From contig CAXIAD010000001.1 of the NCBI GenBank assembly GCA_964021645.1, positions 866 through 64,865 of the forward strand: 64,000 bases of DNA. Direction: 5' to 3'. The stretch comes from an uncultured Cognatishimia sp. GTDB lineage: Bacteria > Pseudomonadota > Alphaproteobacteria > Rhodobacterales > Rhodobacteraceae. The notes below the pieces were generated by a model that saw nothing but the letters and a program-made list of their open reading frames with translations, was not told the DNA's origin and did no database searches. Below, one piece after another: positions 1 through 64,000 of the stretch. The translations under genes and the position numbers were made by a program. Within the stretch, counting starts at the first letter, position 1, and each line of letters opens with the position of its first letter.

Positions 1-1
1 C

Positions 2-187
2 AATGTCACCTTGCCGATCCAAATCAACGGCAAACGGCGTGCGGAAATCAGCGTACCTGCGGATATGTCAAAGGAAGAGGTTGAAAAACTTGTCCTCGCG
101 CACGAAGCTGTCATTCGTGTGTTGGATGGGGCCCAACCCAAGAAATTGATCGTTGTCCCCGGTCGGATTGTGAATGTCGTTGTATAA
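2..187 (+). CDS. leuS: Leucine--tRNA ligase, C-terminal fragment (gene starts upstream of window)
   Basis: The frame is open from the window edge. Translation [61 protein letters not shown] resembles the conserved LeuRS C-terminal tail. It lies directly upstream of lptE-holA, the conserved leuS-lptE-holA order. It is absent from the ORF track because it has no start in the window. Confidence 0.7.
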
Positions 188-662
188 TCGCCGAACCCTA
201 TTGTTGATGGCTGCTGCCCTTGGGGGCTGCGGCTTTACCCCGGCCTATGCTCCGCAAGGCGGCGCATCGCGTTTACAAAATCGGGTCTTGGTTGAGGAGC
301 TAACCACCAGCGACGGCTATGTGTTGGTGCGCGAATTAGAAACACGGCTAGGACGTGCGCAGGCACCTGCCTATGGCTTGGCAATCTCCCTCACCACCGA
401 AGACGAAGGCATGGCAATCACCACTGACAATGACACCACCCGATTTGATGTTATTGGCCGCGCGAAATTTGCGCTACGTGATTTGGCCACCGGGAATGTG
501 TTAACCTCGGGCGAGGTCGAAAGCTTTACCGGCTATTCCACCACGGGCACCACTGTCAGCACCTTGGCCGCCGAAAAAGATGCACGCGAACGGTTGATGG
601 TTATCCTATCGGATAAAATCACCATACGCCTGCTCGCTTTTGCGCCAACCCTTGTGCAATGA
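174..662 (+). CDS. lptE: LPS-assembly lipoprotein LptE (RlpB)
   Basis: 162 aa. The N-terminus has a lipoprotein signal with lipobox ([11 protein letters not shown]). It sits between leuS and holA, and its stop overlaps the holA start (ATGA at 659-662). Confidence 0.8.
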
Positions 663-1684
663 AGCTTTCTCCTCGGGATGCGTCGCGATATTTCTCCAAA
701 CCGGACCCTAATCGCACGGGCCTGTTGATTTACGGTGCCGATGCGATGCGCGTCGCGTTAAAGCGCCAAGAAGTCATTACCGCATTGATCGGCCCCCAAG
801 GCGAAGAGGAAATGCGCCTAACACGCATCCCCGCAAGCGATTTGCGCAAGGACCCTGCGCAATTGGTGGACGCAATCAAATCCATCAGTTTCTTTCCGGG
901 GCCACGGGTTGCCTTTGTTGAGGATGCCAATGATACGGCGGCGGCGGCCATCACTGCGGCCTGCCAAGATTGGGCACCGGGGGATGCGCAAATCATCGTA
1001 ACGGCCGGTCAGCTCAAGGCAGGCTCCAAGGTGCGCAAGCTGTTTGAGGGGCATTCCAATGCCTATGCGGTGGGCATCTATAACGATCCCCCCAGCCGCG
1101 AAGAGATTGAAGCCGAGTTGGCAAAATCTGGTCTGACCAATGTGGAGCGGGACGCGATGGTCGACCTCACCAATCTTAGCCGCGAACTTGGCCCCGGTGA
1201 TTTCCGGCAAACCGTTGAGAAACTATCGCTATATAAATGTGGTGATCAATCGCCTGTCACCTCAGAAGATATCGCCAATTGCGCCCCAACTTCGACAGAG
1301 GCTGCGCTTGATGATGTTCTAAATATCGTCGCAGAGGGACGTGCGCAGGATATCGCGCCTGTGATGCGCAAACTACAGGCCCAAGGCACGCAGCCCGTTG
1401 GATTATGTATTGGGGCAACCCGACATTTTCGTGCGCTCTATTCTGCGGCCTCTGATCCCGGAGGGGCAGCGCAGGGGATCGCCCGCATGCGCCCGCCAAT
1501 TTTCGGGCCACGTCGTGATCGCATGTTGCGCCAAGCCCAAGGTTGGGGTGCCTCAAAACTGGAACAAGCGCTGACGATCTTAACGGATACAGATTTGAAA
1601 TTGCGCTCTGCCGGGCAATCGGCCCCGGCGATGGCGCTGGTCGAACGTGCCTTGCTGCGCCTTGCTATGCTAGGCCGTCGTTAG
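659..1684 (+). CDS. holA: DNA polymerase III subunit delta
   Basis: 341 aa. Conserved position after lptE. Size and the N-terminal 'LLIYGADAM' region are typical of alphaproteobacterial HolA. Confidence 0.8.
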   Translation: MKLSPRDASRYFSKPDPNRTGLLIYGADAMRVALKRQEVITALIGPQGEEEMRLTRIPASDLRKDPAQLVDAIKSISFFPGPRVAFVEDANDTAAAAITAACQDWAPGDAQIIVTAGQLKAGSKVRKLFEGHSNAYAVGIYNDPPSREEIEAELAKSGLTNVERDAMVDLTNLSRELGPGDFRQTVEKLSLYKCGDQSPVTSEDIANCAPTSTEAALDDVLNIVAEGRAQDIAPVMRKLQAQGTQPVGLCIGATRHFRALYSAASDPGGAAQGIARMRPPIFGPRRDRMLRQAQGWGASKLEQALTILTDTDLKLRSAGQSAPAMALVERALLRLAMLGRR

Positions 1685-1729
1685 GCGTATCAAAAGGGAC
1701 CAAAGCCCCTTTTGACTGTTCAATAGGTA

Positions 1730-2158
1730 TCACTCTGGCGGGGCATATAGCGCGAAAACCTCGGCTCCGGTCATTGTGGCGTGATCCCCTGCAAACGCGA
1801 ACCCATCTGGTTTTTCGTCGACAAAAATCTCGGCAGTCAGGGGCACTCCGCTCGCATCGTCCAATGTTCCCATTCCGACATGACAGGTGCCTTGATGTGG
1901 TCCGGGCGCTGTCACCCGATAAAACAAGCTACTGCCACAAGATGTGCAAAACGCGCGTTCTGCCCAATCAGAGCTTTTGTAGAGACCAAGGTTCTCCTCG
2001 CTCTCGAGTGTCAGATTTCCAGCCGAAACAGCCATGCCCATATAGACACCACCGCTCCATTTTCGGCACATATTACAGTGACAGGCACCCGTTTCCTGCG
2101 GTTTTTCAGAGATAGAATATCGAACGCCACCACAAAGGCAGCCACCAGTTACAGACAT
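1730..2158 (-). CDS. GFA family protein (glutathione-dependent formaldehyde-activating / CENP-V-like Zn-binding fold)
   Basis: 142 aa with the characteristic Cys pattern GGCLCGGVRY...CHCNMCRKWSG...CTSCGS. Confidence 0.85.
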   Translation of the reverse strand: MSVTGGCLCGGVRYSISEKPQETGACHCNMCRKWSGGVYMGMAVSAGNLTLESEENLGLYKSSDWAERAFCTSCGSSLFYRVTAPGPHQGTCHVGMGTLDDASGVPLTAEIFVDEKPDGFAFAGDHATMTGAEVFALYAPPE

Positions 2159-2375
2159 AGGATAATTCCTTTTGTTACGATTCTTTGTCTGCTGCTAACC
2201 TATCAATCCCTCATGCCAATTATTGTCAGCAGGTATTGAAGAGTCACAGAATTTTCACCCGACAAATAGTGGATACTTGAACTCTGGAACTTGGTGTCTG
2301 GAGGCGCTGTTGGTGTTGATGATGTATTAGGAGGTTTCGCCGCGAAACCCCTCCAATCCCAGGTGTCAGTGGGGT

Positions 2376-3530
2376 TTACCCTAGAAAACGCAGTGCGCCC
2401 TGACCAGCCCAAGCCCCAGTGGCAAGGCAAGCCGTCATCAAATACCCTCCGGTTGGGGCTTCCCAATCCAGCATTTCACCGGCGGCAAACACACCGGGCA
2501 TATCCCGCAACATCAGATTTTGATCCAAGGCATCAAACCGGATGCCACCCGCCGTTGAAATCGCCTGTCCGATTGGGCGTGGTCCCGTGTGCGCAACTGG
2601 TAAACTCTTGATCATAAGTGATAAATCATCAGGAAATGGGCGTGCGAATTCCATCAACAATGCCTGCTTCACGGGGCTAAGCTTTAGCGTTTTACGCAGA
2701 AAATTCGCCATGCTCATCTTGCCCCTAGGGCGCGCTAAACGGGCACGAACATCCTCGATCGACACATCCGGCATCAGATCAAGCAACAGGGGCTGTCCTT
2801 CGCGTAATGCGCGGGACACGGCATATATGCCACCGCCCTCAAGACCTTGATTTGAAACGATGAATTCGGCACGCTCCCGCTGTGATCCGGCGCAAAGCGT
2901 GACCCCTTTGACGGGGGCGCCAAAATGTTTGGCCATATGCGAGGACCAATTCACGCTAAACCCCATATTGGCTGGTTCAAAAGGGGTGGTAGGGACATCG
3001 AGAAAATCGGCCCATGCACCATCAGACCCCAATCGCGCCCAGCTTGCGCCACCACAGGCCAATACCGTCACACGCGGTTTTTCAACTACATGACCCGCTG
3101 GCGTGTCAAAATGAAAGCCATCGTCAATACCTGTCCAGCGCCAGCGCGTTTTAAAGGTCACGCCCTGCTCAGACAGGCGTGCAAGCCACGCGCGCAAAAG
3201 CGGTGAGGCCTTCATCGTGCGGGGGAAAACGCGACCTGATGAGCCGGTGAACACCTCTTGGCCCAATGACTGCGCCCATGCGCTGACCTCTGCCGGGCCA
3301 AAGCCCGTTAGAATGTCACGTAAGAACGGCGTCGCCTCGGTGTAGCCCTCAAGAAAGGTTTCAAAGGGCTCTTCCTTGGTCAGGTTCAACCCGGATTTCC
3401 CAGCCATCAAGAGCTTGCGCCCGAGGGTGGGTTTTGCATCCGCAATTTGGACTGACAGGCCTGCTGCCGACAGCTTTTCTGCGGCCATCAGACCCGCCGG
3501 GCCGCCGCCAATAACTAATGCGTCCATCAT
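2376..3530 (-). CDS. NAD(P)/FAD-dependent oxidoreductase, HI0933/BaiN-like flavoprotein
   Basis: 384 aa. N-terminal dinucleotide fold VIGGGPAGLMAA, then 'GRKLLMAGKSGLNLT' and C-terminal 'GGIRF...AGEMLDWEAPTGGY', typical of the HI0933-like family. Confidence 0.8.
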   Translation of the reverse strand: MMDALVIGGGPAGLMAAEKLSAAGLSVQIADAKPTLGRKLLMAGKSGLNLTKEEPFETFLEGYTEATPFLRDILTGFGPAEVSAWAQSLGQEVFTGSSGRVFPRTMKASPLLRAWLARLSEQGVTFKTRWRWTGIDDGFHFDTPAGHVVEKPRVTVLACGGASWARLGSDGAWADFLDVPTTPFEPANMGFSVNWSSHMAKHFGAPVKGVTLCAGSQRERAEFIVSNQGLEGGGIYAVSRALREGQPLLLDLMPDVSIEDVRARLARPRGKMSMANFLRKTLKLSPVKQALLMEFARPFPDDLSLMIKSLPVAHTGPRPIGQAISTAGGIRFDALDQNLMLRDMPGVFAAGEMLDWEAPTGGYLMTACLATGAWAGQGALRFLG

Positions 3531-4903
3531 TTAACCCGCGTCGTAAGCGGCCCCTTGAATTCGATTGTGCGATGTGGATACGGGATTTGAATATCGTTTT
3601 CTTTCAAGGCGTTCCAAGTTAGAAACCGCCCATGCGATGTGTATTTGTTTTTGCCGTCGTCGATGCCGTTCACCCAGAATTCGACGGCAAAATCAATGCC
3701 ACTGTCGCCAAATCCCCGCAACTCGCAATCTGGCGGATAGGGTGCATCCAATACCTCGGCATGCTTTGCCACGGCGGCCTCAACGATGGCAGGCACAAGA
3801 TTGATATCGGTATCATAGCTGACCGAAAATGGGGCCTCATAGCGATTGGCAGAGCCGCTATCGGAGTAATTCACGACCCGTGTGGTGATGAAATCCTCAT
3901 TCGGGACAACGATCCAGCGGCCATCATATGTCTCTAATATCATCGCGCGGGCGGTGGTTTTGACAATGGTTCCCGCCTCGCCGCCATCCAGCTCGACGAA
4001 ATCGCCAACGGTCGCCTGGCCCTCTAACAAAAGGATAATGCCAGAGATAAAGTTGGCCGCGATCTTTTGCAGACCAAAACCAAGCCCAACGCCAATCGCG
4101 CCCCCGAGAACGGCGAGCGAGGTGAGCGATATCCCCATGATGTTCATCATCAACAGGAATGCGACGCCAAAAATCCCGATTTCCGCAGCCTTGGCTGACA
4201 GCTCGCGCATGGCGGGACGCATCTCTTGTTGGTTTTTGATAAAGGAGGACGATTGATCGTTCGACCAGCGCCCGAGCCAGAAGATCACGCCGCCCACGAC
4301 GGCAAAACGGATCAAAAATAACAGAGAAAATGACAGGTTGCCTAGTGGCACAACCGTCGCGTCCAGTTTGACCATAACAAATTCTAGCAGGCCCAGCGCG
4401 TAGATCGCTGCAACCGGAATGAGTAAGAATTTACCCAATACCTTGAGCAGAGGGTCTTGGATGATTTCCCGAACCAGGATGCGCACCGCAAGAAACAGAA
4501 ACACCCGCTTACCAAATGCGATGACCGCGCCAGACCCGAATATGGAGCGCGTTACCGTTTCGCCCAAGCCCGTGAACGCATAGGCCAGCAGGGGCAGCAA
4601 TAAAGGGATGAATATCAGAATGAACCGCCGCGATTTGGCGACGATATGGGTTTGCGCATCAGGCGGGTTCAGCCATTTGGTGAGCAACGGTTGCATGCGC
4701 CGACTAATTAGAACCGCCGCCACATAGGCGAGAATCAACAGGCCGAATTGCGACCACGCGGCCGGGCTTAGGAGCCAGCCTTGGGCGATATCCCAACCTT
4801 GCAAAGCATAGGCAGCCGCTTTTTGAATAATCTCTGGCTGATCTTCCACGCGCACACCCTCGTAAAACTGATTACTTGCTGCAATCTCTTGCCTGTTTGG
4901 CAA
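3527..4903 (-). CDS. Mechanosensitive ion channel family protein (MscS-like)
   Basis: 458 aa. Multiple N-terminal TM helices, then an MscS core '...NFISGIILLLEGQATVGDFVELDGGEAGTIVKTTARAMILETYDGRWIVVPNEDF'. The stop of this gene overlaps the start of the next gene downstream. Confidence 0.85.
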   Translation of the reverse strand: MPNRQEIAASNQFYEGVRVEDQPEIIQKAAAYALQGWDIAQGWLLSPAAWSQFGLLILAYVAAVLISRRMQPLLTKWLNPPDAQTHIVAKSRRFILIFIPLLLPLLAYAFTGLGETVTRSIFGSGAVIAFGKRVFLFLAVRILVREIIQDPLLKVLGKFLLIPVAAIYALGLLEFVMVKLDATVVPLGNLSFSLLFLIRFAVVGGVIFWLGRWSNDQSSSFIKNQQEMRPAMRELSAKAAEIGIFGVAFLLMMNIMGISLTSLAVLGGAIGVGLGFGLQKIAANFISGIILLLEGQATVGDFVELDGGEAGTIVKTTARAMILETYDGRWIVVPNEDFITTRVVNYSDSGSANRYEAPFSVSYDTDINLVPAIVEAAVAKHAEVLDAPYPPDCELRGFGDSGIDFAVEFWVNGIDDGKNKYTSHGRFLTWNALKENDIQIPYPHRTIEFKGPLTTRVK

Positions 4904-4974
4904 GCAAACCTCAAGAGAAAGCGGTATTTATGGTATGATCCACAGCCCCATTTGCCCCGTCATAAGCCGGCCCA

Positions 4975-5592
4975 TTACTCTATCGTGCAAAGACGTTTGA
5001 TGCCTGTTGCGATTTCCGGTGCGGCGGCAAGCGTGTCATTTGCGATATCAAAGGCGGCGGTCATCAGATTTTCAGGCTCTATGATCCGGTCCACCAGTCC
5101 GAATTGCAGGGCCTCATCCGATTGAATTTTTTGCCCCCCCATGAGAATCAATTTGGTACGTGCCGGGCCAATAAGCTGTGCCATGCGTTTTGGATCAGAC
5201 GGTTGAGGCAGAAAGCCCAGCTTCATCACCGGATAAAAGAATTTGGCGTTGGGGACGCAAAGCCGGATATCGCAGGCCAAAGCCATGCCCATCGCCCCAC
5301 CAGCCAAGGTGCCGTTAAGGGCCGCAATCGTCAGACCCGGAAGCGCCGCAACGGCGGTTGATAGCCGCTCCCACACGTCACTAACGGCAAGCCCCGCTCT
5401 GGCCTCATCCAGATCAGCCCCCGCAGAGAAAACCTTGCCCTCGCCGGTAATGATCAAGGCGCGGGCGGTTGTTGCTGATTCGGCGATCTCGGTCAATTCG
5501 CGCAACATTTCCGCGGTCAAAGAGTTCGCCTTGTCCGGCCGGTTTATCGTCACAACCCACAGGTCATCAGGTTTTTTATCTAGAGAAATCAA
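4975..5592 (-). CDS. Enoyl-CoA hydratase/isomerase (crotonase) family protein
   Basis: 205 aa. Crotonase signature region 'ALIITGEGKVFSAGADLDE' and 'GGAMGMALACDIR'. The stop of the upstream SDR gene overlaps this gene's start. Confidence 0.8.
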   Translation of the reverse strand: MISLDKKPDDLWVVTINRPDKANSLTAEMLRELTEIAESATTARALIITGEGKVFSAGADLDEARAGLAVSDVWERLSTAVAALPGLTIAALNGTLAGGAMGMALACDIRLCVPNAKFFYPVMKLGFLPQPSDPKRMAQLIGPARTKLILMGGQKIQSDEALQFGLVDRIIEPENLMTAAFDIANDTLAAAPEIATGIKRLCTIE

Positions 5593-6341
5593 ATCAAACC
5601 CACCATTTTGCGAATATCCTCATCCCGGAGCGAAATTTCTTCGCCTAGCCATGGATCGGCTGCCTCACTGCACATCCAGACCAATGTGCGCGCAGGCCAA
5701 TCGGCGGGCACATGCACCTCCCAGTCAAGTTGGCTGATGGGATTAATGCCGCTTGCCTTGATCTCTCGTTGCATCTGGGTGGCGACAGTGCCGGGTGACA
5801 GGCTGATTGCGCGAATGCCTTTGTCGCGCGCTTCCTTGTCGGCGCATTTGGTCAGCATCAAGGCCCCTGCCTTGGAAGCGCAATACTGACTCCATGCCTC
5901 AACCGGGCCATGGGCGGCACCTGACCCGATGGTCAAAATGGTCCCGCCGCCTTGTGCGATCATCTCCGGCAAGGCTGCGCGCATGCCGTTAAAGACGCCC
6001 TTTAGATTGATATCAATAACCTGCCCCCATGCCTCGGGGTCGGCCTCTGCAAGGTGTGAAATCGGTTCGATGATGCCTGCGTTATTTACCAACACATCCA
6101 ACGTGCCAAACCGTTCAATGCTACGCGCAACCGCCTGTGCAACCTGCTGGTAATCACTTACGTCACAGCCAATCGCCATCGCCTTTTCGCCAAGGCTTTC
6201 GGCCAATTCGGTGATCGCCGCATTGCTGCGCGCCAGCAAAACAACATTAGCCCCGGCCGCAGCGAACTCCTTTGCTGCATTTTCACCAATTCCCCGGCTG
6301 GCCCCGGTGATCAGAACAGTTTTCCCATTCAGGTTCATCAT
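5589..6341 (-). CDS. SDR family oxidoreductase
   Basis: The track ORF extends to 6461. I start it at the internal ATG (6341), giving MMNLNGKTVLITGASRGIG (TGxxxGIG Rossmann motif right at the N-terminus), NNAG and YCASK (YxxxK). That gives 250 aa, a typical SDR length. Confidence 0.85.
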   Translation of the reverse strand: MMNLNGKTVLITGASRGIGENAAKEFAAAGANVVLLARSNAAITELAESLGEKAMAIGCDVSDYQQVAQAVARSIERFGTLDVLVNNAGIIEPISHLAEADPEAWGQVIDINLKGVFNGMRAALPEMIAQGGGTILTIGSGAAHGPVEAWSQYCASKAGALMLTKCADKEARDKGIRAISLSPGTVATQMQREIKASGINPISQLDWEVHVPADWPARTLVWMCSEAADPWLGEEISLRDEDIRKMVGLI

Positions 6342-6487
6342 ATTGCAGCTCCATTTAGCGATGCCATCTATATCTTGTCTATCAGTGGTAACCCGCCCAC
6401 AGGACAGGGTCCATATTTCCCTACTTGACCCTCTCATGACATCAGCAGAAGCTATAGCCAAATTTTTTGAAGAACAAAGGGTTCGTT

Positions 6488-7990
6488 ATGATGAGCGCGA
6501 GAGCATATTTTGGAACGACTGCCGCGATTGCGGCCCTGTCTGCAAGCAGCGTTTTTGCTGATGTGACTAATCAGCAAGTTTGGACTGATTGGCACGATTA
6601 CATGGCTGATTTTGGCTATAAAGTTTCCGCGACCGAAGCCACAAGCGGCGATACGCTGACAATCGGTGATCTAAGCGTGAGCATGGACATCCCGGAAGAA
6701 GACGGGTCTATCACGATCTCTGTGGGCGAAGTTACCTTTACCAATCAGAACGATGGCACCGTTGCAATTGGGATGCCTGCTGATTTCCCCGTACATTTTG
6801 TTGTCGATGCGAAAGAAGACGCCACGGCGACCCTAAATTGGACCAGCAAAGGGCTTTCGATGATCGCGTCGGGTGACACCGACCAGATTACATACACCTA
6901 TTCTGCTAGCATGATGGGGCTATCGCTGGCTGATCTCGAAGTAGATGGGGAGCCTTTTGACTCCGCAGTGATGGAACTGGTTGCGAACAATTATTCGGCA
7001 CGCTCCACGATGTCTAATGGCACCTTGCGGACAATGGAGCAAAAATCTGAGGCGGAAAACCTGTCGCTTCATCTTGGCTTTGTTGACCCTGCGAGTGGCG
7101 ACAACATGACCTTCAAAATCGACACCACCAAATTGGCATTCGAAGGCGGCGCGCGGATTCCTACCGGGCTAGACTCCGAAGATCCTTTGGAAATGTTTCA
7201 GGCTGGTTTCGGGTTTGCAGGAACATTCCAACACTCTGGATCAGAGGGCGAACTCTCTGGGGTTGCCGACGGATCACCCTTCAATCTGACCTTTGCCTCC
7301 GCTGCGTCCGATTGGAACATGGCGATGGATTCAGACAAGTTTGACTATAGCGGGCTTGTTTCTGATATCGCCATCAGCGCCTTTGGGAGTGAACTGCCGT
7401 TCCCTGTTTCTATGAACGCTGCACAGCTGGGATTTGGCATGCTGATGCCGTTGGCGAAAGCTGATGAGCATCAGGATTTTGGTTTCAACATGCATCTTGG
7501 CGATCTCGAAGTGGCCGATATCCTGTGGGATATTTTTGACCCTGCGAAAGTCCTGCCACGTGATCCTGCGACGCTTACGCTTGATCTATCTGGCAAAACC
7601 AAAGTGCTGCTGGATCTTATGAGCCCAGAAGCCGAAGAGACCGACGATTTCCCAGGTGAGTTGCATGCGCTGACACTGAACAAGATGTTGCTGCAAGTGG
7701 CTGGTGCCAAGCTTTCGGGCGATGGGGATTTCACATTCGACAACTCTGACCTTGTCAGCTTTGACGGAATGCCTCGGCCGACTGGTGCGGTTGATTTGAA
7801 CCTGATGGGTGGCAACGGATTGTTGGACAAGCTGGTTCAAATGGGATTGATCCCGGATGATCAAGCAATGGGCGCGCGCATGATGATGGGGCTGTTTGCG
7901 GTTCCCGGTGCAGGCGAAGACGAATTGAATTCGAAGATCGAATTCAACGAAGAGGGCCATGTTTTAGCAAACGGTCAGCGTATCCAATAA
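6488..7990 (+). CDS. Secreted acidic hypothetical protein (possibly DUF2125-like)
   Basis: About 500 aa. Signal peptide (FGTTAAIAALSASSVFA-DV) and a very acidic mature part. It sits upstream of pmbA. The family name is a weak recollection. The start at ATG 6488 was chosen over the track start 6467. Confidence 0.5.
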   Translation: MMSARAYFGTTAAIAALSASSVFADVTNQQVWTDWHDYMADFGYKVSATEATSGDTLTIGDLSVSMDIPEEDGSITISVGEVTFTNQNDGTVAIGMPADFPVHFVVDAKEDATATLNWTSKGLSMIASGDTDQITYTYSASMMGLSLADLEVDGEPFDSAVMELVANNYSARSTMSNGTLRTMEQKSEAENLSLHLGFVDPASGDNMTFKIDTTKLAFEGGARIPTGLDSEDPLEMFQAGFGFAGTFQHSGSEGELSGVADGSPFNLTFASAASDWNMAMDSDKFDYSGLVSDIAISAFGSELPFPVSMNAAQLGFGMLMPLAKADEHQDFGFNMHLGDLEVADILWDIFDPAKVLPRDPATLTLDLSGKTKVLLDLMSPEAEETDDFPGELHALTLNKMLLQVAGAKLSGDGDFTFDNSDLVSFDGMPRPTGAVDLNLMGGNGLLDKLVQMGLIPDDQAMGARMMMGLFAVPGAGEDELNSKIEFNEEGHVLANGQRIQ

Positions 7991-8010
7991 CGCGATTTAC
8001 AATATAGGAA

Positions 8011-8036
8011 GGGGCTGCTTTCGGGCGGCCCTTTTT
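8011..8036 (+). terminator. Rho-independent terminator candidate after the 6488-7990 gene
   Basis: GGGCTGC-tttcgg-GCGGCCC stem (one G-U pair) followed by TTTTT, about 20 nt after the stop codon. Confidence 0.5.
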
Positions 8037-8098
8037 CATGTGCACTTGCACCCTGCCCCGCCTAGGTTTACCTCAATGGTTAGAACAATGGGGACCAC

Positions 8099-9445
8099 AT
8101 GAGCCGCAATCTTGAAAATCTGACACATGCACTGTTAGCCGCCGCGAAGCGCGCCGGGGCTGATTCTGCTGATGCAATGGCCGTACAAGGCACCTCTGTC
8201 ACTGTTGACGTGCGGGTTGGTGCGCTTGAGCATGCTGAGCGCGCCGAAGGGCTTGATCTGGGTCTAAGGGTATTTTTGGGTCAGCGGCAGGCGAATGTGT
8301 CCACCTCAGATAGTCGCCCCGAGACCATCGAAACGATGGCTGAACGCGCGGTTGCTATGGCACGCGAAGCCCCGGAAGACCCCAATATCGGGCTGGCCCC
8401 CGCCGATATGATTGCCCATACGTGGGATATCGAGGCGCTGGAGTTGGCAGATACAACGGCCGAACCTGATCCCGCCAAATTGCAAGAAGACGCAACACGC
8501 GCCGAAGCCGCGGCGCAGGCATATGACGGGATATCGCAGGTGCAATCGGCCTCTGCTGGCTACGCCGAGAACGATGTGTATCTTGCAGCGTCTAATGGGT
8601 TTGCAGGTGGATACCAGCGCACGAGCCGTTCGACCTCATGTGTTTCTATCGCCGGAACCGGTGCCGATATGGAGCGTGACTATGACGGCGACATGCGGAT
8701 TTTTCAGAGCGACCTGCGCTCGCCAGAGGACATAGGCCGTACCTCAGCAGAACGGGCGCTTGAGCGTCTGGGTGCACGTAAACCTGTGACGGGCACCTAT
8801 CCTGTGCTGTTTGATGAACGTATTTCATCCTCGTTGATCGGGCATCTTTTGGCGGCAACCAATGGGGCCGCAATCGCGCGCGGAGCGTCATGGCTACGCG
8901 ATGCGATGGGGGAGCAGGTTCTGCCCGAAGGGCTTTCGTTGATTGAAGACCCATCTCGCGTGCGTGTCAGCGGATCACGCCCGTTTGATGCCGAAGGAAT
9001 CGCAACGCAAAAACGTGCGATTGTGGATAATGGTCAATTGACGCAGTGGACGCTTGACCTTGCGACCGCCCGCAAATTGGGAATGACATCAACAGGGAAC
9101 GCGGCGCGCGGCACTTCTGCGCCCCCGTCCCCTAGCAACTGGAATGTGTCGCTCACCCAAGGTACACAAAGCCGCGCAGATTTGATCTCGGGCATGGGCA
9201 CTGGCTTGCTTGTCACCTCATTGATTGGGTCCACCATCAACCCAAACACCGGGGATTATTCGCGCGGGGCGTCGGGCTTTTGGATTGAGAACGGCGAAAT
9301 CGCCTATCCGGTGAATGAATGCACCATCGCGGGGAATTTGCGCGATATGTTGGGCAGGATTATCCCCGCAAATGATGCGCGTGGGTATCTGTCGCGTGTC
9401 GTACCCTCGATACTGATCGAAGGGATGGCACTTGCCGGGTCATGA
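8099..9445 (+). CDS. pmbA: TldD/PmbA family metalloprotease PmbA (TldE)
   Basis: 448 aa. The C-terminal region '...GSTINPNTGDYSRGASGFWIENGEIAYPVNECTIAGNLRDML' is typical of PmbA/TldD family proteins. Confidence 0.85.
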   Translation: MSRNLENLTHALLAAAKRAGADSADAMAVQGTSVTVDVRVGALEHAERAEGLDLGLRVFLGQRQANVSTSDSRPETIETMAERAVAMAREAPEDPNIGLAPADMIAHTWDIEALELADTTAEPDPAKLQEDATRAEAAAQAYDGISQVQSASAGYAENDVYLAASNGFAGGYQRTSRSTSCVSIAGTGADMERDYDGDMRIFQSDLRSPEDIGRTSAERALERLGARKPVTGTYPVLFDERISSSLIGHLLAATNGAAIARGASWLRDAMGEQVLPEGLSLIEDPSRVRVSGSRPFDAEGIATQKRAIVDNGQLTQWTLDLATARKLGMTSTGNAARGTSAPPSPSNWNVSLTQGTQSRADLISGMGTGLLVTSLIGSTINPNTGDYSRGASGFWIENGEIAYPVNECTIAGNLRDMLGRIIPANDARGYLSRVVPSILIEGMALAGS

Positions 9446-10214
9446 TCTAACCCTTTTGATAGAGGCGGCGCGGGAATCCGGGCGCATCGCCACACAGTTT
9501 ACGGGCCCAACTGCCGAAGTTTGGGACAAGCCGGATGGCGCAGGCCCCGTAACCGAGGCCGATCTTGCGGTTAATCGCATGTTGGAGAACGATTTGCGCG
9601 CCGCATGCCCTGATTATGGATGGTTAAGCGAAGAATCCGTTGATGATGCCAGCCGCCTAAACGCAGAGCGGGTTTTTATCATTGATCCCATTGATGGCAC
9701 TCGCAGCTTTATTGAGGGGGCACGCACATGGGCGCATGCCTTGGCAGTGGCGCAACAGGGGCGGGTCATTGCTGCGGTGGTTTATCTGCCAATGCTCGAC
9801 AAAATGTATACTGCAGAGATAGACGGCGGGGCCCATTTGAACGGAGAACCCATTTGCGCCTCAGATACATCTGATCTGGCGGCGGCTGAAATTCTTGCCG
9901 CACGTCCCACCATGAAACCCGAAAACTGGCCCGGGGGCATGCCAGATGTGGCGCATAGCCATCGACCATCGTTAGCCTATCGTCTGTCACTGGTTGCCGA
10001 GGGGCGGTTTGATGCCATGCTGACATTGCGCCCGTCTTGGGAGTGGGACATCGCAGCAGGTGATTTGTTATTGCGCGAATCTGGGGCCATTTCCAGCACT
10101 CGCACAGGAACGCCTTTGCAATTCAACAATCCGGTGCCGCAGCAAAATGGCGTGGTGGCTGGCAACACGGCAATCCACGCAGAGCTATTGGCGCGCCTTC
10201 AGCCTGTTGAGTGA
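9432..10214 (+). CDS. Inositol monophosphatase family protein (CysQ-like 3'(2'),5'-bisphosphate nucleotidase)
   Basis: 260 aa. Motifs 'WLSEES' and 'FIIDPIDGTRSF' and 'WDIAAG' are characteristic of the IMPase/CysQ fold. It overlaps the end of pmbA. Confidence 0.8.
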   Translation: MPGHDLTLLIEAARESGRIATQFTGPTAEVWDKPDGAGPVTEADLAVNRMLENDLRAACPDYGWLSEESVDDASRLNAERVFIIDPIDGTRSFIEGARTWAHALAVAQQGRVIAAVVYLPMLDKMYTAEIDGGAHLNGEPICASDTSDLAAAEILAARPTMKPENWPGGMPDVAHSHRPSLAYRLSLVAEGRFDAMLTLRPSWEWDIAAGDLLLRESGAISSTRTGTPLQFNNPVPQQNGVVAGNTAIHAELLARLQPVE

Positions 10215-10347
10215 TATGTTTTCAAGCTGCGTTGGCTGACCTTGTAGCTTGCGGGGTGACAGCATAGTTTGGCTTAACGTCGTGACAAATACATTTCGGC
10301 AAATCTCCATTCTCAGGTATTTTCCGAACCCTTTAAGGAACAAACAG

Positions 10348-10590
10348 ATGACACAACGCCTGCACGTGGTCTTTGGTGGAGAGCTGGTCGACCCGGCCAA
10401 AAACCAGTTCAAAAATGTCGATGACATTCATATGGTCGGTATCTTCCCCAATTACGAGGCCGCCTATCAGGCATGGAAGGCCGAAGCGTATCGCACAGTG
10501 GATAATGCGCACATGCGCTATTTCATCGCCCATCTTCATCGTCTGAGAGACGAGGAAGTTGCCGCCTCTTCAACCGAAGAATTGGGCTAA
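10348..10590 (+). CDS. DUF4170 domain-containing protein
   Basis: 80 aa from ATG 10348, preceded by AAGGAA. MTQRLHVVFGGELVDP...VGIFPNYEAAYQAWKAEAYRTVDNAHMRYFIAHLHRL matches my recollection of this small alphaproteobacterial family found next to waaA. The track ORF start (10249) was judged too far upstream. Confidence 0.7.
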   Translation: MTQRLHVVFGGELVDPAKNQFKNVDDIHMVGIFPNYEAAYQAWKAEAYRTVDNAHMRYFIAHLHRLRDEEVAASSTEELG

Positions 10591-10597
10591 AACAATA

Positions 10598-11818
10598 ATG
10601 TCCCAGACCATCGGCCTGACTGCCTATCTGGCTGTTGCCCGCAGGGAACCTGCGCGGCGTCAAAGCTTTGACAGTGTTCGGCCCGAAGGCGAGGTGATCT
10701 GGCTACATTGTTCTGATCGCGACCAAATTTGCCGTGTGGCCCAAGTGGGTCTGAGGCTGGTGGCGCAGCGCCATGGCGTCAAGTTGCTGCTCACAACCTC
10801 CAAGGCATCGGGGCCGCCAGAGAGCATTCCACCGGGGGTGATCTGGCAAGAAGCACCGTCGGAAAATCCGTCCGATATCAAGCGTTTTTTACGCCATTGG
10901 AGCCCGGATTTATGTCTATGGCTAGGCCCATGGTTGCGTCCTGCGTTGATCTCAGGTGCCGCGAAACTGCGTATTCCCATGGTTTTGCTAGACGCAGACG
11001 AAGTGGGTTTGGAAAATAAGCGGTGGCGCTGGTTGCCGGAGCCGACACGCGGCTCCTTGCGGTTGTTTTCACATATCCTTGCAAACAGCCAAGTAGCAGA
11101 AAATCGACTATCACGCATGGGATTGGGGGCAACAAAGGTCGTCGCCAGCGGCCCTCTATTGGAAGAAGCGCCAGCATTGCCATGCAGCGACAGCGACCTG
11201 GAGGACTTGACCACCACCCTTGCAGGGCGCCCAAATTGGTTGGCAGCGCATGTGCAGAATAGCGAAATCAGCACGATATTACAGGCGCATAAAGCAGTCA
11301 CACGCATGTCCCACCGCATGTTGCTTATCATTGCCCCTAGTGACCCAGCTCTTGTTGACGAAATAACTTCGCAGTCGAAATTGCTAGGCTGGCGCGTGGG
11401 CAACTGGGACGCAGGCGACATGCCTGAGGAAGCGACCCAAGTGCTGATTGCACCAACAATCGAAGAGCTTGGGCTATGGTATAGGATCGCCCCCGTGACG
11501 GTGATGTGCAGTTCTTTGAACGGCGGGCACAGGGGGCGCAATCCGTTTGAAGCGGCGGCCCTGGGATCGGCCATTTTATACGGGCCCGGCGTGGGGCGAC
11601 ATTTGCAGGCCTATTCCCGGCTTGCGCAGGCAGGATCGGCCCGCATCATCAACGATGTCGACAGTCTGGTCACCGCCTTGGGGCAACTCATGGCACCTGA
11701 TCGCGCGGCTACGATGGCCTTTGCGGGTTGGTCGGTTGTCTCGGAAGGGGCTGAAATTTCGGATCAGATTGTCGATTTGGCTCAGCAGGTTTTGGATAAA
11801 CAGGAGGCCAATGCGTGA
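10598..11818 (+). CDS. waaA: 3-deoxy-D-manno-octulosonic acid (Kdo) transferase
   Basis: About 406 aa. It is immediately upstream of, and overlapping, lpxK (conserved waaA-lpxK pairing). GT30-like C-terminal 'GGHRGRNPFEAAALGSAILYGP'. The start is ambiguous between 10559 and 10598. Confidence 0.8.
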   Translation: MSQTIGLTAYLAVARREPARRQSFDSVRPEGEVIWLHCSDRDQICRVAQVGLRLVAQRHGVKLLLTTSKASGPPESIPPGVIWQEAPSENPSDIKRFLRHWSPDLCLWLGPWLRPALISGAAKLRIPMVLLDADEVGLENKRWRWLPEPTRGSLRLFSHILANSQVAENRLSRMGLGATKVVASGPLLEEAPALPCSDSDLEDLTTTLAGRPNWLAAHVQNSEISTILQAHKAVTRMSHRMLLIIAPSDPALVDEITSQSKLLGWRVGNWDAGDMPEEATQVLIAPTIEELGLWYRIAPVTVMCSSLNGGHRGRNPFEAAALGSAILYGPGVGRHLQAYSRLAQAGSARIINDVDSLVTALGQLMAPDRAATMAFAGWSVVSEGAEISDQIVDLAQQVLDKQEANA

Positions 11819-12813
11819 AACCACAACAATTTTGGTACACAGAGGCCTCACGCCCGGATTGGCGCGCCCGCCTATTGGCCCCATTAGGGTGGATTTATGG
11901 GGCATTGACCGCGAAACGTGTGCAACAGGCACCCACGTTCACGCCCAAAATTCCGGTGGTCTGCGTTGGCAACATCAACGCAGGCGGCACCGGCAAAACG
12001 CCTGCAACCATAGCCTTGGTGCAACACATGCAAAACGGTGGTCTGACGCCACATATCGTATCGCGTGGCTATGGTGGTGTTTTGGCCGGACCGACCCAAG
12101 TTGATGAACAAAAACACCGTGCACATGAAACAGGCGATGAGCCGCTATTGTTGGCCGCTTTTGCGCCTACATGGGTTTCCAAGGACCGAGGCCAAGGCGT
12201 AAAGGCCGCGCAGACCGCTGGGGCAGATATCATTGTGTTGGACGATGGATTTCAAAACCCATCGGTGCCCAAAGACATTTCGATTGTGGTCGTGGATGCA
12301 CGGTTGGGGTTTGGCAACGGGCGCTGCTTGCCTGCGGGGCCCCTGCGTGAACCTGTGCCCCAAGGGCTTCGTCGGGCGACGGTTCTATTGTCTATCGGGC
12401 CAGCAAGCGCGCAACAAAGTTTTGCTGAGACATGGGGCACGTCCGTAGCGATACCCCACACCACAGCAGAGCTGATCCCGCTGCAAACTGGCATGGATTG
12501 GGAAGGGACACGGTGTCTTGCATTTGCGGGTATCGGACATCCAGAGAAATTCTTTCGGACGCTGAAAACCCTAAAGGCAGAGGTCGTGGAAACCCATGCG
12601 CTGGATGATCATCAAACATTGACCCCGGCCTTGCTAACCCGGTTGGAAAAGCGCGCAAATCAATTGAATCTGCAATTGGTAACCACGGAAAAAGATGCTG
12701 TGCGCCTACCTACAGAGTACCGTCACAAGGTTCTGACAGTTCCGGTGCGTCTGGAAATATCGGATTGGAGCCAGATAGATGCCGCCTTGGATAAGGCGCT
12801 TTGCACAGAGTGA
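11815..12813 (+). CDS. lpxK: Tetraacyldisaccharide 4'-kinase
   Basis: 332 aa. P-loop 'VGNINAGGTGKTP', then 'VSRGYGG' and 'GDEPLLLA', all LpxK hallmarks. GTG start overlapping the waaA stop (GTGA). Confidence 0.9.
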   Translation: MKPQQFWYTEASRPDWRARLLAPLGWIYGALTAKRVQQAPTFTPKIPVVCVGNINAGGTGKTPATIALVQHMQNGGLTPHIVSRGYGGVLAGPTQVDEQKHRAHETGDEPLLLAAFAPTWVSKDRGQGVKAAQTAGADIIVLDDGFQNPSVPKDISIVVVDARLGFGNGRCLPAGPLREPVPQGLRRATVLLSIGPASAQQSFAETWGTSVAIPHTTAELIPLQTGMDWEGTRCLAFAGIGHPEKFFRTLKTLKAEVVETHALDDHQTLTPALLTRLEKRANQLNLQLVTTEKDAVRLPTEYRHKVLTVPVRLEISDWSQIDAALDKALCTE

Positions 12814-12856
12814 CCTGAAACAAAGCGCCTTGTTTGGTGCTGTGTTAACGAAGTAA

Positions 12857-13546
12857 TTACAGCAATGCGTCCAGGATTTTTTTCAGCTCATCGTATTTCA
12901 CGTTGGGCTGTTTTTTACCGTTGATCACAAAGGACGGCGTTGCAGTGATATCGTCCGCCTCGGCGTTTGCCTGATACCATGCGATCAATGCTGTGGCCTG
13001 ATCCTGATCTTGCATACAGGATTTCAATGTTTCCTCACCCAAGCCAGCCAGACGGCCGATCTTTTGAATTTCGGCGGCAATGGCGGTTGGATCGCTGCCA
13101 CGTGCCCATGTTGATTGCCCCTTAAAGAACAGGTCAGTTATGCCAAAGAAACGCTCTTTGCCACCGCAACGCGCAACCATGGAGGCCGCAAGACCAAAGC
13201 GATCAAAGTATACTTCGCGAAAGACAAAGCGCACCTTACCCGTGTCGATATAATCGGTTTTGAGCTGCTTAAACGTGTTCAAATGGAACGACGCGCAATG
13301 CGGGCAGGTAAAGGACGCGTATTCGATCATCGTGATCGGCGCATCAGCAGAGCCCAGCACCATATCAGCAATAGCACCATCATCGGCCATTTCAGTGGCC
13401 TCGGTCGCCTCACTGGAGGCTTGATCTTCGGTTGCGATCACAGTCTCTTCAGGCTCAGTTGTGGCGACCTGATTATTGGATAGCCAATAAGCGCCGCCAC
13501 CGACGGCCAAAAGCGCCACAAGAACAATTGGAACAATGCGGTTCAT
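12857..13546 (-). CDS. DsbA family thiol:disulfide oxidoreductase (secreted)
   Basis: About 229 aa from MNRIVPIVLVALLAVGG (signal/anchor). Thioredoxin-fold active site FTCPHC. The track start 13585 is probably too early. Confidence 0.8.
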   Translation of the reverse strand: MNRIVPIVLVALLAVGGGAYWLSNNQVATTEPEETVIATEDQASSEATEATEMADDGAIADMVLGSADAPITMIEYASFTCPHCASFHLNTFKQLKTDYIDTGKVRFVFREVYFDRFGLAASMVARCGGKERFFGITDLFFKGQSTWARGSDPTAIAAEIQKIGRLAGLGEETLKSCMQDQDQATALIAWYQANAEADDITATPSFVINGKKQPNVKYDELKKILDALL

Positions 13547-13559
13547 TACGAAACCTCTC

Positions 13560-14072
13560 TTAGTGTTTTGAATGTGAAAGGACATTTTGCGCCAACCGTT
13601 CTAATGCTTGGCGCAGGCCCTCATCTTTGACTGGGGCTGCAACCAATGCTGCGGCCTGTGTTACTTCGGCGGTGACGACCTTTTCTGCCGTCTTTGGTTT
13701 GTGAGTGAACAGCGCCTGCCCTTCGGCAAAACCGGTCGGCGCAGTTTGGGTAATTCGTAAACGCGCAATCGCATTGTAGCCATAGGCTGCATTGACGCGC
13801 TCGCGCAGCTTTTCCTTTTGCATTTCCAGCATGGGAGCCTGCGCGCCAGTTGTTAGGACAGTTAGCGTCGCTCCAAAACCTTGGCGCCCGTATTTTACAT
13901 CAACCGGTTTGCAGATTTCAGCGGTGTCATTCCCGACGATCTCCGCCCAATGGGTCAGCACTTTGGTCACGGCAAAGCCGCGCGTCTCGCCTGCTTTGCG
14001 GATCGGTTCGCGTAGCAGAGCAGAGGTTTTCTGAAATCCTTTAGAGTAGCTTCGCCGTTTCAACCCTTGCAT
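13560..14072 (-). CDS. DUF721 / DciA-like protein
   Basis: About 170 aa from MQGLKRRSYSKGF. The core '...LTHWAEIVGNDTAEICKPVDVKY...GATLTVLTTGAQAPMLEMQKEKLRERVN' fits DUF721. It is divergent from mutY, as commonly seen in alphaproteobacteria. The start is uncertain (the track ORF extends to 14219, overlapping the mutY start). Confidence 0.65.
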   Translation of the reverse strand: MQGLKRRSYSKGFQKTSALLREPIRKAGETRGFAVTKVLTHWAEIVGNDTAEICKPVDVKYGRQGFGATLTVLTTGAQAPMLEMQKEKLRERVNAAYGYNAIARLRITQTAPTGFAEGQALFTHKPKTAEKVVTAEVTQAAALVAAPVKDEGLRQALERLAQNVLSHSKH

Positions 14073-14145
14073 CCTTGTCCTGCGCGCTATTTTAGTGCCA
14101 TCGCGACGCTGTGCCAGCGAAACCGACCATACCGGGGTGTAAAAC

Positions 14146-15195
14146 TTGCGTGAAGAGCCAAAATCTGCCGATTTGCTGGACTGGTATGACCGCAATGCGC
14201 GCAATATGCCGTGGCGCACCGGACCTGAAGTGCGTGCAACTGGCGTGCTGCCCGACCCTTATCGAATCTGGATGTCGGAGATCATGCTCCAGCAAACAAC
14301 GGTGGTTACGGTAAAGTCGTATTTCACAAACTTTACAACACGTTGGCCCACAGTTTCAGATCTTGCAGCGGCGGATGATGCTGATGTGATGGCTGAGTGG
14401 GCAGGTCTTGGATATTATGCACGCGCGCGCAATTTGCTGAAATGCGCTCGGGTTATATGCGACGAATATGGCGGCGTGTTTCCTGACACCGAAGCAGAGT
14501 TGCTAAAATTGCCCGGAGTGGGGCCGTATACGGCGGCGGCTGTGGCCTCCATCGCATTTGATCGGCCTGCAACGGTGGTTGATGGTAATGTGGAGCGGGT
14601 GATGGCGCGCCTTTTTGACATTCATACACCGCTACCGATGGCCAAACCAGAGTTGACCGAGCAGGCCGCGACCCTAACACCACAGCAGCGACCAGGTGAT
14701 TACGCACAGGCCGTTATGGACCTGGGCGCAACAATTTGCACGCCGCGCAATCCTGCCTGCGGCATATGCCCGTGGCGGTCGCCTTGCATTGCGCGCACCG
14801 CCGGAACTGCCACTGAGTTACCCAAGAAAACCCCTAAAAAACAAAAGCCTACACGCTATGGCATCGCCTATGTCGGGCGCCGTGTGGATGGTGCATTATT
14901 GCTGGAAACCCGCCCGGATAAAGGGTTGTTGGGGGGCATGCTCGGCTGGCCCGGCTCTGAATGGACCGAGGGCGATGTGCCGGAACATGCGGCCCCGATC
15001 AAGGCCGAGTGGAAGACCCTAAACACCGAAGCGCGGCACACGTTTACCCATTTTCATCTACGGCTAACGGTAAAAACAGCCTTGGTGCCGATGGATCGAA
15101 AACCAGCCGTGGGTGAATTTGTTGAGGCATCGGATTTTCAACGCACTAACCTGCCCACGGTCATGCGCAAGGTGTTTGATCTTTTGCAAAGCTAA
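14146..15195 (+). CDS. mutY: A/G-specific adenine DNA glycosylase
   Basis: 349 aa, TTG start. 'LLDWYDRNARNMPWR', HhH-GPD 'LPGVGPYTAAAV', the [4Fe-4S] Cys cluster 'CTPRNPACGICPWRSPC', and a C-terminal NUDIX-like domain. Confidence 0.9.
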   Translation: MREEPKSADLLDWYDRNARNMPWRTGPEVRATGVLPDPYRIWMSEIMLQQTTVVTVKSYFTNFTTRWPTVSDLAAADDADVMAEWAGLGYYARARNLLKCARVICDEYGGVFPDTEAELLKLPGVGPYTAAAVASIAFDRPATVVDGNVERVMARLFDIHTPLPMAKPELTEQAATLTPQQRPGDYAQAVMDLGATICTPRNPACGICPWRSPCIARTAGTATELPKKTPKKQKPTRYGIAYVGRRVDGALLLETRPDKGLLGGMLGWPGSEWTEGDVPEHAAPIKAEWKTLNTEARHTFTHFHLRLTVKTALVPMDRKPAVGEFVEASDFQRTNLPTVMRKVFDLLQS

Positions 15196-15268
15196 CAAGC
15201 CGCATTGCGATCCTGCGTGACCCGCCGCATTATGCGGGCAACGCCGTAAGTTCCACACAGGTGATCGA

Positions 15269-16402
15269 ATGCCTCAATCCCGACAAATACCGAATATTAA
15301 CAATGCCTTGCCCTATTGGATATCACTGATTCTGATACCTATTATCTGGTTCAGTGCGTTTCGGGGCGGCTGGTGGCTGGTCAGTATTCCGGTCGCAACA
15401 TGGTATCTGTTTACCGCACTGGATGCGGTTACAGGACTGAACCTTAAGAACGCGAACACGGATACGGATGAGGCGGATCTGTTCTGGCATCGACTGATCA
15501 CGCTGGTTTGGCCGCCGCTGCAATTCATTACTGTGTTTGGTCTAATTTGGTTTGTTGGGGCGACTAACCATTTGTCATCATTCGAGAAAATCGTGCTGTT
15601 TTTTGGTGTTGGGATCATGACGGGCACCATTGGTATCAATTACAGTCATGAACTGATGCACCAAAAGGACAAATACGAACGTGGGTTGGGTGATGTGATG
15701 CTGGCGATGGTGCTGTATTCGCATTTTCGCAGTGAGCATTTGCTGGTGCATCACCGCTATGTCGGTACGCCGCGCGACCCGGTTTCGGCCCGCTATAACG
15801 AGGGGTTCCACAGGTTTTTCATCCGCGTTTTGGTCGCCTCTGCACGGTCATCTTTTCAGGCCGAAGCAGCAATGCTCGCGCGTAAAAACCTGCCATGGCA
15901 TGACCTATCAAACCCGTTCTTTCGGTACTGGGCACTCCAAGGAGCAATGTTAATATTGGCCTTGATCCTAGGAGGATGGGGCGGATTTTTCCTTTTTGTT
16001 TGGCAGGCTTATATTGCTATCTGGCAATTGGAATTGGTTAATTATGTCGAGCATTACGGCCTGACTCGGAAGCATCTTGGCGAGGGAAAATATGAGCATG
16101 TGATGCCCCACCACAGCTGGAACGCTGCACATATGGCAACCAATTTTCTGCTGATAAATCTGCAACGTCACAGCGATCATCACTATAAGCCGGATCGGCG
16201 TTTTCCCTTGCTGCAAACCTATGATGACAGCACGGCTCCTCAACTGCCCTTTGGCTACCCACTTATGACGATGGCGGCGATGGTGCCGCCGGTTTGGCGG
16301 CGGATTATGAATCCACGGGTGCGGAAATGGCGGGGAATGTATTATCCCGAGATTACCGATTGGGGTCCGTATAATAGGGCCGAAAACCCGATGCCGCGTT
16401 AG
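15269..16402 (+). CDS. alkB: Alkane 1-monooxygenase (membrane di-iron AlkB family)
   Basis: 377 aa, multi-TM. Histidine boxes HELMHQ, EHLLVHHRYVGTPRDP, NYVEHYGL and LQRHSDHH, as in AlkB. Confidence 0.85.
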   Translation: MPQSRQIPNINNALPYWISLILIPIIWFSAFRGGWWLVSIPVATWYLFTALDAVTGLNLKNANTDTDEADLFWHRLITLVWPPLQFITVFGLIWFVGATNHLSSFEKIVLFFGVGIMTGTIGINYSHELMHQKDKYERGLGDVMLAMVLYSHFRSEHLLVHHRYVGTPRDPVSARYNEGFHRFFIRVLVASARSSFQAEAAMLARKNLPWHDLSNPFFRYWALQGAMLILALILGGWGGFFLFVWQAYIAIWQLELVNYVEHYGLTRKHLGEGKYEHVMPHHSWNAAHMATNFLLINLQRHSDHHYKPDRRFPLLQTYDDSTAPQLPFGYPLMTMAAMVPPVWRRIMNPRVRKWRGMYYPEITDWGPYNRAENPMPR

Positions 16403-16417
16403 CGGGTGGGGCTAAAA

Positions 16418-16462
16418 GTTTTGTACAAAACGTACAAAACAGGGGTCGGTTTTGTACAAAAC
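16418..16462. repeat. Two copies of the perfect 14-bp palindrome GTTTTGTACAAAAC plus an abutting half-copy
   Basis: GTTTTGTACAAAAC at 16418-16431 and 16449-16462 (31 bp start-to-start). An extra GTACAAAAC at 16432-16440. They lie in the convergent alkB/ccrM intergenic region. Confidence 0.8.
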
Positions 16463-16481
16463 TCTGAGCGGTTTTGAGACG

Positions 16482-16507
16482 AAAAAATGCCCCGCAAGAT
16501 GCGGGGC
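16482..16507 (-). terminator. Rho-independent terminator (minus strand) downstream of ccrM
   Basis: GCCCCGC-aagat-GCGGGGC hairpin. On the minus strand it is followed by TTTTTT (A-run 16482-16487 on plus). A second hairpin, CGCTCCAGA-tcgat-TCTGGAGCG (16564-16586), lies between it and the ccrM stop. Confidence 0.65.
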
Positions 16508-16614
16508 AAGGTGTGGTGCCGAGTCGCTTGCGACGTCAGGCACCTGCGGTATTGCTTTGGAGGCGCTCCAGATCGATTCTGGAGCGCTTCGCTATTGAGG
16601 GGGTGAAGTTGGGC

Positions 16615-17772
<1,158 letters not shown>

Positions 17773-17785
17773 TTAAGACAAAGAT

Positions 17786-17824
17786 GAGTCATTCCTGATT
17801 CCTCGTCAATTTCTTTTTTGAATC
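17786..17824. promoter_or_regulatory. Cluster of three GANTC (CcrM) sites in the ccrM leader/promoter region
   Basis: GAGTC 17786-17790, GATTC 17797-17801 and GAATC 17820-17824. All lie within about 95 bp upstream of the ccrM start on the minus strand. Confidence 0.4.
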
Positions 17825-17837
17825 ATACCCTTACTCT

Positions 17838-18455
17838 TTACTCTTGATACAAGATGTTGTGCACCGGCTTGAACGAACGTCTATGGTGTGGGGTCACGCC
17901 AAGGTGAACCAGGGCCTCGCGGTGCATTTTTGACGGATATCCGGCATTTGTGTCCCACCCATAACCCGGAAACTGTTGCGCTAAATCCCACATCAGGCGG
18001 TCTCGACACACTTTTGCCACAATTGAAGCCGCTGAAATCGAAAGACTTTTGGCGTCTCCCTTGATTAATGCCTCGCTGGATTGTGTCAGGCCGCGGGGAA
18101 TCATATTGCCATCAATCAACAGATGATCCGGTGGGAGCGGTAATCCGGCCACTGCGCGCTCCATTGCGAGGTGGCTGGCGCGCAAGATGTTGTGCTCGTC
18201 GATCTCTTCTACGGTGGCATGCGCAATGGATACCGTGCAGGTCGCGAAAATCAGATCGTTCAAGACATCACGTCGTTTGGCGCTAAGTTTTTTGGAATCG
18301 TTCAGGCCATCAGGAATATTGCGAGGGTCAAGAACAACGGCGGCAGCAGTGACGGGGCCGGCAAGCGGGCCACGCCCCACCTCATCCACACCCGCGATGC
18401 GTAACGCACCAGCCTCACGCGCGCGGGTTTCGAAATATAGGTCAGGTTGGGTCAT
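17838..18455 (-). CDS. rnhB: Ribonuclease HII
   Basis: 205 aa. 'IAGVDEVGRGPLAGPV' (DEVGRG catalytic motif) and 'DSKKLS', the RNase HII hallmarks. Confidence 0.9.
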   Translation of the reverse strand: MTQPDLYFETRAREAGALRIAGVDEVGRGPLAGPVTAAAVVLDPRNIPDGLNDSKKLSAKRRDVLNDLIFATCTVSIAHATVEEIDEHNILRASHLAMERAVAGLPLPPDHLLIDGNMIPRGLTQSSEALIKGDAKSLSISAASIVAKVCRDRLMWDLAQQFPGYGWDTNAGYPSKMHREALVHLGVTPHHRRSFKPVHNILYQE

Positions 18456-18493
18456 AGGCTACCCAAACCGTACCTTTTTGATCTGTGCAATAG

Positions 18494-18541
18494 AAAAACC
18501 CGGCGAAGGCCCTTGTCAAAACAGGGACACCTTCGCCGGGG
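18494..18541 (-). terminator. Rho-independent terminator (minus strand) after the 18647-19135 gene
   Basis: CCCGGCGAAGG ... CCTTCGCCGGG 11-bp stem (18499-18540). On the minus strand it is followed by a T-run (TTTTT, complement of 18494-18498). Confidence 0.6.
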
Positions 18542-18646
18542 AACGCTTCTGGTTAGTCTGTTGCTAAGTTATCCAGAAACATGTGGCAGGGAGAAAACCG
18601 ATTGGGGATGCGGTGCCTTCCTGCGCACAATTCAGGTTGGGGCAGT

Positions 18647-19135
18647 TTAGAAACGGGCGATGCTGTAACCGCGATCACGCAAACAGCGCATGGCATAGCC
18701 GCGACGCTTGCCGTTTTCGGTTCTGACCCGCGTATGGCATTGCTGTGGCAGGGCGTGGGTAAAGCGGTAGTTCCGCTCCAGGCAGCGTTGCGCCATCATC
18801 CGCACAGTGCCCCGGCGGGTTTCAAAGCGGCGCAGACATTCGCTAGGCAATTTTTTGCGGTTTGCGCGCTGTGGCAAGGGGCGTGGGCGGGTATGTCTGC
18901 GTGGCTGTGCCTCTTGGATGTCACCCTCATATCTATTGCCGCGGCTGACGTGATTATTGTAGCCATGGTTATCGTCGTTGCGCGATTTCTTAATCGCACT
19001 GCCGATAATAAAGAGAGCGGCCATACCGGCAATAACCTTGGCGACGTCATCATCCCCGGCACGGGCGGGGGCGGCAAAGAAGCCGGTCACTGCGATGGAG
19101 GCGGCGAGGACTGTTGAGATGAATTTACGTGACAT
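18647..19135 (-). CDS. Hypothetical secreted/membrane-associated Arg- and Cys-rich protein
   Basis: 162 aa. Signal peptide MSRKFISTVLAASIAVTGFFAAPARA, a hydrophobic stretch VIAGMAALFIIGSAI, then a basic region with an internal repeat (..AQRCLERNYRF.. / ..AMRCLRDRGYSI..). It has its own terminator. I recognised no family. Confidence 0.5.
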   Translation of the reverse strand: MSRKFISTVLAASIAVTGFFAAPARAGDDDVAKVIAGMAALFIIGSAIKKSRNDDNHGYNNHVSRGNRYEGDIQEAQPRRHTRPRPLPQRANRKKLPSECLRRFETRRGTVRMMAQRCLERNYRFTHALPQQCHTRVRTENGKRRGYAMRCLRDRGYSIARF

Positions 19136-19318
19136 GTGTATTTCCCTTCAAAGTGATTCTGTGAATTTGACCGGGGGTGGTGTGTGGCCAAACGTTCTGG
19201 AACCTTGATCCGCGAAATCGACCCAGACAGGCAATATCAGCCCGATGTTATCAGATATCATGCCGGAAATACCGTGTTGTTATTGAATATCAGGCGTGTT
19301 CACCGCAATGTGAGCCTT

Positions 19319-19609
19319 ATGAAAAATCTTGCTATTATATCCTGTATCGCCACGTTGATGGCCTTTGCCCCCCCTGCCATGGCTGCGGAGTGTTATGCTG
19401 ATTACAAAGCAAAACGCGACAATCCGCTAAAGCTGCATTATGGGGTGGCCGAGGTGCGGGGTGCCTGTACCAAATCCGCCGCCAAGTCCGAAATCCGCAC
19501 ACGCGTGAGTCGGGATGGTTGGGTTTTGCTGAATGTTATGTCAGTCTTTGATGCATCGGGACTTGCTGAAAGGAAGCGCAGTGCAGGGCAATTCTTCCTC
19601 CGCTATTGA
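19319..19609 (+). CDS. Small secreted hypothetical protein (96 aa, 2 Cys)
   Basis: Starting at the internal ATG 19319 gives MKNLAIISCIATLMAFAPPAMA-AECYADYK.., a clean signal peptide. It overlaps the next gene by 29 nt. Confidence 0.5.
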   Translation: MKNLAIISCIATLMAFAPPAMAAECYADYKAKRDNPLKLHYGVAEVRGACTKSAAKSEIRTRVSRDGWVLLNVMSVFDASGLAERKRSAGQFFLRY

Positions 19610-20285
19610 GGCGCGCAGGCACGGGAGCCGGGTTGTCGGCTTTGGTATTGCGGCGATTGTGATCATTCTTTTGACGGCGGCGATCTGGTTGTTTCTGACA
19701 TTGCCGGATGGAAACGCGTTTAATGCGCGGGTCGAGGCGATCTTTGTTGAGAATGATGATCTGACGCAGCAGGCAGAAATCAAGCTGTTAGAAATACTGG
19801 CGCAATCAGGCACGGCCTTTGCGGATACGCTGACCAGCTACAGGGTGGTGATATTTGTGCTATTGGCCTTTGCCACGGGGATGATGATCGCGGCCTTGGT
19901 GTTTTTGGTGATGTTGATCACGATGAACCGGCGCATGGCGCAAATTGAGCGGTCAGGCATTCAGGTGAATTCGCTGTTGATCAGTCGCGATGAGAAAAAG
20001 GTTTATCTGAACAACATGGGTTTCACCCTGACAGGGGCTGCAATGGAGACATTGTCGGTCTTGGCTGAGGCGCGGATGGATGATGATGTGTTGTCCGGTA
20101 TCGAGATCGAGGCGGTGATTTCAGGCAAGGCGCAGGCCGATTGCGATGAGGCAGCCGGGGCGACACGGATCAAACGCTTGCGGGATTCGCTGGGGAACCA
20201 GATGGTCAGTGAGCTATTGGTCAAGAACATCGCCCGGCGGGGGTATATGTTGGGCATTGATAAAGACGTGATTAAAGTGTTGTGA
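19581..20285 (+). CDS. Membrane-anchored transcriptional regulator: two TM helices plus a C-terminal OmpR/PhoB-type winged-helix domain
   Basis: GTG 19581 lies behind AGGAAG. Predicted TM helices are VVGFGIAAIVIILLTAAIWLFLTL and VVIFVLLAFATGMMIAALVFLVMLITM. The C-terminal ~95 aa (LLISRDEKKVYLNNMGFTLTGAAMETLSVLAE....ATRIKRLRDSLG....IARRGYML) fit the trans_reg_C pattern by eye. Confidence 0.55.
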   Translation: MQGNSSSAIEARRHGSRVVGFGIAAIVIILLTAAIWLFLTLPDGNAFNARVEAIFVENDDLTQQAEIKLLEILAQSGTAFADTLTSYRVVIFVLLAFATGMMIAALVFLVMLITMNRRMAQIERSGIQVNSLLISRDEKKVYLNNMGFTLTGAAMETLSVLAEARMDDDVLSGIEIEAVISGKAQADCDEAAGATRIKRLRDSLGNQMVSELLVKNIARRGYMLGIDKDVIKVL

Positions 20286-20290
20286 TTTGG

Positions 20291-20336
20291 ATCAGGGGCT
20301 CTGCCCCTCGCGTTGAAATGCGGCGCATTTCAACGC
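20291..20336. repeat. GC-rich double-hairpin element (possible dispersed intergenic repeat / terminator)
   Basis: GGGGC-tct-GCCCC (20295-20307), followed by the 13+13 nt perfect inverted repeat GCGTTGAAATGCG-g-CGCATTTCAACGC (20310-20336), then CCCCCCGGGATATTT...AGAAGAAG. Confidence 0.4.
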
Positions 20337-20417
20337 TCCCCCCGGGATATTTATGCTCAGAAGAAGTGTTGACCTTTGAGGGGGAAAGCGATGTTTTGAT
20401 CAGGGATAGGGGAATTT

Positions 20418-21632
20418 ATGGTCTGGCCGTCAAATCAAAGTGATCTAGAAGCACAGCGCGAAGACTGGCGCGCGCGTTACCGGGAGAGCGATGCCGCCGC
20501 CGGGATTGAAACGACCGAGGGTTTTGCGCCGTTTTCGCAGCGCAATGATATGTTCACGCGGGCGTTTTGGGATGAGACGGTGCGCAGCAAATTCACCGAT
20601 GGGTTCTTTGCCAGCTACCGAATGAAAGCCACCTACCGTAAGGGCGACGGGTTTCTGCAAAAGGATTTTGCGCTGCGCAATGCCAGTTGGCTGATTTCTG
20701 ATGTCATCAGCAATCGGGGCGCGGATACGGGGCGACGTGAGGGGTTTCAGGCCCCAATCGCCTGTGACACGCCTGTTGCCGAGGCGCAGGTGGAAATTGA
20801 CGACCCCGTAAAAATGGCCGCCGAGGTTAAGCGTGTGGCCAAATTTTTTGGTGCCGATTTAGCTGGTGTCACGGATATGGACACGCGCTGGTTATATGCC
20901 TCACGGGTGGATACGCGGGATTTTTCTGAGGCGGAGAATGATCTGCCCGAAGGATTAACCAGTGTCATCGTGTTGGGCCATCAGATGGATAAGGAATTGG
21001 TGGCGACCTACCCATCCGCCCTTGCCGGAGCGGCGACGGGACGGGAATATTCGCATGAGGCCGCGATTGTCATGCAATTGGCCGCCTATATTCGTAATTT
21101 GGGCTATGAGGCCGTGGCCTCGATGAACGACACCGGATTGGTGATTCCCTATGCGATCAAGGCGGGCATGGGCGAATATGCCCGCAATCAGCTGGTAATC
21201 ACGCCTGAGTTTGGGCCGCGTCTGCGGTTTTCAAAGATATTCACCAACCTGCCGCTGTCACATGATGCGCCCAAGAAATCCGGCGTTGAGGAGTTTTGCA
21301 ACATTTGCACCCGTTGTGCGGAGGCCTGCCCGGCCAAGGCGCTGCCCTTTGGGCCCAAGGAAGTCAGCGGCGGGGACGCTGTCTCCTCTATCAAAGGGGT
21401 GAAGAAGTGGACCTCCGACGCCAAGGCGTGTTTTGGGTATTGGGCCAAGCTAAGCACAGATTGCGCGATCTGCATGCGGGTCTGCCCGTTTAATCGCGAT
21501 TTCACCACATGGCGGGATCGGGTGTGGCTAAAGCTGGCGCTGTCACCTTGGCGCAAATGGGCATTGTGGTGGGATGTGAAATCAGAGCGCGCGGCGCGTT
21601 TGAAGCCCAAGGATTGGTGGGCGGCAAAGTAG
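20418..21632 (+). CDS. Reductive dehalogenase-like protein (RdhA/QueG superfamily, two [4Fe-4S] motifs), cytoplasmic type
   Basis: 404 aa. 'VAKFFGADLAGVTD', then CNICTRCAEACP (CxxCxxCxxxCP), and further downstream KAC...CAICMRVCPFNRD. There is no twin-arginine leader and no adjacent rdhB-like anchor gene. Confidence 0.65.
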   Translation: MVWPSNQSDLEAQREDWRARYRESDAAAGIETTEGFAPFSQRNDMFTRAFWDETVRSKFTDGFFASYRMKATYRKGDGFLQKDFALRNASWLISDVISNRGADTGRREGFQAPIACDTPVAEAQVEIDDPVKMAAEVKRVAKFFGADLAGVTDMDTRWLYASRVDTRDFSEAENDLPEGLTSVIVLGHQMDKELVATYPSALAGAATGREYSHEAAIVMQLAAYIRNLGYEAVASMNDTGLVIPYAIKAGMGEYARNQLVITPEFGPRLRFSKIFTNLPLSHDAPKKSGVEEFCNICTRCAEACPAKALPFGPKEVSGGDAVSSIKGVKKWTSDAKACFGYWAKLSTDCAICMRVCPFNRDFTTWRDRVWLKLALSPWRKWALWWDVKSERAARLKPKDWWAAK

Positions 21633-21635
21633 CCG

Positions 21636-22475
21636 CTAATTTGCCAAACCAATAACGACGATGCCTGTGGCGACAATGCCTCCGGCCATCATGCGATTAA
21701 ACATCGGCCCTTCGCGAAACCAAAACACGCCAATTAGGGCGGCAAAAATCACCGAGGTTTCGCGCAGGGCAGAGACAATGCCCAGCGGTGAAAATGTGGC
21801 GGCGTAAAGCACGATGCCGTAGGCGGCGAGCGAGATGACGCCGCCGAAAAAGCCCATGGACAGCGCCTTGATCGAGGTTTGGCGTACACGGTCCATGCGC
21901 GTCGCGAAAACAAACACCACCACCAGAATTTCGGCCACAGAATGCCACGCGATATAGGAGAGTGCGTGGCCGGATACGCGCGCGCCCACACCATCAACCA
22001 GCGAATAGCCGGAAATACAGATTCCCACCCCGCAAGCAGAGACCAATCCCAATGCAGAGGCCCCTTGGCGAATGACGCCACCTGCCAAAAACATGATGCC
22101 GCCGGATACGCCAAGAATGCCAAGCCAGACCATAGGCGGCAGCACCTCCCCCACCCAGAATTGCGCGCCAAGGGCGATCAGCACAGGCGATAAGCCCCGC
22201 GCAATCGGATAGGACAGGCTAAGGTCGCCATATCGGTAGGCAATATTCAACAGAAAGTAATAGCCCCAGTGAATGACACTTGAGGCGAGGATATAGGGAA
22301 CCGATTCCCATGACGGCAGGGGCACAACGCAGACGATCAGCACGCCGGGTATAAAATGACCCAGTGCAATCATGCCCAACATGATTGTTTTATCGGTCGC
22401 GCCCTTAACCACAGCATTCCAAAGCGCATGCAAAAGGGCCGCGGACAACACCATCGCAACGGTTAGTAGGGTCAT
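21636..22475 (-). CDS. EamA/DMT family transporter
   Basis: 279 aa with about 10 TM helices. The N-terminus 'LSAALLHALWNAVVKG' is typical of EamA repeats. Confidence 0.8.
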   Translation of the reverse strand: MTLLTVAMVLSAALLHALWNAVVKGATDKTIMLGMIALGHFIPGVLIVCVVPLPSWESVPYILASSVIHWGYYFLLNIAYRYGDLSLSYPIARGLSPVLIALGAQFWVGEVLPPMVWLGILGVSGGIMFLAGGVIRQGASALGLVSACGVGICISGYSLVDGVGARVSGHALSYIAWHSVAEILVVVFVFATRMDRVRQTSIKALSMGFFGGVISLAAYGIVLYAATFSPLGIVSALRETSVIFAALIGVFWFREGPMFNRMMAGGIVATGIVVIGLAN

Positions 22476-22707
22476 GATGTTGGTCCTGAATGGCGGGGGT
22501 GTTTGGGCAAGGCTGGCGGGGCGGAGATTGGTAGGTGTCGTGTCGATATGCCTAAGTGTTTTGCATCCATTCCTGACTCAGGAAAATCGCGAAACGCTTT
22601 GGTCGGTCGAAGTGTCGCCTTTGTCCGCTTTGCAGATAGATATGTAAAATCGTTATAATCTATCCTAACATATGGAAATATTATAATTGATCCGGGGGGC
22701 CAGCCAG

Positions 22708-23595
22708 GTGCGCTATAGTCAGATCAGGGCATTTCATAATGTGGCCATACATGGGGGGTTTTCCCGTGCAGCGGAGGCCGTGTTTCAGACACAACCTGCC
22801 TTGTCAGAACAGGTGCGGCGGTTAGAGCAAGAGTATGATGTGCTGCTGTTTAACCGCGAAAAAAAGCGCGTGCAGTTGACCCCTGCGGGGGAGCGGTTGT
22901 TGGTGCTGAGCAAGCGGTTTTTCGAAGCTGAGGATCATATGGAGGATTACCTAAGTGAAACCCGCGCCGCCATTGATGGCACCCTGCGCATTGTCGCGGA
23001 TTCTGCACATCATGTGACCGCCTATCTTAGCCGGTTTCGCCAGCGTCATCCCGATGTGTTCATTTCGGTGAAAACGGGCAATACCGCCGAGGTGCTAAAG
23101 GAATTGCGCAATTATACTGCTGAGATCGGGATCGTTGGCAGCATGGGTCCGGGGCCGGATTTTGACTGTGTGTCGCTGGGGTCAACGTCGATTGTGGCGT
23201 TTTGCGCGGTTGGGTATTTGCCCGAACATGTGCGGGGTTTGCGGCTGCAAGATCTGGGGCAATACCCGTTGGTGTTTCGTGAAGAAGGCTCAAGAACTCG
23301 GCAAAAACTGGCGGATGCGGCCCAAGCGCAGAAGGTGGCTTTGCGCCCGGCCCTTGAGGTTGAAGGGCGCGAGGCGATGCGTGATGTCGTGGCCTCGGGG
23401 TCGGGTATTGGGTTCGTATCAGAAGCGGAGTTCGGCAATGACGCCCGCTTGGTTAAAATCCCGCTGGAGGGCATTGATCTGCGGATGAGCGAAACCATGG
23501 TCACACTTACGGCGCGCAAAGAGGTGCGGATCATCCGCGCCTTTATGGAATGTGTGCGGGAGTTGGGCGCTGACGAAGAAAGCCTATTGGTGTAA
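22708..23595 (+). CDS. LysR family transcriptional regulator
   Basis: N-terminal HTH 'VRYSQIRAFHNVAIHGGFSRAAEAVFQTQPALSEQVRRLEQEY'. GTG 22708 was chosen (the track start 22687 is TTG). Divergent from the EamA gene. Confidence 0.85.
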   Translation: MRYSQIRAFHNVAIHGGFSRAAEAVFQTQPALSEQVRRLEQEYDVLLFNREKKRVQLTPAGERLLVLSKRFFEAEDHMEDYLSETRAAIDGTLRIVADSAHHVTAYLSRFRQRHPDVFISVKTGNTAEVLKELRNYTAEIGIVGSMGPGPDFDCVSLGSTSIVAFCAVGYLPEHVRGLRLQDLGQYPLVFREEGSRTRQKLADAAQAQKVALRPALEVEGREAMRDVVASGSGIGFVSEAEFGNDARLVKIPLEGIDLRMSETMVTLTARKEVRIIRAFMECVRELGADEESLLV

Positions 23596-24393
23596 CAGGC
23601 GCGCACGCAAAAGATTGCCCAGCCCAGAAACCGCGAACAAGGTTGCCGCGAGGCAGACAATCGTTGGGCCGGTTGGGGTATCCAGATAGAACGCCAATTT
23701 TAGCCCGCCGAGCACAGAAATGACACCCAGCAAGGCCGCGATCAGCGCCATGCGCTCTGGTGTTTGGGCAAAGGGGCGCGCGGTGGCGGCGGGGATCAAG
23801 AGCATGGCCGAGATCAGCAAAACGCCCACAACCTTGATCGCGACGGCAACCACCAGCGCAAGTGCCACTGTCAGCACAAATTGTTCGCGCTTGGGATCAA
23901 TCCCCGAGGCATAGGCAAGATCAGGGTTCAGCGTTGCCGTCAACAGGGCAGACCAACGCCACCAAAGCAGGCCAAGCACGATTAGCGCACCGCCCCAGAT
24001 GACGGTCAAATCCATGCGCCCCACCGCCAGAATATCGCCAAACAGATAGGCCATCAAATCAATGCGCACCCCCTGAAGAAAGGAGACCGCAACCAGACCA
24101 AAAGCGAGTGCGGAATGCGCCATCACCCCCAGTAAGGTATCCATCGCATAGCCACGTCCGCTAAGCACGGAAACCACAGTGGCCATCACCAGTGATACGG
24201 CCAGCACGCCGCCGAAAACCGAGGTGGAAAACCCGAGTGCAAGCGCCACTCCCAAGATGGAGGCATGCGCCGTGGCATCACCAAAATAGGCCATGCGGCG
24301 CCACACGACGAAACAGCCAAGCGGGGCAGCGGCCAAGGCGACGCCAACACCTGCAAGGGCGGCGCGCAGCATGAAATCATCTAGAAAGCTCAT
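23584..24393 (-). CDS. znuB: Zinc ABC transporter permease
   Basis: 269 aa, multi-TM ABC-3 family. It lies in the zur-znuC-znuB operon, and its start overlaps the znuC stop. Confidence 0.85.
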   Translation of the reverse strand: MSFLDDFMLRAALAGVGVALAAAPLGCFVVWRRMAYFGDATAHASILGVALALGFSTSVFGGVLAVSLVMATVVSVLSGRGYAMDTLLGVMAHSALAFGLVAVSFLQGVRIDLMAYLFGDILAVGRMDLTVIWGGALIVLGLLWWRWSALLTATLNPDLAYASGIDPKREQFVLTVALALVVAVAIKVVGVLLISAMLLIPAATARPFAQTPERMALIAALLGVISVLGGLKLAFYLDTPTGPTIVCLAATLFAVSGLGNLLRARLLHQ

Positions 24394-25205
24394 GATGCGG
24401 CCTCGTTTTTATGGGTGGATTTGTGGGTATGATCCAGCCCGGTAATGGTGCCGTCGCATGTGCCATCGGAATGGTCATGATCGTGCTCACACGTGTGATC
24501 GTGGGTGTGGTTATGTTCGTGGCGATACAGCGCCAACGCGCCTTGGGTGCCGGTGCCAAACAGGGCGCGGTATTCGGGAGCGGAGGCGACGTGCTCTGGT
24601 TCGCCCTCGCAGCAGACGTGGCCATTCAGGCAAATCACCCGATCAGAGGCGGCCATGACCACGTGCAATTCGTGGCTGACCATCAAAACCGCGCAGCCCA
24701 ATGTTTGACGCACGTCTTCGATCTGACGATAAAAGGCGGCGGAACCGGGTTGATCAAGGCCTTGTGTCGCCTCATCCAATATCAGGAGTTGCGGGTCATT
24801 CAGCAGCGCGCGCGCCAAAAGAACCCGCTGGAATTGCCCGCCCGATAGGCCCGACATTTGGCGCGGAGCCAAGGCCCCTACCCCTGCTTTGGTCAGAACC
24901 TCGGTCGCGCGGGCATCACTCACACGATTGGGCAGGCTAAGGAAACGGCGCACGGTCATGGGCAGCGTGGGGTCGATATGCAGCTTTTGCGGCACATAGC
25001 CGATCCGCAGATTCGGGGCCTGAGTGACATGGCCTTTGCTGGGTTTTATCGCCCCGATGATCGTGTGCAGCAGCGTCGATTTACCAGAGCCATTTGGCCC
25101 GACAATCGTCACGATCTCTCCCGGCTGAAAATGCAGGGTAATATTGCTAAGGATGGTATTTCCGCCACGGCGCACAGTCACGTCGGTCACGTCAACGAGG
25201 CTCAT
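24390..25205 (-). CDS. znuC: Zinc ABC transporter ATP-binding protein with His-rich C-terminal tail
   Basis: Starting at ATG 25205 gives MSLVDVTDVTVRR.. Walker A GPNGSGKST, signature LSGGQFQR, Walker B LLILDE. The ATGA overlap with the zur stop supports this start. The track ORF's 47-aa Arg-rich extension was rejected. Tail: HEHNHTHDHTCEHDHDHSDGTCDGTITGLDHTHKSTHK. Confidence 0.85.
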   Translation of the reverse strand: MSLVDVTDVTVRRGGNTILSNITLHFQPGEIVTIVGPNGSGKSTLLHTIIGAIKPSKGHVTQAPNLRIGYVPQKLHIDPTLPMTVRRFLSLPNRVSDARATEVLTKAGVGALAPRQMSGLSGGQFQRVLLARALLNDPQLLILDEATQGLDQPGSAAFYRQIEDVRQTLGCAVLMVSHELHVVMAASDRVICLNGHVCCEGEPEHVASAPEYRALFGTGTQGALALYRHEHNHTHDHTCEHDHDHSDGTCDGTITGLDHTHKSTHKNEAAS

Positions 25206-25690
25206 GTGGGGGAGGTATCCTGACAATTGGGGCAGACGCCCTCTGCCTCGACAACGGCGCGTTCGATGGTGAAGCCTGCGTTTTTTGCGAGGTGGCCGAA
25301 CATGCTGATGGGGGTATCTGCCTGCGCCTCGGCAACCGACGCGCAAATGCGGCAGATCATGAACACGGGCGCATGGGCCGTGCCGGGATGTGAACAGGCG
25401 GCAAAGGCATTCAGGCGCTCAATCTTATGGGCGAAGCCGTTGGAGACCAGAAAATCCAAGGCACGGTAGGCCACAGGTGGTTGCGAGCCTAGCCCCTCTT
25501 CGCGCAGCATATCGAGGATTTCATAGGCTCCAAGAGCGCGGTGTTCAGCGAGCAAGAATTCGAGCACACGGCGGCGCACGGGGGTGAATTGCAACCCTGC
25601 ATCACGACATTGAGCATCAACCGCCGCGATGCCATCCTGAATACAGCACGCATGGTCGTGCCGTTCAAATCCTATGGTTTCCAATGACAC
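25202..25690 (-). CDS. zur: Fur family zinc uptake regulator
   Basis: 162 aa, GTG start preceded by AAGGA. Fur-family fold with CxxC pairs (..MICRIC.. and ..CPNC..). First gene of zur-znuCB, divergent from znuA. Confidence 0.85.
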   Translation of the reverse strand: MSLETIGFERHDHACCIQDGIAAVDAQCRDAGLQFTPVRRRVLEFLLAEHRALGAYEILDMLREEGLGSQPPVAYRALDFLVSNGFAHKIERLNAFAACSHPGTAHAPVFMICRICASVAEAQADTPISMFGHLAKNAGFTIERAVVEAEGVCPNCQDTSPT

Positions 25691-25693
25691 ATT

Positions 25694-25744
25694 CCTTGTT
25701 CGGGTCTTGCTCGGGTCTTGCTCGGGTCTTGCTCGGGTCTTGTT
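25694..25744. repeat. 11-bp tandem repeat CGGGTCTTGCT x4 (last copy has 1 mismatch) plus a partial leading copy
   Basis: Copies at 25701-25711, 25712-25722, 25723-25733 and 25734-25744 (CGGGTCTTGTT). A partial CCTTGTT lies at 25694-25700. The array is immediately 5' of the zur RBS/start on the minus strand. Confidence 0.9.
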
Positions 25745-25771
25745 CGTGGATTTATTAGGTAGATTGCCACT

Positions 25772-25786
25772 TGATATATTATAACA
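25772..25786. promoter_or_regulatory. Candidate Zur box (imperfect palindrome TGATAT-ATT-ATAACA)
   Basis: AT-rich 6-3-6 palindrome in the zur/znuA divergent region. It shares the ATAACA half-site with the perfect box 38 bp downstream. Confidence 0.4.
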
Positions 25787-25809
25787 CTCAGGTTAACAAG
25801 CCTTCGATA

Positions 25810-25824
25810 TGTTATAAAATAACA
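25810..25824. promoter_or_regulatory. Candidate Zur box (perfect palindrome TGTTAT-AAA-ATAACA)
   Basis: Perfect 6-3-6 inverted repeat 12 bp upstream of the znuA ATG. Fur-family operators are AT-rich palindromes of this style, and the location between zur-znuCB and znuA is as expected. Confidence 0.55.
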
Positions 25825-25836
25825 CAAGGTCGTGCT

Positions 25837-26823
25837 ATGCGCAATTTACTCTCTTTGGTTTCTACCGCTTTTCTTTCGCTGTCGTTTGGACAGCCAGTGC
25901 TGGCGGATACATCTGCGCAGGCATTGCGTGTCGCCACCGATATCCCGCCGGTGCACTCTTTGGTGGCGCAGGTCATGGGCGATCTGGGTACGGTTGATTT
26001 GGTCATGCGGCCCGGTGCCTCTCCGCATAGTTATGCGATGCGACCATCCGAGGCTGCGGCCTTGGCGGGGGCGGATGTCGTGTTTTGGATCGGGGAACCG
26101 TTGACGCCATGGTTGGGGAAATCGTTGAGCACCCTCGCGACAGATGCGCGTGTCGTTGAATTGCTGGACGTGGCGGGCACAACGACATTGGCCTTTCGTG
26201 AGGGGGTGACGTTTGAACATGATGAGCATGACGATGAAGAAGTCGGCGCGCATAACGATGATGATCACGACAGCGACGATCATGAAGAAGAGGAGCATCA
26301 TGACCACCACGAAGGTGTTGATCCGCACGCGTGGTTAGACCCGGAAAATGGCAAGATATGGCTAGATGCGATTGCTGCCGAATTGGGCCAGCTTGATCCA
26401 GTAAACGCCGCGCAGTATCGCCAAAATGCGATGACCGCCAAGGCCGAGCTGGAAGGGCTGATAGCGGGCATTCACGCAAGGTTAGAGCCGCATTCTGAGG
26501 CGCGGTTTGTGGTATTTCATGACGCCTATCACTATTTTGAAAACCGGTTTGGGGTGAGCGCGCTGGGGGCGATATCCTTGGGGGATGCGTCTGATCCCAG
26601 CCCGTCGCGCATCGTGCAGATTCGCCAAGCCGTGGTTGATGCAAATGTCAGTTGTGTCTTTGCCGAGCCGCAATTCAACACCGATTTGATCACTGCCGTG
26701 ACCGAGGGAACACAAGCGCGCACCGCCTTGATTGATCCGTTGGGGGTGGGGATTGAAACCGGCGCTGCGCATTACAAAAAGACGTTGTCACAAATCACCG
26801 ATAGTATGGTCGCCTGTTTCTAG
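25837..26823 (+). CDS. znuA: Zinc ABC transporter substrate-binding protein
   Basis: 328 aa from ATG 25837. Signal peptide MRNLLSLVSTAFLSLSFGQPVLA. Cluster A-I SBP with the acidic/His-rich loop EHDEHDDEEVGAHNDDDHDSDDHEEEEHHDHHEGVDPH characteristic of ZnuA. Confidence 0.9.
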   Translation: MRNLLSLVSTAFLSLSFGQPVLADTSAQALRVATDIPPVHSLVAQVMGDLGTVDLVMRPGASPHSYAMRPSEAAALAGADVVFWIGEPLTPWLGKSLSTLATDARVVELLDVAGTTTLAFREGVTFEHDEHDDEEVGAHNDDDHDSDDHEEEEHHDHHEGVDPHAWLDPENGKIWLDAIAAELGQLDPVNAAQYRQNAMTAKAELEGLIAGIHARLEPHSEARFVVFHDAYHYFENRFGVSALGAISLGDASDPSPSRIVQIRQAVVDANVSCVFAEPQFNTDLITAVTEGTQARTALIDPLGVGIETGAAHYKKTLSQITDSMVACF

Positions 26824-26830
26824 CACGGTG

Positions 26831-28934
<2,104 letters not shown>

Positions 28935-29174
28935 CATTGCTGAACGTGTTTGGCGTGTTGGGGCACGTCAGATAAAACGGCAATGCCTGGCCATGTTGGG
29001 GTGGAAAACAGTCTCTAACATGGTCAAAACGCTCTTTGCTGCACGCGGCAGGTGTCATTGGCGTTTGTCAGGCGCGAGGGGTGATTGGGCCGTTTGAATG
29101 TCGACGCTATTCAAACGCTGCGGTCTGGCTTATCGATGGGTTAGGACATTTCGCAAGAGATCGGACACCCATCT

Positions 29175-30107
29175 ATGAGTAGTATTGACGCCCCAACAGG
29201 GCCGCAAAACCTGCTGCGCGGAGTCAGTTTGATACTGATTTCTGTATTCGTGATTTCGGTGCAGGACGTGATCTTCAAACTGTTCAGCACACAATTGACG
29301 TTATGGCAGATATTTGCCGTGCGCGGGATGTTGGCATTGGTGTTGTTATTTGCCTTGGCGACCATGCAAGGCAATCAGCGTAATGTACTGCTGGGTGCGC
29401 TAAATGCATGGGTTTTGGCGCGGTCAATGTTCATGACAATTGCGCTAATGGCGTTCTACGCGGCCCTACCGTTCCTAAGCCTGTCAACGGCGGGGGCGGC
29501 CAATTACATTGCGCCGATTTTTGTCACCGTCTTGTCCGCTTGGGTCATCCTAGAGCCTGTGGGGAGGCTTGGCTGGGTCGGCGTGTGCATCGGGTTTGCC
29601 GGGGCGTTGGTCCTGTTACAGCCGGGGGGCGATGCGTTTTCATTATGGGTGTTGTCGCCCCTGATGGGGGCCGGGTTTTATGCGCTTGCGCATGTGACAA
29701 CCCGCAGCAAATGCCTGACGGTTCCGGTGGCTGCGATGGCATTTTCGCTTAGCCTTGTCATGATGTGTGCGGGGTTGGTCGTGAGTGGGGTTTTGCTGCT
29801 TTGGCAGGCACCTGCGACATTGGCCCTGCCCTACCCCTATATATTCGGGACATGGGCAACGGTGGGTGTGTTTGAATGGGCAGTTCTGGCCATGCTGGCG
29901 GTGTTTTCAGTGGTGATTGCTGCCACCTCTGCCGGAGCCTATCAGGCGGCCCCACCGGCAAAAATCGCCACATTTGAATACTGTTACCTGATCTTTGTCG
30001 TGCTGTGGGATTACCTGTTTTTCGCAACAACCGCTAGTGGCGCGACCCTATTAGGTATGGGGATGATCGTCATCGCGGGCATGATGGTGTTGCGCCGCAG
30101 ATCATAG
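29175..30107 (+). CDS. DMT/EamA family transporter
   Basis: 310 aa with about 10 TM helices. An 8-bp inverted repeat GTTTGAAT-n9-ATTCAAAC (29092-29116) lies upstream. Confidence 0.75.
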   Translation: MSSIDAPTGPQNLLRGVSLILISVFVISVQDVIFKLFSTQLTLWQIFAVRGMLALVLLFALATMQGNQRNVLLGALNAWVLARSMFMTIALMAFYAALPFLSLSTAGAANYIAPIFVTVLSAWVILEPVGRLGWVGVCIGFAGALVLLQPGGDAFSLWVLSPLMGAGFYALAHVTTRSKCLTVPVAAMAFSLSLVMMCAGLVVSGVLLLWQAPATLALPYPYIFGTWATVGVFEWAVLAMLAVFSVVIAATSAGAYQAAPPAKIATFEYCYLIFVVLWDYLFFATTASGATLLGMGMIVIAGMMVLRRRS

Positions 30108-30236
30108 GGCAAAGTTGGCAACCATGGCTGTCATGTATTGGCGTAAATTTTGATTGGGCTTTACTGCGACGTATATCAGGTATTTACAATACCAATTAAA
30201 AAAGCTACCCCTGCGCCAACAGGAAAGGACAGCTCA

Positions 30237-30659
30237 ATGACGCATGCAGAACTGGTACGCCAGCAATTACGGGCCGATGCCGCAAAGATCGGTGTCACCG
30301 AAGATTTCATCAGTGACATGGTTTTTGCATTCTATGCAAAGGTGCGTGGGCACCCGGTTTTGGGCCCCGTCTTTGACTCTGCTATTGGGGAAAATTGGGA
30401 TGCCCATTTGGACACGATGACGCGGTTCTGGTGCTCTGTTGCGCTGAATGCGGGAACCTATGGCGGCAAACCCGTCGCCGTGCATATGGCCAATCCCGCG
30501 ATTCAGCCTCAGCATTTTGGGGTATGGTTGGGGCTATTTCAGGCAACCCTAGACGAAATGGCCCCAACGCCTGCGGCAACGGCCTATATGATGGGGCGCG
30601 CAGAACGTATCGCGGCGAACCTGACACGCGCGGTGCACAACAGAGAGCAGGCCGCGTGA
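30237..30659 (+). CDS. Truncated hemoglobin (group III-like bacterial globin)
   Basis: 140 aa from ATG 30237. '...FISDMVFAFYAKVRGHPVLGPVFD....WDAHLDTMTRFWCSVALNAGTYGGKPVAVH......HFGVWLGLFQATLDE' fits the 2-on-2 globin pattern as I recall it. Confidence 0.65.
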   Translation: MTHAELVRQQLRADAAKIGVTEDFISDMVFAFYAKVRGHPVLGPVFDSAIGENWDAHLDTMTRFWCSVALNAGTYGGKPVAVHMANPAIQPQHFGVWLGLFQATLDEMAPTPAATAYMMGRAERIAANLTRAVHNREQAA

Positions 30660-30781
30660 GGCAGCCATCAAGCCGCCCGCACCTATAAATAATGCGTGCG
30701 TTGAATTTGTTTCGTTAGAGTTGTGCATACTGCTAGCATTGGCCCCAAGCGGGCGGAGTATCTTGGGCCATCGCCCACAAA

Positions 30782-31606
30782 ATGCAGCGCCTTTGGAGTT
30801 GGGAACATACCATGACATCAGTACCCCTTGGCGATCCACAATCTAATCCACAGCCTGATCCAAGACGCAAAGGCCGGGTGATCAATGATGCACCGATGTT
30901 GGTCATTCGGCGGTGGTTAACAGCAGCTGCATGTGATTTTCGCGCCCACCTCGGCCTGTCGCTTGCCTATGGCATGGGGTTGTTTCTGCTGGGATGGATC
31001 GGCATTTCATCGCTTTGGATGCTAAATTTGAGCTGGATGATTTTGCCGAGCCTTGCAGGCGGATTATTAGTCGGGCCGATTGCGACGGTGGGCCTGTACC
31101 GGATCAGTCGCCGCAGGCAAAGTGGGCCCAATACTGGTATTGCCGCAGGTATTGCCGCACCGGGGCAAATTCTGTTGTCTGGTATCATTTTGATGGTGTT
31201 TGCCCTGATGTGGCTGCGGTCGGCCACCTTGGTATTTGCGGTATTCTTTGGCCTGCTGCCCTTTGCGGGGTTCACGGAAACCATGGGCACATTATTGGCA
31301 ACACCCCAAGGCATCGCAACACTAATTGTTGGCAGTATCGTTGGTGGATTGTTTGCGGCACTTGGCTTTGCGGTTTCTGCCTTTTCGATCCCGATGCTGA
31401 TTCACCGCGAGGTAGATTGCTTTTCCGCCATGGCGCTGAGTTTTAACGCTACGACCCATAATTTCAGGCTGATGCTGCATTGGGCGCTGCTTGTTTCTGT
31501 TGCGACCCTGTTGGGGCTGATCACCGGGCTGATCGGGTTGATCGTGATTTTTCCATTGTTGGGCTATGCCACATGGCACGCCTATTTCGACATCTTCGAA
31601 GGATAA
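30782..31606 (+). CDS. DUF2189-like integral membrane protein (cytochrome oxidase-associated family)
   Basis: About 264-274 aa with 5-6 TM helices. It is directly upstream of, and tightly packed with, DUF1971 and ccoN. The family assignment is from recollection. The start is ambiguous (30782 or ATG 30812). Confidence 0.55.
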   Translation: MQRLWSWEHTMTSVPLGDPQSNPQPDPRRKGRVINDAPMLVIRRWLTAAACDFRAHLGLSLAYGMGLFLLGWIGISSLWMLNLSWMILPSLAGGLLVGPIATVGLYRISRRRQSGPNTGIAAGIAAPGQILLSGIILMVFALMWLRSATLVFAVFFGLLPFAGFTETMGTLLATPQGIATLIVGSIVGGLFAALGFAVSAFSIPMLIHREVDCFSAMALSFNATTHNFRLMLHWALLVSVATLLGLITGLIGLIVIFPLLGYATWHAYFDIFEG

Positions 31607-31609
31607 GAC

Positions 31610-31909
31610 ATGGCGCTCTCCCTCCCGGCCAATGTTCAAAGATATGCCCAAACCAAAGAGTTCACGCAGGACACCGTGCCTGCCGCCCTACTGAAAGATC
31701 ACAGCACCAAGCCAGAGGCATGGGGGTTGATCGTCGTTTCCGAAGGGGCGCTGATCTATACACGGATCAACCAACAACCCGAGCGTATCGAGGCCGGGAA
31801 CGCAGGCGTAATCGTACCGCATGAATTACACAAAGTCGCCCCAGACGGGGTGGTCAGATTTCATGTGGAGTTTTACCGCGAAACCACCACAGCCCCCTCA
31901 GGAGCGTGA
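31610..31909 (+). CDS. DUF1971 domain-containing protein (TehB N-terminal-like)
   Basis: 99 aa. 'YAQTKEFTQDTVPAALLKDHSTKPEAWGLIVVSEGALIY' matches the DUF1971 pattern. Its stop overlaps the ccoN start region. Confidence 0.7.
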   Translation: MALSLPANVQRYAQTKEFTQDTVPAALLKDHSTKPEAWGLIVVSEGALIYTRINQQPERIEAGNAGVIVPHELHKVAPDGVVRFHVEFYRETTTAPSGA

Positions 31910-33546
31910 AAATGCCAGCATCCAGTAATCGCACAGCGTTATTTCTTTTTGTTCCGGTTCTTATGATTTTTGTCATGGGCCTTGCGATATTGGGCTGGGG
32001 GCGCCCGGGTGCCTATGTGTTTCATGGTTGGTTGATCGCGATCTCGGCGGGCTGGGGTTTGATCCGGCTGGTGAATGTGATGACCGATCCTGCGCCCAAA
32101 ATTCCGCTGGCCTATAAGGATGACGTGATAAAATGGGGCGTGTTGGCCTGTTTTAGCTGGGGTTTGATCGGGTTTATCGTCGGGGATGTGCTGGCGTGGC
32201 AATTGGCGATTCCGGCATGGAACGGCGATATGTTTTGGTCAAACTTTGGCCGCATCCGTCCGATTCATACCACGGCTGTTGTGTTTGGGTTTGCGGGCAA
32301 CGCGTTGATAGCGACATCGTTTTACGTGGTTCAGCGCACATCGCGCGCCCGCCTTGCGGATGAGATTTCGCCGTGGTTTGTGTTGGGAGGATATAACCTT
32401 TTTGTGCTGTTGGGCGTGACGGGTTACCCGTTTGGCATCACCCAAGCCCGCGAATATGCAGAGCCAGAGTGGTACGCCGATCTGGTATTGCTGTTCACAT
32501 GGGTGACCTATCTGATTCTATATCTGCGCACCTTGGCGCGGCGGGCAGAGCCGCATATCTACGTCGCCAACTGGTACTATCTTGGCTTTATCGTGGTGAT
32601 CGCGATGCTGCATGTGGTCAACAACCTCGCTGTGCCGGCATCCATCGCCTATCCCAAAAGCTATTCTCTGTTTGCAGGTGTGCAGGATGCGATGACCCAG
32701 TGGTGGTATGGACATAATGCCGTTGGATTTCTGCTGACCGCGGGTTTTCTTGGGATGATGTATTATTTCATGCCCAAGGCCGTTGGCCGCCCGATCTATT
32801 CCTATCGCCTGTCAATCATCGGATTCTGGGGGATTACATTTCTGTATCTGTGGGCCGGATCACACCACCTGCATTACACCGCCCTGCCCGATTGGGTGCA
32901 GTACCTAGGCATGAGCATGTCGATCATTCTGTTGGTGCCCAGCTGGGGATCGGTTTTCAACGGTATTCTAACGCTGAACGGCGCGTGGGATAAGGTGCGC
33001 ACAGATCCCGCGGTGCGGTTCATGATGGTTGCGGTGCTGTTTTACGGGCTGACAACATTTGAGGGATCATTCCTAGCGATCCGTCCGGTCAACACCCTAA
33101 GTCATTACACCGACTGGACTATTGGCCATGTGCATGCAGGGGCCTTAGGCTGGGTTGCCTTTATGACCTTTGGCGCGATGTACAAAATGGTGCCATGGAT
33201 TTGGCAACGCAGCGGCACCTATTCCCTGCGGCTTGAGGCATGGCATTTCTGGCTCGCCCTGTCGGGAACGCTGATTTATGTCGGCGCAATGTGGAACAGC
33301 GGCATCACCCAATCGCTGATGTGGCAGACCTATGATGCGGATGGCAATTTTGTCTATGCGTTCATTGATACGGTCGACGCCATGCGCCCCTATTACATCG
33401 CTCGCGCCATCGGTGGGCTGCTGTATCTGATCGGGGCCTGCATCGGTGCCTATAATATCTACATGACAGTCAGGGGGCCGCGTCTTGCGCCCGCAACGGA
33501 TGATCAGCGCCCAGTGGTGTCTACAGGCGGAGGGGCAAGCAAATGA
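31906..33546 (+). CDS. ccoN: Cytochrome-c oxidase, cbb3-type, subunit I
   Basis: About 545 aa and 12+ TM helices. Heme-copper oxidase His ligands are present (e.g. 'WWYGHNAVGF', 'GSHHLHY', 'TIGHVHAGALGW'). The start is either GTG 31906 or ATG 31912. Confidence 0.92.
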   Translation: MKMPASSNRTALFLFVPVLMIFVMGLAILGWGRPGAYVFHGWLIAISAGWGLIRLVNVMTDPAPKIPLAYKDDVIKWGVLACFSWGLIGFIVGDVLAWQLAIPAWNGDMFWSNFGRIRPIHTTAVVFGFAGNALIATSFYVVQRTSRARLADEISPWFVLGGYNLFVLLGVTGYPFGITQAREYAEPEWYADLVLLFTWVTYLILYLRTLARRAEPHIYVANWYYLGFIVVIAMLHVVNNLAVPASIAYPKSYSLFAGVQDAMTQWWYGHNAVGFLLTAGFLGMMYYFMPKAVGRPIYSYRLSIIGFWGITFLYLWAGSHHLHYTALPDWVQYLGMSMSIILLVPSWGSVFNGILTLNGAWDKVRTDPAVRFMMVAVLFYGLTTFEGSFLAIRPVNTLSHYTDWTIGHVHAGALGWVAFMTFGAMYKMVPWIWQRSGTYSLRLEAWHFWLALSGTLIYVGAMWNSGITQSLMWQTYDADGNFVYAFIDTVDAMRPYYIARAIGGLLYLIGACIGAYNIYMTVRGPRLAPATDDQRPVVSTGGGASK

Positions 33547-34274
33547 GCACGAAACACCAAAAGCTTGAACGCAACTCAATGGGGTTTGCCATCGCGATTT
33601 TGTTTGTGGCCTCATTGGGTGGGTTGTTTGAAATTGCACCGCTGTTCACCATCGAAAATACGGTGGAAAAGGTCGAAGGCATGCGCCCCTACACCCCGCT
33701 AGAGCTGGCCGGGCGGGACATTTATGTGCGCGAGGGATGTTACGCCTGTCACAGCCAAATGATCCGCACGCTGAAATCAGATGTGGATCGCTATGGGCAC
33801 TACAGTCTTGCCGCCGAAAGCATGTATGACCACCCCCACCAATGGGGTTCAAAGCGCACCGGGCCGGATTTGGCGCGGATCGGCAATAAATACTCTGACA
33901 ATTGGCATGTGCTGCACCTGTCCAATCCACGCGAATTTGTTGAGGGATCTGTCATGCCAGGATACGCGTTCTTGGCCGATCAGCGGTTGGAAACGGGGCA
34001 TTTACCCGGGGCCTTGGCTGCGCTGCGTCGTACCGGTGTGCCCTATACCGATGCACAGATTGAATCAGCCAGCAAAGATGCGGCCTATCAGGCGGATGTT
34101 GATGCCGACTATGAGGATGATCTGATTGAGCGCTACGGCGACAAGGTACAAATCCGCGATTTTGATGGCCAACCCAATCTGGTTAGCGAAATGGACGCGC
34201 TGGTGGCCTATTTGCAAATGCTGGGCACGCTGGTTGATTTTGAAGCGCTGAAGTCCGAGGAGATCGCCAGATGA
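33543..34274 (+). CDS. ccoO: Cytochrome-c oxidase, cbb3-type, subunit II (monoheme)
   Basis: 243 aa. N-terminal TM helix and heme-c motif CYACHSQ. ATGA overlap with ccoN. Confidence 0.92.
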   Translation: MSTKHQKLERNSMGFAIAILFVASLGGLFEIAPLFTIENTVEKVEGMRPYTPLELAGRDIYVREGCYACHSQMIRTLKSDVDRYGHYSLAAESMYDHPHQWGSKRTGPDLARIGNKYSDNWHVLHLSNPREFVEGSVMPGYAFLADQRLETGHLPGALAALRRTGVPYTDAQIESASKDAAYQADVDADYEDDLIERYGDKVQIRDFDGQPNLVSEMDALVAYLQMLGTLVDFEALKSEEIAR

Positions 34275-34438
34275 GCCATGATGCTGTTCTTGTTTTTTCA
34301 AAAACTTGGGGTGCCGTATATCTGGCGGGGGTGTTCGTTTTGGCCCTGATCTGGACATATTGGCCATCGCGCCGCGCAACCTATGATGCCGCCGCCCAAT
34401 CGCCCCTGACCGATGAGGAGATTCAACGTGACACCTGA
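34271..34438 (+). CDS. ccoQ: Cytochrome-c oxidase, cbb3-type, small subunit CcoQ (55 aa)
   Basis: Not in the ORF track because it is under 60 aa. ATG 34271 overlaps the ccoO stop (ATGA). Translation: MSHDAVLVFSKTWGAVYLAGVFVLALIWTYWPSRRATYDAAAQSPLTDEEIQRDT*. It is a single-TM protein at the canonical position between ccoO and ccoP. Confidence 0.65.
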   Translation: MSHDAVLVFSKTWGAVYLAGVFVLALIWTYWPSRRATYDAAAQSPLTDEEIQRDT

Positions 34439-35303
34439 ACGCGACGAACCCAGCGGTCAACAGACAACGGGCCACGAATGGGATGGTATCAAGGAGCTGA
34501 ACACCCCCGTCCCCAAGGCAATGTCGATCTGGCTGTGGATCAGCATCGCGGTTGCTGTTGCCATGTGGCTGCTGTATCCGACGTGGCCCTTTGTAACCAA
34601 TTATACCAAGGGGTTGCTGGGCTATTCATCCCGTGTTGAGGTCGACAAGCAGACCGCAAAAGGCGCTGAGTTGCGAGCGGGCACCATGGCAGCCTTTGCC
34701 AATGAGGATATCCAAGCGCTGGCAGATGATCCGACATTGCGGGCCAAACATCAGGATGCGATTGGTGTGTTGTTTCGCGATAATTGCGCGGCATGTCACG
34801 GGCGTGATTTGCAGGGCCAACCAGAGTTTCCAAAGCTGACCGATGCGCATTGGCTATGGTCTAGCCTGCCGGAAGAGATCGAATATACCATTCAAAACGG
34901 CATCAATTCCACAGATAACGACGATACCCGCTATGCCGAAATGGCCGCATATGGCCGGGATGAGTTGCTGGAAAAGCGTGAGATTAACAATGTTGTTGAT
35001 TATGTTCTTAGCCTGTCAGCACAGAACCACGACAGCGAAGCCGCCGCAAATGGGGCGCTTGTATTTGAGGATAATTGCGCCAGTTGCCATGCAGATGGAG
35101 GCATTGGCGGGCTGGAAAACGGTGCGCCCAGCCTGACAGATGACGTCTGGATTTATGGCGGATCGCGCGAAAATATTCGTGAAACCCTGCAAAACGGGCG
35201 CGCAGGGGTGATGCCCGCGTGGTCTGCTCGATTGTCCGCAGAGGAAATCAGAATGCTGACGCTTTATGTCCTTTGGGCTGGCGAAGATGACAGACAGAAC
35301 TGA
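34413..35303 (+). CDS. ccoP: Cytochrome-c oxidase, cbb3-type, subunit III (diheme)
   Basis: About 296 aa. 'TTGHEWDGIKELNTPVPK', one TM helix, and two heme-c motifs CAACHG and CASCHA. The start may instead be GTG 34428. Confidence 0.9.
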   Translation: MRRFNVTPERDEPSGQQTTGHEWDGIKELNTPVPKAMSIWLWISIAVAVAMWLLYPTWPFVTNYTKGLLGYSSRVEVDKQTAKGAELRAGTMAAFANEDIQALADDPTLRAKHQDAIGVLFRDNCAACHGRDLQGQPEFPKLTDAHWLWSSLPEEIEYTIQNGINSTDNDDTRYAEMAAYGRDELLEKREINNVVDYVLSLSAQNHDSEAAANGALVFEDNCASCHADGGIGGLENGAPSLTDDVWIYGGSRENIRETLQNGRAGVMPAWSARLSAEEIRMLTLYVLWAGEDDRQN

Positions 35304-35454
35304 AAAAGATCCGCGATTTCGCAACACCATGTATGCGCTGATCGCTGGGCTGGCATTGGCCTATTTCGGCATGAAGGCATGGCATATCAAACTGGCCTTG
35401 GCTGCCTATGAAGGTCAGGTATTGGAACAAGATACCCACGGGGCCGCGAAATGA
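35287..35454 (+). CDS. Small single-pass membrane protein (55 aa) wedged between ccoP and ccoI
   Basis: MTDRTEKDPRFRNTMYALIAGLALAYFGMKAWHIKLALAAYEGQVLEQDTHGAAK*. It overlaps the ccoP end by 17 nt, and its TGA overlaps the ccoI ATG (ATGA at 35451-35454). There is an alternative ATG at 35266. I recognised no family. Confidence 0.4.
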   Translation: MTDRTEKDPRFRNTMYALIAGLALAYFGMKAWHIKLALAAYEGQVLEQDTHGAAK

Positions 35455-37547
35455 CGCAGGGCACGGGTAGCCTAGTTTGCACGCTGGAGGGCGTGAATTG
35501 CGCGGGCTGCATTGCCAAGATTGAGGCCCATCTGGCCCGCCAAGACGGTGTTATCCTAGCGCGCGGAAACGCGACGCTGAAACGTATGCGGCTGGTGTGG
35601 AACCCTGAACAGCAAACCGCCGACGGGCTGATCCGCGCGATCATCAGCCTCGGGTACGGTGCCCATCCGTTTGATCCTGATGCGGGTGTGCACGAGGAAC
35701 CCTCGCTATTGCCCCAACTGGGGGTCGCGGGGTTTGCGACCATGAATATCATGGCCATTTCATTTGCCGTCTGGGCGGGGCTAGCAACCGATATGGGGGC
35801 CGGGAGCGTGCAGTTTTTACACTGGGTTTCAGCGTTTTTGGCAACACCGGTTGTGATTTATTCGGCGGCCGTGTTTTACCGCCCTTCGCTGCGCGCGTTG
35901 GTGTCGGGCCACATGACGATGGACACCCCGATTTCACTGGCGGTCTGGATCACCTACCTTGCCAGCCTGTTTGAAACGATGCGCGGTTCTGATCATGTGT
36001 ATTTTGATGCCGTTGCCGCCCTGGTGTTTTTCCTGCTTATTGGTCGCGTGATGGAGCGGGCGTTAAAACGCCGCTCGGGCGATGCGGCGCAGAACCTGCG
36101 TAATCTGATGCGCCTGACTGCGCGGCGCTGTTTGCAGGATGGTGGGGTTGAGGAAATCCCGGCAGATCACCTAGTTCCGAACGACATCGTCATCGTCGAA
36201 AGTGGCGAGCGCGCACCTGCTGACGGGCTTCTATTATCGGCACATGCGCAGGTCGATGAAAGCGTGATAACGGGTGAAATACTGCCCCGTGACCTGATCA
36301 AAGGTGACGCAATCGCCGCCGGTGCCATCATCTATGCGGGCCCGGTGCAGCTGCGTGTCCTGCATGTGGGTGAGGACGCGCAGGTTGGCCGCATTTCGCA
36401 GATGATAGACGATGCCGCAGCACATAAGGGGGGCTCTCAGCTGCTCGCTGATCGGTTTGCGCGCGGCTATATTCCTATCGTGCTGGGTGGCGGGCTGTTT
36501 GGGTTTGTGCTGTGGTATTTTCTGCTGGGTGCAAGCTTTGCTGATGCGTTGATGATCGCGGTTGCTGTGCTGGTGGTGACGTGCCCATGTGCGGCAGGGC
36601 TTGCGACGCCAGCGGTGTCATCGCGCGCCGTCAACATATTGATGCAAAAAGGTATTGTCGTCAAATCCGGCGATGCATTGGAGCGATTAGGCGAGGTCGA
36701 TCAGGTGATCGCAGACAAGACAGGGACGTTATCCATGCCGCTGCCACAGCTTGAGGCGGCGACATCGCATGCCACACGCCTTCAGGCGGCAAGTTTGGCA
36801 ATCGCAAGCCGCCACCCATTGGCACAAGCGCTGTGCAGCGGGGTGGATGTGCATCCTTTACCCGACCTGACCGAGGTGCCGGGACAAGGCATTCAATCCG
36901 CCACCGGGGCGCGGTTGGGATCGGCAATTTTTGTCGGAGCCACGGCGACACTTGATCCCTCCCCGACGCTATGGTTTCGCAACGTATCCCAAGAGCTATG
37001 CAAATTCACCTTTCAAGAAACCCCGCGCGCGGGTCTGGCGGCGTTTTGCACGGGTTTAGGCGCGATGAATATCCCCGTGACGGTGTTATCTGGTGACACG
37101 CCTGCCTCAGTTGGGGCCTTTGCCGAGCGGGTCGGGCTATTGGATTGGCATGCCGCAGCTACCCCTGAAAACAAATTGGCGCATCTGCAATCGCTTGTGG
37201 AGGCGGGTCACAAACCTCTGATGTTTGGCGATGGGATCAATGACGCCCCCGCCCTACGGGGTGCCTATACCTCTGCCTCATTTGCCAGCGCAACAGAGGT
37301 CGCACAGGTCGCCGCCGATCTGATTTTGACGCGCCCCGCCCCTGAATTGATCCCCGAGGCAATCATGATTGCGCAACAGGCACGGCGGCTCATTTTGCAA
37401 AATCTACGGTTTTCGGCGGTGTATAATATTGTCACCGTACCGCTGGCTCTTGCGGGGCTGTTAAACCCCATTGTTGCCGCGATCCTGATGTCGTCATCCT
37501 CCATCATCGTGCTGGCAAACGGTCTGCGGTTACGAGGTGCGAAATGA
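35451..37547 (+). CDS. ccoI: Copper-translocating P1B-type ATPase for cbb3 oxidase maturation
   Basis: 698 aa. N-terminal HMA with CAGC, a TM CPC motif (VTCPCAAG), the DKTGTLS phosphorylation site and GDGINDAPAL. It sits between the cco structural genes and ccoS. Confidence 0.88.
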   Translation: MTQGTGSLVCTLEGVNCAGCIAKIEAHLARQDGVILARGNATLKRMRLVWNPEQQTADGLIRAIISLGYGAHPFDPDAGVHEEPSLLPQLGVAGFATMNIMAISFAVWAGLATDMGAGSVQFLHWVSAFLATPVVIYSAAVFYRPSLRALVSGHMTMDTPISLAVWITYLASLFETMRGSDHVYFDAVAALVFFLLIGRVMERALKRRSGDAAQNLRNLMRLTARRCLQDGGVEEIPADHLVPNDIVIVESGERAPADGLLLSAHAQVDESVITGEILPRDLIKGDAIAAGAIIYAGPVQLRVLHVGEDAQVGRISQMIDDAAAHKGGSQLLADRFARGYIPIVLGGGLFGFVLWYFLLGASFADALMIAVAVLVVTCPCAAGLATPAVSSRAVNILMQKGIVVKSGDALERLGEVDQVIADKTGTLSMPLPQLEAATSHATRLQAASLAIASRHPLAQALCSGVDVHPLPDLTEVPGQGIQSATGARLGSAIFVGATATLDPSPTLWFRNVSQELCKFTFQETPRAGLAAFCTGLGAMNIPVTVLSGDTPASVGAFAERVGLLDWHAAATPENKLAHLQSLVEAGHKPLMFGDGINDAPALRGAYTSASFASATEVAQVAADLILTRPAPELIPEAIMIAQQARRLILQNLRFSAVYNIVTVPLALAGLLNPIVAAILMSSSSIIVLANGLRLRGAK

Positions 37548-37738
37548 CCGCGATTATCTATCTCATTCCGATCTCTTTGGGGCTGGGCGCGCTGGCATTG
37601 GGGGCATTTTTATGGTCGGTCAGAACACGGCAATACAGCAATATGGAGAGCGATGCCTACCGGATGCTGGATGCCGAGGATGTCCCGTTAAGCGAAGCAC
37701 AAAAGGCGATTTTGCGCGATGATGATCCAAGTTGGTAG
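37544..37738 (+). CDS. ccoS: cbb3-type cytochrome oxidase assembly protein CcoS/FixS
   Basis: 64 aa. 'IIYLIPISLGLGALALGAFLWSVRTRQYSNMESDAYRML' is the CcoS pattern. ATGA overlap with ccoI. Confidence 0.85.
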   Translation: MTAIIYLIPISLGLGALALGAFLWSVRTRQYSNMESDAYRMLDAEDVPLSEAQKAILRDDDPSW

Positions 37739-37790
37739 TCGTTCATAACAAGTACTGTAAATGCGATATTCGCTGTGTTAGGTCCAACGC

Positions 37791-38234
37791 ATGCAACTTT
37801 CGAAATTCACAGACTATGCTTTGCGCACCCTGATGCACCTTGCGGTGGCGGATGGAAATCTGCTGACCACACGCCAGATTGCCGATATCCACGAAGCCAA
37901 ATACAACCACCTTGCCAAGGTCACGCAATGGTTGGTGCGCGAGGGATATGTTTCATCAAATCGGGGGCGCTCTGGCGGGATAAAGCTGGCGATGGCGACG
38001 CCGGATGTGAATGTCGGGGAACTGGTCCGCAAATTGGAAAGTCAGACCGAGTTGGTTGAATGCATGCGCCCTGACGGGGGGCATTGCGCACTGTCGCCGG
38101 CCTGCGGATTATCCACAGCATTGATCGCAGCACAGAATGCATTTTACGCAGCATTGGATCAGGTGACGCTTGCGGATCTTACAAGTAAGAATGCCGCAAT
38201 GCGCCGTTTATTAGAAAGCCTGACACGCAGCTAA
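37791..38234 (+). CDS. nsrR: Rrf2 family transcriptional regulator (NsrR-like, Fe-S cluster binding)
   Basis: 147 aa. N-terminal 'MQLSKFTDYALRTLMHLA' wHTH and three Cys spaced C-x7-C-x5-C (CMRPDGGHCALSPAC). The symbol is tentative. Confidence 0.65.
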   Translation: MQLSKFTDYALRTLMHLAVADGNLLTTRQIADIHEAKYNHLAKVTQWLVREGYVSSNRGRSGGIKLAMATPDVNVGELVRKLESQTELVECMRPDGGHCALSPACGLSTALIAAQNAFYAALDQVTLADLTSKNAAMRRLLESLTRS

Positions 38235-38247
38235 GTCGCCAGGCGAA

Positions 38248-39042
38248 TTAGCGTTGGAAAATGGTGGGAAACCAATCCTCGCGTAGGGTTTGGCCTGCTG
38301 ACATGCCATGGCCCGGAAAAGGAGGAGAGGTCGGTCCGGGTCGCTCGACATAGCGCGCATCATCCCCAATCAAGCGCAGCGAAAAGGCGCGCCGACGGGT
38401 ATTTGTCGTGTTGCCACGTGCGCCGTGCAATGTACCGAAATTGAAGGCAACAGCGTCGCCCGGCTCCATCTCCCACTCACGGATTTCCATGCCCTCTTTG
38501 TCAGGGTCAGGGACGGGCATGTATTTGTCATCGTCTGCGTAAAAACTGGATTCAGCCAACCACCGCGTCGGCAAAACGGGTTTTTCCCACGCATGGCTAC
38601 CGGCGACGCAGCGCAGGCTGTTGCCTTTTACCGGATCAACAGGCGACCAAAAACTGACGTTCTGAATGCCCTCGACAAAGTAATATGGGCCGTCCTGATG
38701 CCAAGGCGTGGCCTTGCTGGTGCCAGGTTCTTTGACGAGAACATGATCATGGAACACCTGCACGCGGTTTGATCCCATAAGATCAGCGGCCACCTCGGCG
38801 GCGGCGGATGTGCGGATCACGTCCTCAAATTCGGAAATGCGTGTCCAATTGCAATAGTCATCAAAGAATCGCCCGCCTTCGCCCTCTTTGAGGTTTTCCG
38901 CAGCATATGGCCCCGGCTCTGTCATGTTACGCTCAATACCGGCGCGGATCGTCTCCACTTGGGGTTTGAACAGGCCTTTGATCAGGACAACACCGTCCTG
39001 TTGAAACGTGTCGATATGGGTTTGTGTGAGCAATGGATGCAT
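38248..39042 (-). CDS. Phytanoyl-CoA dioxygenase (PhyH) family Fe(II)/2OG oxygenase
   Basis: 264 aa. 'PWHQDG' (HxD facial-triad part) and distal 'GTLHGARGN'. The N-terminus 'FQQDGVVLIKGLF' is typical of PhyH-like proteins. Confidence 0.8.
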   Translation of the reverse strand: MHPLLTQTHIDTFQQDGVVLIKGLFKPQVETIRAGIERNMTEPGPYAAENLKEGEGGRFFDDYCNWTRISEFEDVIRTSAAAEVAADLMGSNRVQVFHDHVLVKEPGTSKATPWHQDGPYYFVEGIQNVSFWSPVDPVKGNSLRCVAGSHAWEKPVLPTRWLAESSFYADDDKYMPVPDPDKEGMEIREWEMEPGDAVAFNFGTLHGARGNTTNTRRRAFSLRLIGDDARYVERPGPTSPPFPGHGMSAGQTLREDWFPTIFQR

Positions 39043-39125
39043 TGGTTGTTCCTCCTATTTCGGGTCAGCTTAGCCATCCAATCCAATAGGTTCCAATAAT
39101 ATTATATTACTATATAAATAGTTAT

Positions 39126-40001
39126 ATGCTATATCTTACCCTCCGCCAATATCAGTATGTTGTTGCCACCGCAGATGCCGGAAGCCTGACTGATGCAGCC
39201 ATAAATTTGCATGTCTCACAGCCTTCATTGTCGATTGCGATTACCCGAGTCGAGACACGATTGGGGCGGGCGATATTTGTTCGACGCAAAGGGGCGGCAA
39301 TTATGGTGACGCCTTTTGGGCACCGATTTGTTGAACAGGCGCGCGCGCTATTGAAAACCGCCACCGAAATTGAGCAATATTCAGATGCGGCGCGCCCCTT
39401 TGTCTTGGGCTGTTTTGAGGATATCGCGCCGTGGTATTTGACGAAAGCGTTGACACAGCTACGCGCGCAATTTCCCGCCATGGTTTTCAAAGGTCACGAG
39501 GGCAGGTTTTCTGATTTGGCCACAGACATTGCCGAGGGCTGTGTTGATCTGGCGATTTCATATGACATCGGGTTTGATAGCCGTTTCAACCGCCACCTGA
39601 TTAAGGAGGTCGCGCCGGTTGCCATTGTCTCAACCGATCATCCATTGGCGGCGTTTGAAACGCTTGAGTTGCACCAATTAGACGGGTTGCCCTTGGTGTT
39701 ATCAGCCGAGGAATTGTCGCTTGGGTTTATTCGTAAGCTGTTTGACGAGCTGGAGGTGACGCTGAACCTGGAGCATGAGACGGCATCGCTTGAGATGATG
39801 CGCTCTTTGGCGGCGCATGGTGTGGGGGTTGGGATCAGCTATTCCACCCCGCCAACCAAGGTGAGTTATGATGGCCAGCCGCTAATCACCGTACCCATCG
39901 TGACGCCGCAGGCATTGGCAAAAATTGTGCTGGTCAGGTCAAATCTGGTGGAGCCGGACCCCAAAACCCAAGTGGTTTTGGAGGCCATTTCATCAATATA
40001 A
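39126..40001 (+). CDS. LysR family transcriptional regulator
   Basis: 291 aa. HTH 'LRQYQYVVATADAGSLTDAAINLHVSQPSLSIAITRVE'. Divergent from the PhyH gene across an AT-rich 83-bp spacer. Confidence 0.85.
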   Translation: MLYLTLRQYQYVVATADAGSLTDAAINLHVSQPSLSIAITRVETRLGRAIFVRRKGAAIMVTPFGHRFVEQARALLKTATEIEQYSDAARPFVLGCFEDIAPWYLTKALTQLRAQFPAMVFKGHEGRFSDLATDIAEGCVDLAISYDIGFDSRFNRHLIKEVAPVAIVSTDHPLAAFETLELHQLDGLPLVLSAEELSLGFIRKLFDELEVTLNLEHETASLEMMRSLAAHGVGVGISYSTPPTKVSYDGQPLITVPIVTPQALAKIVLVRSNLVEPDPKTQVVLEAISSI

Positions 40002-40011
40002 AGCAAGTTCT

Positions 40012-41262
40012 CTATTCAAACGGGAAGGTATCAAGCCGCTCATACCCGGTTTCTGTCACTAGCACCTGCGTCTCAAGCTTAATGCTTTCTGAGTGCTCTT
40101 CGGCCATCAGGCTTTCGATGCAAATGACCATGCCCGGCTCTAACTGTCCTGACATTGCGCTGTCATCAAAATCGACGTGCAGGGGAATCACGGGCCATTC
40201 GTCAGCCATGCCAACCCCGTGGGCGGCAAGCGAATAGCGGTAGGGCACGTGGGCGTCGGGGATTTGCCAGCTTTTGGCGTTGAACTCGGCAAAACTGATG
40301 CCGGGGCTAACAAGCTCTAGGTTGTGATGAATTTGCGCTAGGGCCGTATCATACAGCCGCCGTTGCGTGGCACTCATCGGGGTATATCCGCAGGTCCAAG
40401 AGCGCGAGATATCGGCGCAATAGCCGTAGGGACCAATCATGTCGGTATCAAAGGAAATCATCTCCCCAGCCTGACAGACGCGATCGGAACATTCCTGATA
40501 CCACGGGTTTGTGCGCGGGCCGCATGTCAGCAGCTTGGTTTCCAGCCAATCCCCGCCTGATCGCGCGTTTTCGAAATGCAGATGCGCCCATAATTCACGC
40601 TCTGTCACGCCGGGCTGGGAATGGTCATATATGCGCGCCATTCCGGCCTCGCATACCCGAATTGTCCAACGCATCAGTTCAATTTCATCGGCGGATTTGA
40701 TCGAGCGGGCAAGCTCGGTTATCTGCGTGCCATCGACATGGGTAAGGCCGCGCGCCTCAAGCGCGTGAACGCCGCTGCCATCCAGCCGGTCACAGGCAAT
40801 GCGTTTATTGCCGCCGCCATATTCAGCGAGCAAATCGGCGATTTCATCTGCCCAATTTGCGGTCGCCACCTCGACCTTGTCACCCGAGGCCATGAACATC
40901 CACGTTTTGGCGACGCGGATTTCATCAATGCCGGGCAAGCCTTCGCTTTGGTGCAAGCAGCCTTTGAACTCGAACATAATCGCCGGGCCATCCGCAAGGA
41001 TCAGCGCATAGCGCATGGGGTTATGCAACGTCCAAACCTGCATGTTTGAGCAATCAAACGCATAGCGGATATTGCAGGGGTCATACAGTAAAAGGGCCGC
41101 GCAACCGGATTGCGCAAGTTGGTCACGCAACCGCTGTAACCGGTAAGTCCGCGCTGCTGTCAGAACGGTGTCGGGCACCGCGCTGATCAAGGGTTTATCC
41201 GCCCCCTCAGCATTCAGATAGGTGAGCTTGCGTTCGTCTTTGAATACGGCGCTATCCATCAT
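40012..41262 (-). CDS. M24-family 'pita-bread' enzyme, DddP-like (candidate DMSP lyase homolog)
   Basis: 416 aa. The segments 'DPCNIRYAFDCSNMQVWTLHNP' and 'GGDWLETKLLTCGPRTNPWYQECSDRVCQAGEMISFDTDMIGPYGYCADISRSW' closely resemble what I recall of roseobacter DddP. All five M24 metal ligands appear present (FDTD, ADIS, AHGVG, CIESL, KLETQ). Confidence 0.6.
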   Translation of the reverse strand: MMDSAVFKDERKLTYLNAEGADKPLISAVPDTVLTAARTYRLQRLRDQLAQSGCAALLLYDPCNIRYAFDCSNMQVWTLHNPMRYALILADGPAIMFEFKGCLHQSEGLPGIDEIRVAKTWMFMASGDKVEVATANWADEIADLLAEYGGGNKRIACDRLDGSGVHALEARGLTHVDGTQITELARSIKSADEIELMRWTIRVCEAGMARIYDHSQPGVTERELWAHLHFENARSGGDWLETKLLTCGPRTNPWYQECSDRVCQAGEMISFDTDMIGPYGYCADISRSWTCGYTPMSATQRRLYDTALAQIHHNLELVSPGISFAEFNAKSWQIPDAHVPYRYSLAAHGVGMADEWPVIPLHVDFDDSAMSGQLEPGMVICIESLMAEEHSESIKLETQVLVTETGYERLDTFPFE

Positions 41263-42044
41263 GATGCGCGGCCATAAAAGCCGATGCGCTCTTCATCCGA
41301 AAACAGCACATCGGGTTTTTCAAAGTAGGAAAACACCGCGATGACCCGATTTTTATCGCCCTGAACAGGGGTCACGCGGTGGGCTGTGTTTTTACCCTTA
41401 AAGATATTCAATGTGCCCGCGGTCAAGGGCATCCGCACCGGGGCTCTGCGCCCCTCTAACAGGTCGGCAACACCGCTGTAATTCGGGTCGGTATCGCTGC
41501 GCAAATCTTGATCATATTCAAATTCGCCGCCCACGGTTGGGGCCTGCAACAACAGCGTGGTTGTGAATTCTGAACGGTCAAAATGCCAGTTCAACGCCTG
41601 CCCTTCGCTGTAGCCCATGACATTCACCCGCGCCAATGGATCGGCCATCCGAAATAGCTGCGGTTTTTCCATCACGGCGGCAAGGAACTGCACAAAGGGG
41701 GGCCATTCGTATAGTTGAATGACCAAGGATTGCCCCAATTGATCGGCACAAACCGTGCGGTTTGACGTCTCACATTCACGCAACGCGGGGTGATCGGGGG
41801 CCAATCCGTCGATTGTTTTCTTGAAATAGATATTGTGGTTGCGGGCGTGCTCAAACGACTGAGTGGCGAGGAGTGGGCTAACCTCATCTACCGCGCTTTG
41901 CAGCACCGTTTCGCGCACAAAACCTGCAAGGTTGAACAATCCGTCCTTTGCCAAACGCGCCTGGCAATCGCAGACCAATGCCGCCCATGCCGCGCTGTCA
42001 GGTTGATCAAGAGGGTAGCGGTCTAGGTCAATGATATCTTGCAT
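41259..42044 (-). CDS. Fe(II)/2-oxoglutarate-dependent oxygenase family protein
   Basis: About 261 aa from ATG 42044 (behind AAGGAAA). 'NWHFDRSE' (HxD) and 'KNTAHRVTP' (distal His, Arg). The ATGA-type overlap with the DddP-like gene start indicates an operon. Confidence 0.65.
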   Translation of the reverse strand: MQDIIDLDRYPLDQPDSAAWAALVCDCQARLAKDGLFNLAGFVRETVLQSAVDEVSPLLATQSFEHARNHNIYFKKTIDGLAPDHPALRECETSNRTVCADQLGQSLVIQLYEWPPFVQFLAAVMEKPQLFRMADPLARVNVMGYSEGQALNWHFDRSEFTTTLLLQAPTVGGEFEYDQDLRSDTDPNYSGVADLLEGRRAPVRMPLTAGTLNIFKGKNTAHRVTPVQGDKNRVIAVFSYFEKPDVLFSDEERIGFYGRAS

Positions 42045-42146
42045 GAGATTTTCCTTAGTTGTTGCAAGGACTATGTTGCCGGATCCCCATTTCAGCAATA
42101 CTATTTCTAATTGTGATCCATAAGAAATTCTTTTGAAAGAGCTGCC

Positions 42147-43007
42147 ATGAAACGCCTCCCCCCGCTAAATGCTTTGCGTGCCTTTGAGGTGGCGGCGCGC
42201 ACCGGATCGTTCACCAATGCGGCGCGTGAAATGGGGGTCAGCTCGGCCGCCATCAGCCAGCAGGTCAAACAGTTAGAGGCGTTTTGGGGCAAAACGCTGT
42301 TTATCAGACAAGGCAATCGCATCGCCCTAAGTGACGCTGGCCAAACCGCCTATCCGCAACTGGGGCATTGGATGACTGCACTGGGTGATCTGTCTGATGC
42401 GATGCGTCGAACAGAACGGCGTAGGCATCTGGTTTTAAGTGTACCACAGTCGGTTGCCGAAACATGGTTGGCACCAAAATTATCCCGCCTAAACCGGGGG
42501 GATCACGCGACTTCTCTTGATATCAGGGTGCAAGATGACCCCATTGATTTTGCCCGCGACAAGGTTGATCTACGGATTTTCTACGGTCACGATCTATATG
42601 GTGATTTCCGGGTAGAGTCGTTGTTTTCGGATGTGTTGGTGGCGGTTGCAGCACCCGAATTTGTGGCCGAAAACGGCCCGCACTTGGATGATATCGCGGA
42701 TAAGGATTTGATCCATACCGATTGGGGTCGTGGATATTCGACCTCGCCCAATTGGGGGCAGGTTTTCACCAAAGACCGCATTATAAATCACAATGCAGGG
42801 CTGCGGGTTCAGGCGAGCAGTACCGCGTTAAATTTTGCACGCATGTGTTTTGGTGTTGCCTTGGTTCCCCTGAAATTTGCCGAGGAGGAATTGTCCGCTG
42901 GTCGCATTGTGCAAATGGAAATGGACCCTGTGCAAATGGGGCAGGAATATAGGGTGGCCTATCCAAAACGATTGGCGGCCAATCCGGTTGTGCGATCTGT
43001 GCTTTAG
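42147..43007 (+). CDS. LysR family transcriptional regulator (GcvA-like)
   Basis: 286 aa. 'LPPLNALRAFEVAARTGSFTNAAREMGVSSAAISQQVKQLE', a typical GcvA-subfamily N-terminus. Divergent from the 2OG-oxygenase/DddP-like operon. Confidence 0.85.
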   Translation: MKRLPPLNALRAFEVAARTGSFTNAAREMGVSSAAISQQVKQLEAFWGKTLFIRQGNRIALSDAGQTAYPQLGHWMTALGDLSDAMRRTERRRHLVLSVPQSVAETWLAPKLSRLNRGDHATSLDIRVQDDPIDFARDKVDLRIFYGHDLYGDFRVESLFSDVLVAVAAPEFVAENGPHLDDIADKDLIHTDWGRGYSTSPNWGQVFTKDRIINHNAGLRVQASSTALNFARMCFGVALVPLKFAEEELSAGRIVQMEMDPVQMGQEYRVAYPKRLAANPVVRSVL

Positions 43008-43150
43008 GTTCTGGCGGCGTAACTCGTGGCGCAGCACAAGTTTGGCTTGCGCGATACTGATTTTCGCCCCTAAGCTACGCCAAATATGTTGATCCGTGAT
43101 GCTTAGCCGACGCCGACCCCTCCCCCAAATATGACAAAAAGGAATACGCA

Positions 43151-44299
43151 TTGTTTTCAGAACGCATGGCACGCCTTCGGGAAAATCTGGCCCATTCAAA
43201 CGTCGAGGTGGCGTTGATAACGGACGATGACAGCGTGTATTATTTCACCGGATATTACGATTATCTGCATATGGATTTTGGGCGCCCGACCATTCTGGTT
43301 GTCCCGCGCGACGGTAAATCCTTGTTGATCACCCCCAGCATGGAGATCGGCATGGCCGAGGCCGCAGCACGCGTGGACCGGATTGCAGATTGGAACGATG
43401 GACTGGGACAGGAGTGGCGCGAAGAATTGCCCGCGGCCCTTGCCGGGCATGGCACCATCGCGATAGAGCCAAATCAAATGCCCCCCATTGTGCGCAATTT
43501 CATCGACACGCTGGTTGATCCTGCGCGGCTGTGTGATCTAACGCCGATTGTCGCCGACATGCGCATGATCAAAACACCAGAAGAGCTGCAACTGGCCCGA
43601 CACGCGGGGCAAGTTGCCACCGCCATGCTAGAGGCCGGGCGCGCCACGATCATGGACGGCGTGCCAGAATTCGAGGTGGCGCTGGCAACCTCACAGGCGG
43701 GCACGCGCAAGGCGGCAGAACTGTTGACCGCGCATTACAATGACACATGCATGTCGCCCAACACACATTTCCTGCAAATCATGGCCTCGGGCAAAGAGAT
43801 CATAAAGCCGCATCACCGTGCCTCAACCAAGATCATGAAGCACGGCGAGCCGGTATTTCTGTGCTTTTGCGGGATGACCAATTTTCACCGTTTCAAGCTG
43901 GGTTTTGACCGTACCTTTTGGATTGGTGAAATCGCCGACAATGAGCAGGCCAAGGTCTATGAGGTGGCGGTGGCCAGTCAGGCCGCAGCCCTTGCAGCCC
44001 TAAAACCGGGGGTCAGCGCGGAATCTGTGCACGCGGCATATGCCGAGGTTATTCAAGACGCGGGGTTTGATTATCCGTTTAGATGTGGCCGCGCGACCGG
44101 GTATAGTTTTCTTGAGAAACCGCAATTGGTGACCGGCGACACAACCATCATTCAGCCCGGCATGGTATTGGCGGTAGATGGGTCTGTCACGCTCGCAGGG
44201 TCATTCCGCGCGCAGGTGGGCGATAGTTTCATCATAACCGAGGATGGGTATGAGCAAATCACCCATCACCCAAAGGATTTGAATAGCGTCATCCTATAG
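43151..44299 (+). CDS. M24-fold (creatinase/prolidase-like) protein with degenerate metal-binding residues
   Basis: About 377-382 aa (TTG 43151 or ATG 43166). It has a creatinase_N-like N-terminus plus a pita-bread C-terminus. By eye, the canonical D/D/H/E/E positions read C(F/C)../D/R/D/G (LCFCG, GFDRTF, CGRATG, LAVDGS, VGDSFIIT). Confidence 0.7.
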   Translation: MFSERMARLRENLAHSNVEVALITDDDSVYYFTGYYDYLHMDFGRPTILVVPRDGKSLLITPSMEIGMAEAAARVDRIADWNDGLGQEWREELPAALAGHGTIAIEPNQMPPIVRNFIDTLVDPARLCDLTPIVADMRMIKTPEELQLARHAGQVATAMLEAGRATIMDGVPEFEVALATSQAGTRKAAELLTAHYNDTCMSPNTHFLQIMASGKEIIKPHHRASTKIMKHGEPVFLCFCGMTNFHRFKLGFDRTFWIGEIADNEQAKVYEVAVASQAAALAALKPGVSAESVHAAYAEVIQDAGFDYPFRCGRATGYSFLEKPQLVTGDTTIIQPGMVLAVDGSVTLAGSFRAQVGDSFIITEDGYEQITHHPKDLNSVIL

Positions 44300-44328
44300 G
44301 GGCGTTGTGCGGGTATGGCCGACCCCAG

Positions 44329-46062
44329 TTAATTAACATTCGCGCAATCAAATATAATCACTTCGCGCTCCAGAAACAGGGGTTTTCGGGGCGCGATAAC
44401 ATGGGCCGCTGTGCACGTCTGGGCAAGGGACGCATAGAATTTCCGGAACGTGGCAGAGGGTGTTTCGTTGATAAGATACTCAAGATGCGAAACAACTATG
44501 ACGTCAAACCCCTGCGCGACCCAATGCTTTACCTGCCATTCCTGTTTTTGTAGCGGCCAGGCATAGGGCTTAACCTTGCCCTTTAATTCCTCATCCGTGG
44601 CATCCTCTAGCCCGAACATCACACCCGGCATGGGAATGTGAAACACCGATCCTGTTACATCTGTTTGGATCGTGCGTTCTGGCGCACGCTCTGGCATTTG
44701 CACATCATATTTTGCTGCCAACCCATCCAGTCGTGCAAATTCAAATGCCTGTGCTGCCATGGTTTTGGGAATGTCCAACACCACGCCGGTTAACACCTTG
44801 CGATCCGCGTATTCCTGCGAAATGATGCGGCTGATATCCTGCGTCACAGGGGCTGCTAGGGTTTGGCCCCATAACAACACCAGTGCATAGATCGACAGAG
44901 CCGCCGAGATGCCCAAGGCCCCCCATGCGATACCAGACACGGCCCTGCGGGCATGACCCGCCAGATCCACCAGCGCCAAGGCCGCCAGCAGTTGCATCAC
45001 CATGAAGAAACTGATCCACAAATGCTCTGGCTGACGTAAACGCACGACGGCGGCCAATAGCAATATGCCCACGCCTGTCACCAGCCACAGCGCCATCAGG
45101 GCACGTCGTTGCGGCAACCGACTGGCACCCGACATCAACAGTACCGGCAAGAGCAAAAACGCGATGACCATCACGCCATTGATCCCCCATTGCAAATGCG
45201 TCGCGCGATCCAGCCATAGGCCCATCGCTTGCCACAGGCTTGCGTCTTCTTGCACGGACATCACCGCCTGAATTTTCTGAAATGTAATGAAATTCTCAAA
45301 ATCCAGCACAATGCCGATATTCAGCACGGGCCACGCCACAAGGATCGTTAGCAATGAGGTGCCCAGCGCCCGTAAATATCCCCGCCCGCCAGTTTGCGGC
45401 AGCAACAACGCCCCGTGGGCAATCAGCAGCGGCACCAGAAAAAACACGAGTGAATGTTTAAAGCTAAGCCCGATCACAACCACCAGCCCCAGCATCACAT
45501 CAAGGCGCATAGAGGCAGGCACCCGCATGCGCTGCAAAAACACCAAAACGATCAAAATCGTCGCCGTTGCTAGCGGCACATCCCCCTTAGCGATAAACGA
45601 GAAATACACCCCAAGCGGTGTGATTCCCACCATCACACCAACAATGGCGGCCCGCGCAACAGATTGCTTTAACCCCCGTGCAATCACAAATGCCAATGGG
45701 GCAATCAGTGCGCCCATCGCGCCGGTTAAGAATCTGGCGGTGATGTAAAAAATCGTCGGGTCATCAAAATACTGTGCGCGAAAATCGCCCGCGCTTTGCC
45801 ACCACGACAGGCCCTTGCCTACGGCGAATAACCCGGCAAACCCAACCGCATTGATGTAATTCAACAGCGGCGGATAGAAATGTTGTCCGGGGATTAATTG
45901 GCCCGTCATGGCCTTGGCCGCGTCATTCATCCGCTCGTCGCCATGAAAATACCCATAGTCGACCCCAACGGACCGAATGGCCCAGGCCCCGATGAACAAC
46001 AGCAGCAAAACCAGATTTTCACGTCGCATTAATTTCACCACACCATCCCATAAGCAGCCCAT
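44329..46062 (-). CDS. GT-C fold membrane glycosyltransferase (ArnT/PMT_2, GT39/GT83-like) with periplasmic C-terminal domain
   Basis: 577 aa (alternative ATG 46029). About 11-13 TM helices. The first loop 'YFHGDERMND' carries an acidic motif as in GT-C enzymes, and a ~170-aa soluble C-terminal domain follows. Divergent from the HAD-UbiA gene. Confidence 0.65.
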   Translation of the reverse strand: MGCLWDGVVKLMRRENLVLLLLFIGAWAIRSVGVDYGYFHGDERMNDAAKAMTGQLIPGQHFYPPLLNYINAVGFAGLFAVGKGLSWWQSAGDFRAQYFDDPTIFYITARFLTGAMGALIAPLAFVIARGLKQSVARAAIVGVMVGITPLGVYFSFIAKGDVPLATATILIVLVFLQRMRVPASMRLDVMLGLVVVIGLSFKHSLVFFLVPLLIAHGALLLPQTGGRGYLRALGTSLLTILVAWPVLNIGIVLDFENFITFQKIQAVMSVQEDASLWQAMGLWLDRATHLQWGINGVMVIAFLLLPVLLMSGASRLPQRRALMALWLVTGVGILLLAAVVRLRQPEHLWISFFMVMQLLAALALVDLAGHARRAVSGIAWGALGISAALSIYALVLLWGQTLAAPVTQDISRIISQEYADRKVLTGVVLDIPKTMAAQAFEFARLDGLAAKYDVQMPERAPERTIQTDVTGSVFHIPMPGVMFGLEDATDEELKGKVKPYAWPLQKQEWQVKHWVAQGFDVIVVSHLEYLINETPSATFRKFYASLAQTCTAAHVIAPRKPLFLEREVIIFDCANVN

Positions 46063-46225
46063 TCACCACCAACATTTCACCCACTTTAGTGACGCCTTAA
46101 CGCCACATGGGTGAAAACACCGCATTCCTTGTCAAACAAAACCACAATTGGGTCAATTTTTTGGTGTCATCATGCACTAGACCGGGCAAAGTCGCCCCAT
46201 AACAGTAAAATTGAGACGTAACATC

Positions 46226-47680
46226 ATGGACGCTGTCCCGACAGACATTCACATACCACTTTTTGTGGATCTTGACGGCACGTTGATCAGAACCGACGTC
46301 GCCCAAGAGTTGCTGGTCAAAAGCCTTGGCACTCCCTCGCAAATCGGCGCGACGGTTGCGGCGGGCATGTCTGGCCGCGCGTCTCTTAAACATTTTCTGG
46401 CCAGCGCGAATGAGTTTGATGCGGCAACCCTGCCCTATCATCAGCAGGTTTTGGATTATTTAGCCGTAGAAAAGGCCAAGGGCCGCACAGTGATTTTGGC
46501 CACAGCCGCCGACATCGTTGTGGCGACCAAAATCGCCGACCATCTAGGTCTGTTTGATCAGGTCATTGCCTCGGATCAGCATCGCAATCTGAAAGGCGCG
46601 CAAAAACTTGCCGCCATTCGTGAAATCGCCGATGGCCCGTTTGAATATCTGGGTGATGCACGCGCCGATCTGCCGATCTGGCAGGAGGCCGCTGTTGTGG
46701 GTTTTGTGAACCCCTCCGCAGCGACCCGCGCAGCTGCCCCCAAAAACACCAAGGTGTCGCTGGATATTGGCGATAAACCACCGCTTGTACGGTCCATCAT
46801 AAAGGCGATGCGCCCGCATCAATGGACCAAAAATTGCCTGATATTTCTGCCGCTGTTTTTCTCTCATGGATATACCGACGGGGCGCGCGTTTTGAATGCG
46901 GTGATCGCCTTTGGCCTGTTTTGTCTGTTTGCCTCCTCCATCTATATCATCAACGATCTTCTGGATATCGAGGCCGATCGCCAACACGCCAAGAAACGCC
47001 ACCGCCCCTTTGCTGCCGGGCGTATGTTGCCCGTTCAGGGTGTAGTTACAGCCATCGGGCTGGCCGCCTTTGCATTCTTCATAAGTATGTCGTTACTAAG
47101 CGTTGCTATGTCGTTGATTTTCCTACTTTATATAGTGATTACAACGCTATATTCGGTCTGGCTGAAACATTACTCGACCATAGATGTGATCACCCTGACC
47201 TGCCTATATACCCTGCGTATTGTGGCTGGGGGCGTTGCAATTTCAGCCGTATTATCACCGTGGTTGTTGAACTTTTCACTGTTCTTTTTCCTCAGCCTTG
47301 CCCTGATGAAACGCTACATAGAATTGGTGCGCGTGCAAAAGGCAGGCAAGGAAAAATCCCGCGGGTATTACGTCACTGACCTACAGGCCGTTTTGCCAAT
47401 GGGGATCGCCAATGGCGGCCTCGCGGTGCTTACGCTGACACTATACCTAAACAGCGAATACGTGGCGCAAACCTATGCCTCGCCAACATTGCTATGGTTG
47501 GTTGCGCCGCTAACATTGTTCTGGGTGTACAGGGCATGGATCTGGGCATTGCGTGACAAAATCGACGATGATCCGGTGGTATTTGCCCTGCGCGATAAAA
47601 TCAGCCGCCTGACGTTATTTCTGACATGCGCATTGGTTATCAGCGCGAAATTCATCTCATTGGAGGCATGGTTTCAATGA
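46226..47680 (+). CDS. Bifunctional HAD-type phosphatase / UbiA-family polyprenyl-phosphate (phosphoribosyl)transferase fusion
   Basis: 484 aa. N-terminal HAD motifs (FVDLDGTLIRTD; ...VILATAAD...; YLGDARADLPIW). C-terminal 8-9 TM UbiA domain with 'NDLLDIEADRQHAKKRHRPFAAG' (NDxxDxxxD). ATG 46226 was chosen over TTG 46211. Confidence 0.75.
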   Translation: MDAVPTDIHIPLFVDLDGTLIRTDVAQELLVKSLGTPSQIGATVAAGMSGRASLKHFLASANEFDAATLPYHQQVLDYLAVEKAKGRTVILATAADIVVATKIADHLGLFDQVIASDQHRNLKGAQKLAAIREIADGPFEYLGDARADLPIWQEAAVVGFVNPSAATRAAAPKNTKVSLDIGDKPPLVRSIIKAMRPHQWTKNCLIFLPLFFSHGYTDGARVLNAVIAFGLFCLFASSIYIINDLLDIEADRQHAKKRHRPFAAGRMLPVQGVVTAIGLAAFAFFISMSLLSVAMSLIFLLYIVITTLYSVWLKHYSTIDVITLTCLYTLRIVAGGVAISAVLSPWLLNFSLFFFLSLALMKRYIELVRVQKAGKEKSRGYYVTDLQAVLPMGIANGGLAVLTLTLYLNSEYVAQTYASPTLLWLVAPLTLFWVYRAWIWALRDKIDDDPVVFALRDKISRLTLFLTCALVISAKFISLEAWFQ

Positions 47681-48042
47681 CGCTAAACGGGTTTATTCTG
47701 ATTGTGATCAGCGTGACATTCTCGGCCTTTGGACAAACCGCCTTTAAGATCGGCGTTGACCGGATCACCCTGCCGAGTGTCGCCAGCATGATGGACAAAT
47801 TACTGGGGTTCGCCAGCTCGCCCTTTGTGCTGCTTGGGCTATCGATGTACGGAATTGGCACGGTGTTTTGGCTATTGGCCTTGCGTCAAATGGACCTGTC
47901 ACTTGCCTATCCGTTTGTTGCGCTCAGCTTTATCATTGTGTTCATGATCGGTGTTTTTGGCCTTGGAGAGCCGGTGAACCCGACAAAAATCGCCGGATTG
48001 GCAATCATCACCCTTGGAATGATCGTTTTGTCGCGCGCTTGA
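47677..48042 (+). CDS. Small 4-TM SMR/EamA-like membrane protein (ArnE/ArnF-like candidate lipid-linked sugar flippase)
   Basis: 121 aa. ATG overlaps the stop of the HAD-UbiA gene (ATGA at 47677-47680). It has four hydrophobic helices and the sequence 'FGQTAFKIGV...LALRQMDLSLAYPF'. Confidence 0.6.
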   Translation: MTLNGFILIVISVTFSAFGQTAFKIGVDRITLPSVASMMDKLLGFASSPFVLLGLSMYGIGTVFWLLALRQMDLSLAYPFVALSFIIVFMIGVFGLGEPVNPTKIAGLAIITLGMIVLSRA

Positions 48043-48070
48043 TGTACCGCGCGCGCCAAAATTGCCCTGA

Positions 48071-48880
48071 TTAGTAGCTGATCACACCTTCGGCCTTGTT
48101 CAACACAACACCCAGCAATGGCTTTATCCCGCCCAAAAGCCGCTCTGCCTCCAACACTTCCTCGGCTTTGGACTTACCCCCGCCAACTACATAGATCACA
48201 CCATCAACATTGGGTAAGAACGCGACCAGATCGTCATGCTCCAGCACGGCTGGCACATCAAAGATCATCATCTCAGGGCAGAACACATCTTGCACTTCGT
48301 CCAGCACTTCGGATGTCATGGCCTCTTGCAGCAATTCCGCTGGGTTTTCGGCAGGCTCTTTCACCAGCCCAAGCGCAAGGTTATGCCCCACACGTTGCAA
48401 AAAATCCTCGGGCGCGATGTGACCACCCAGATATTCCTGCATGTCTGCCTCGGGTGTCACGCCAAATAACTTGGCCAGCATTGGCGTGCGCAAATCGAAA
48501 TCCATCAAAACCGTTCGGCATGAATCCCGACGCGCCAGGGCCACCGCCAAATTAGCCGCGACAAAGCTTTTGCCGCATCCGCTAGTCGGGGATGAAATCG
48601 CAACGCGCGTCCAGCCATTTTCACGCATCGCCAACAATAAACGCGTGCGCAGCATGTCAAACGACACATGCGCAGGGTCATTTCTGGCGGCGCTGACGAT
48701 CCGGTTTTTGGCGAGATGTTTATCACTGAGCTGAGCAGGTTTCATCGCCTGCCATACCAGATCAAGATCCTGCAACGCCGGAACCTGATGTTCGGCACGA
48801 TCTGCGCCTTCTGATGCCACGGGTGTATCATTCATGCTGTGTTTCTGCTCCTTGGGGCGACTTGCAACATTCGACCCCAT
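48071..48880 (-). CDS. Stand-alone BY-kinase-type P-loop ATPase (CpsD/CapB/ExoP C-terminal domain-like), no Tyr-rich tail
   Basis: 269 aa (alternative ATG 48835). Walker A 'SPTSGCGKSFVAANLA', Walker A' 'VLMDFDLRTP', Walker B 'MMIFDVPAV'. The C-terminus ..LNKAEGVISY has a single Tyr. Confidence 0.75.
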   Translation of the reverse strand: MGSNVASRPKEQKHSMNDTPVASEGADRAEHQVPALQDLDLVWQAMKPAQLSDKHLAKNRIVSAARNDPAHVSFDMLRTRLLLAMRENGWTRVAISSPTSGCGKSFVAANLAVALARRDSCRTVLMDFDLRTPMLAKLFGVTPEADMQEYLGGHIAPEDFLQRVGHNLALGLVKEPAENPAELLQEAMTSEVLDEVQDVFCPEMMIFDVPAVLEHDDLVAFLPNVDGVIYVVGGGKSKAEEVLEAERLLGGIKPLLGVVLNKAEGVISY

Positions 48881-48960
48881 ACTCGTTTTACATCATCAAT
48901 TTTTGGCTATGGTGCTACGCGACATTCCGGTCAAAATGATGGCACACCCTTGGCCTTGCG

Positions 48961-51087
48961 TCAAAATCCGAAAAGATTTGCCTCTGAAATTGCTTTCCTA
49001 ACAAACTGCGCGCGGTCCGCCTCTGGTGTCCAGCCAAGAACCATCTTGGGGTGTTGGTTGTTAAACGCCGAAAAATGCGCCCGCGATTTCCAATCCCTAC
49101 GTGAGGCCCTAACCGCGCCCTGTTTACCCAGAACATAGCGTTTCAGCGTGTATTTGATCGCATCCGCCATCCAGAATGCTGTCAAATTCCCCGCGCTCAC
49201 ATCAATGTGCGCGCCAAGCGCATCATGAACCGCATCAAAATATCCACGCGCTGACAGCATGGGATCACCAACAAGATTAAAGCTTTTACCCACGGCAGCA
49301 TCCACTGTCATCATGCTGATCAGCCCATCAACCACATCGTCAATCAACACAAACGGCAATATATGCCGCCCGTTTCCCCAGATGCGCACGGCCCCCGCGC
49401 CATGCCAACGCCCGATGCCCCAATGTTGCAACGGACCCCCCGCGCCAACCACAATGCCGGGCCGCGCGATCACCAGCGGCAAGCCCCGATCCCGGTGCAT
49501 CGCCAGCAACCGTTCTTCGCACATCGCCTTGGATCGCGCATATAGGTTTCGATCGGTCATATCCGCGCCAAATCCGGTTGTTTCGGTAATCGTAACCGAT
49601 GCCTCAGACATATCATAAGACGCGATTGTCCCCGTATAAACGAACCGCTTTACCCCCGCCTCAAGGGCGGCTTTTGCGATGCGTTCCGTCACGCCGACAT
49701 CGTTTTTCAGGCAGTCTTCCCATGTCCCGTCCAGCGATTTACCGAGGTGATACACCGCCTCAATTCCCGCCATCGCGCCCTGCATGGCCTGATCATCATG
49801 CAACGATGCTGAATACAGCTCCACATGGTCGGCAATGTCGTCAAACGGGCCAGTGCGCCCCCGACTTAGCACACGCACATCATGACCAGCCGCGACCAAG
49901 CCACGGGTCAACCCGCGTCCGATAAACCCTGTTCCACCAATCACCAGAACGGTTGGCTTTGGTGTATTGCGACTCGCAGGTACGGGTTTCGCACCCTGCT
50001 CGGGCAGCAATGCCAACGTGTCATCTATGCCCTTCATCACCGTGACGGCCGCGTTGATGTTAAACCGTTGATCAACGGGGGTGCCGTTTTGGATGGCTGT
50101 ATAAAACGCCCCAATCGCCCCCCGAAAGCTAAGGCCATAGGGGGATTTTCGGTTCAACGAGGATAGTTGTCGTGCGCCGTTCACCACGCCTTCGCGCAGG
50201 TGCCGCCCAGCCAAGCCGACCTGTTTGCGCAGCGGGTTCAGAATGATGTCAGATGCATTCTCCCCCTCAACAATCAACGTATCGGCGGCATAATCAAACC
50301 GCGCCCGCCCGGTAGATCCGCGCACCGTGACCGACCGATCATCGACGGTTTCCACCATCGACAGGTTCAATGTCACATCTACATCACCCGCACGTGCAAT
50401 AATGCGCCATGACTGAGGGCGTGCTGTATCTGCGGGCAGCTCAATCGGTTTGCCCAAGCTCAAATATTCAATCTCCAGCGGGCCAAATAGATCAACAGCA
50501 AAGCCAAACAAATGCGGCCCCAACTCCAACAGCAAATTCCGGGTTTCACGCATCAGCCACAGCCCGAATGGCCCGGACCGCAACGGTGCAAGCGGGAAAT
50601 GCCAATTGATTTCAGCCGACCCAATGCGGCCCAATTGACCCGATGAAACCAGCGATTGCAGACGTTCATAGGATGGCATGCCCATAAAGTTATGCCCGGC
50701 GGCAACCTGTTTGGCGGCCTGATCCGCAGCACTGGCAATCGCCACTGTATCAGCGTGCGACAACGCGACAGGTTTCTCGACAAAGCAATGCATTCCGGCC
50801 GCCAAACACGCCTGAGCAAGGGCCGCGTGTGAATCCGGTGGGGTCAAAATATGCACCGCATCCAACTGACCCGCCGCCAGCATCTCATCCAGATCAGCAT
50901 AGGCCTGCGCCCCATTTGCATCGGCCAACCCGCGCGCCGCCGCCATCGACATATCGCACACCGCGACCAGATCGACGCCGGACGTGGCCCGTATGGCCTC
51001 CGCATGCCAATCGGCAATATATCCCGCACCAATGATGGCAGTACGAACTGGAGCTTGGGTCATCGTATTATTCTCTTTCTCAGGCAT
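48961..51087 (-). CDS. Two-domain fusion: Gfo/Idh/MocA oxidoreductase (N-terminal) plus NAD-dependent epimerase/dehydratase SDR (C-terminal)
   Basis: 708 aa. N-terminal 'AIIGAGYIADWH...CFVEKPVA' (Gfo/Idh/MocA Rossmann + EKP). C-terminal 'VLVIGGTGFIGRGL' and 'YARSK' (extended SDR). Confidence 0.8.
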   Translation of the reverse strand: MPEKENNTMTQAPVRTAIIGAGYIADWHAEAIRATSGVDLVAVCDMSMAAARGLADANGAQAYADLDEMLAAGQLDAVHILTPPDSHAALAQACLAAGMHCFVEKPVALSHADTVAIASAADQAAKQVAAGHNFMGMPSYERLQSLVSSGQLGRIGSAEINWHFPLAPLRSGPFGLWLMRETRNLLLELGPHLFGFAVDLFGPLEIEYLSLGKPIELPADTARPQSWRIIARAGDVDVTLNLSMVETVDDRSVTVRGSTGRARFDYAADTLIVEGENASDIILNPLRKQVGLAGRHLREGVVNGARQLSSLNRKSPYGLSFRGAIGAFYTAIQNGTPVDQRFNINAAVTVMKGIDDTLALLPEQGAKPVPASRNTPKPTVLVIGGTGFIGRGLTRGLVAAGHDVRVLSRGRTGPFDDIADHVELYSASLHDDQAMQGAMAGIEAVYHLGKSLDGTWEDCLKNDVGVTERIAKAALEAGVKRFVYTGTIASYDMSEASVTITETTGFGADMTDRNLYARSKAMCEERLLAMHRDRGLPLVIARPGIVVGAGGPLQHWGIGRWHGAGAVRIWGNGRHILPFVLIDDVVDGLISMMTVDAAVGKSFNLVGDPMLSARGYFDAVHDALGAHIDVSAGNLTAFWMADAIKYTLKRYVLGKQGAVRASRRDWKSRAHFSAFNNQHPKMVLGWTPEADRAQFVRKAISEANLFGF

Positions 51088-51095
51088 TCAACCGC

Positions 51096-52076
51096 CTACT
51101 TATACTCAATAATTCGCATTTTGCGGCCACGCAGCCGCCGCCATGCAAAAACCATCATGCCAATGATGTTCGGAAACTTTGACAGACTCAAAAACGCTGC
51201 CTGCTGACGCGCGGTATCCTTAGGCAAACCATCAGTTACCAACCCTTTTACCGTGCGCAGATACGACACGGCATATAGCCCGATGACCGCCGCAACCACC
51301 CACGCAGACCACGCCATACCAATCAGCGCAATGCCCGGTAAAACCCCGCCAAACACCATAACCCGGCGACGTTCCTTGCTGAAATAGGGCGGGTGCATCG
51401 TGCCGACCTGCGCAAAGCCGTGACCGCTGCGAATGGCACGCTGCCACCATTGGCCAAACCGCGTCATATCCGCGTCATGCCGGGTCATCTTTTCGGGCAG
51501 GCGGTGTATTTTCCTGCCCGCCTTGCGCAGGCGAATGCAAAACTCATCATCTTCTGCGGCGATCACCGAGGGATCAAATCCTCCCGCCTCCTCAAACGCC
51601 ACAGACCGCACGGCCATATCCCCACCACAGGTCAGAATATCCCCCGCAGGTCGATGCCATTCAAAATCACAAAGCGCGTTGTAAATGGATCGCTCTGGGT
51701 GAATTTCTGATCGCCACCCCGTGATAATCCCGCAGGTTTCATCTGCCTGTAACGCCGTCACCGCCTGCGCGACCCACCCCGATTCAACGATGCAATCGCC
51801 ATCAAAAAAATGCACAAATTCAGGTAAATCACCGCTTTTCTTTAGCGCTTCAAACCCGGCATTGCGCCCACGCGCGGCGGTAAACGGGCGATCTGGTGAC
51901 AGCTCCACAACTTGCGCACCGAGGTCGCGCGCCGCCTGCACGCTTTGATCCGTTGAACCGGAATCCACATAAACAATCTGCGCCACCTGCCCTGCCAATG
52001 ACGTCAGGCACGCAACTAAACGCGCGCCCTCATTGCGGCCAATGACAACGGCGGCAATTTTCGCAGTATCGCTCAT
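51096..52076 (-). CDS. Glycosyltransferase family 2 protein with C-terminal TM segments
   Basis: 326 aa. 'AAVVIGRNEGARL...VYVDSGSTDQS' and the 'FFDGDC' DxD-type motif, with hydrophobic helices near the C-terminus. It overlaps the upstream GT4 stop. Confidence 0.8.
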   Translation of the reverse strand: MSDTAKIAAVVIGRNEGARLVACLTSLAGQVAQIVYVDSGSTDQSVQAARDLGAQVVELSPDRPFTAARGRNAGFEALKKSGDLPEFVHFFDGDCIVESGWVAQAVTALQADETCGIITGWRSEIHPERSIYNALCDFEWHRPAGDILTCGGDMAVRSVAFEEAGGFDPSVIAAEDDEFCIRLRKAGRKIHRLPEKMTRHDADMTRFGQWWQRAIRSGHGFAQVGTMHPPYFSKERRRVMVFGGVLPGIALIGMAWSAWVVAAVIGLYAVSYLRTVKGLVTDGLPKDTARQQAAFLSLSKFPNIIGMMVFAWRRLRGRKMRIIEYK

Positions 52077-53347
52077 GCGTCGCCCTCATGTTTTGACGGG
52101 CGTAAGGTGGTCACGGGCTGCTGCACCGCGTAACTCGTGAGTATTTCTGATAGCCATCCAGCCTCGGTCGTTAGGTTGAATTCGGCGCACACCTTGGCGC
52201 GGCCCTGCTGCCCCATTTGATCGCGTAAATCCTGATTGCCGAGCAGCGTTGTGATGGCCTCTGACAGCGTGTCCTCATCCCCAGGCGCAACCACAAAACC
52301 ACTGATCCCATCCTCAACCAATTCAGGGATTCCAGCGATCCGCGTGGCCACAACGGGCAGGCCTGCGGCCATCGCCTCCATCAATACCACTGGCACGCCC
52401 TCGGCAAAACTTGGCAGCACTAACGCATCTGATTGCGCCAAAATCTGCGCCACCTCGTCTTGTGATTTATAGCCTACAAAATCAACAATTCCGTCCAGAC
52501 CCGCGACCCTTACATCCTGCTCTAACGCCGCGCGATCAGGGCCATCCCCGATCATCACCAGCCGTGCCTCAGGCACGTTTGCAACCACGCCCGCCATTGC
52601 ATTCAGCAACACAGGCACGCCCTTAACCGCCGACATTCGCCCAATAAACACAAGGTTTTGCGATGCCGGGCGACCTGATTGCGGCGCATAGCGTTCAGGC
52701 TCAATTCCGCAATGCACGATGTGTAATTTATGCCACTGCGATGCCTGCGAAAACGCCATCGCCTGCGATCTGCAAAAATGGCTGATACAGGCGACAAACC
52801 GCGCCTTTGCGATTTTCAAATCCAGCCGCCATTCCTCTGGCGCAAAAAAGATATCCGGCCCATGCAGTGTGAAACTAAACGGGATACCCGACATTTCCGC
52901 GGTGATCATCGCCAAGGAGCAACTGGATTTCGCGATATGATTGTGCAGATGCGTTACCGATTTGCGCCGTAAATGATCGGCCAATACCGCCGCCTCGGCA
53001 AAGTAAAACAACTGAAACAGCAGCCCCTTTAGGCCCGGTCGTCCCGATGTCAACGCTAGGCGCAAGGCCTTGGCGTACCGCTTCGGCGAACGCAAAAACG
53101 CCTTGCCATGACAGGCCACAAACCGCATCGGCGATTTGGCGGCTGCAACAATATAAAACGTCTTTGCGGCTTCTGCACGTTGCTCTGGGCCGACCAAATG
53201 CTCAACGCCAGTTTTGCGAACTGAGCACGTCTCAACCTCATGTCCCAACGCACGTAATGCCATGATTTCACGCTGAATAAACGTGTCGGTGGCGCGTGGG
53301 TATTCACCCGTCAAATAGGCAATTCGCGTCTTTGGTTCACGCATCAA
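52073..53347 (-). CDS. Glycosyltransferase family 4 protein (WcaL-like)
   Basis: 424 aa. N-terminus 'RIAYLTGEYPRATDTFIQRE'. C-terminal 'PSFAEGVPVVLMEAMAAGLPVVATRIAGIPELVEDG' (E-x7-E GT4 motif). Confidence 0.85.
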   Translation of the reverse strand: MMREPKTRIAYLTGEYPRATDTFIQREIMALRALGHEVETCSVRKTGVEHLVGPEQRAEAAKTFYIVAAAKSPMRFVACHGKAFLRSPKRYAKALRLALTSGRPGLKGLLFQLFYFAEAAVLADHLRRKSVTHLHNHIAKSSCSLAMITAEMSGIPFSFTLHGPDIFFAPEEWRLDLKIAKARFVACISHFCRSQAMAFSQASQWHKLHIVHCGIEPERYAPQSGRPASQNLVFIGRMSAVKGVPVLLNAMAGVVANVPEARLVMIGDGPDRAALEQDVRVAGLDGIVDFVGYKSQDEVAQILAQSDALVLPSFAEGVPVVLMEAMAAGLPVVATRIAGIPELVEDGISGFVVAPGDEDTLSEAITTLLGNQDLRDQMGQQGRAKVCAEFNLTTEAGWLSEILTSYAVQQPVTTLRPSKHEGDA

Positions 53348-54335
53348 CCGCCCCTCCTACGGCCCGCGCCATCGCATCCTCAAACCCGTAGGTCGATGTC
53401 CAACCTAGCTGTTCGTGCAGCTGCTGGTTTGAATATCGCAACGGTTTTAGGCGCGCCGCAAACACATCTGAACGCAGCAAGCCGGGCAGCTTTTCTGTCT
53501 CCGGTAACAGGGCAATCAGGGTCGACCAAATTGTGGGCGAAACGGGCAGCACCCATCGCGGCCACCCAGATTTTTGCAGTGCCCGCACAAACGCGCCTCG
53601 TTCGGGCAAACCATCATCCAACACATTAATGACACGGCAATTTCCGGCCTCATCAGGACGCGCAACAGCACAGGCAATCGCCTTGGCACAGTGTTCTATA
53701 TACGCAATCGGCACCTGCCCCCGACGGCCCAACTGGATCAAAAAAGGACCAAACCCAACACCTATATGGGCATTAAACACCTGACCATCCCCGTAGATCG
53801 CGCCGGGTCGTAGCACGGTCAACGCGATACCCTGTTTCATCGCCTGATCGCGTACCAAATCCTCTTGTGCCAGCTTTGCCTGACAATAGGCATCTCGCCG
53901 TTCAGGTCGGCTTTCTAATGCGCAGCTTTCATCCAAACAGGCCCCGGCCGCCAAATTCCGAACCTGATAAACCGCAAGCGAGCTAAGGTGCACCAAATGG
54001 GCCACACCGGCCTGCGCGATGCCATCTAACAGCACCCGCGTCGCGGTTAATGTGTCGCGTTCATGCGCGCCCGCCGCCCCGCTAAGCGAACCCGCGCAAT
54101 GCACAACCGCTATCGCCCCATTCAGGACACCGCACAACTGACCCAGCCCATCAACACCAGCCAGATCTATTTCCGAAACCTCAATGCCTACATCCTCGCC
54201 CCACGCCTTTGGCGCGGTCGATTTTCGACGCACAATCGCACGGACCCCATATCCATGGCCGCGCAATTTCGCCACGGCAGCCCGCCCGACAAAGCCCGCA
54301 GCCCCCGTCACCACAACGTATTTTCCCGCGTTCAT
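53337..54335 (-). CDS. NAD-dependent epimerase/dehydratase family SDR
   Basis: About 332 aa from ATG 54335, whose ATGA overlaps the stop of the upstream Gfo/Idh/MocA gene. 'VVVTGAAGFVGRA' and 'YCQAK' (YxxxK). Confidence 0.8.
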   Translation of the reverse strand: MNAGKYVVVTGAAGFVGRAAVAKLRGHGYGVRAIVRRKSTAPKAWGEDVGIEVSEIDLAGVDGLGQLCGVLNGAIAVVHCAGSLSGAAGAHERDTLTATRVLLDGIAQAGVAHLVHLSSLAVYQVRNLAAGACLDESCALESRPERRDAYCQAKLAQEDLVRDQAMKQGIALTVLRPGAIYGDGQVFNAHIGVGFGPFLIQLGRRGQVPIAYIEHCAKAIACAVARPDEAGNCRVINVLDDGLPERGAFVRALQKSGWPRWVLPVSPTIWSTLIALLPETEKLPGLLRSDVFAARLKPLRYSNQQLHEQLGWTSTYGFEDAMARAVGGAVDA

Positions 54336-55453
54336 TTCGCCCATGACATCGGCTCTACGGGATCGCATTTCGTTTGCATGACTTGGGCGCCCGTATCCGA
54401 ACCAGCCCCTTGAATCGCAAGCGTCACCTCATTCAGATGCAGCGCAAAATCAGCCGACAAACGGCATTCCCGCCCCTCAGAAATTGCCTCAAGCATCTCA
54501 ACCGGACCCAGCGCAAAATTCATCGCAGCAGCCCCCCAGCGTTTCACCTTGGGATGCGTCTTTTTGCCCAACTTAATCCGCCGCCCAATGGGATGTTCAA
54601 CCAACCGTCTGCGCAACTGAAACCGCCGATAAAACCGAACAGGCGCGGCATTGTCCCATGCGCGCGTGACCCGCAAAACACCTTTGTCGCCGAAAATCCT
54701 GATCTGATGATCATGGCTACCAACAATCGAACAGGTCAGCCGCGCCACCACACCGTTGGCAAAAAACAACGTCGCAATAGACACATCGGGCGTGCCCTGC
54801 CCATCTGGGTTTTTCTCGGGGATTACCGTGGCAGAGGCAGCTATCACCCGCTCAACCGATCCAAACCAACCGATTAGCCATGTCAAATAATACCCTGCAT
54901 GCTCCACCGTGCAACCAGTGCGAAATTCATCCGCCGCAGGCCACGCCCGCCCGGATTCCGACCGCCATCCGTCAAACGGGGCCTGTGGAATATACCCATC
55001 ATCCAGCTCTGCATAAATCAAACGCGGCTTACCCGCGACACCGTCCCGCAGCGCCTTGCCCAATGTTTGCGCGGCCTGCCCCAATACGCTGCACGGAGCC
55101 GAGGCCAGCATCAAATTCCGCGCCCGCGCCAGTTCGGTTAACGCGGTCGCATCCACCATCGACATCGCCAGCGGTTTTTCGGAATAGACATGCATCCCCG
55201 CCTCAAGACATTGACGCGATACATCATAATGCGCCGCCGGATTGGTCAGATTCAGCACAAGACTGCCCGCCGCCTGCTGCGCCAGAAACCCCTCCATCGT
55301 GTCACAAGCAATCAGGCCCCAATACTGCGCAAATGTCTGCGCGCGCTCTGGATCATGATCATAAACACATGACACCTGAACAGTCGGATGCGCCTTTAGG
55401 GATCGCATGTATAAATCGGCCACGAATCCACAGCCAATGATCGACAAAGCCAT
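54332..55453 (-). CDS. Gfo/Idh/MocA family oxidoreductase
   Basis: About 373 aa from ATG 55453. 'LSIIGCGFVADLY' and 'VYSEKPLA'. Translationally coupled to the downstream SDR. Confidence 0.8.
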   Translation of the reverse strand: MALSIIGCGFVADLYMRSLKAHPTVQVSCVYDHDPERAQTFAQYWGLIACDTMEGFLAQQAAGSLVLNLTNPAAHYDVSRQCLEAGMHVYSEKPLAMSMVDATALTELARARNLMLASAPCSVLGQAAQTLGKALRDGVAGKPRLIYAELDDGYIPQAPFDGWRSESGRAWPAADEFRTGCTVEHAGYYLTWLIGWFGSVERVIAASATVIPEKNPDGQGTPDVSIATLFFANGVVARLTCSIVGSHDHQIRIFGDKGVLRVTRAWDNAAPVRFYRRFQLRRRLVEHPIGRRIKLGKKTHPKVKRWGAAAMNFALGPVEMLEAISEGRECRLSADFALHLNEVTLAIQGAGSDTGAQVMQTKCDPVEPMSWAK

Positions 55454-55645
55454 CACGTCATCTCTCTCGCTGTGTTGCACCAATCGCACCTTTTACTTTG
55501 CCCAACCTTTGCTGGCAGCCTGACATCTAAACCCGAATTTTGGCTAAACTATATCGGAAAGGCGTCAATTTTCCAGATTAAGACCATTTGGCGTCAATGA
55601 ATGGAAATCCTTTAACAATCTACCCTCTGGTTTTGCCTAAACTCC

Positions 55646-56440
55646 GTGTTAAAGCTCACATATCACAATTCCTGCCAACGGAGGCATCGCGTGCGGTTCA
55701 AGACTTGCTCGGGCGACATTTCAATCACCCATGAAACGCGCACGGCTCTATTCGCTGCGGTCAAAACGGCGTTGCTGGCAAAAACCGGATTTGCGCTGGC
55801 GACGCTAAACCTCGATCATTTGGTGAAACTCGTTCACGATCAGAAATTTGCCGTGGCCTATGGCAGACACGACATGATCGTGGCGGATGGCAATCCGATT
55901 GTCTGGCTTAACCGGCTTGCCGGGCAGGACATCGAATTGTTGCCCGGTTCTGATCTGGTACTGCCGCTGGCACGGCTAGCGGCAGAAACCGACACACCGA
56001 TTGCATTGCTTGGCAGCACAGACGCCACCCTAACCGATACAGCGCGGGCCATGCAGGCGGATATTGCAGGGCTTAAGGTTGGGTTTTCAGTTGCGCCCCC
56101 CTTTGGTTTTGATCCCTCGGGACCAGAGGCGATTGCCCTTTTGAAACAGCTGCACACATCTGGCGCGGGTCTGTGTTTTTTGGCACTTGGCGCCCCAAAA
56201 CAAGAGATTTTGGCCAGCCTAGGCAGGAAACACGCCCCAAATGTGGGATTTATCAGCATCGGTGCAGGCCTTGATTTCATCGCAGGATCGCAAAAACGCG
56301 CGCCCCGCGTTGTACGTGCTTTGGCGATGGAGTGGTTGTGGCGCTTGCTCAGTAACCCGGCACGTTTGGCCGCACGCTATGCGCGTTGTTTTGCGATATT
56401 GCCGGGGTTGATTTTTTCAGCGCGCAAACAACGCAAATAG
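55646..56440 (+). CDS. WecB/TagA/CpsF family glycosyltransferase (GT26)
   Basis: About 250-264 aa (start uncertain, GTG). 'LATLNLDHLV...ADGNPIVWL...LLGS...LALGAPKQE...IGAGLDF' fits GT26. Confidence 0.8.
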   Translation: MLKLTYHNSCQRRHRVRFKTCSGDISITHETRTALFAAVKTALLAKTGFALATLNLDHLVKLVHDQKFAVAYGRHDMIVADGNPIVWLNRLAGQDIELLPGSDLVLPLARLAAETDTPIALLGSTDATLTDTARAMQADIAGLKVGFSVAPPFGFDPSGPEAIALLKQLHTSGAGLCFLALGAPKQEILASLGRKHAPNVGFISIGAGLDFIAGSQKRAPRVVRALAMEWLWRLLSNPARLAARYARCFAILPGLIFSARKQRK

Positions 56441-56447
56441 ATCAGGC

Positions 56448-57764
56448 TTAGTCCTCAAAGGGCGCGGGTTTCTCCCCCCGACCCAAAACCCAATGATACA
56501 CTTCTTCGATTTGGGCGGCCTTGCGCTCCCATGTCAGTAGCTGAGCAATCCGGTTTTTCGCCTGAACACCCGCCGCAGTCACAAGATCCGGCTCGGCAGC
56601 CAACCGTGTCAGCTCCGCCTCAAACCCTTGAATGATTTGCACACGGGTGCCCAACGGCACCTTAAACCCCCAGCCGTCTTTCACCAACTCGCCCGGCCCT
56701 GCATAATCGACAATCAACGCCGGTACACCCAGCGCCATGGCCTCCAACACAACCCCCCCGCCAAACTCTCGTACCGAAGGAAAGCTCATCAGATTACAGC
56801 GTTTCAAAACCCCCTGAACCTGATCATGCGCCAACCAGCCGTGGAACGTCACAGCATGCGAAACACCCGCATCCTCAGCCTGCTGTTTCAGCGCCTCCAG
56901 CATGGGACCATCGCCAACAATATCCAGCGTCATGCGCCCGTCTCGCAGCAAATTCTCGGCTGCGGTCAACAACATATCCGGTCCCTTATAGGGCACCATG
57001 CGTCCGACAAAACACGCCCTCAGCGGTTGTCCCGTGGGGGCGGCATTGCCCGAGAACCGCACAGGATCAATTGCGTTTTCAGGAATATATACGCATTTTT
57101 TCTGATATTTTTCAGGCACTTCACTTTGGGTAAACCGTGATCCTGTTATGATCGCCGCCGCATGCTTCAGGCTCGCTTTGCGCCCCGGCAATGCCTTATA
57201 GGCGCCGCGCACATACGACAGCCATTCACGCTCGCGGCGTCGTTCGCCGTCAAACCCTTTGGGCCACGGCACCCCACCATTTAGCGGCCCCATGACAAAA
57301 GGCACCCCCACCTGCGCACAGCGTTTCGCCAGCAAGCTCGGGATCGTCGGACTAAGCGGGGTGACGCGGTGCACCACATCAAATTCACCCGCCTTGATCC
57401 GTGCCCCAAACTGCCGCCATATCAACCGCTCAAAATACGGATACGATAGGGCATTGATTAACTGAAGCGCAGTCCAGCCCTTCCCATTGCCCATGCGCAA
57501 AACCGATCCCAATGCCCATAATGGCCGCGCGATAGCCTCAGAATCAATCGCCGTAAAATCCTCGCCTTCGCGCCAACCTGCCCGCAAAATCGCCTCGCGG
57601 TTACGGATTTGCGTCACAACATGCACATCCATCCGCCGCCCCAAGGCCTGCGCCAATGACCAGCCGATCAATGGCACGCTGACCCATTCCGGGTTTGCGG
57701 CCTCGGCGATCACCAATACCTTTAGCGCCCGTTGTGATTTGCTGTCAGCCCCCGACGCCATCAA
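56448..57764 (-). CDS. Glycosyltransferase family 4 protein
   Basis: 438 aa. C-terminal 'FPSVREFGGGVVLEAMALGVPALIVDYAGPGELV' (GT4 E-x7-E region). Its start overlaps the stop of the Wzy-like gene. Confidence 0.8.
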   Translation of the reverse strand: MMASGADSKSQRALKVLVIAEAANPEWVSVPLIGWSLAQALGRRMDVHVVTQIRNREAILRAGWREGEDFTAIDSEAIARPLWALGSVLRMGNGKGWTALQLINALSYPYFERLIWRQFGARIKAGEFDVVHRVTPLSPTIPSLLAKRCAQVGVPFVMGPLNGGVPWPKGFDGERRREREWLSYVRGAYKALPGRKASLKHAAAIITGSRFTQSEVPEKYQKKCVYIPENAIDPVRFSGNAAPTGQPLRACFVGRMVPYKGPDMLLTAAENLLRDGRMTLDIVGDGPMLEALKQQAEDAGVSHAVTFHGWLAHDQVQGVLKRCNLMSFPSVREFGGGVVLEAMALGVPALIVDYAGPGELVKDGWGFKVPLGTRVQIIQGFEAELTRLAAEPDLVTAAGVQAKNRIAQLLTWERKAAQIEEVYHWVLGRGEKPAPFED

Positions 57765-59278
57765 AATACGGTCCTTGGTGTATCGTCCGATTTGGTGCCC
57801 TGCTTCGGCTTTTCCATCACAGGTACAATCATCGCTTCTTTGGTCTGTTCACGCCGACGCAGCGCCAGCATTTCCGCATGCCCCAACAGGGCCCCTGCGA
57901 TGATCCACGTCAGCGGTGTCAGCGTCGCATTGGGTAATAAATCGACCATATTCGCCGCCAAGATCAGCGCCAGCACCCCGGCATAGACCGACGGTTGCAC
58001 AATTGTGCTGCTTTGCGTGTTCATCTTGGGCGCGGGTATTTGCAGCGGCATGACCCTATCGTGTCGCGCAATTAGACTGTGATCCAGCGCAAACACCTCA
58101 TACATCACCAAAAGTATCGGCACCATAAGCAAGCCAAACTGCGCCATAAACCCGACCCAGCCGAACATGCCAATCGTGATCGTCCACAGCCCATCGGTGA
58201 TGGTCAAAATCTGCCCATCATAGGGATCGCGCACCTGATTGCGCCCCCACGTGCCCCAACCAAACACCGGCTTTTCGTTCGCCCGCGTCAACAGACGCTC
58301 TTCGTTTTCCAACCGAAACTGCAACGAATTCGCTCTTTCGGGATTTATCTCTGCAACCTTTGAAATGATCGCTTGGTTGGGGACAATTTCGGCCCCCTTC
58401 ATCAGCGGATAAAATACCGCCAACAGCGCCAAAACAAGCGCCACCCGGATCTGGGCGCGCAGCGATAACCACAAAATCGCGGGCACCAAAAGCGTTGCAT
58501 AAATCAACGGCGACCATGTTTTACACAACACGGTCACGACAAATAAATAGCACGCCGCAGGCAGAAAACGCCCCGCGGCCCCCTGTCGGTTATTTCGCCA
58601 TATCGACAAGGCCGACACAGCAGAAATCATGCCGAAAAAGGCAACCCAGATACCATGCGACATGAACACAACGGGGCGAAATCCCCCGGCGCGGATCGTC
58701 TGTTCAAACGCGCTGGGATAATAGCCGTAAATCCATAGGTTTAGTTGCGGGCTCAGGCGCACCTCGACCAGCATGGGCAGTGAATATATCAACCCGCCGA
58801 TTGTCAGCGCAATCAGCAGATCGCGGTGCGCGGCCTCTGTTTGCAAAAACTGGCGCGCCAATAAAAATCCAACCACCAAAAAGCTTTGGATGACGACCAA
58901 GGCCACAGCATCCAATAGGTATAGCCCCCGAATAGAGGTTTCGGCAAAAATCAACGGCTCCCCATTCGTTAGAACCGTGGCAACCGGGCTTAGGATAAAC
59001 GTCAGTAACAGCACCTTTGCCACGCCGCTTTTGGGCAATAGCTCCAGCCGGGTTTTCATGAAAAACACCATGACGGCAGCGATTGACAGAACTGGAATGC
59101 TCTCTTTGCTTAGGGGGGGTAACAGCGGAAAATCAAACCCCGCCGGATAGGGCGGCAGAAACATATATGCGAGCAATGTTGCCCAAATCAGGGCACGCTC
59201 CACCGGTAGCCGCCGAAATATATACAGCGTCACCCCTGGCCAAATCACCAGCATCAATAAGGCGAGAGCATTAGGCAT
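57761..59278 (-). CDS. O-antigen ligase/polymerase-like (Wzy-type) polytopic membrane protein
   Basis: 505 aa and more than 10 TM helices with a larger loop in the C-terminal half. Context within the glycan cluster supports the call. No strong motif, so the assignment rests on topology and context. Confidence 0.65.
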   Translation of the reverse strand: MPNALALLMLVIWPGVTLYIFRRLPVERALIWATLLAYMFLPPYPAGFDFPLLPPLSKESIPVLSIAAVMVFFMKTRLELLPKSGVAKVLLLTFILSPVATVLTNGEPLIFAETSIRGLYLLDAVALVVIQSFLVVGFLLARQFLQTEAAHRDLLIALTIGGLIYSLPMLVEVRLSPQLNLWIYGYYPSAFEQTIRAGGFRPVVFMSHGIWVAFFGMISAVSALSIWRNNRQGAAGRFLPAACYLFVVTVLCKTWSPLIYATLLVPAILWLSLRAQIRVALVLALLAVFYPLMKGAEIVPNQAIISKVAEINPERANSLQFRLENEERLLTRANEKPVFGWGTWGRNQVRDPYDGQILTITDGLWTITIGMFGWVGFMAQFGLLMVPILLVMYEVFALDHSLIARHDRVMPLQIPAPKMNTQSSTIVQPSVYAGVLALILAANMVDLLPNATLTPLTWIIAGALLGHAEMLALRRREQTKEAMIVPVMEKPKQGTKSDDTPRTVF

Positions 59279-59480
59279 CTCTCTTCAGCGTCCTTTTTTC
59301 TGCCCATTTCCCGCGATTTACGCGTAAAATGAACAACTTATCCGATCCAGCACCAACAGCAGTTTCTGTTCGTGCAAGACATTGATATCTGCGTCACCAT
59401 CTATTTGACACCAAGGCTTTGCCCTTTTTTAGTCAGAAATAGGGTTTATTGCGTACACACCACTGCAAAGGACGGGCCGA

Positions 59481-60659
59481 ATGACCAAAACCACGCGTCT
59501 GAAAATTGCCTATCTTTGCGATATGGACCCGCGATTGGCGTGGACTTATTCGGGTGGCAACAAACGGATTCACGACACATTGCAAGAGCATGTTGGCGAC
59601 GTTGATATCCTAAGCAACGATTGGGCCGAGCTGGAACCGCTGCGCCGCCTCATTCATAAATTACCCGAGGCGATCAATCTGCGGGCGCGCTGGCGGCTGC
59701 ATCTTTTGTTATCGCGCGTCATTGCCCGCAGTGTGCATAAACAGCTAAAGGCGCGCAAATACGATGTGCTTTTTTGCCCCTATAGCTTCCAATCTTTGGC
59801 GCAGATCAAACCGCCCTATCCGCTGGTGACCGTATTCACATCTGACGCCACGCAAACCAGCTATCGCACCGCCGAAACGGGTGCTGCCTTCGGATCATAT
59901 TTCAAACTGTCCCGCCTGATGGATCCTTGGATTTTGAAACAAGAGAAAACAATCCTCTCCTCGGTTGATATGAATTTCTGGCCCTCAGACTGGCAAAAAT
60001 CAAACGCCGATGCCTGCTATGATCTGCCGGTTGAAAAATCCATCGTGACCCCGTGGGGCGCAAATATCCCGCGTCCAGATGCCACCACCCTTTACCCCGA
60101 TCTGCCGTTTGATGATGGCGTGCGCTTGCTCTTGGTTGGGCGCGATTGGTGGGCAAAGGGCGGCCCCCTTACCTTGGATGTATTGCGCAATCTGCGTGGC
60201 CAAGGCATCAATGCCCGCCTTGGTGTTGTGGGCTGCACCCCGCCCGCCAGCGATATGGATGATTACATTGATATCCATCCAAATCTCGACAAAACGGTGC
60301 CCCGCGATCTAACAACCTTGCAGGATTTGTTTCGCCGCTCGCATTTCCTCGTTCAGCCGTCGATTGAATCCTATGGGTTTGCCTTTTGTGAGGCCTCGGC
60401 CTTTGGCCTGCCGTCGCTGTGCCTGCGTCTTGGGGGCGTGCCTGTTTGGGATGAGGTGAACGGCATCGCCCTTCCCTCAGGCGCAGCCGCAGCAGATTTC
60501 AGCGATGTCATCACCACCTATATGCAGACGCCAGCGCGCTACCAAAAACTGCGGGCGTCATCGCGTCAATGCTATGAGGATCGGTTGAATTGGCCCGCAT
60601 GGGCGGCTGAAATTCAAGGCCATCTGTTGCGGTTAAAGGCAGGCAAAACCCACGATTAA
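59481..60659 (+). CDS. Glycosyltransferase family 4-like protein
   Basis: 392 aa. C-terminal 'QPSIESYGFAFCEASAFGLPSLCLRLGGVP' GT-B donor-binding motif. Divergent from the Wzy-like gene. Confidence 0.75.
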   Translation: MTKTTRLKIAYLCDMDPRLAWTYSGGNKRIHDTLQEHVGDVDILSNDWAELEPLRRLIHKLPEAINLRARWRLHLLLSRVIARSVHKQLKARKYDVLFCPYSFQSLAQIKPPYPLVTVFTSDATQTSYRTAETGAAFGSYFKLSRLMDPWILKQEKTILSSVDMNFWPSDWQKSNADACYDLPVEKSIVTPWGANIPRPDATTLYPDLPFDDGVRLLLVGRDWWAKGGPLTLDVLRNLRGQGINARLGVVGCTPPASDMDDYIDIHPNLDKTVPRDLTTLQDLFRRSHFLVQPSIESYGFAFCEASAFGLPSLCLRLGGVPVWDEVNGIALPSGAAAADFSDVITTYMQTPARYQKLRASSRQCYEDRLNWPAWAAEIQGHLLRLKAGKTHD

Positions 60660-60678
60660 CCCTTTCGCGGCAAAGGCC

Positions 60679-61344
60679 TTACTGACCTGTGCCGATCAAA
60701 ACAACGCCAACGGTGCGCAAAATTGTCAAGAAATCCGCACGCAAGGAAATTTCACGGTAATAAATCGTGTCGTGCAACGCACGCTCTGAGAAATTGCTCT
60801 CATTGCGGTCAGACACCTGCCAGTATCCGGTGATCCCTGGGCGCATCGCATAATAGGCGACACCAGGGTAAATATCGCGCTGATTGACCATCATCGGGCG
60901 CGGCCCAACAATCGACATTTCACCAGTCAGCACGTTCCACAGCTGCGGCAACTCATCAATAGAGCACTTGCGGATCAACTTACCAAAGCGGGTAATGCGC
61001 GGGTCATTGCGCAGTTTTTGCTTGTCGTCCCACTCGATGCGGGCCTCAGGATTGCTGTCCAGATAGGTCTCCAGCAGGTCATCCGCATTGGGCACCATGC
61101 TGCGCAGTTTGAGCATGCTGAACGCACGTCCATTCAACCCGATGCGGCGTTGCGTATAAAATGGCGAGTGGCCATCACGGGCAATGAACAGCGCCGCGCA
61201 TCCGATGATGATCAACGCGACCGGTGCCAACGCAACAGTAAGAATAATATCAATCGCGCGCTTAGCAAAGCCGCGATAGATGCCGTAGCGTGGTGCATCC
61301 AATACAAACGCGTCGGGAAAATCCCGATGTGAAAAATACGCCAT
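60679..61344 (-). CDS. Polyisoprenyl-phosphate hexose-1-phosphate transferase (bacterial sugar transferase, ExoY/WbaP C-terminal type)
   Basis: 221 aa. One N-terminal TM helix, then 'FYTQRRIGLNGRAFSMLKLRSM...DELPQLWNVLTGEMSIVGPRP...PGITGYWQV', the hallmark Bac_transf motifs. Confidence 0.88.
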   Translation of the reverse strand: MAYFSHRDFPDAFVLDAPRYGIYRGFAKRAIDIILTVALAPVALIIIGCAALFIARDGHSPFYTQRRIGLNGRAFSMLKLRSMVPNADDLLETYLDSNPEARIEWDDKQKLRNDPRITRFGKLIRKCSIDELPQLWNVLTGEMSIVGPRPMMVNQRDIYPGVAYYAMRPGITGYWQVSDRNESNFSERALHDTIYYREISLRADFLTILRTVGVVLIGTGQ

Positions 61345-61881
61345 ATTCCGTTCCCCTCAGGTGACCAGAAAGATCAAAAGGCGCACACCATCCAACACAC
61401 ATGAAAACATGTGTTCCAAACCAAAATCCGTACTTCCGACAGGTTGGATAAGGATGCGGTGATTTCCCAATTGGCAGCAGGGATTTCACTCAAGCAACAG
61501 CGCCTTATTCTCTCCTCAACTCTTACACAACTTCACTCATTATGTTTAAAATATGACGAAAAACTGGCGCTAAGTCTACTGCTCAAAATTCGATTAAAAT
61601 CTTAATCCATTGATATTAAACGTTTTTATTTGAAATCATTGTTAACAGGTCACAGATTGAGGCACACAAATACACCCATAGGTTTATGATCACTGCTAAT
61701 TTGGAAATATTAACATTCGCAACGGGTTATTGTTTCCACGCCCAAACACATTGTGGCAGTCAAAAACGGCGAATCTGGTGAAATTTGTCAACGAATTCGG
61801 GGAATTCGGCCTGCGATTCGCGAATATCCACAGATCGATTCAAATGCGATGCGGTAAACACATGCATAAATAGTTGATAAT
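61345..61881. promoter_or_regulatory. 537-bp AT-rich noncoding gap inside the glycan cluster (promoter/regulatory region of the priming transferase)
   Basis: No credible ORF, and the region is visibly AT-rich compared with its flanks. It contains GAATTCGG-G-GAATTCGG direct repeats and three GANTC sites near 61780-61845, plus several TTAA-containing stretches. Confidence 0.4.
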
Positions 61882-63147
61882 TCAGGTGATAATCAGGCCA
61901 ACGATCAAAACCGCAACCAACACGATTAACCCCATGCCGACGGATTTGATAACGCGCTGGCGCATTTTCCCCGAGCCCATTTCCACAACTGGGATGGCAA
62001 CAATTGCGCGAATGCCGACCTGACGTTCCAATTGTGACGCGGTGCGAATAACCGGATTGCGCAATTCCAAAAGCAACACCGAAACAATGGCGACAATCAT
62101 GCTTAGCAACGTGCCGGAGGTGACGATCCGTTTGCGGTTTGGCGAAATCGGCAAGGCCGGAACCAAGGCGCGTTCCAGCACGGTAAAGCTTTCAGATTGC
62201 CGGCTACTTTCCAGCATTTGGCCCATCTCTGCCTCGGCCTGACTACGCGTGATCGCCTGATACTGATCTGACAATTTCTGCAATCGACGTTCAAGTGTGT
62301 TGAATGTCTGCTCCACCTGTGGGGCGATATCCAGAATGGCTTCGATTTCTTCGGCGCGCTGCCTAAACAAGGCCCGCTGTTCCTCCAGCCGCAAAACCCG
62401 ATTACCCCGGATGGAGTTGCTGCCAGATGATCCGCCGGTGTTCAGCTCAATGATCTGGCGGTCAATTTCCAATTCGGCTTCGCGTAAACTGGCCAATTGT
62501 TCGCGCTTATCATCCATTCCAGCGGGCAGTGCATCGGCATTTTCCGTTTTAAACACGGCAATTTCGGATTCCAGCGCATCAATATCCTCACCAACACGCG
62601 CCTCTTCGCTTTCAAAAAACTCCAGCGTTTCACGTACACGATCAGACCGTCGTTGTTGGTTTTGTTCCAGCACATTGGTCACAAGTTCATTTGCAACCAA
62701 AGCCCCCAATTCGGGGTTGGCCATACGCACCGTAATTGTCAGCGCCGTGGGCGACACATCCGGTCGCCATTGCAAACTAGGATCAATGGCGCGCGTCACA
62801 CTTGCCGATTCACGCAGGGCATCCACCTTCATGCTGTCGGACAAATCCAACGCCGAAAACAGGTTATATTTGTCGATGATGTGCTGCAAATTATTGCGCG
62901 ACATCACCCGTTGTTCAATGATCTGCAATTGCTGCAACATGGCTGCATTTACCGACGTGGTTGACCCCAATGGATCACGAATTCTGGGTTGCTCAATCTG
63001 GATAACGGCACTGGTTTCATACAGGCGCGGCAGGCTCGTCGCATAGATGACAGATCCGGCGATGCCGCAGGCGATGATCACAACAATCAGAAAAACATGC
63101 CGACGCAGCATTCCGACAAAGTCATCAAATGACTGAAGTTGCTCCAT
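61882..63147 (-). CDS. Polysaccharide co-polymerase (Wzz/GumC/ExoP N-terminal-type chain-length determinant) without kinase domain
   Basis: 421 aa. TM1 (VFLIVVIIACGIAGSVIYA), a long coiled-coil periplasmic region, the Pro-rich motif 'LVPALPISPNRKRI' before TM2, and a C-terminal TM helix. There is no P-loop. Confidence 0.8.
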   Translation of the reverse strand: MEQLQSFDDFVGMLRRHVFLIVVIIACGIAGSVIYATSLPRLYETSAVIQIEQPRIRDPLGSTTSVNAAMLQQLQIIEQRVMSRNNLQHIIDKYNLFSALDLSDSMKVDALRESASVTRAIDPSLQWRPDVSPTALTITVRMANPELGALVANELVTNVLEQNQQRRSDRVRETLEFFESEEARVGEDIDALESEIAVFKTENADALPAGMDDKREQLASLREAELEIDRQIIELNTGGSSGSNSIRGNRVLRLEEQRALFRQRAEEIEAILDIAPQVEQTFNTLERRLQKLSDQYQAITRSQAEAEMGQMLESSRQSESFTVLERALVPALPISPNRKRIVTSGTLLSMIVAIVSVLLLELRNPVIRTASQLERQVGIRAIVAIPVVEMGSGKMRQRVIKSVGMGLIVLVAVLIVGLIIT

Positions 63148-63269
63148 GATTGCTCCTTATGCGGTGCGCGATGTTAATTCACCAACACCAACCGTTCGTT
63201 ATTGCTCAAGCTGACGGTAGTCTTGCTCACATAATGTGGTCACGACGTGACCCAATTAAGGAATCTTCG

Positions 63270-63947
63270 TTAATATCCGCTATTTTCGCCCAGAATCACA
63301 AGGCTAAGAAACTGCCCGCCCATTCTTAGGCTATGCCCGCGCAGTAAATCACCCTGCTTGAACGGGGGCGTTTCGGTCTGAAATTCGGCCACAAACGAGG
63401 TTTCATTGGGAAATTTCACTTCAAATCTCTCAAATCCAAACATGCGCTGCGTCAGCGGATATTGGCATTTGAACGCGGCCTCTTTGGCGCTAAATATCCG
63501 TTTTGCCGTCAGGCCAGATTCGCGATCTTGTGCTGTTTTCGCTTGTTCCGAGGCTAGGCAAACCAGATGTTCCAACCCCGCATCCAACGGCGTGGCCACC
63601 TCGATATCCACACCAATCGACACGATATTCGGCTGTTTTGCCACAACGGCAACGCACCATTGGTCATTATGTGAAATGCTGCCCGTGACGCCCGCTGGCC
63701 AACTCGCTTGACGATCGGCCCGCACAGGCAAGGCTCCGGCAACGATACCCAACTGGCGCAATGCCCGCCGCGCAGCCATGCGGCCCAGCGCAAATTCCTG
63801 CCTCCGTTTTGCGACGGCCTTTTGCATTGCGGCCTCTTCTTGTGCAAACAACGGCTCGGCAACCGTCTCTATTGGCAAAACACAGACCGCCACCCCCGCT
63901 GGCAATATTGCCTCCAGCGCGCTTTGCAATTTTGCCCCAACATTCAT
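63270..63947 (-). CDS. 4'-phosphopantetheinyl transferase (Sfp/EntD type)
   Basis: 225 aa. 'SISHNDQW', 'IGVDIE' and 'FSAKEAAFKC' motifs. Its ATG overlaps the stop of an upstream gene that runs off the window (ATGA). Confidence 0.8.
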   Translation of the reverse strand: MNVGAKLQSALEAILPAGVAVCVLPIETVAEPLFAQEEAAMQKAVAKRRQEFALGRMAARRALRQLGIVAGALPVRADRQASWPAGVTGSISHNDQWCVAVVAKQPNIVSIGVDIEVATPLDAGLEHLVCLASEQAKTAQDRESGLTAKRIFSAKEAAFKCQYPLTQRMFGFERFEVKFPNETSFVAEFQTETPPFKQGDLLRGHSLRMGGQFLSLVILGENSGY

Positions 63948-64000
63948 TGCGCAGCGGTGCGTCGCTTGGCCCGCATCGCGCGCCGTTTTGACATCGCATC
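63944..64000 (-). CDS. 3' end of an unidentified gene (continues beyond window)
   Basis: The minus-strand frame reads ..DAMSKRRAMRAKRRTAAQ*, and its TGA overlaps the PPTase ATG. It is too short to identify. Confidence 0.3.
   Translation of the reverse strand, partial: DAMSKRRAMRAKRRTAAQ

Follow-up and report, generated by a model that had tools for sequence, protein, structure and literature searches.

Three adjacent genes in the 64-kb stretch of DNA that was analyzed here (the window), encoding a GT-C glycosyltransferase, a HAD-UbiA fusion protein, and a small four-TM protein (Table 1), very probably (a probability of about 0.82) form a three-component lipid-linked pentofuranose system of the Citrobacter youngae kind, which would decorate a glycan outside the cytoplasm. 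This figure covers the type of system alone; the identity of the sugar is graded separately below. Such a system has already been published [Kelly et al., PNAS 2024, PMC11127046] and so is not new; judged by its sequences, the trio appears to be a marine Rhodobacteraceae example of it. It departs from the Citrobacter prototype in the clade-restricted sequence family of its GT-C and in a C-terminal alpha/beta domain that has no match in the PDB.

The original prediction took the trio for a self-contained route to a polyprenyl-P-pentofuranose donor in the periplasm, for use in glycan decoration, and the component-for-component match to the C. youngae system (PMC11127046) bears this out. It also held that the pathway is uncharacterized in Rhodobacterales, which agrees with the literature that could be searched. 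However, its view of the HAD-synthase fusion as a non-canonical solution does not stand, since a Gram-negative prototype, ORF15, is already published and the fusion has an NCBIfam model of its own, NF006088.

Table 1. Coordinates of the trio, its domains, and neighboring genes in the window
Feature	Position	Strand	Remarks
GT-C-fold polyprenyl-phosphate-sugar-dependent glycosyltransferase	44329-46062	-	577 aa; predicted periplasmic pentofuranosyltransferase
GT-C soluble C-terminal alpha/beta domain	44332-44850	-	residues ~405-577; predicted periplasmic; presumed acceptor-binding module
Divergent intergenic region, GT-C/fusion	46063-46225	.	163 bp; presumed promoters
HAD-UbiA fusion gene	46226-47680	+	484 aa, single ORF
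HAD-family phosphoribose-5-phosphate phosphatase ('PRP') domain	46226-46780	+	residues ~1-185; Pfam PF12710
UbiA-fold polyprenyl-phosphate 5-phosphoribosyltransferase ('PPPRS', Rv3806c-like) domain	46781-47680	+	residues ~186-484 and stop codon; NF006088
Four-TM EamA/ArnE-F/EmrE-like small membrane protein	47677-48042	+	121 aa; predicted polyprenyl-P-pentofuranose flippase
Polysaccharide (EPS/CPS) biosynthesis cluster	48071-63147	- (mostly; two genes +)	context, not part of the trio
GFO+SDR fusion	48961-51087		708 aa; Epimerase domain (PF01370)
GT2	51096-52076		326 aa; hydrophobic C-terminal stretch (sequence reading); 3 kb from the trio
SDR	53337-54368
GFO	54332-55489

The fusion protein and its small membrane partner

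As had been claimed, one polypeptide carries an N-terminal HAD domain and a C-terminal multi-TM UbiA domain. Pfam places HAD at residues 13-150 (36.4 bits) and UbiA (PF01040) at residues 223-450 (75.7 bits), and the quoted motifs are all present, with DLDGT at residue 15, GDARAD at 143, and NDLLDIEAD at 243. A possible earlier TTG start at 46211 would add five residues; the ATG at 46226 is favored because the homologue P0001 (89% identity) has the same length, 484 aa, and its alignment covers 100% of the query.

From end to end, the fusion matches the NCBIfam model NF006088, at 539.4 bits against a cut-off of 351. The DPPR-synthase models give 129-155 bits, below their own cut-offs, and the ubiA, heme o synthase, quinone, and other prenyltransferase models give 45 bits or less, far under theirs. 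In addition, Rv3806c (8j8j, E=2.2e-30) is the only PDB sequence that the fusion matches. Thus, the affinity of the UbiA domain is to DPPR synthase and not to the quinone or heme prenyltransferases. The PRPP/Mg ligands defined by the structure of Rv3806c (PMC10994848) are all kept in the window fusion; across 189 sequences, the equivalents of R22, K28, Y70, N73, D77, K87, R90, Y138, K143, and Y157 are near-invariant, with that of K208 the only one that is not. In the HAD domain, each of D15, D17, T19, T93, K127, and D148 is retained by 152 or more of the 163 fusion orthologues, and the catalytic Asp residues that the original prediction had singled out are retained by 162 of them.

The 121-aa gene starts (ATG, 47677-47679) before the fusion gene has ended (TGA, 47678-47680), and a GGAGG motif precedes this start at 47662-47666. 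The predicted ATGA overlap is therefore real, and because of it the gene is probably translationally coupled to the fusion gene. Orthologues lie directly 3' of the fusion gene in seven other loci (L001, L002, L025, and L081-L084), with the same 4-bp overlap in L081, L083, and L084. The proposed four-TM SMR/EamA-like character is also upheld: the protein has four hydrophobic segments and scores 30.3 bits against Pfam EamA, above the cut-off of 28.2. Against the NCBIfam models it reaches 51.9 bits for ArnF and 36.1 bits for ArnE, both under cut-off.

The divergent GT-C protein and recurrence of the trio

A divergent 577-aa GT-C with a soluble C-terminal domain had been described, and the ORF, the model, and the extent of the domain confirm it. 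The AlphaFold2 model has a pLDDT of 93.4 and a pTM of 0.91, and all 24 of its Foldseek matches in the PDB at E<=1e-3 are GT-C enzymes, including STT3, DPY19, ArnT (5ezm), PglB, Pmt4, AftA, and ALG9. The earlier label 'ArnT/PMT_2-like' is loose as to PMT_2: the sole Pfam match is to PMT (PF02366), at 23.5 bits barely over the cut-off of 22.7, and PF13231 (PMT_2) is precomputed for some homologues only. Among 45 homologues, D42-E43 after TM1, K159, D161, and K202 are invariant, as are, in the C-terminal domain, Y452, P457, P479, G484-L485-E486, W502-P503, Q505, W509, W514, K560, and the C550/C573 pair. Modeled alone, this domain reaches a pLDDT of 95.2, and a Foldseek search of the PDB with it returned no match at E<=1e-3 (best, E=0.25); its predicted fold appears to be one with no solved relative. 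Furthermore, sequence comparison detected no relationship between the GT-C and the candidate GT-Cs encoded next to other synthase genes, and no match at E<=1 to the Emb/Aft proteins in the PDB; the GT-C belongs to a clade-restricted sequence family. In the divergent intergenic region, a scan for consensus sigma-70 elements gave nothing above background, and for this reason the promoters there are only inferred.

The trio is found in eight loci, the window and the seven named above. Because it recurs with differing flanks, its arrangement is no accident of position. In addition, the longest contig of at least 24 of 86 GT-C homologues has the same length as that of a fusion homologue, and this suggests that the two are on one contig.

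A proposed pathway and its known counterparts

In the proposed model, each of whose four steps is drawn for the window clade from homology, the UbiA-fold domain would act at the cytoplasmic face, moving 5-phosphoribose from PRPP onto a polyprenyl phosphate, presumably undecaprenyl-P, as its homology and conserved ligands suggest. The HAD domain of the same protein would then strip the 5-phosphate, giving polyprenyl-P-ribofuranose. The 121-aa protein, probably as a dimer, would carry the lipid-linked sugar to the periplasmic face, a role suggested by its family and position. Finally, the GT-C, given its modeled fold, could place the pentofuranose on an already polymerized surface glycan, for which the product of the adjoining EPS cluster is the most plausible candidate, with the conserved C-terminal alpha/beta domain of the GT-C probably binding the acceptor.

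The C. youngae O1/O2 system supplies the prototype. ORF15 consists of an N-terminal HAD phosphatase and an Rv3806c-like synthase and has been shown by experiment to make undecaprenyl-P-ribofuranose from PRPP; membranes with ORF15 convert PRPP and farnesyl-P to farnesyl-P-Ribf, and a D18A mutant yields the 5-phosphate intermediate (PMC11127046). ORF14 is a four-helix EmrE/ArnE-like transporter, and ORF12, the GT-C that founded GT136, transfers Ribf or Xylf; in O1, there is no epimerase and Ribf is transferred (PMC11127046). The window fusion has the same domain order, with catalytic residues at nearly the same positions: the ORF15 residues mutated in C. youngae, D18, N247, D248, D251, D255, R366, and E369 (PMC11127046), map to D15, N243, D244, D247, D251, R363, and E366, D15 being the counterpart of the nucleophile D18. 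The 121-aa protein is likewise small, four-helix, and EmrE/ArnE-like, both GT-Cs have an additional C-terminal periplasmic domain (predicted in the window), and both sets of genes lie at the edge of a polysaccharide cluster. However, the window GT-C is divergently transcribed, unlike its counterpart, and its C-terminal domain is alpha/beta without a PDB match, whereas that of ORF12 is a beta-rich CBM. The window cluster looks Wzy/tyrosine-kinase dependent and the C. youngae cluster is ABC-transporter dependent; the window host is a marine alphaproteobacterium from an order not in the survey of PMC11127046.

The mycobacterial decaprenyl-P-arabinose pathway (Rv3806c, Rv3807c, DprE1/DprE2, Rv3789, and Emb/Aft GT-Cs) also has a PRPP-dependent UbiA-fold synthase followed by 5-dephosphorylation, flipping, and GT-C use outside the membrane. 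However, its phosphatase is a separate PAP2 enzyme rather than a fused HAD domain, its transporter is GtrA-like rather than EamA/ArnE-F-like, its lipid is decaprenyl rather than presumably undecaprenyl, and it has Emb/Aft GT-Cs and both DprE1 and DprE2, where the trio has a single GT-C and the 64 kb show neither epimerization enzyme. The pilin D-Araf system of Pseudomonas aeruginosa Pa5196/PA7 (PsPA7_6245-6249 and TfpW) is, like the window trio, a Gram-negative system in which an Rv3806c homologue goes with a small membrane protein and a GT-C, but it has a separate phosphatase, DprE1/E2, a GtrA-like protein, a pilin target, and sugar genes unlinked from the GT-C gene. Closer in taxonomy are loci of the Araf type that carry the same kind of HAD-UbiA fusion (about 40-43% identity) on plasmids of Rhodobacterales (Cereibacter sphaeroides p.A and Ruegeria conchae) and are known from annotation only. 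After the fusion gene come a GtrA-family gene, genes for an FAD-binding oxidoreductase and an SDR, and one for a hypothetical protein of about 530-540 aa; the window clade differs in lacking the epimerase pair and in having an EamA-like transporter and another GT-C family. The ArnT/ArnE/ArnF system for lipid A aminoarabinose resembles the trio in its small four-helix transporter, from the same superfamily, and in a GT-C that acts on an undecaprenyl-P-pentose donor, and ArnT is among the structural matches of the GT-C model. However, the Arn donor is derived from UDP-Ara4FN via ArnA-D, which were not found in the window, and the small protein falls under the ArnE/ArnF cut-offs.

Alternative readings, the sugar, and the acceptor

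It is hardly credible that the fusion joins a phosphatase to a prenyltransferase of the aromatic or quinone type and that the membrane proteins beside it are unrelated. JGI does call some homologues '4-hydroxybenzoate polyprenyltransferase/phosphoserine phosphatase', and the generic Pfam UbiA model matches, but the NCBIfam scores, the sole PDB match, the retained Rv3806c-specific PRPP-binding residues, and a glycan-related genomic context all argue otherwise. Very improbable, too, is a Gtr-/Arn-like system in which the GT-C and the small transporter use a GT2-made polyprenyl-P-hexose or an Ara4N donor, the HAD-UbiA protein being unrelated. NCBI names the GT-C homologues 'ArnT family glycosyltransferase', ArnF and ArnE are the best NCBIfam matches of the small protein, and the nearby GT2 recurs in L001 and L002. 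However, the transporter gene overlaps the fusion stop codon here and in relatives, the GT2 was not found in L081-L084 and matches neither a GtrB/ArnC/DPMS protein in the PDB nor such a model of NCBIfam above cut-off, and ArnA/B/C/D-type genes were not found in the neighborhood.

Within the Citrobacter-type reading, the likeliest transferred sugar is D-ribofuranose. A ribofuranose rather than an arabinofuranose donor is favored because the trio is not accompanied by DprE1/DprE2 or an ORF13-type epimerase: nothing DprE1-like was detected in the 64 kb of the window or, in L001, L002, and L025, within 10 kb, and the annotations of L081-L084 contain no FAD-binding/short-SDR pair. DprE1 and DprE2 adjoin Rv3806c-type synthases, fused or stand-alone, at about 25 other loci. 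Of the 'DPR/DPA-like' donor first proposed, the DPR-like half is consequently the better call and the DPA-like half is unlikely. The same machinery might nonetheless export a donor that has already been epimerized and so transfer arabinofuranose or xylofuranose; this is unlikely, whether the epimerase is a DprE1/DprE2 or ORF13-like enzyme elsewhere in the genome or one of the SDR/GFO enzymes encoded in the neighboring cluster. Published systems do diversify through added epimerases, ORF13 being a GalE-like SDR, and the view of the genome spans 64 kb only. Furthermore, the adjoining EPS cluster has three SDR/GFO-type redox enzymes, and the GFO+SDR fusion, with its Epimerase domain, also occurs in the trio-bearing clusters of L002 and Agarilytica (L082). 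However, the epimerase lies inside each locus in the published systems (PMC11127046), and every Araf-type locus surveyed has DprE1/E2 within about 8 kb of the synthase, with none near the eight trio loci. The GFO+SDR fusion instead acts like an EPS-backbone gene, since it is widely conserved in Rhodobacteraceae (63-73% identity), is separated from the trio in Shimia sp. SDUM112013 (contigs of 683,808 and 194,405 bp, respectively), and was not found within 10 kb on either side of the trio in L081, L083, and L084.

The adjacent cluster encodes a tyrosine autokinase, the GFO+SDR fusion, the GT2, three GT4s, an SDR, a GFO oxidoreductase, WecG/TagA, a Bac_transf initiating transferase, and Wzz, and the trios of L002 and of Agarilytica, a gammaproteobacterium, are flanked by a comparable gene set. 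Its product is likely to be the acceptor glycan. The acceptor could instead be LPS or another glycoconjugate, because in one of the eight loci, that of Shimia, the trio stands alone, apart from any glycan cluster; the original view that the trio decorates the glycan of the adjacent cluster is thus plausible but not obligatory. If the GT-C inverts configuration as the prototype does, the transferred residue would be an alpha-linked side chain.

The HAD-UbiA fusion and its published counterpart

The central gene of the trio, which comprises a GT-C gene, a HAD-UbiA fusion gene, and a gene for a small membrane protein, encodes both enzyme domains in one polypeptide (see the table), for which an exact-sequence look-up returned no identical record. 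The protein scores 539.4 bits with the NCBIfam model NF006088/PRK08238 (cut-off 351), and its residues 8-475 correspond to positions 10-480 of the 482 in this full-length HAD+UbiA profile, whose database name is only "UbiA family prenyltransferase." Since a curated model is matched end to end, the HAD+UbiA architecture is already a recognised family. The best non-self NCBIfam matches are three models of decaprenyl-phosphate phosphoribosyltransferase (DPPR synthase) at 129-155 bits, versus 45 bits or less for heme o synthase, UbiA, and other prenyltransferase models, and the sole PDB relative found by sequence is Rv3806c (8j8j, E=2.2e-30). Thus, the UbiA domain is of the DPPR-synthase type rather than the quinone or aromatic type, as had been proposed.

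Features of the window and of comparison loci
Feature	Sequence	Position	Strand	Length (aa)	Content
GT-C	window	44329-46062	-	577	
GT-C C-terminal soluble domain	window	44332-44850	-		residues 405-577; alpha/beta, predicted periplasmic
HAD-UbiA fusion	window	46226-47680	+	484	one polypeptide; HAD PF12710 residues 13-150, UbiA PF01040 residues 223-450 (Pfam)
Small four-TM protein	window	47677-48042	+	121	
EPS cluster	window	48071-63147			Bac_transf initiating transferase, Wzz, tyrosine autokinase, three GT4s, GT2, WecG, GFO/SDR enzymes
GFO/IDH/MocA + SDR "Epimerase" fusion	window	48961-51087	-	708	in EPS cluster
GT2	window	51096-52076			
Separate SDR gene	window	53337-54368	-	343	same cluster as 708-aa fusion
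Separate GFO gene	window	54332-55489	-	385	same cluster as 708-aa fusion
ORF without Pfam match	window	57761-59278	-	505	inside EPS cluster
4'-phosphopantetheinyl transferase gene	window	63270-63947	-		4PPT_N + ACPS
Araf-type locus, Cereibacter sphaeroides plasmid p.A	L086	7917-14600			
Araf-type locus, Ruegeria conchae plasmid	L087	7974-13541			
Araf-type locus, Bradyrhizobium sp. Tv2a-2	L046	8537-13558			

In Rv3806c, Mg is bound by N73 and D77, the ribose 5-phosphate by K28, Y70, and Y157, and the pyrophosphate by R22, K87, R90, Y138, K143, and K208 (PMC10994848). The window fusion keeps equivalents of every one of these ligands, and in a MAFFT alignment they are near-invariant across 189 relatives, the K208 equivalent excepted. 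The Asp-rich loop and R/E residues are kept as well (N243, D244, D247, D251, R363, E366). The reading also needs the catalytic Asp residues of the HAD domain to be kept in orthologues, and in the same type of alignment the DxDGT residues D15 and D17 are each conserved in 162 of 163 fusion proteins; taking the catalytic residues together (D15, D17, T93, K127, D148), each is conserved in at least 152.

Three-component systems that add pentofuranoses outside the cytoplasm were described by Kelly, Duong, Nothof, Lowary, and Whitfield (PNAS 2024, PMC11127046). In the prototype, from Citrobacter youngae O1, ORF15 (AWU66546.1) joins a HAD "PRP" domain at its N-terminus to an Rv3806c-like "PPPRS" domain at its C-terminus, and membranes containing ORF15 convert PRPP and farnesyl-P to farnesyl-P-Ribf, reported at m/z 435. 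The D18A substitution causes the 5-phosphate intermediate, reported at m/z 513, to build up, while little or no activity is left when N247, D248, D251, or D255 is mutated. The GT-C of the prototype, ORF12, ends in a CBM rich in beta-strands; it transfers Ribf or Xylf, founded family GT136, and has an essential acidic residue by TM1 (D31/E34). Epimerases are optional extras: ORF13, an SDR, leads to Xylf, and DprE1/E2 lead to Araf. Only for the C. youngae prototype has it been demonstrated that polyprenyl-P-Ribf is formed from PRPP and that its pentofuranose reaches a glycan (PMC11127046).

As judged from sequence, the window trio matches this published system part for part. The window has the UbiA-fold homologue of Rv3806c and of the C-terminal half of ORF15, with its Asp-rich loop and PRPP ligands; the HAD phosphatase (PRP) with its Asp nucleophile, again fused; and, by predicted structure, a GT-C-fold enzyme encoded with the synthase. 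Seven residues of the window fusion (D15, N243, D244, D247, D251, R363, E366) are of the same types as the published ORF15 residues, with their numbering steadily shifted by 3-4 positions. The three ORFs, the domain fusion, the ATGA overlap, and the divergent GT-C gene are all present where the original prediction placed them, and the match supports its proposal that the trio would be a route to a lipid-linked pentofuranose donor for a glycan. Its further suggestion that a HAD-synthase fusion is non-canonical has been overtaken, since experiments characterised this type of system in 2024 and a curated model already covers the fused architecture. The mycobacterial DPA pathway uses a separate PAP2 phosphatase, Rv3807c, whereas the window has a fused HAD domain, and its GtrA-like Rv3789 differs from the window transporter, which is EamA/ArnE-F-like. 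The ArnA-D donor genes of the Arn lipid A system are absent from the neighbourhood of the trio.

The survey in PMC11127046 names Citrobacter, Stenotrophomonas, Rathayibacter, Burkholderia, E. coli, Rhizobium, Xanthomonas, Bacillus, and one phage, and Rhodobacterales are absent from it. A search for later literature on the three-component system found only that paper and its commentary, and a homologue search of a phage collection returned one unannotated fragment only. The pathway had been described to us as uncharacterised in Rhodobacterales, and the literature searched is consistent with this; the window locus is the first three-component system described from that group.

The small membrane protein and the GT-C

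The ATG of the 121-aa ORF (47677-47679) overlaps the TGA stop of the fusion gene (47678-47680) and is preceded at about 10 nt by a GGAGG motif, an arrangement that suggests that the two genes are translationally coupled. The product has four hydrophobic helices and scores above the Pfam EamA cut-off; its best NCBIfam matches, both below cut-off, are ArnF (51.9 vs 99 bits) and ArnE (36.1 vs 92 bits). Profile searches detected orthologues in seven other loci. As a small, multi-helix protein encoded with the synthase, it would be the transporter of the system, with a predicted role in flipping. It is of the same kind as C. youngae ORF14 (AWU66545.1), a four-helix protein that resembles EmrE and ArnE and that its authors call MATE (PMC11127046). 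Among these relatives the family names need some care. EmrE is a classic SMR protein. In the ORF14 section and Fig. S4 of PMC11127046, ORF14, EmrE, and ArnE are labelled "MATE family" and GtrA and Rv3789 "SMR"; given that "MATE" is thereby applied to EmrE, the transporter labels of that paper do not correspond to those in Pfam/TCDB.

The GT-C gene is separated from the fusion gene by a 163-bp gap. The only sequence-family match of its product is Pfam PMT, just over threshold, and there is no NCBIfam match. An AlphaFold2 model made from an alignment of 45 homologues (A1) has a pLDDT of 93.4 and a pTM of 0.91, and when it was searched against the PDB with Foldseek, all 24 matches at E≤1e-3 were GT-C enzymes, including STT3/OST, DPY19, ArnT, PglB, Pmt4, AftA, and ALG9. 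Residues D42-E43, directly after TM1, and K159, D161, and K202 are invariant among the 45 homologues; the D42-E43 pair is a candidate counterpart of D31/E34 of ORF12. The GT-C gene adjoins the synthase gene in the window and the comparison loci (eight in all), the large membrane protein of the Candidatus Cybelea locus being a different one. A GT-C identical in sequence to that of the window is present on a 4.7-kb JGI metagenome contig. Promoter (sigma-70) and terminator scans of the region gave background level only.

The C-terminal domain sets this enzyme apart from ORF12. Whereas ORF12/GT136 ends in a beta-rich CBM, the window domain, modelled alone with a pLDDT of 95.2, has a mixed alpha/beta fold, and Foldseek found no significant match to it in the PDB (best E=0.25). 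The domain is not a recognisable beta-rich CBM. It contains many invariant residues, including the pair C550/C573. A profile of the window GT-C, run against GT-C candidates encoded beside other synthase genes, matched only partners within its own clade, and there are no Citrobacter proteins among its named homologues. An exhaustive HMMER search of 1.84 billion proteins yielded 104 representatives at E≤1e-30 and 1,272 at E≤1e-10. The window GT-C is clade-specific, and this family, with its unmatched C-terminal domain, is a candidate for structural and CAZy study.

Distribution of the trio and the pentofuranose it would supply

Homologues of the fusion number more than 7,500 proteins at E≤1e-10 and occur in many Rhodobacteraceae, Cellvibrionaceae, Acidobacteriaceae, Myxococcota, Bradyrhizobium, and other groups, and 104 plasmid records contain one. 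A 928-aa "extended fusion" from Myxococcota was discarded as an over-extended ORF, its N-terminal ~460 residues being Arg/Pro/Gly-rich and of low complexity. When 80 related loci were searched by plain tblastn with the GT-C and the small protein, partners turned up in the closest relatives alone, and the method was replaced by crude gene maps, TM counts, Pfam scans, profile searches, and Pfam-annotated neighbourhoods. With these, the trio of PMT-like GT-C, fusion, and EamA-like small gene was found again in seven other loci: in an uncultured Rhodobacteraceae MAG (fusion 89% identical), Cognatishimia, Shimia, Thalassovita gelatinovora (CP051181.1), Roseovarius sp. THAF9 (CP045404.1), and the gammaproteobacterium Agarilytica rhodophyticola (CP020038.1), where the three genes are on one strand, and in Candidatus Cybelea, where the fusion and small gene accompany the different large membrane protein. 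For at least 24 of 86 GT-C homologues, the longest contig is equal in length to that of a fusion homologue, which suggests that the two are on one contig.

The flanks of the trio vary among these loci, and in Shimia it lies amid unrelated genes with no glycan cluster. Because it recurs with differing flanks and stands alone in Shimia, the trio acts as a portable cassette, found alone, beside LPS-type genes, or within EPS clusters, and held in common with gammaproteobacterial Cellvibrionaceae. Agarilytica has, along with the trio, an EPS gene set similar to that of window 44329-55489 (GFO, GT4, SDR, GFO+SDR fusion, GT2), which suggests that the whole cassette has moved horizontally between Rhodobacteraceae and Cellvibrionaceae.

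Downstream of the synthase gene, fused or stand-alone, about 25 other loci have genes whose products are of the FAD_binding_4/ALO and adh_short types and are DprE1-like and DprE2-like, respectively. Annotated examples, on plasmids of Cereibacter sphaeroides and Ruegeria conchae, also have a GtrA-family gene. In these Araf-type versions from other Rhodobacterales (L086 and L087), which appear to be uncharacterised, the HAD-UbiA fusion and the GtrA-family gene are accompanied by genes for a FAD-binding oxidoreductase, an SDR, and a possible GT-C, the last annotated as a hypothetical protein of ~530-540 aa. In the Araf-type locus of Bradyrhizobium sp. Tv2a-2, a GT87-family GT-C gene is divergent from the HAD-UbiA fusion, downstream of which come a DprE1-like and a DprE2-like gene. 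Several unrelated GT-C families therefore serve as partners of the synthase.

The original prediction had been of a DPR/DPA-like donor, and of these the DPR-like one is favoured. No DprE1-like sequence was detected anywhere in the 64-kb window at E≤0.01, which tells against a DPA-like product, and the only SDR match in the DprE2 search of the window is generic (23% identity) and far from the trio, at about 5.7-6.3 kb. DprE1/E2 were not found within 10 kb in the three loci from the uncultured Rhodobacteraceae MAG, Cognatishimia, and Candidatus Cybelea, nor was the pair found near any trio locus. The Rhodobacteraceae/Cellvibrionaceae trio sequences group as a single clade when the UbiA domains are placed in a neighbour-joining tree, and that clade is nested among epimerase-associated sequences. 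The parsimonious product of the trio would be polyprenyl-P-ribofuranose, as in C. youngae O1, and the window system is probably ribofuranose-specific.

If so, a ribofuranose side chain is predicted on an EPS or LPS of these bacteria. Surface polysaccharides of the Roseobacter group influence biofilm formation, algal symbiosis, and phage susceptibility, and a recently defined pathway of glycan diversification is now extended to this marine group. The window trio opens no new mechanistic question. Uninformative or wrong names are also corrected, namely, "UbiA family prenyltransferase" and [quoted passage not shown] for the fusion, together with the misleading "dolichyl-phosphate-mannose-protein mannosyltransferase" for the GT-C.

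The adjoining EPS cluster and other donor readings

The product of the adjoining EPS cluster, a gene set similar to which also flanks the trio in Agarilytica, would be the most likely glycan acceptor of the window trio. Two genes of this cluster invite other views of the donor. The GFO+SDR fusion might serve as a dedicated lipid-pentose epimerase: it lies close to the trio, and Agarilytica encodes a 714-aa GFO+Epimerase protein in its own cluster. Yet many Rhodobacteraceae have this fusion at 63-73% identity, the trio neighbourhoods of Shimia (L081), T. gelatinovora, and Roseovarius lack it, and in Shimia sp. SDUM112013 it is on a different contig from the trio. Being unlinked from the trio in several genomes, it was rejected in this role as the main reading and more likely belongs with the EPS backbone genes of the cluster. 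Likewise, the GT2 could be taken for the donor synthase of a Gtr- or Arn-like system, but this reading was rejected, as the GT2 has no GtrB/ArnC/DPMS similarity and is absent from the Shimia, Agarilytica, T. gelatinovora, and Roseovarius loci.

A bolder proposal joins two ideas: that the GT-C of the Rhodobacteraceae/Cellvibrionaceae trio founds a new GT family, unrelated in sequence to GT136 and the Araf-type GT-Cs and with an alpha/beta domain in the periplasm that binds the acceptor and has a fold unseen in solved structures, and that, in clusters of this sort, epimerisation of the ribose on its lipid carrier falls to the co-clustered GFO/SDR enzymes, not to DprE1/E2 or ORF13. We regard this combination as very improbable. 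Were the epimerisation to occur, it would add a third route to a pentofuranose donor other than ribose, one that does not depend on DprE1.

Within the EPS cluster, the 505-aa ORF may be its Wzy polymerase or Wzx flippase. The 4'-phosphopantetheinyl transferase gene lies just past Wzz, at the far end of the cluster.
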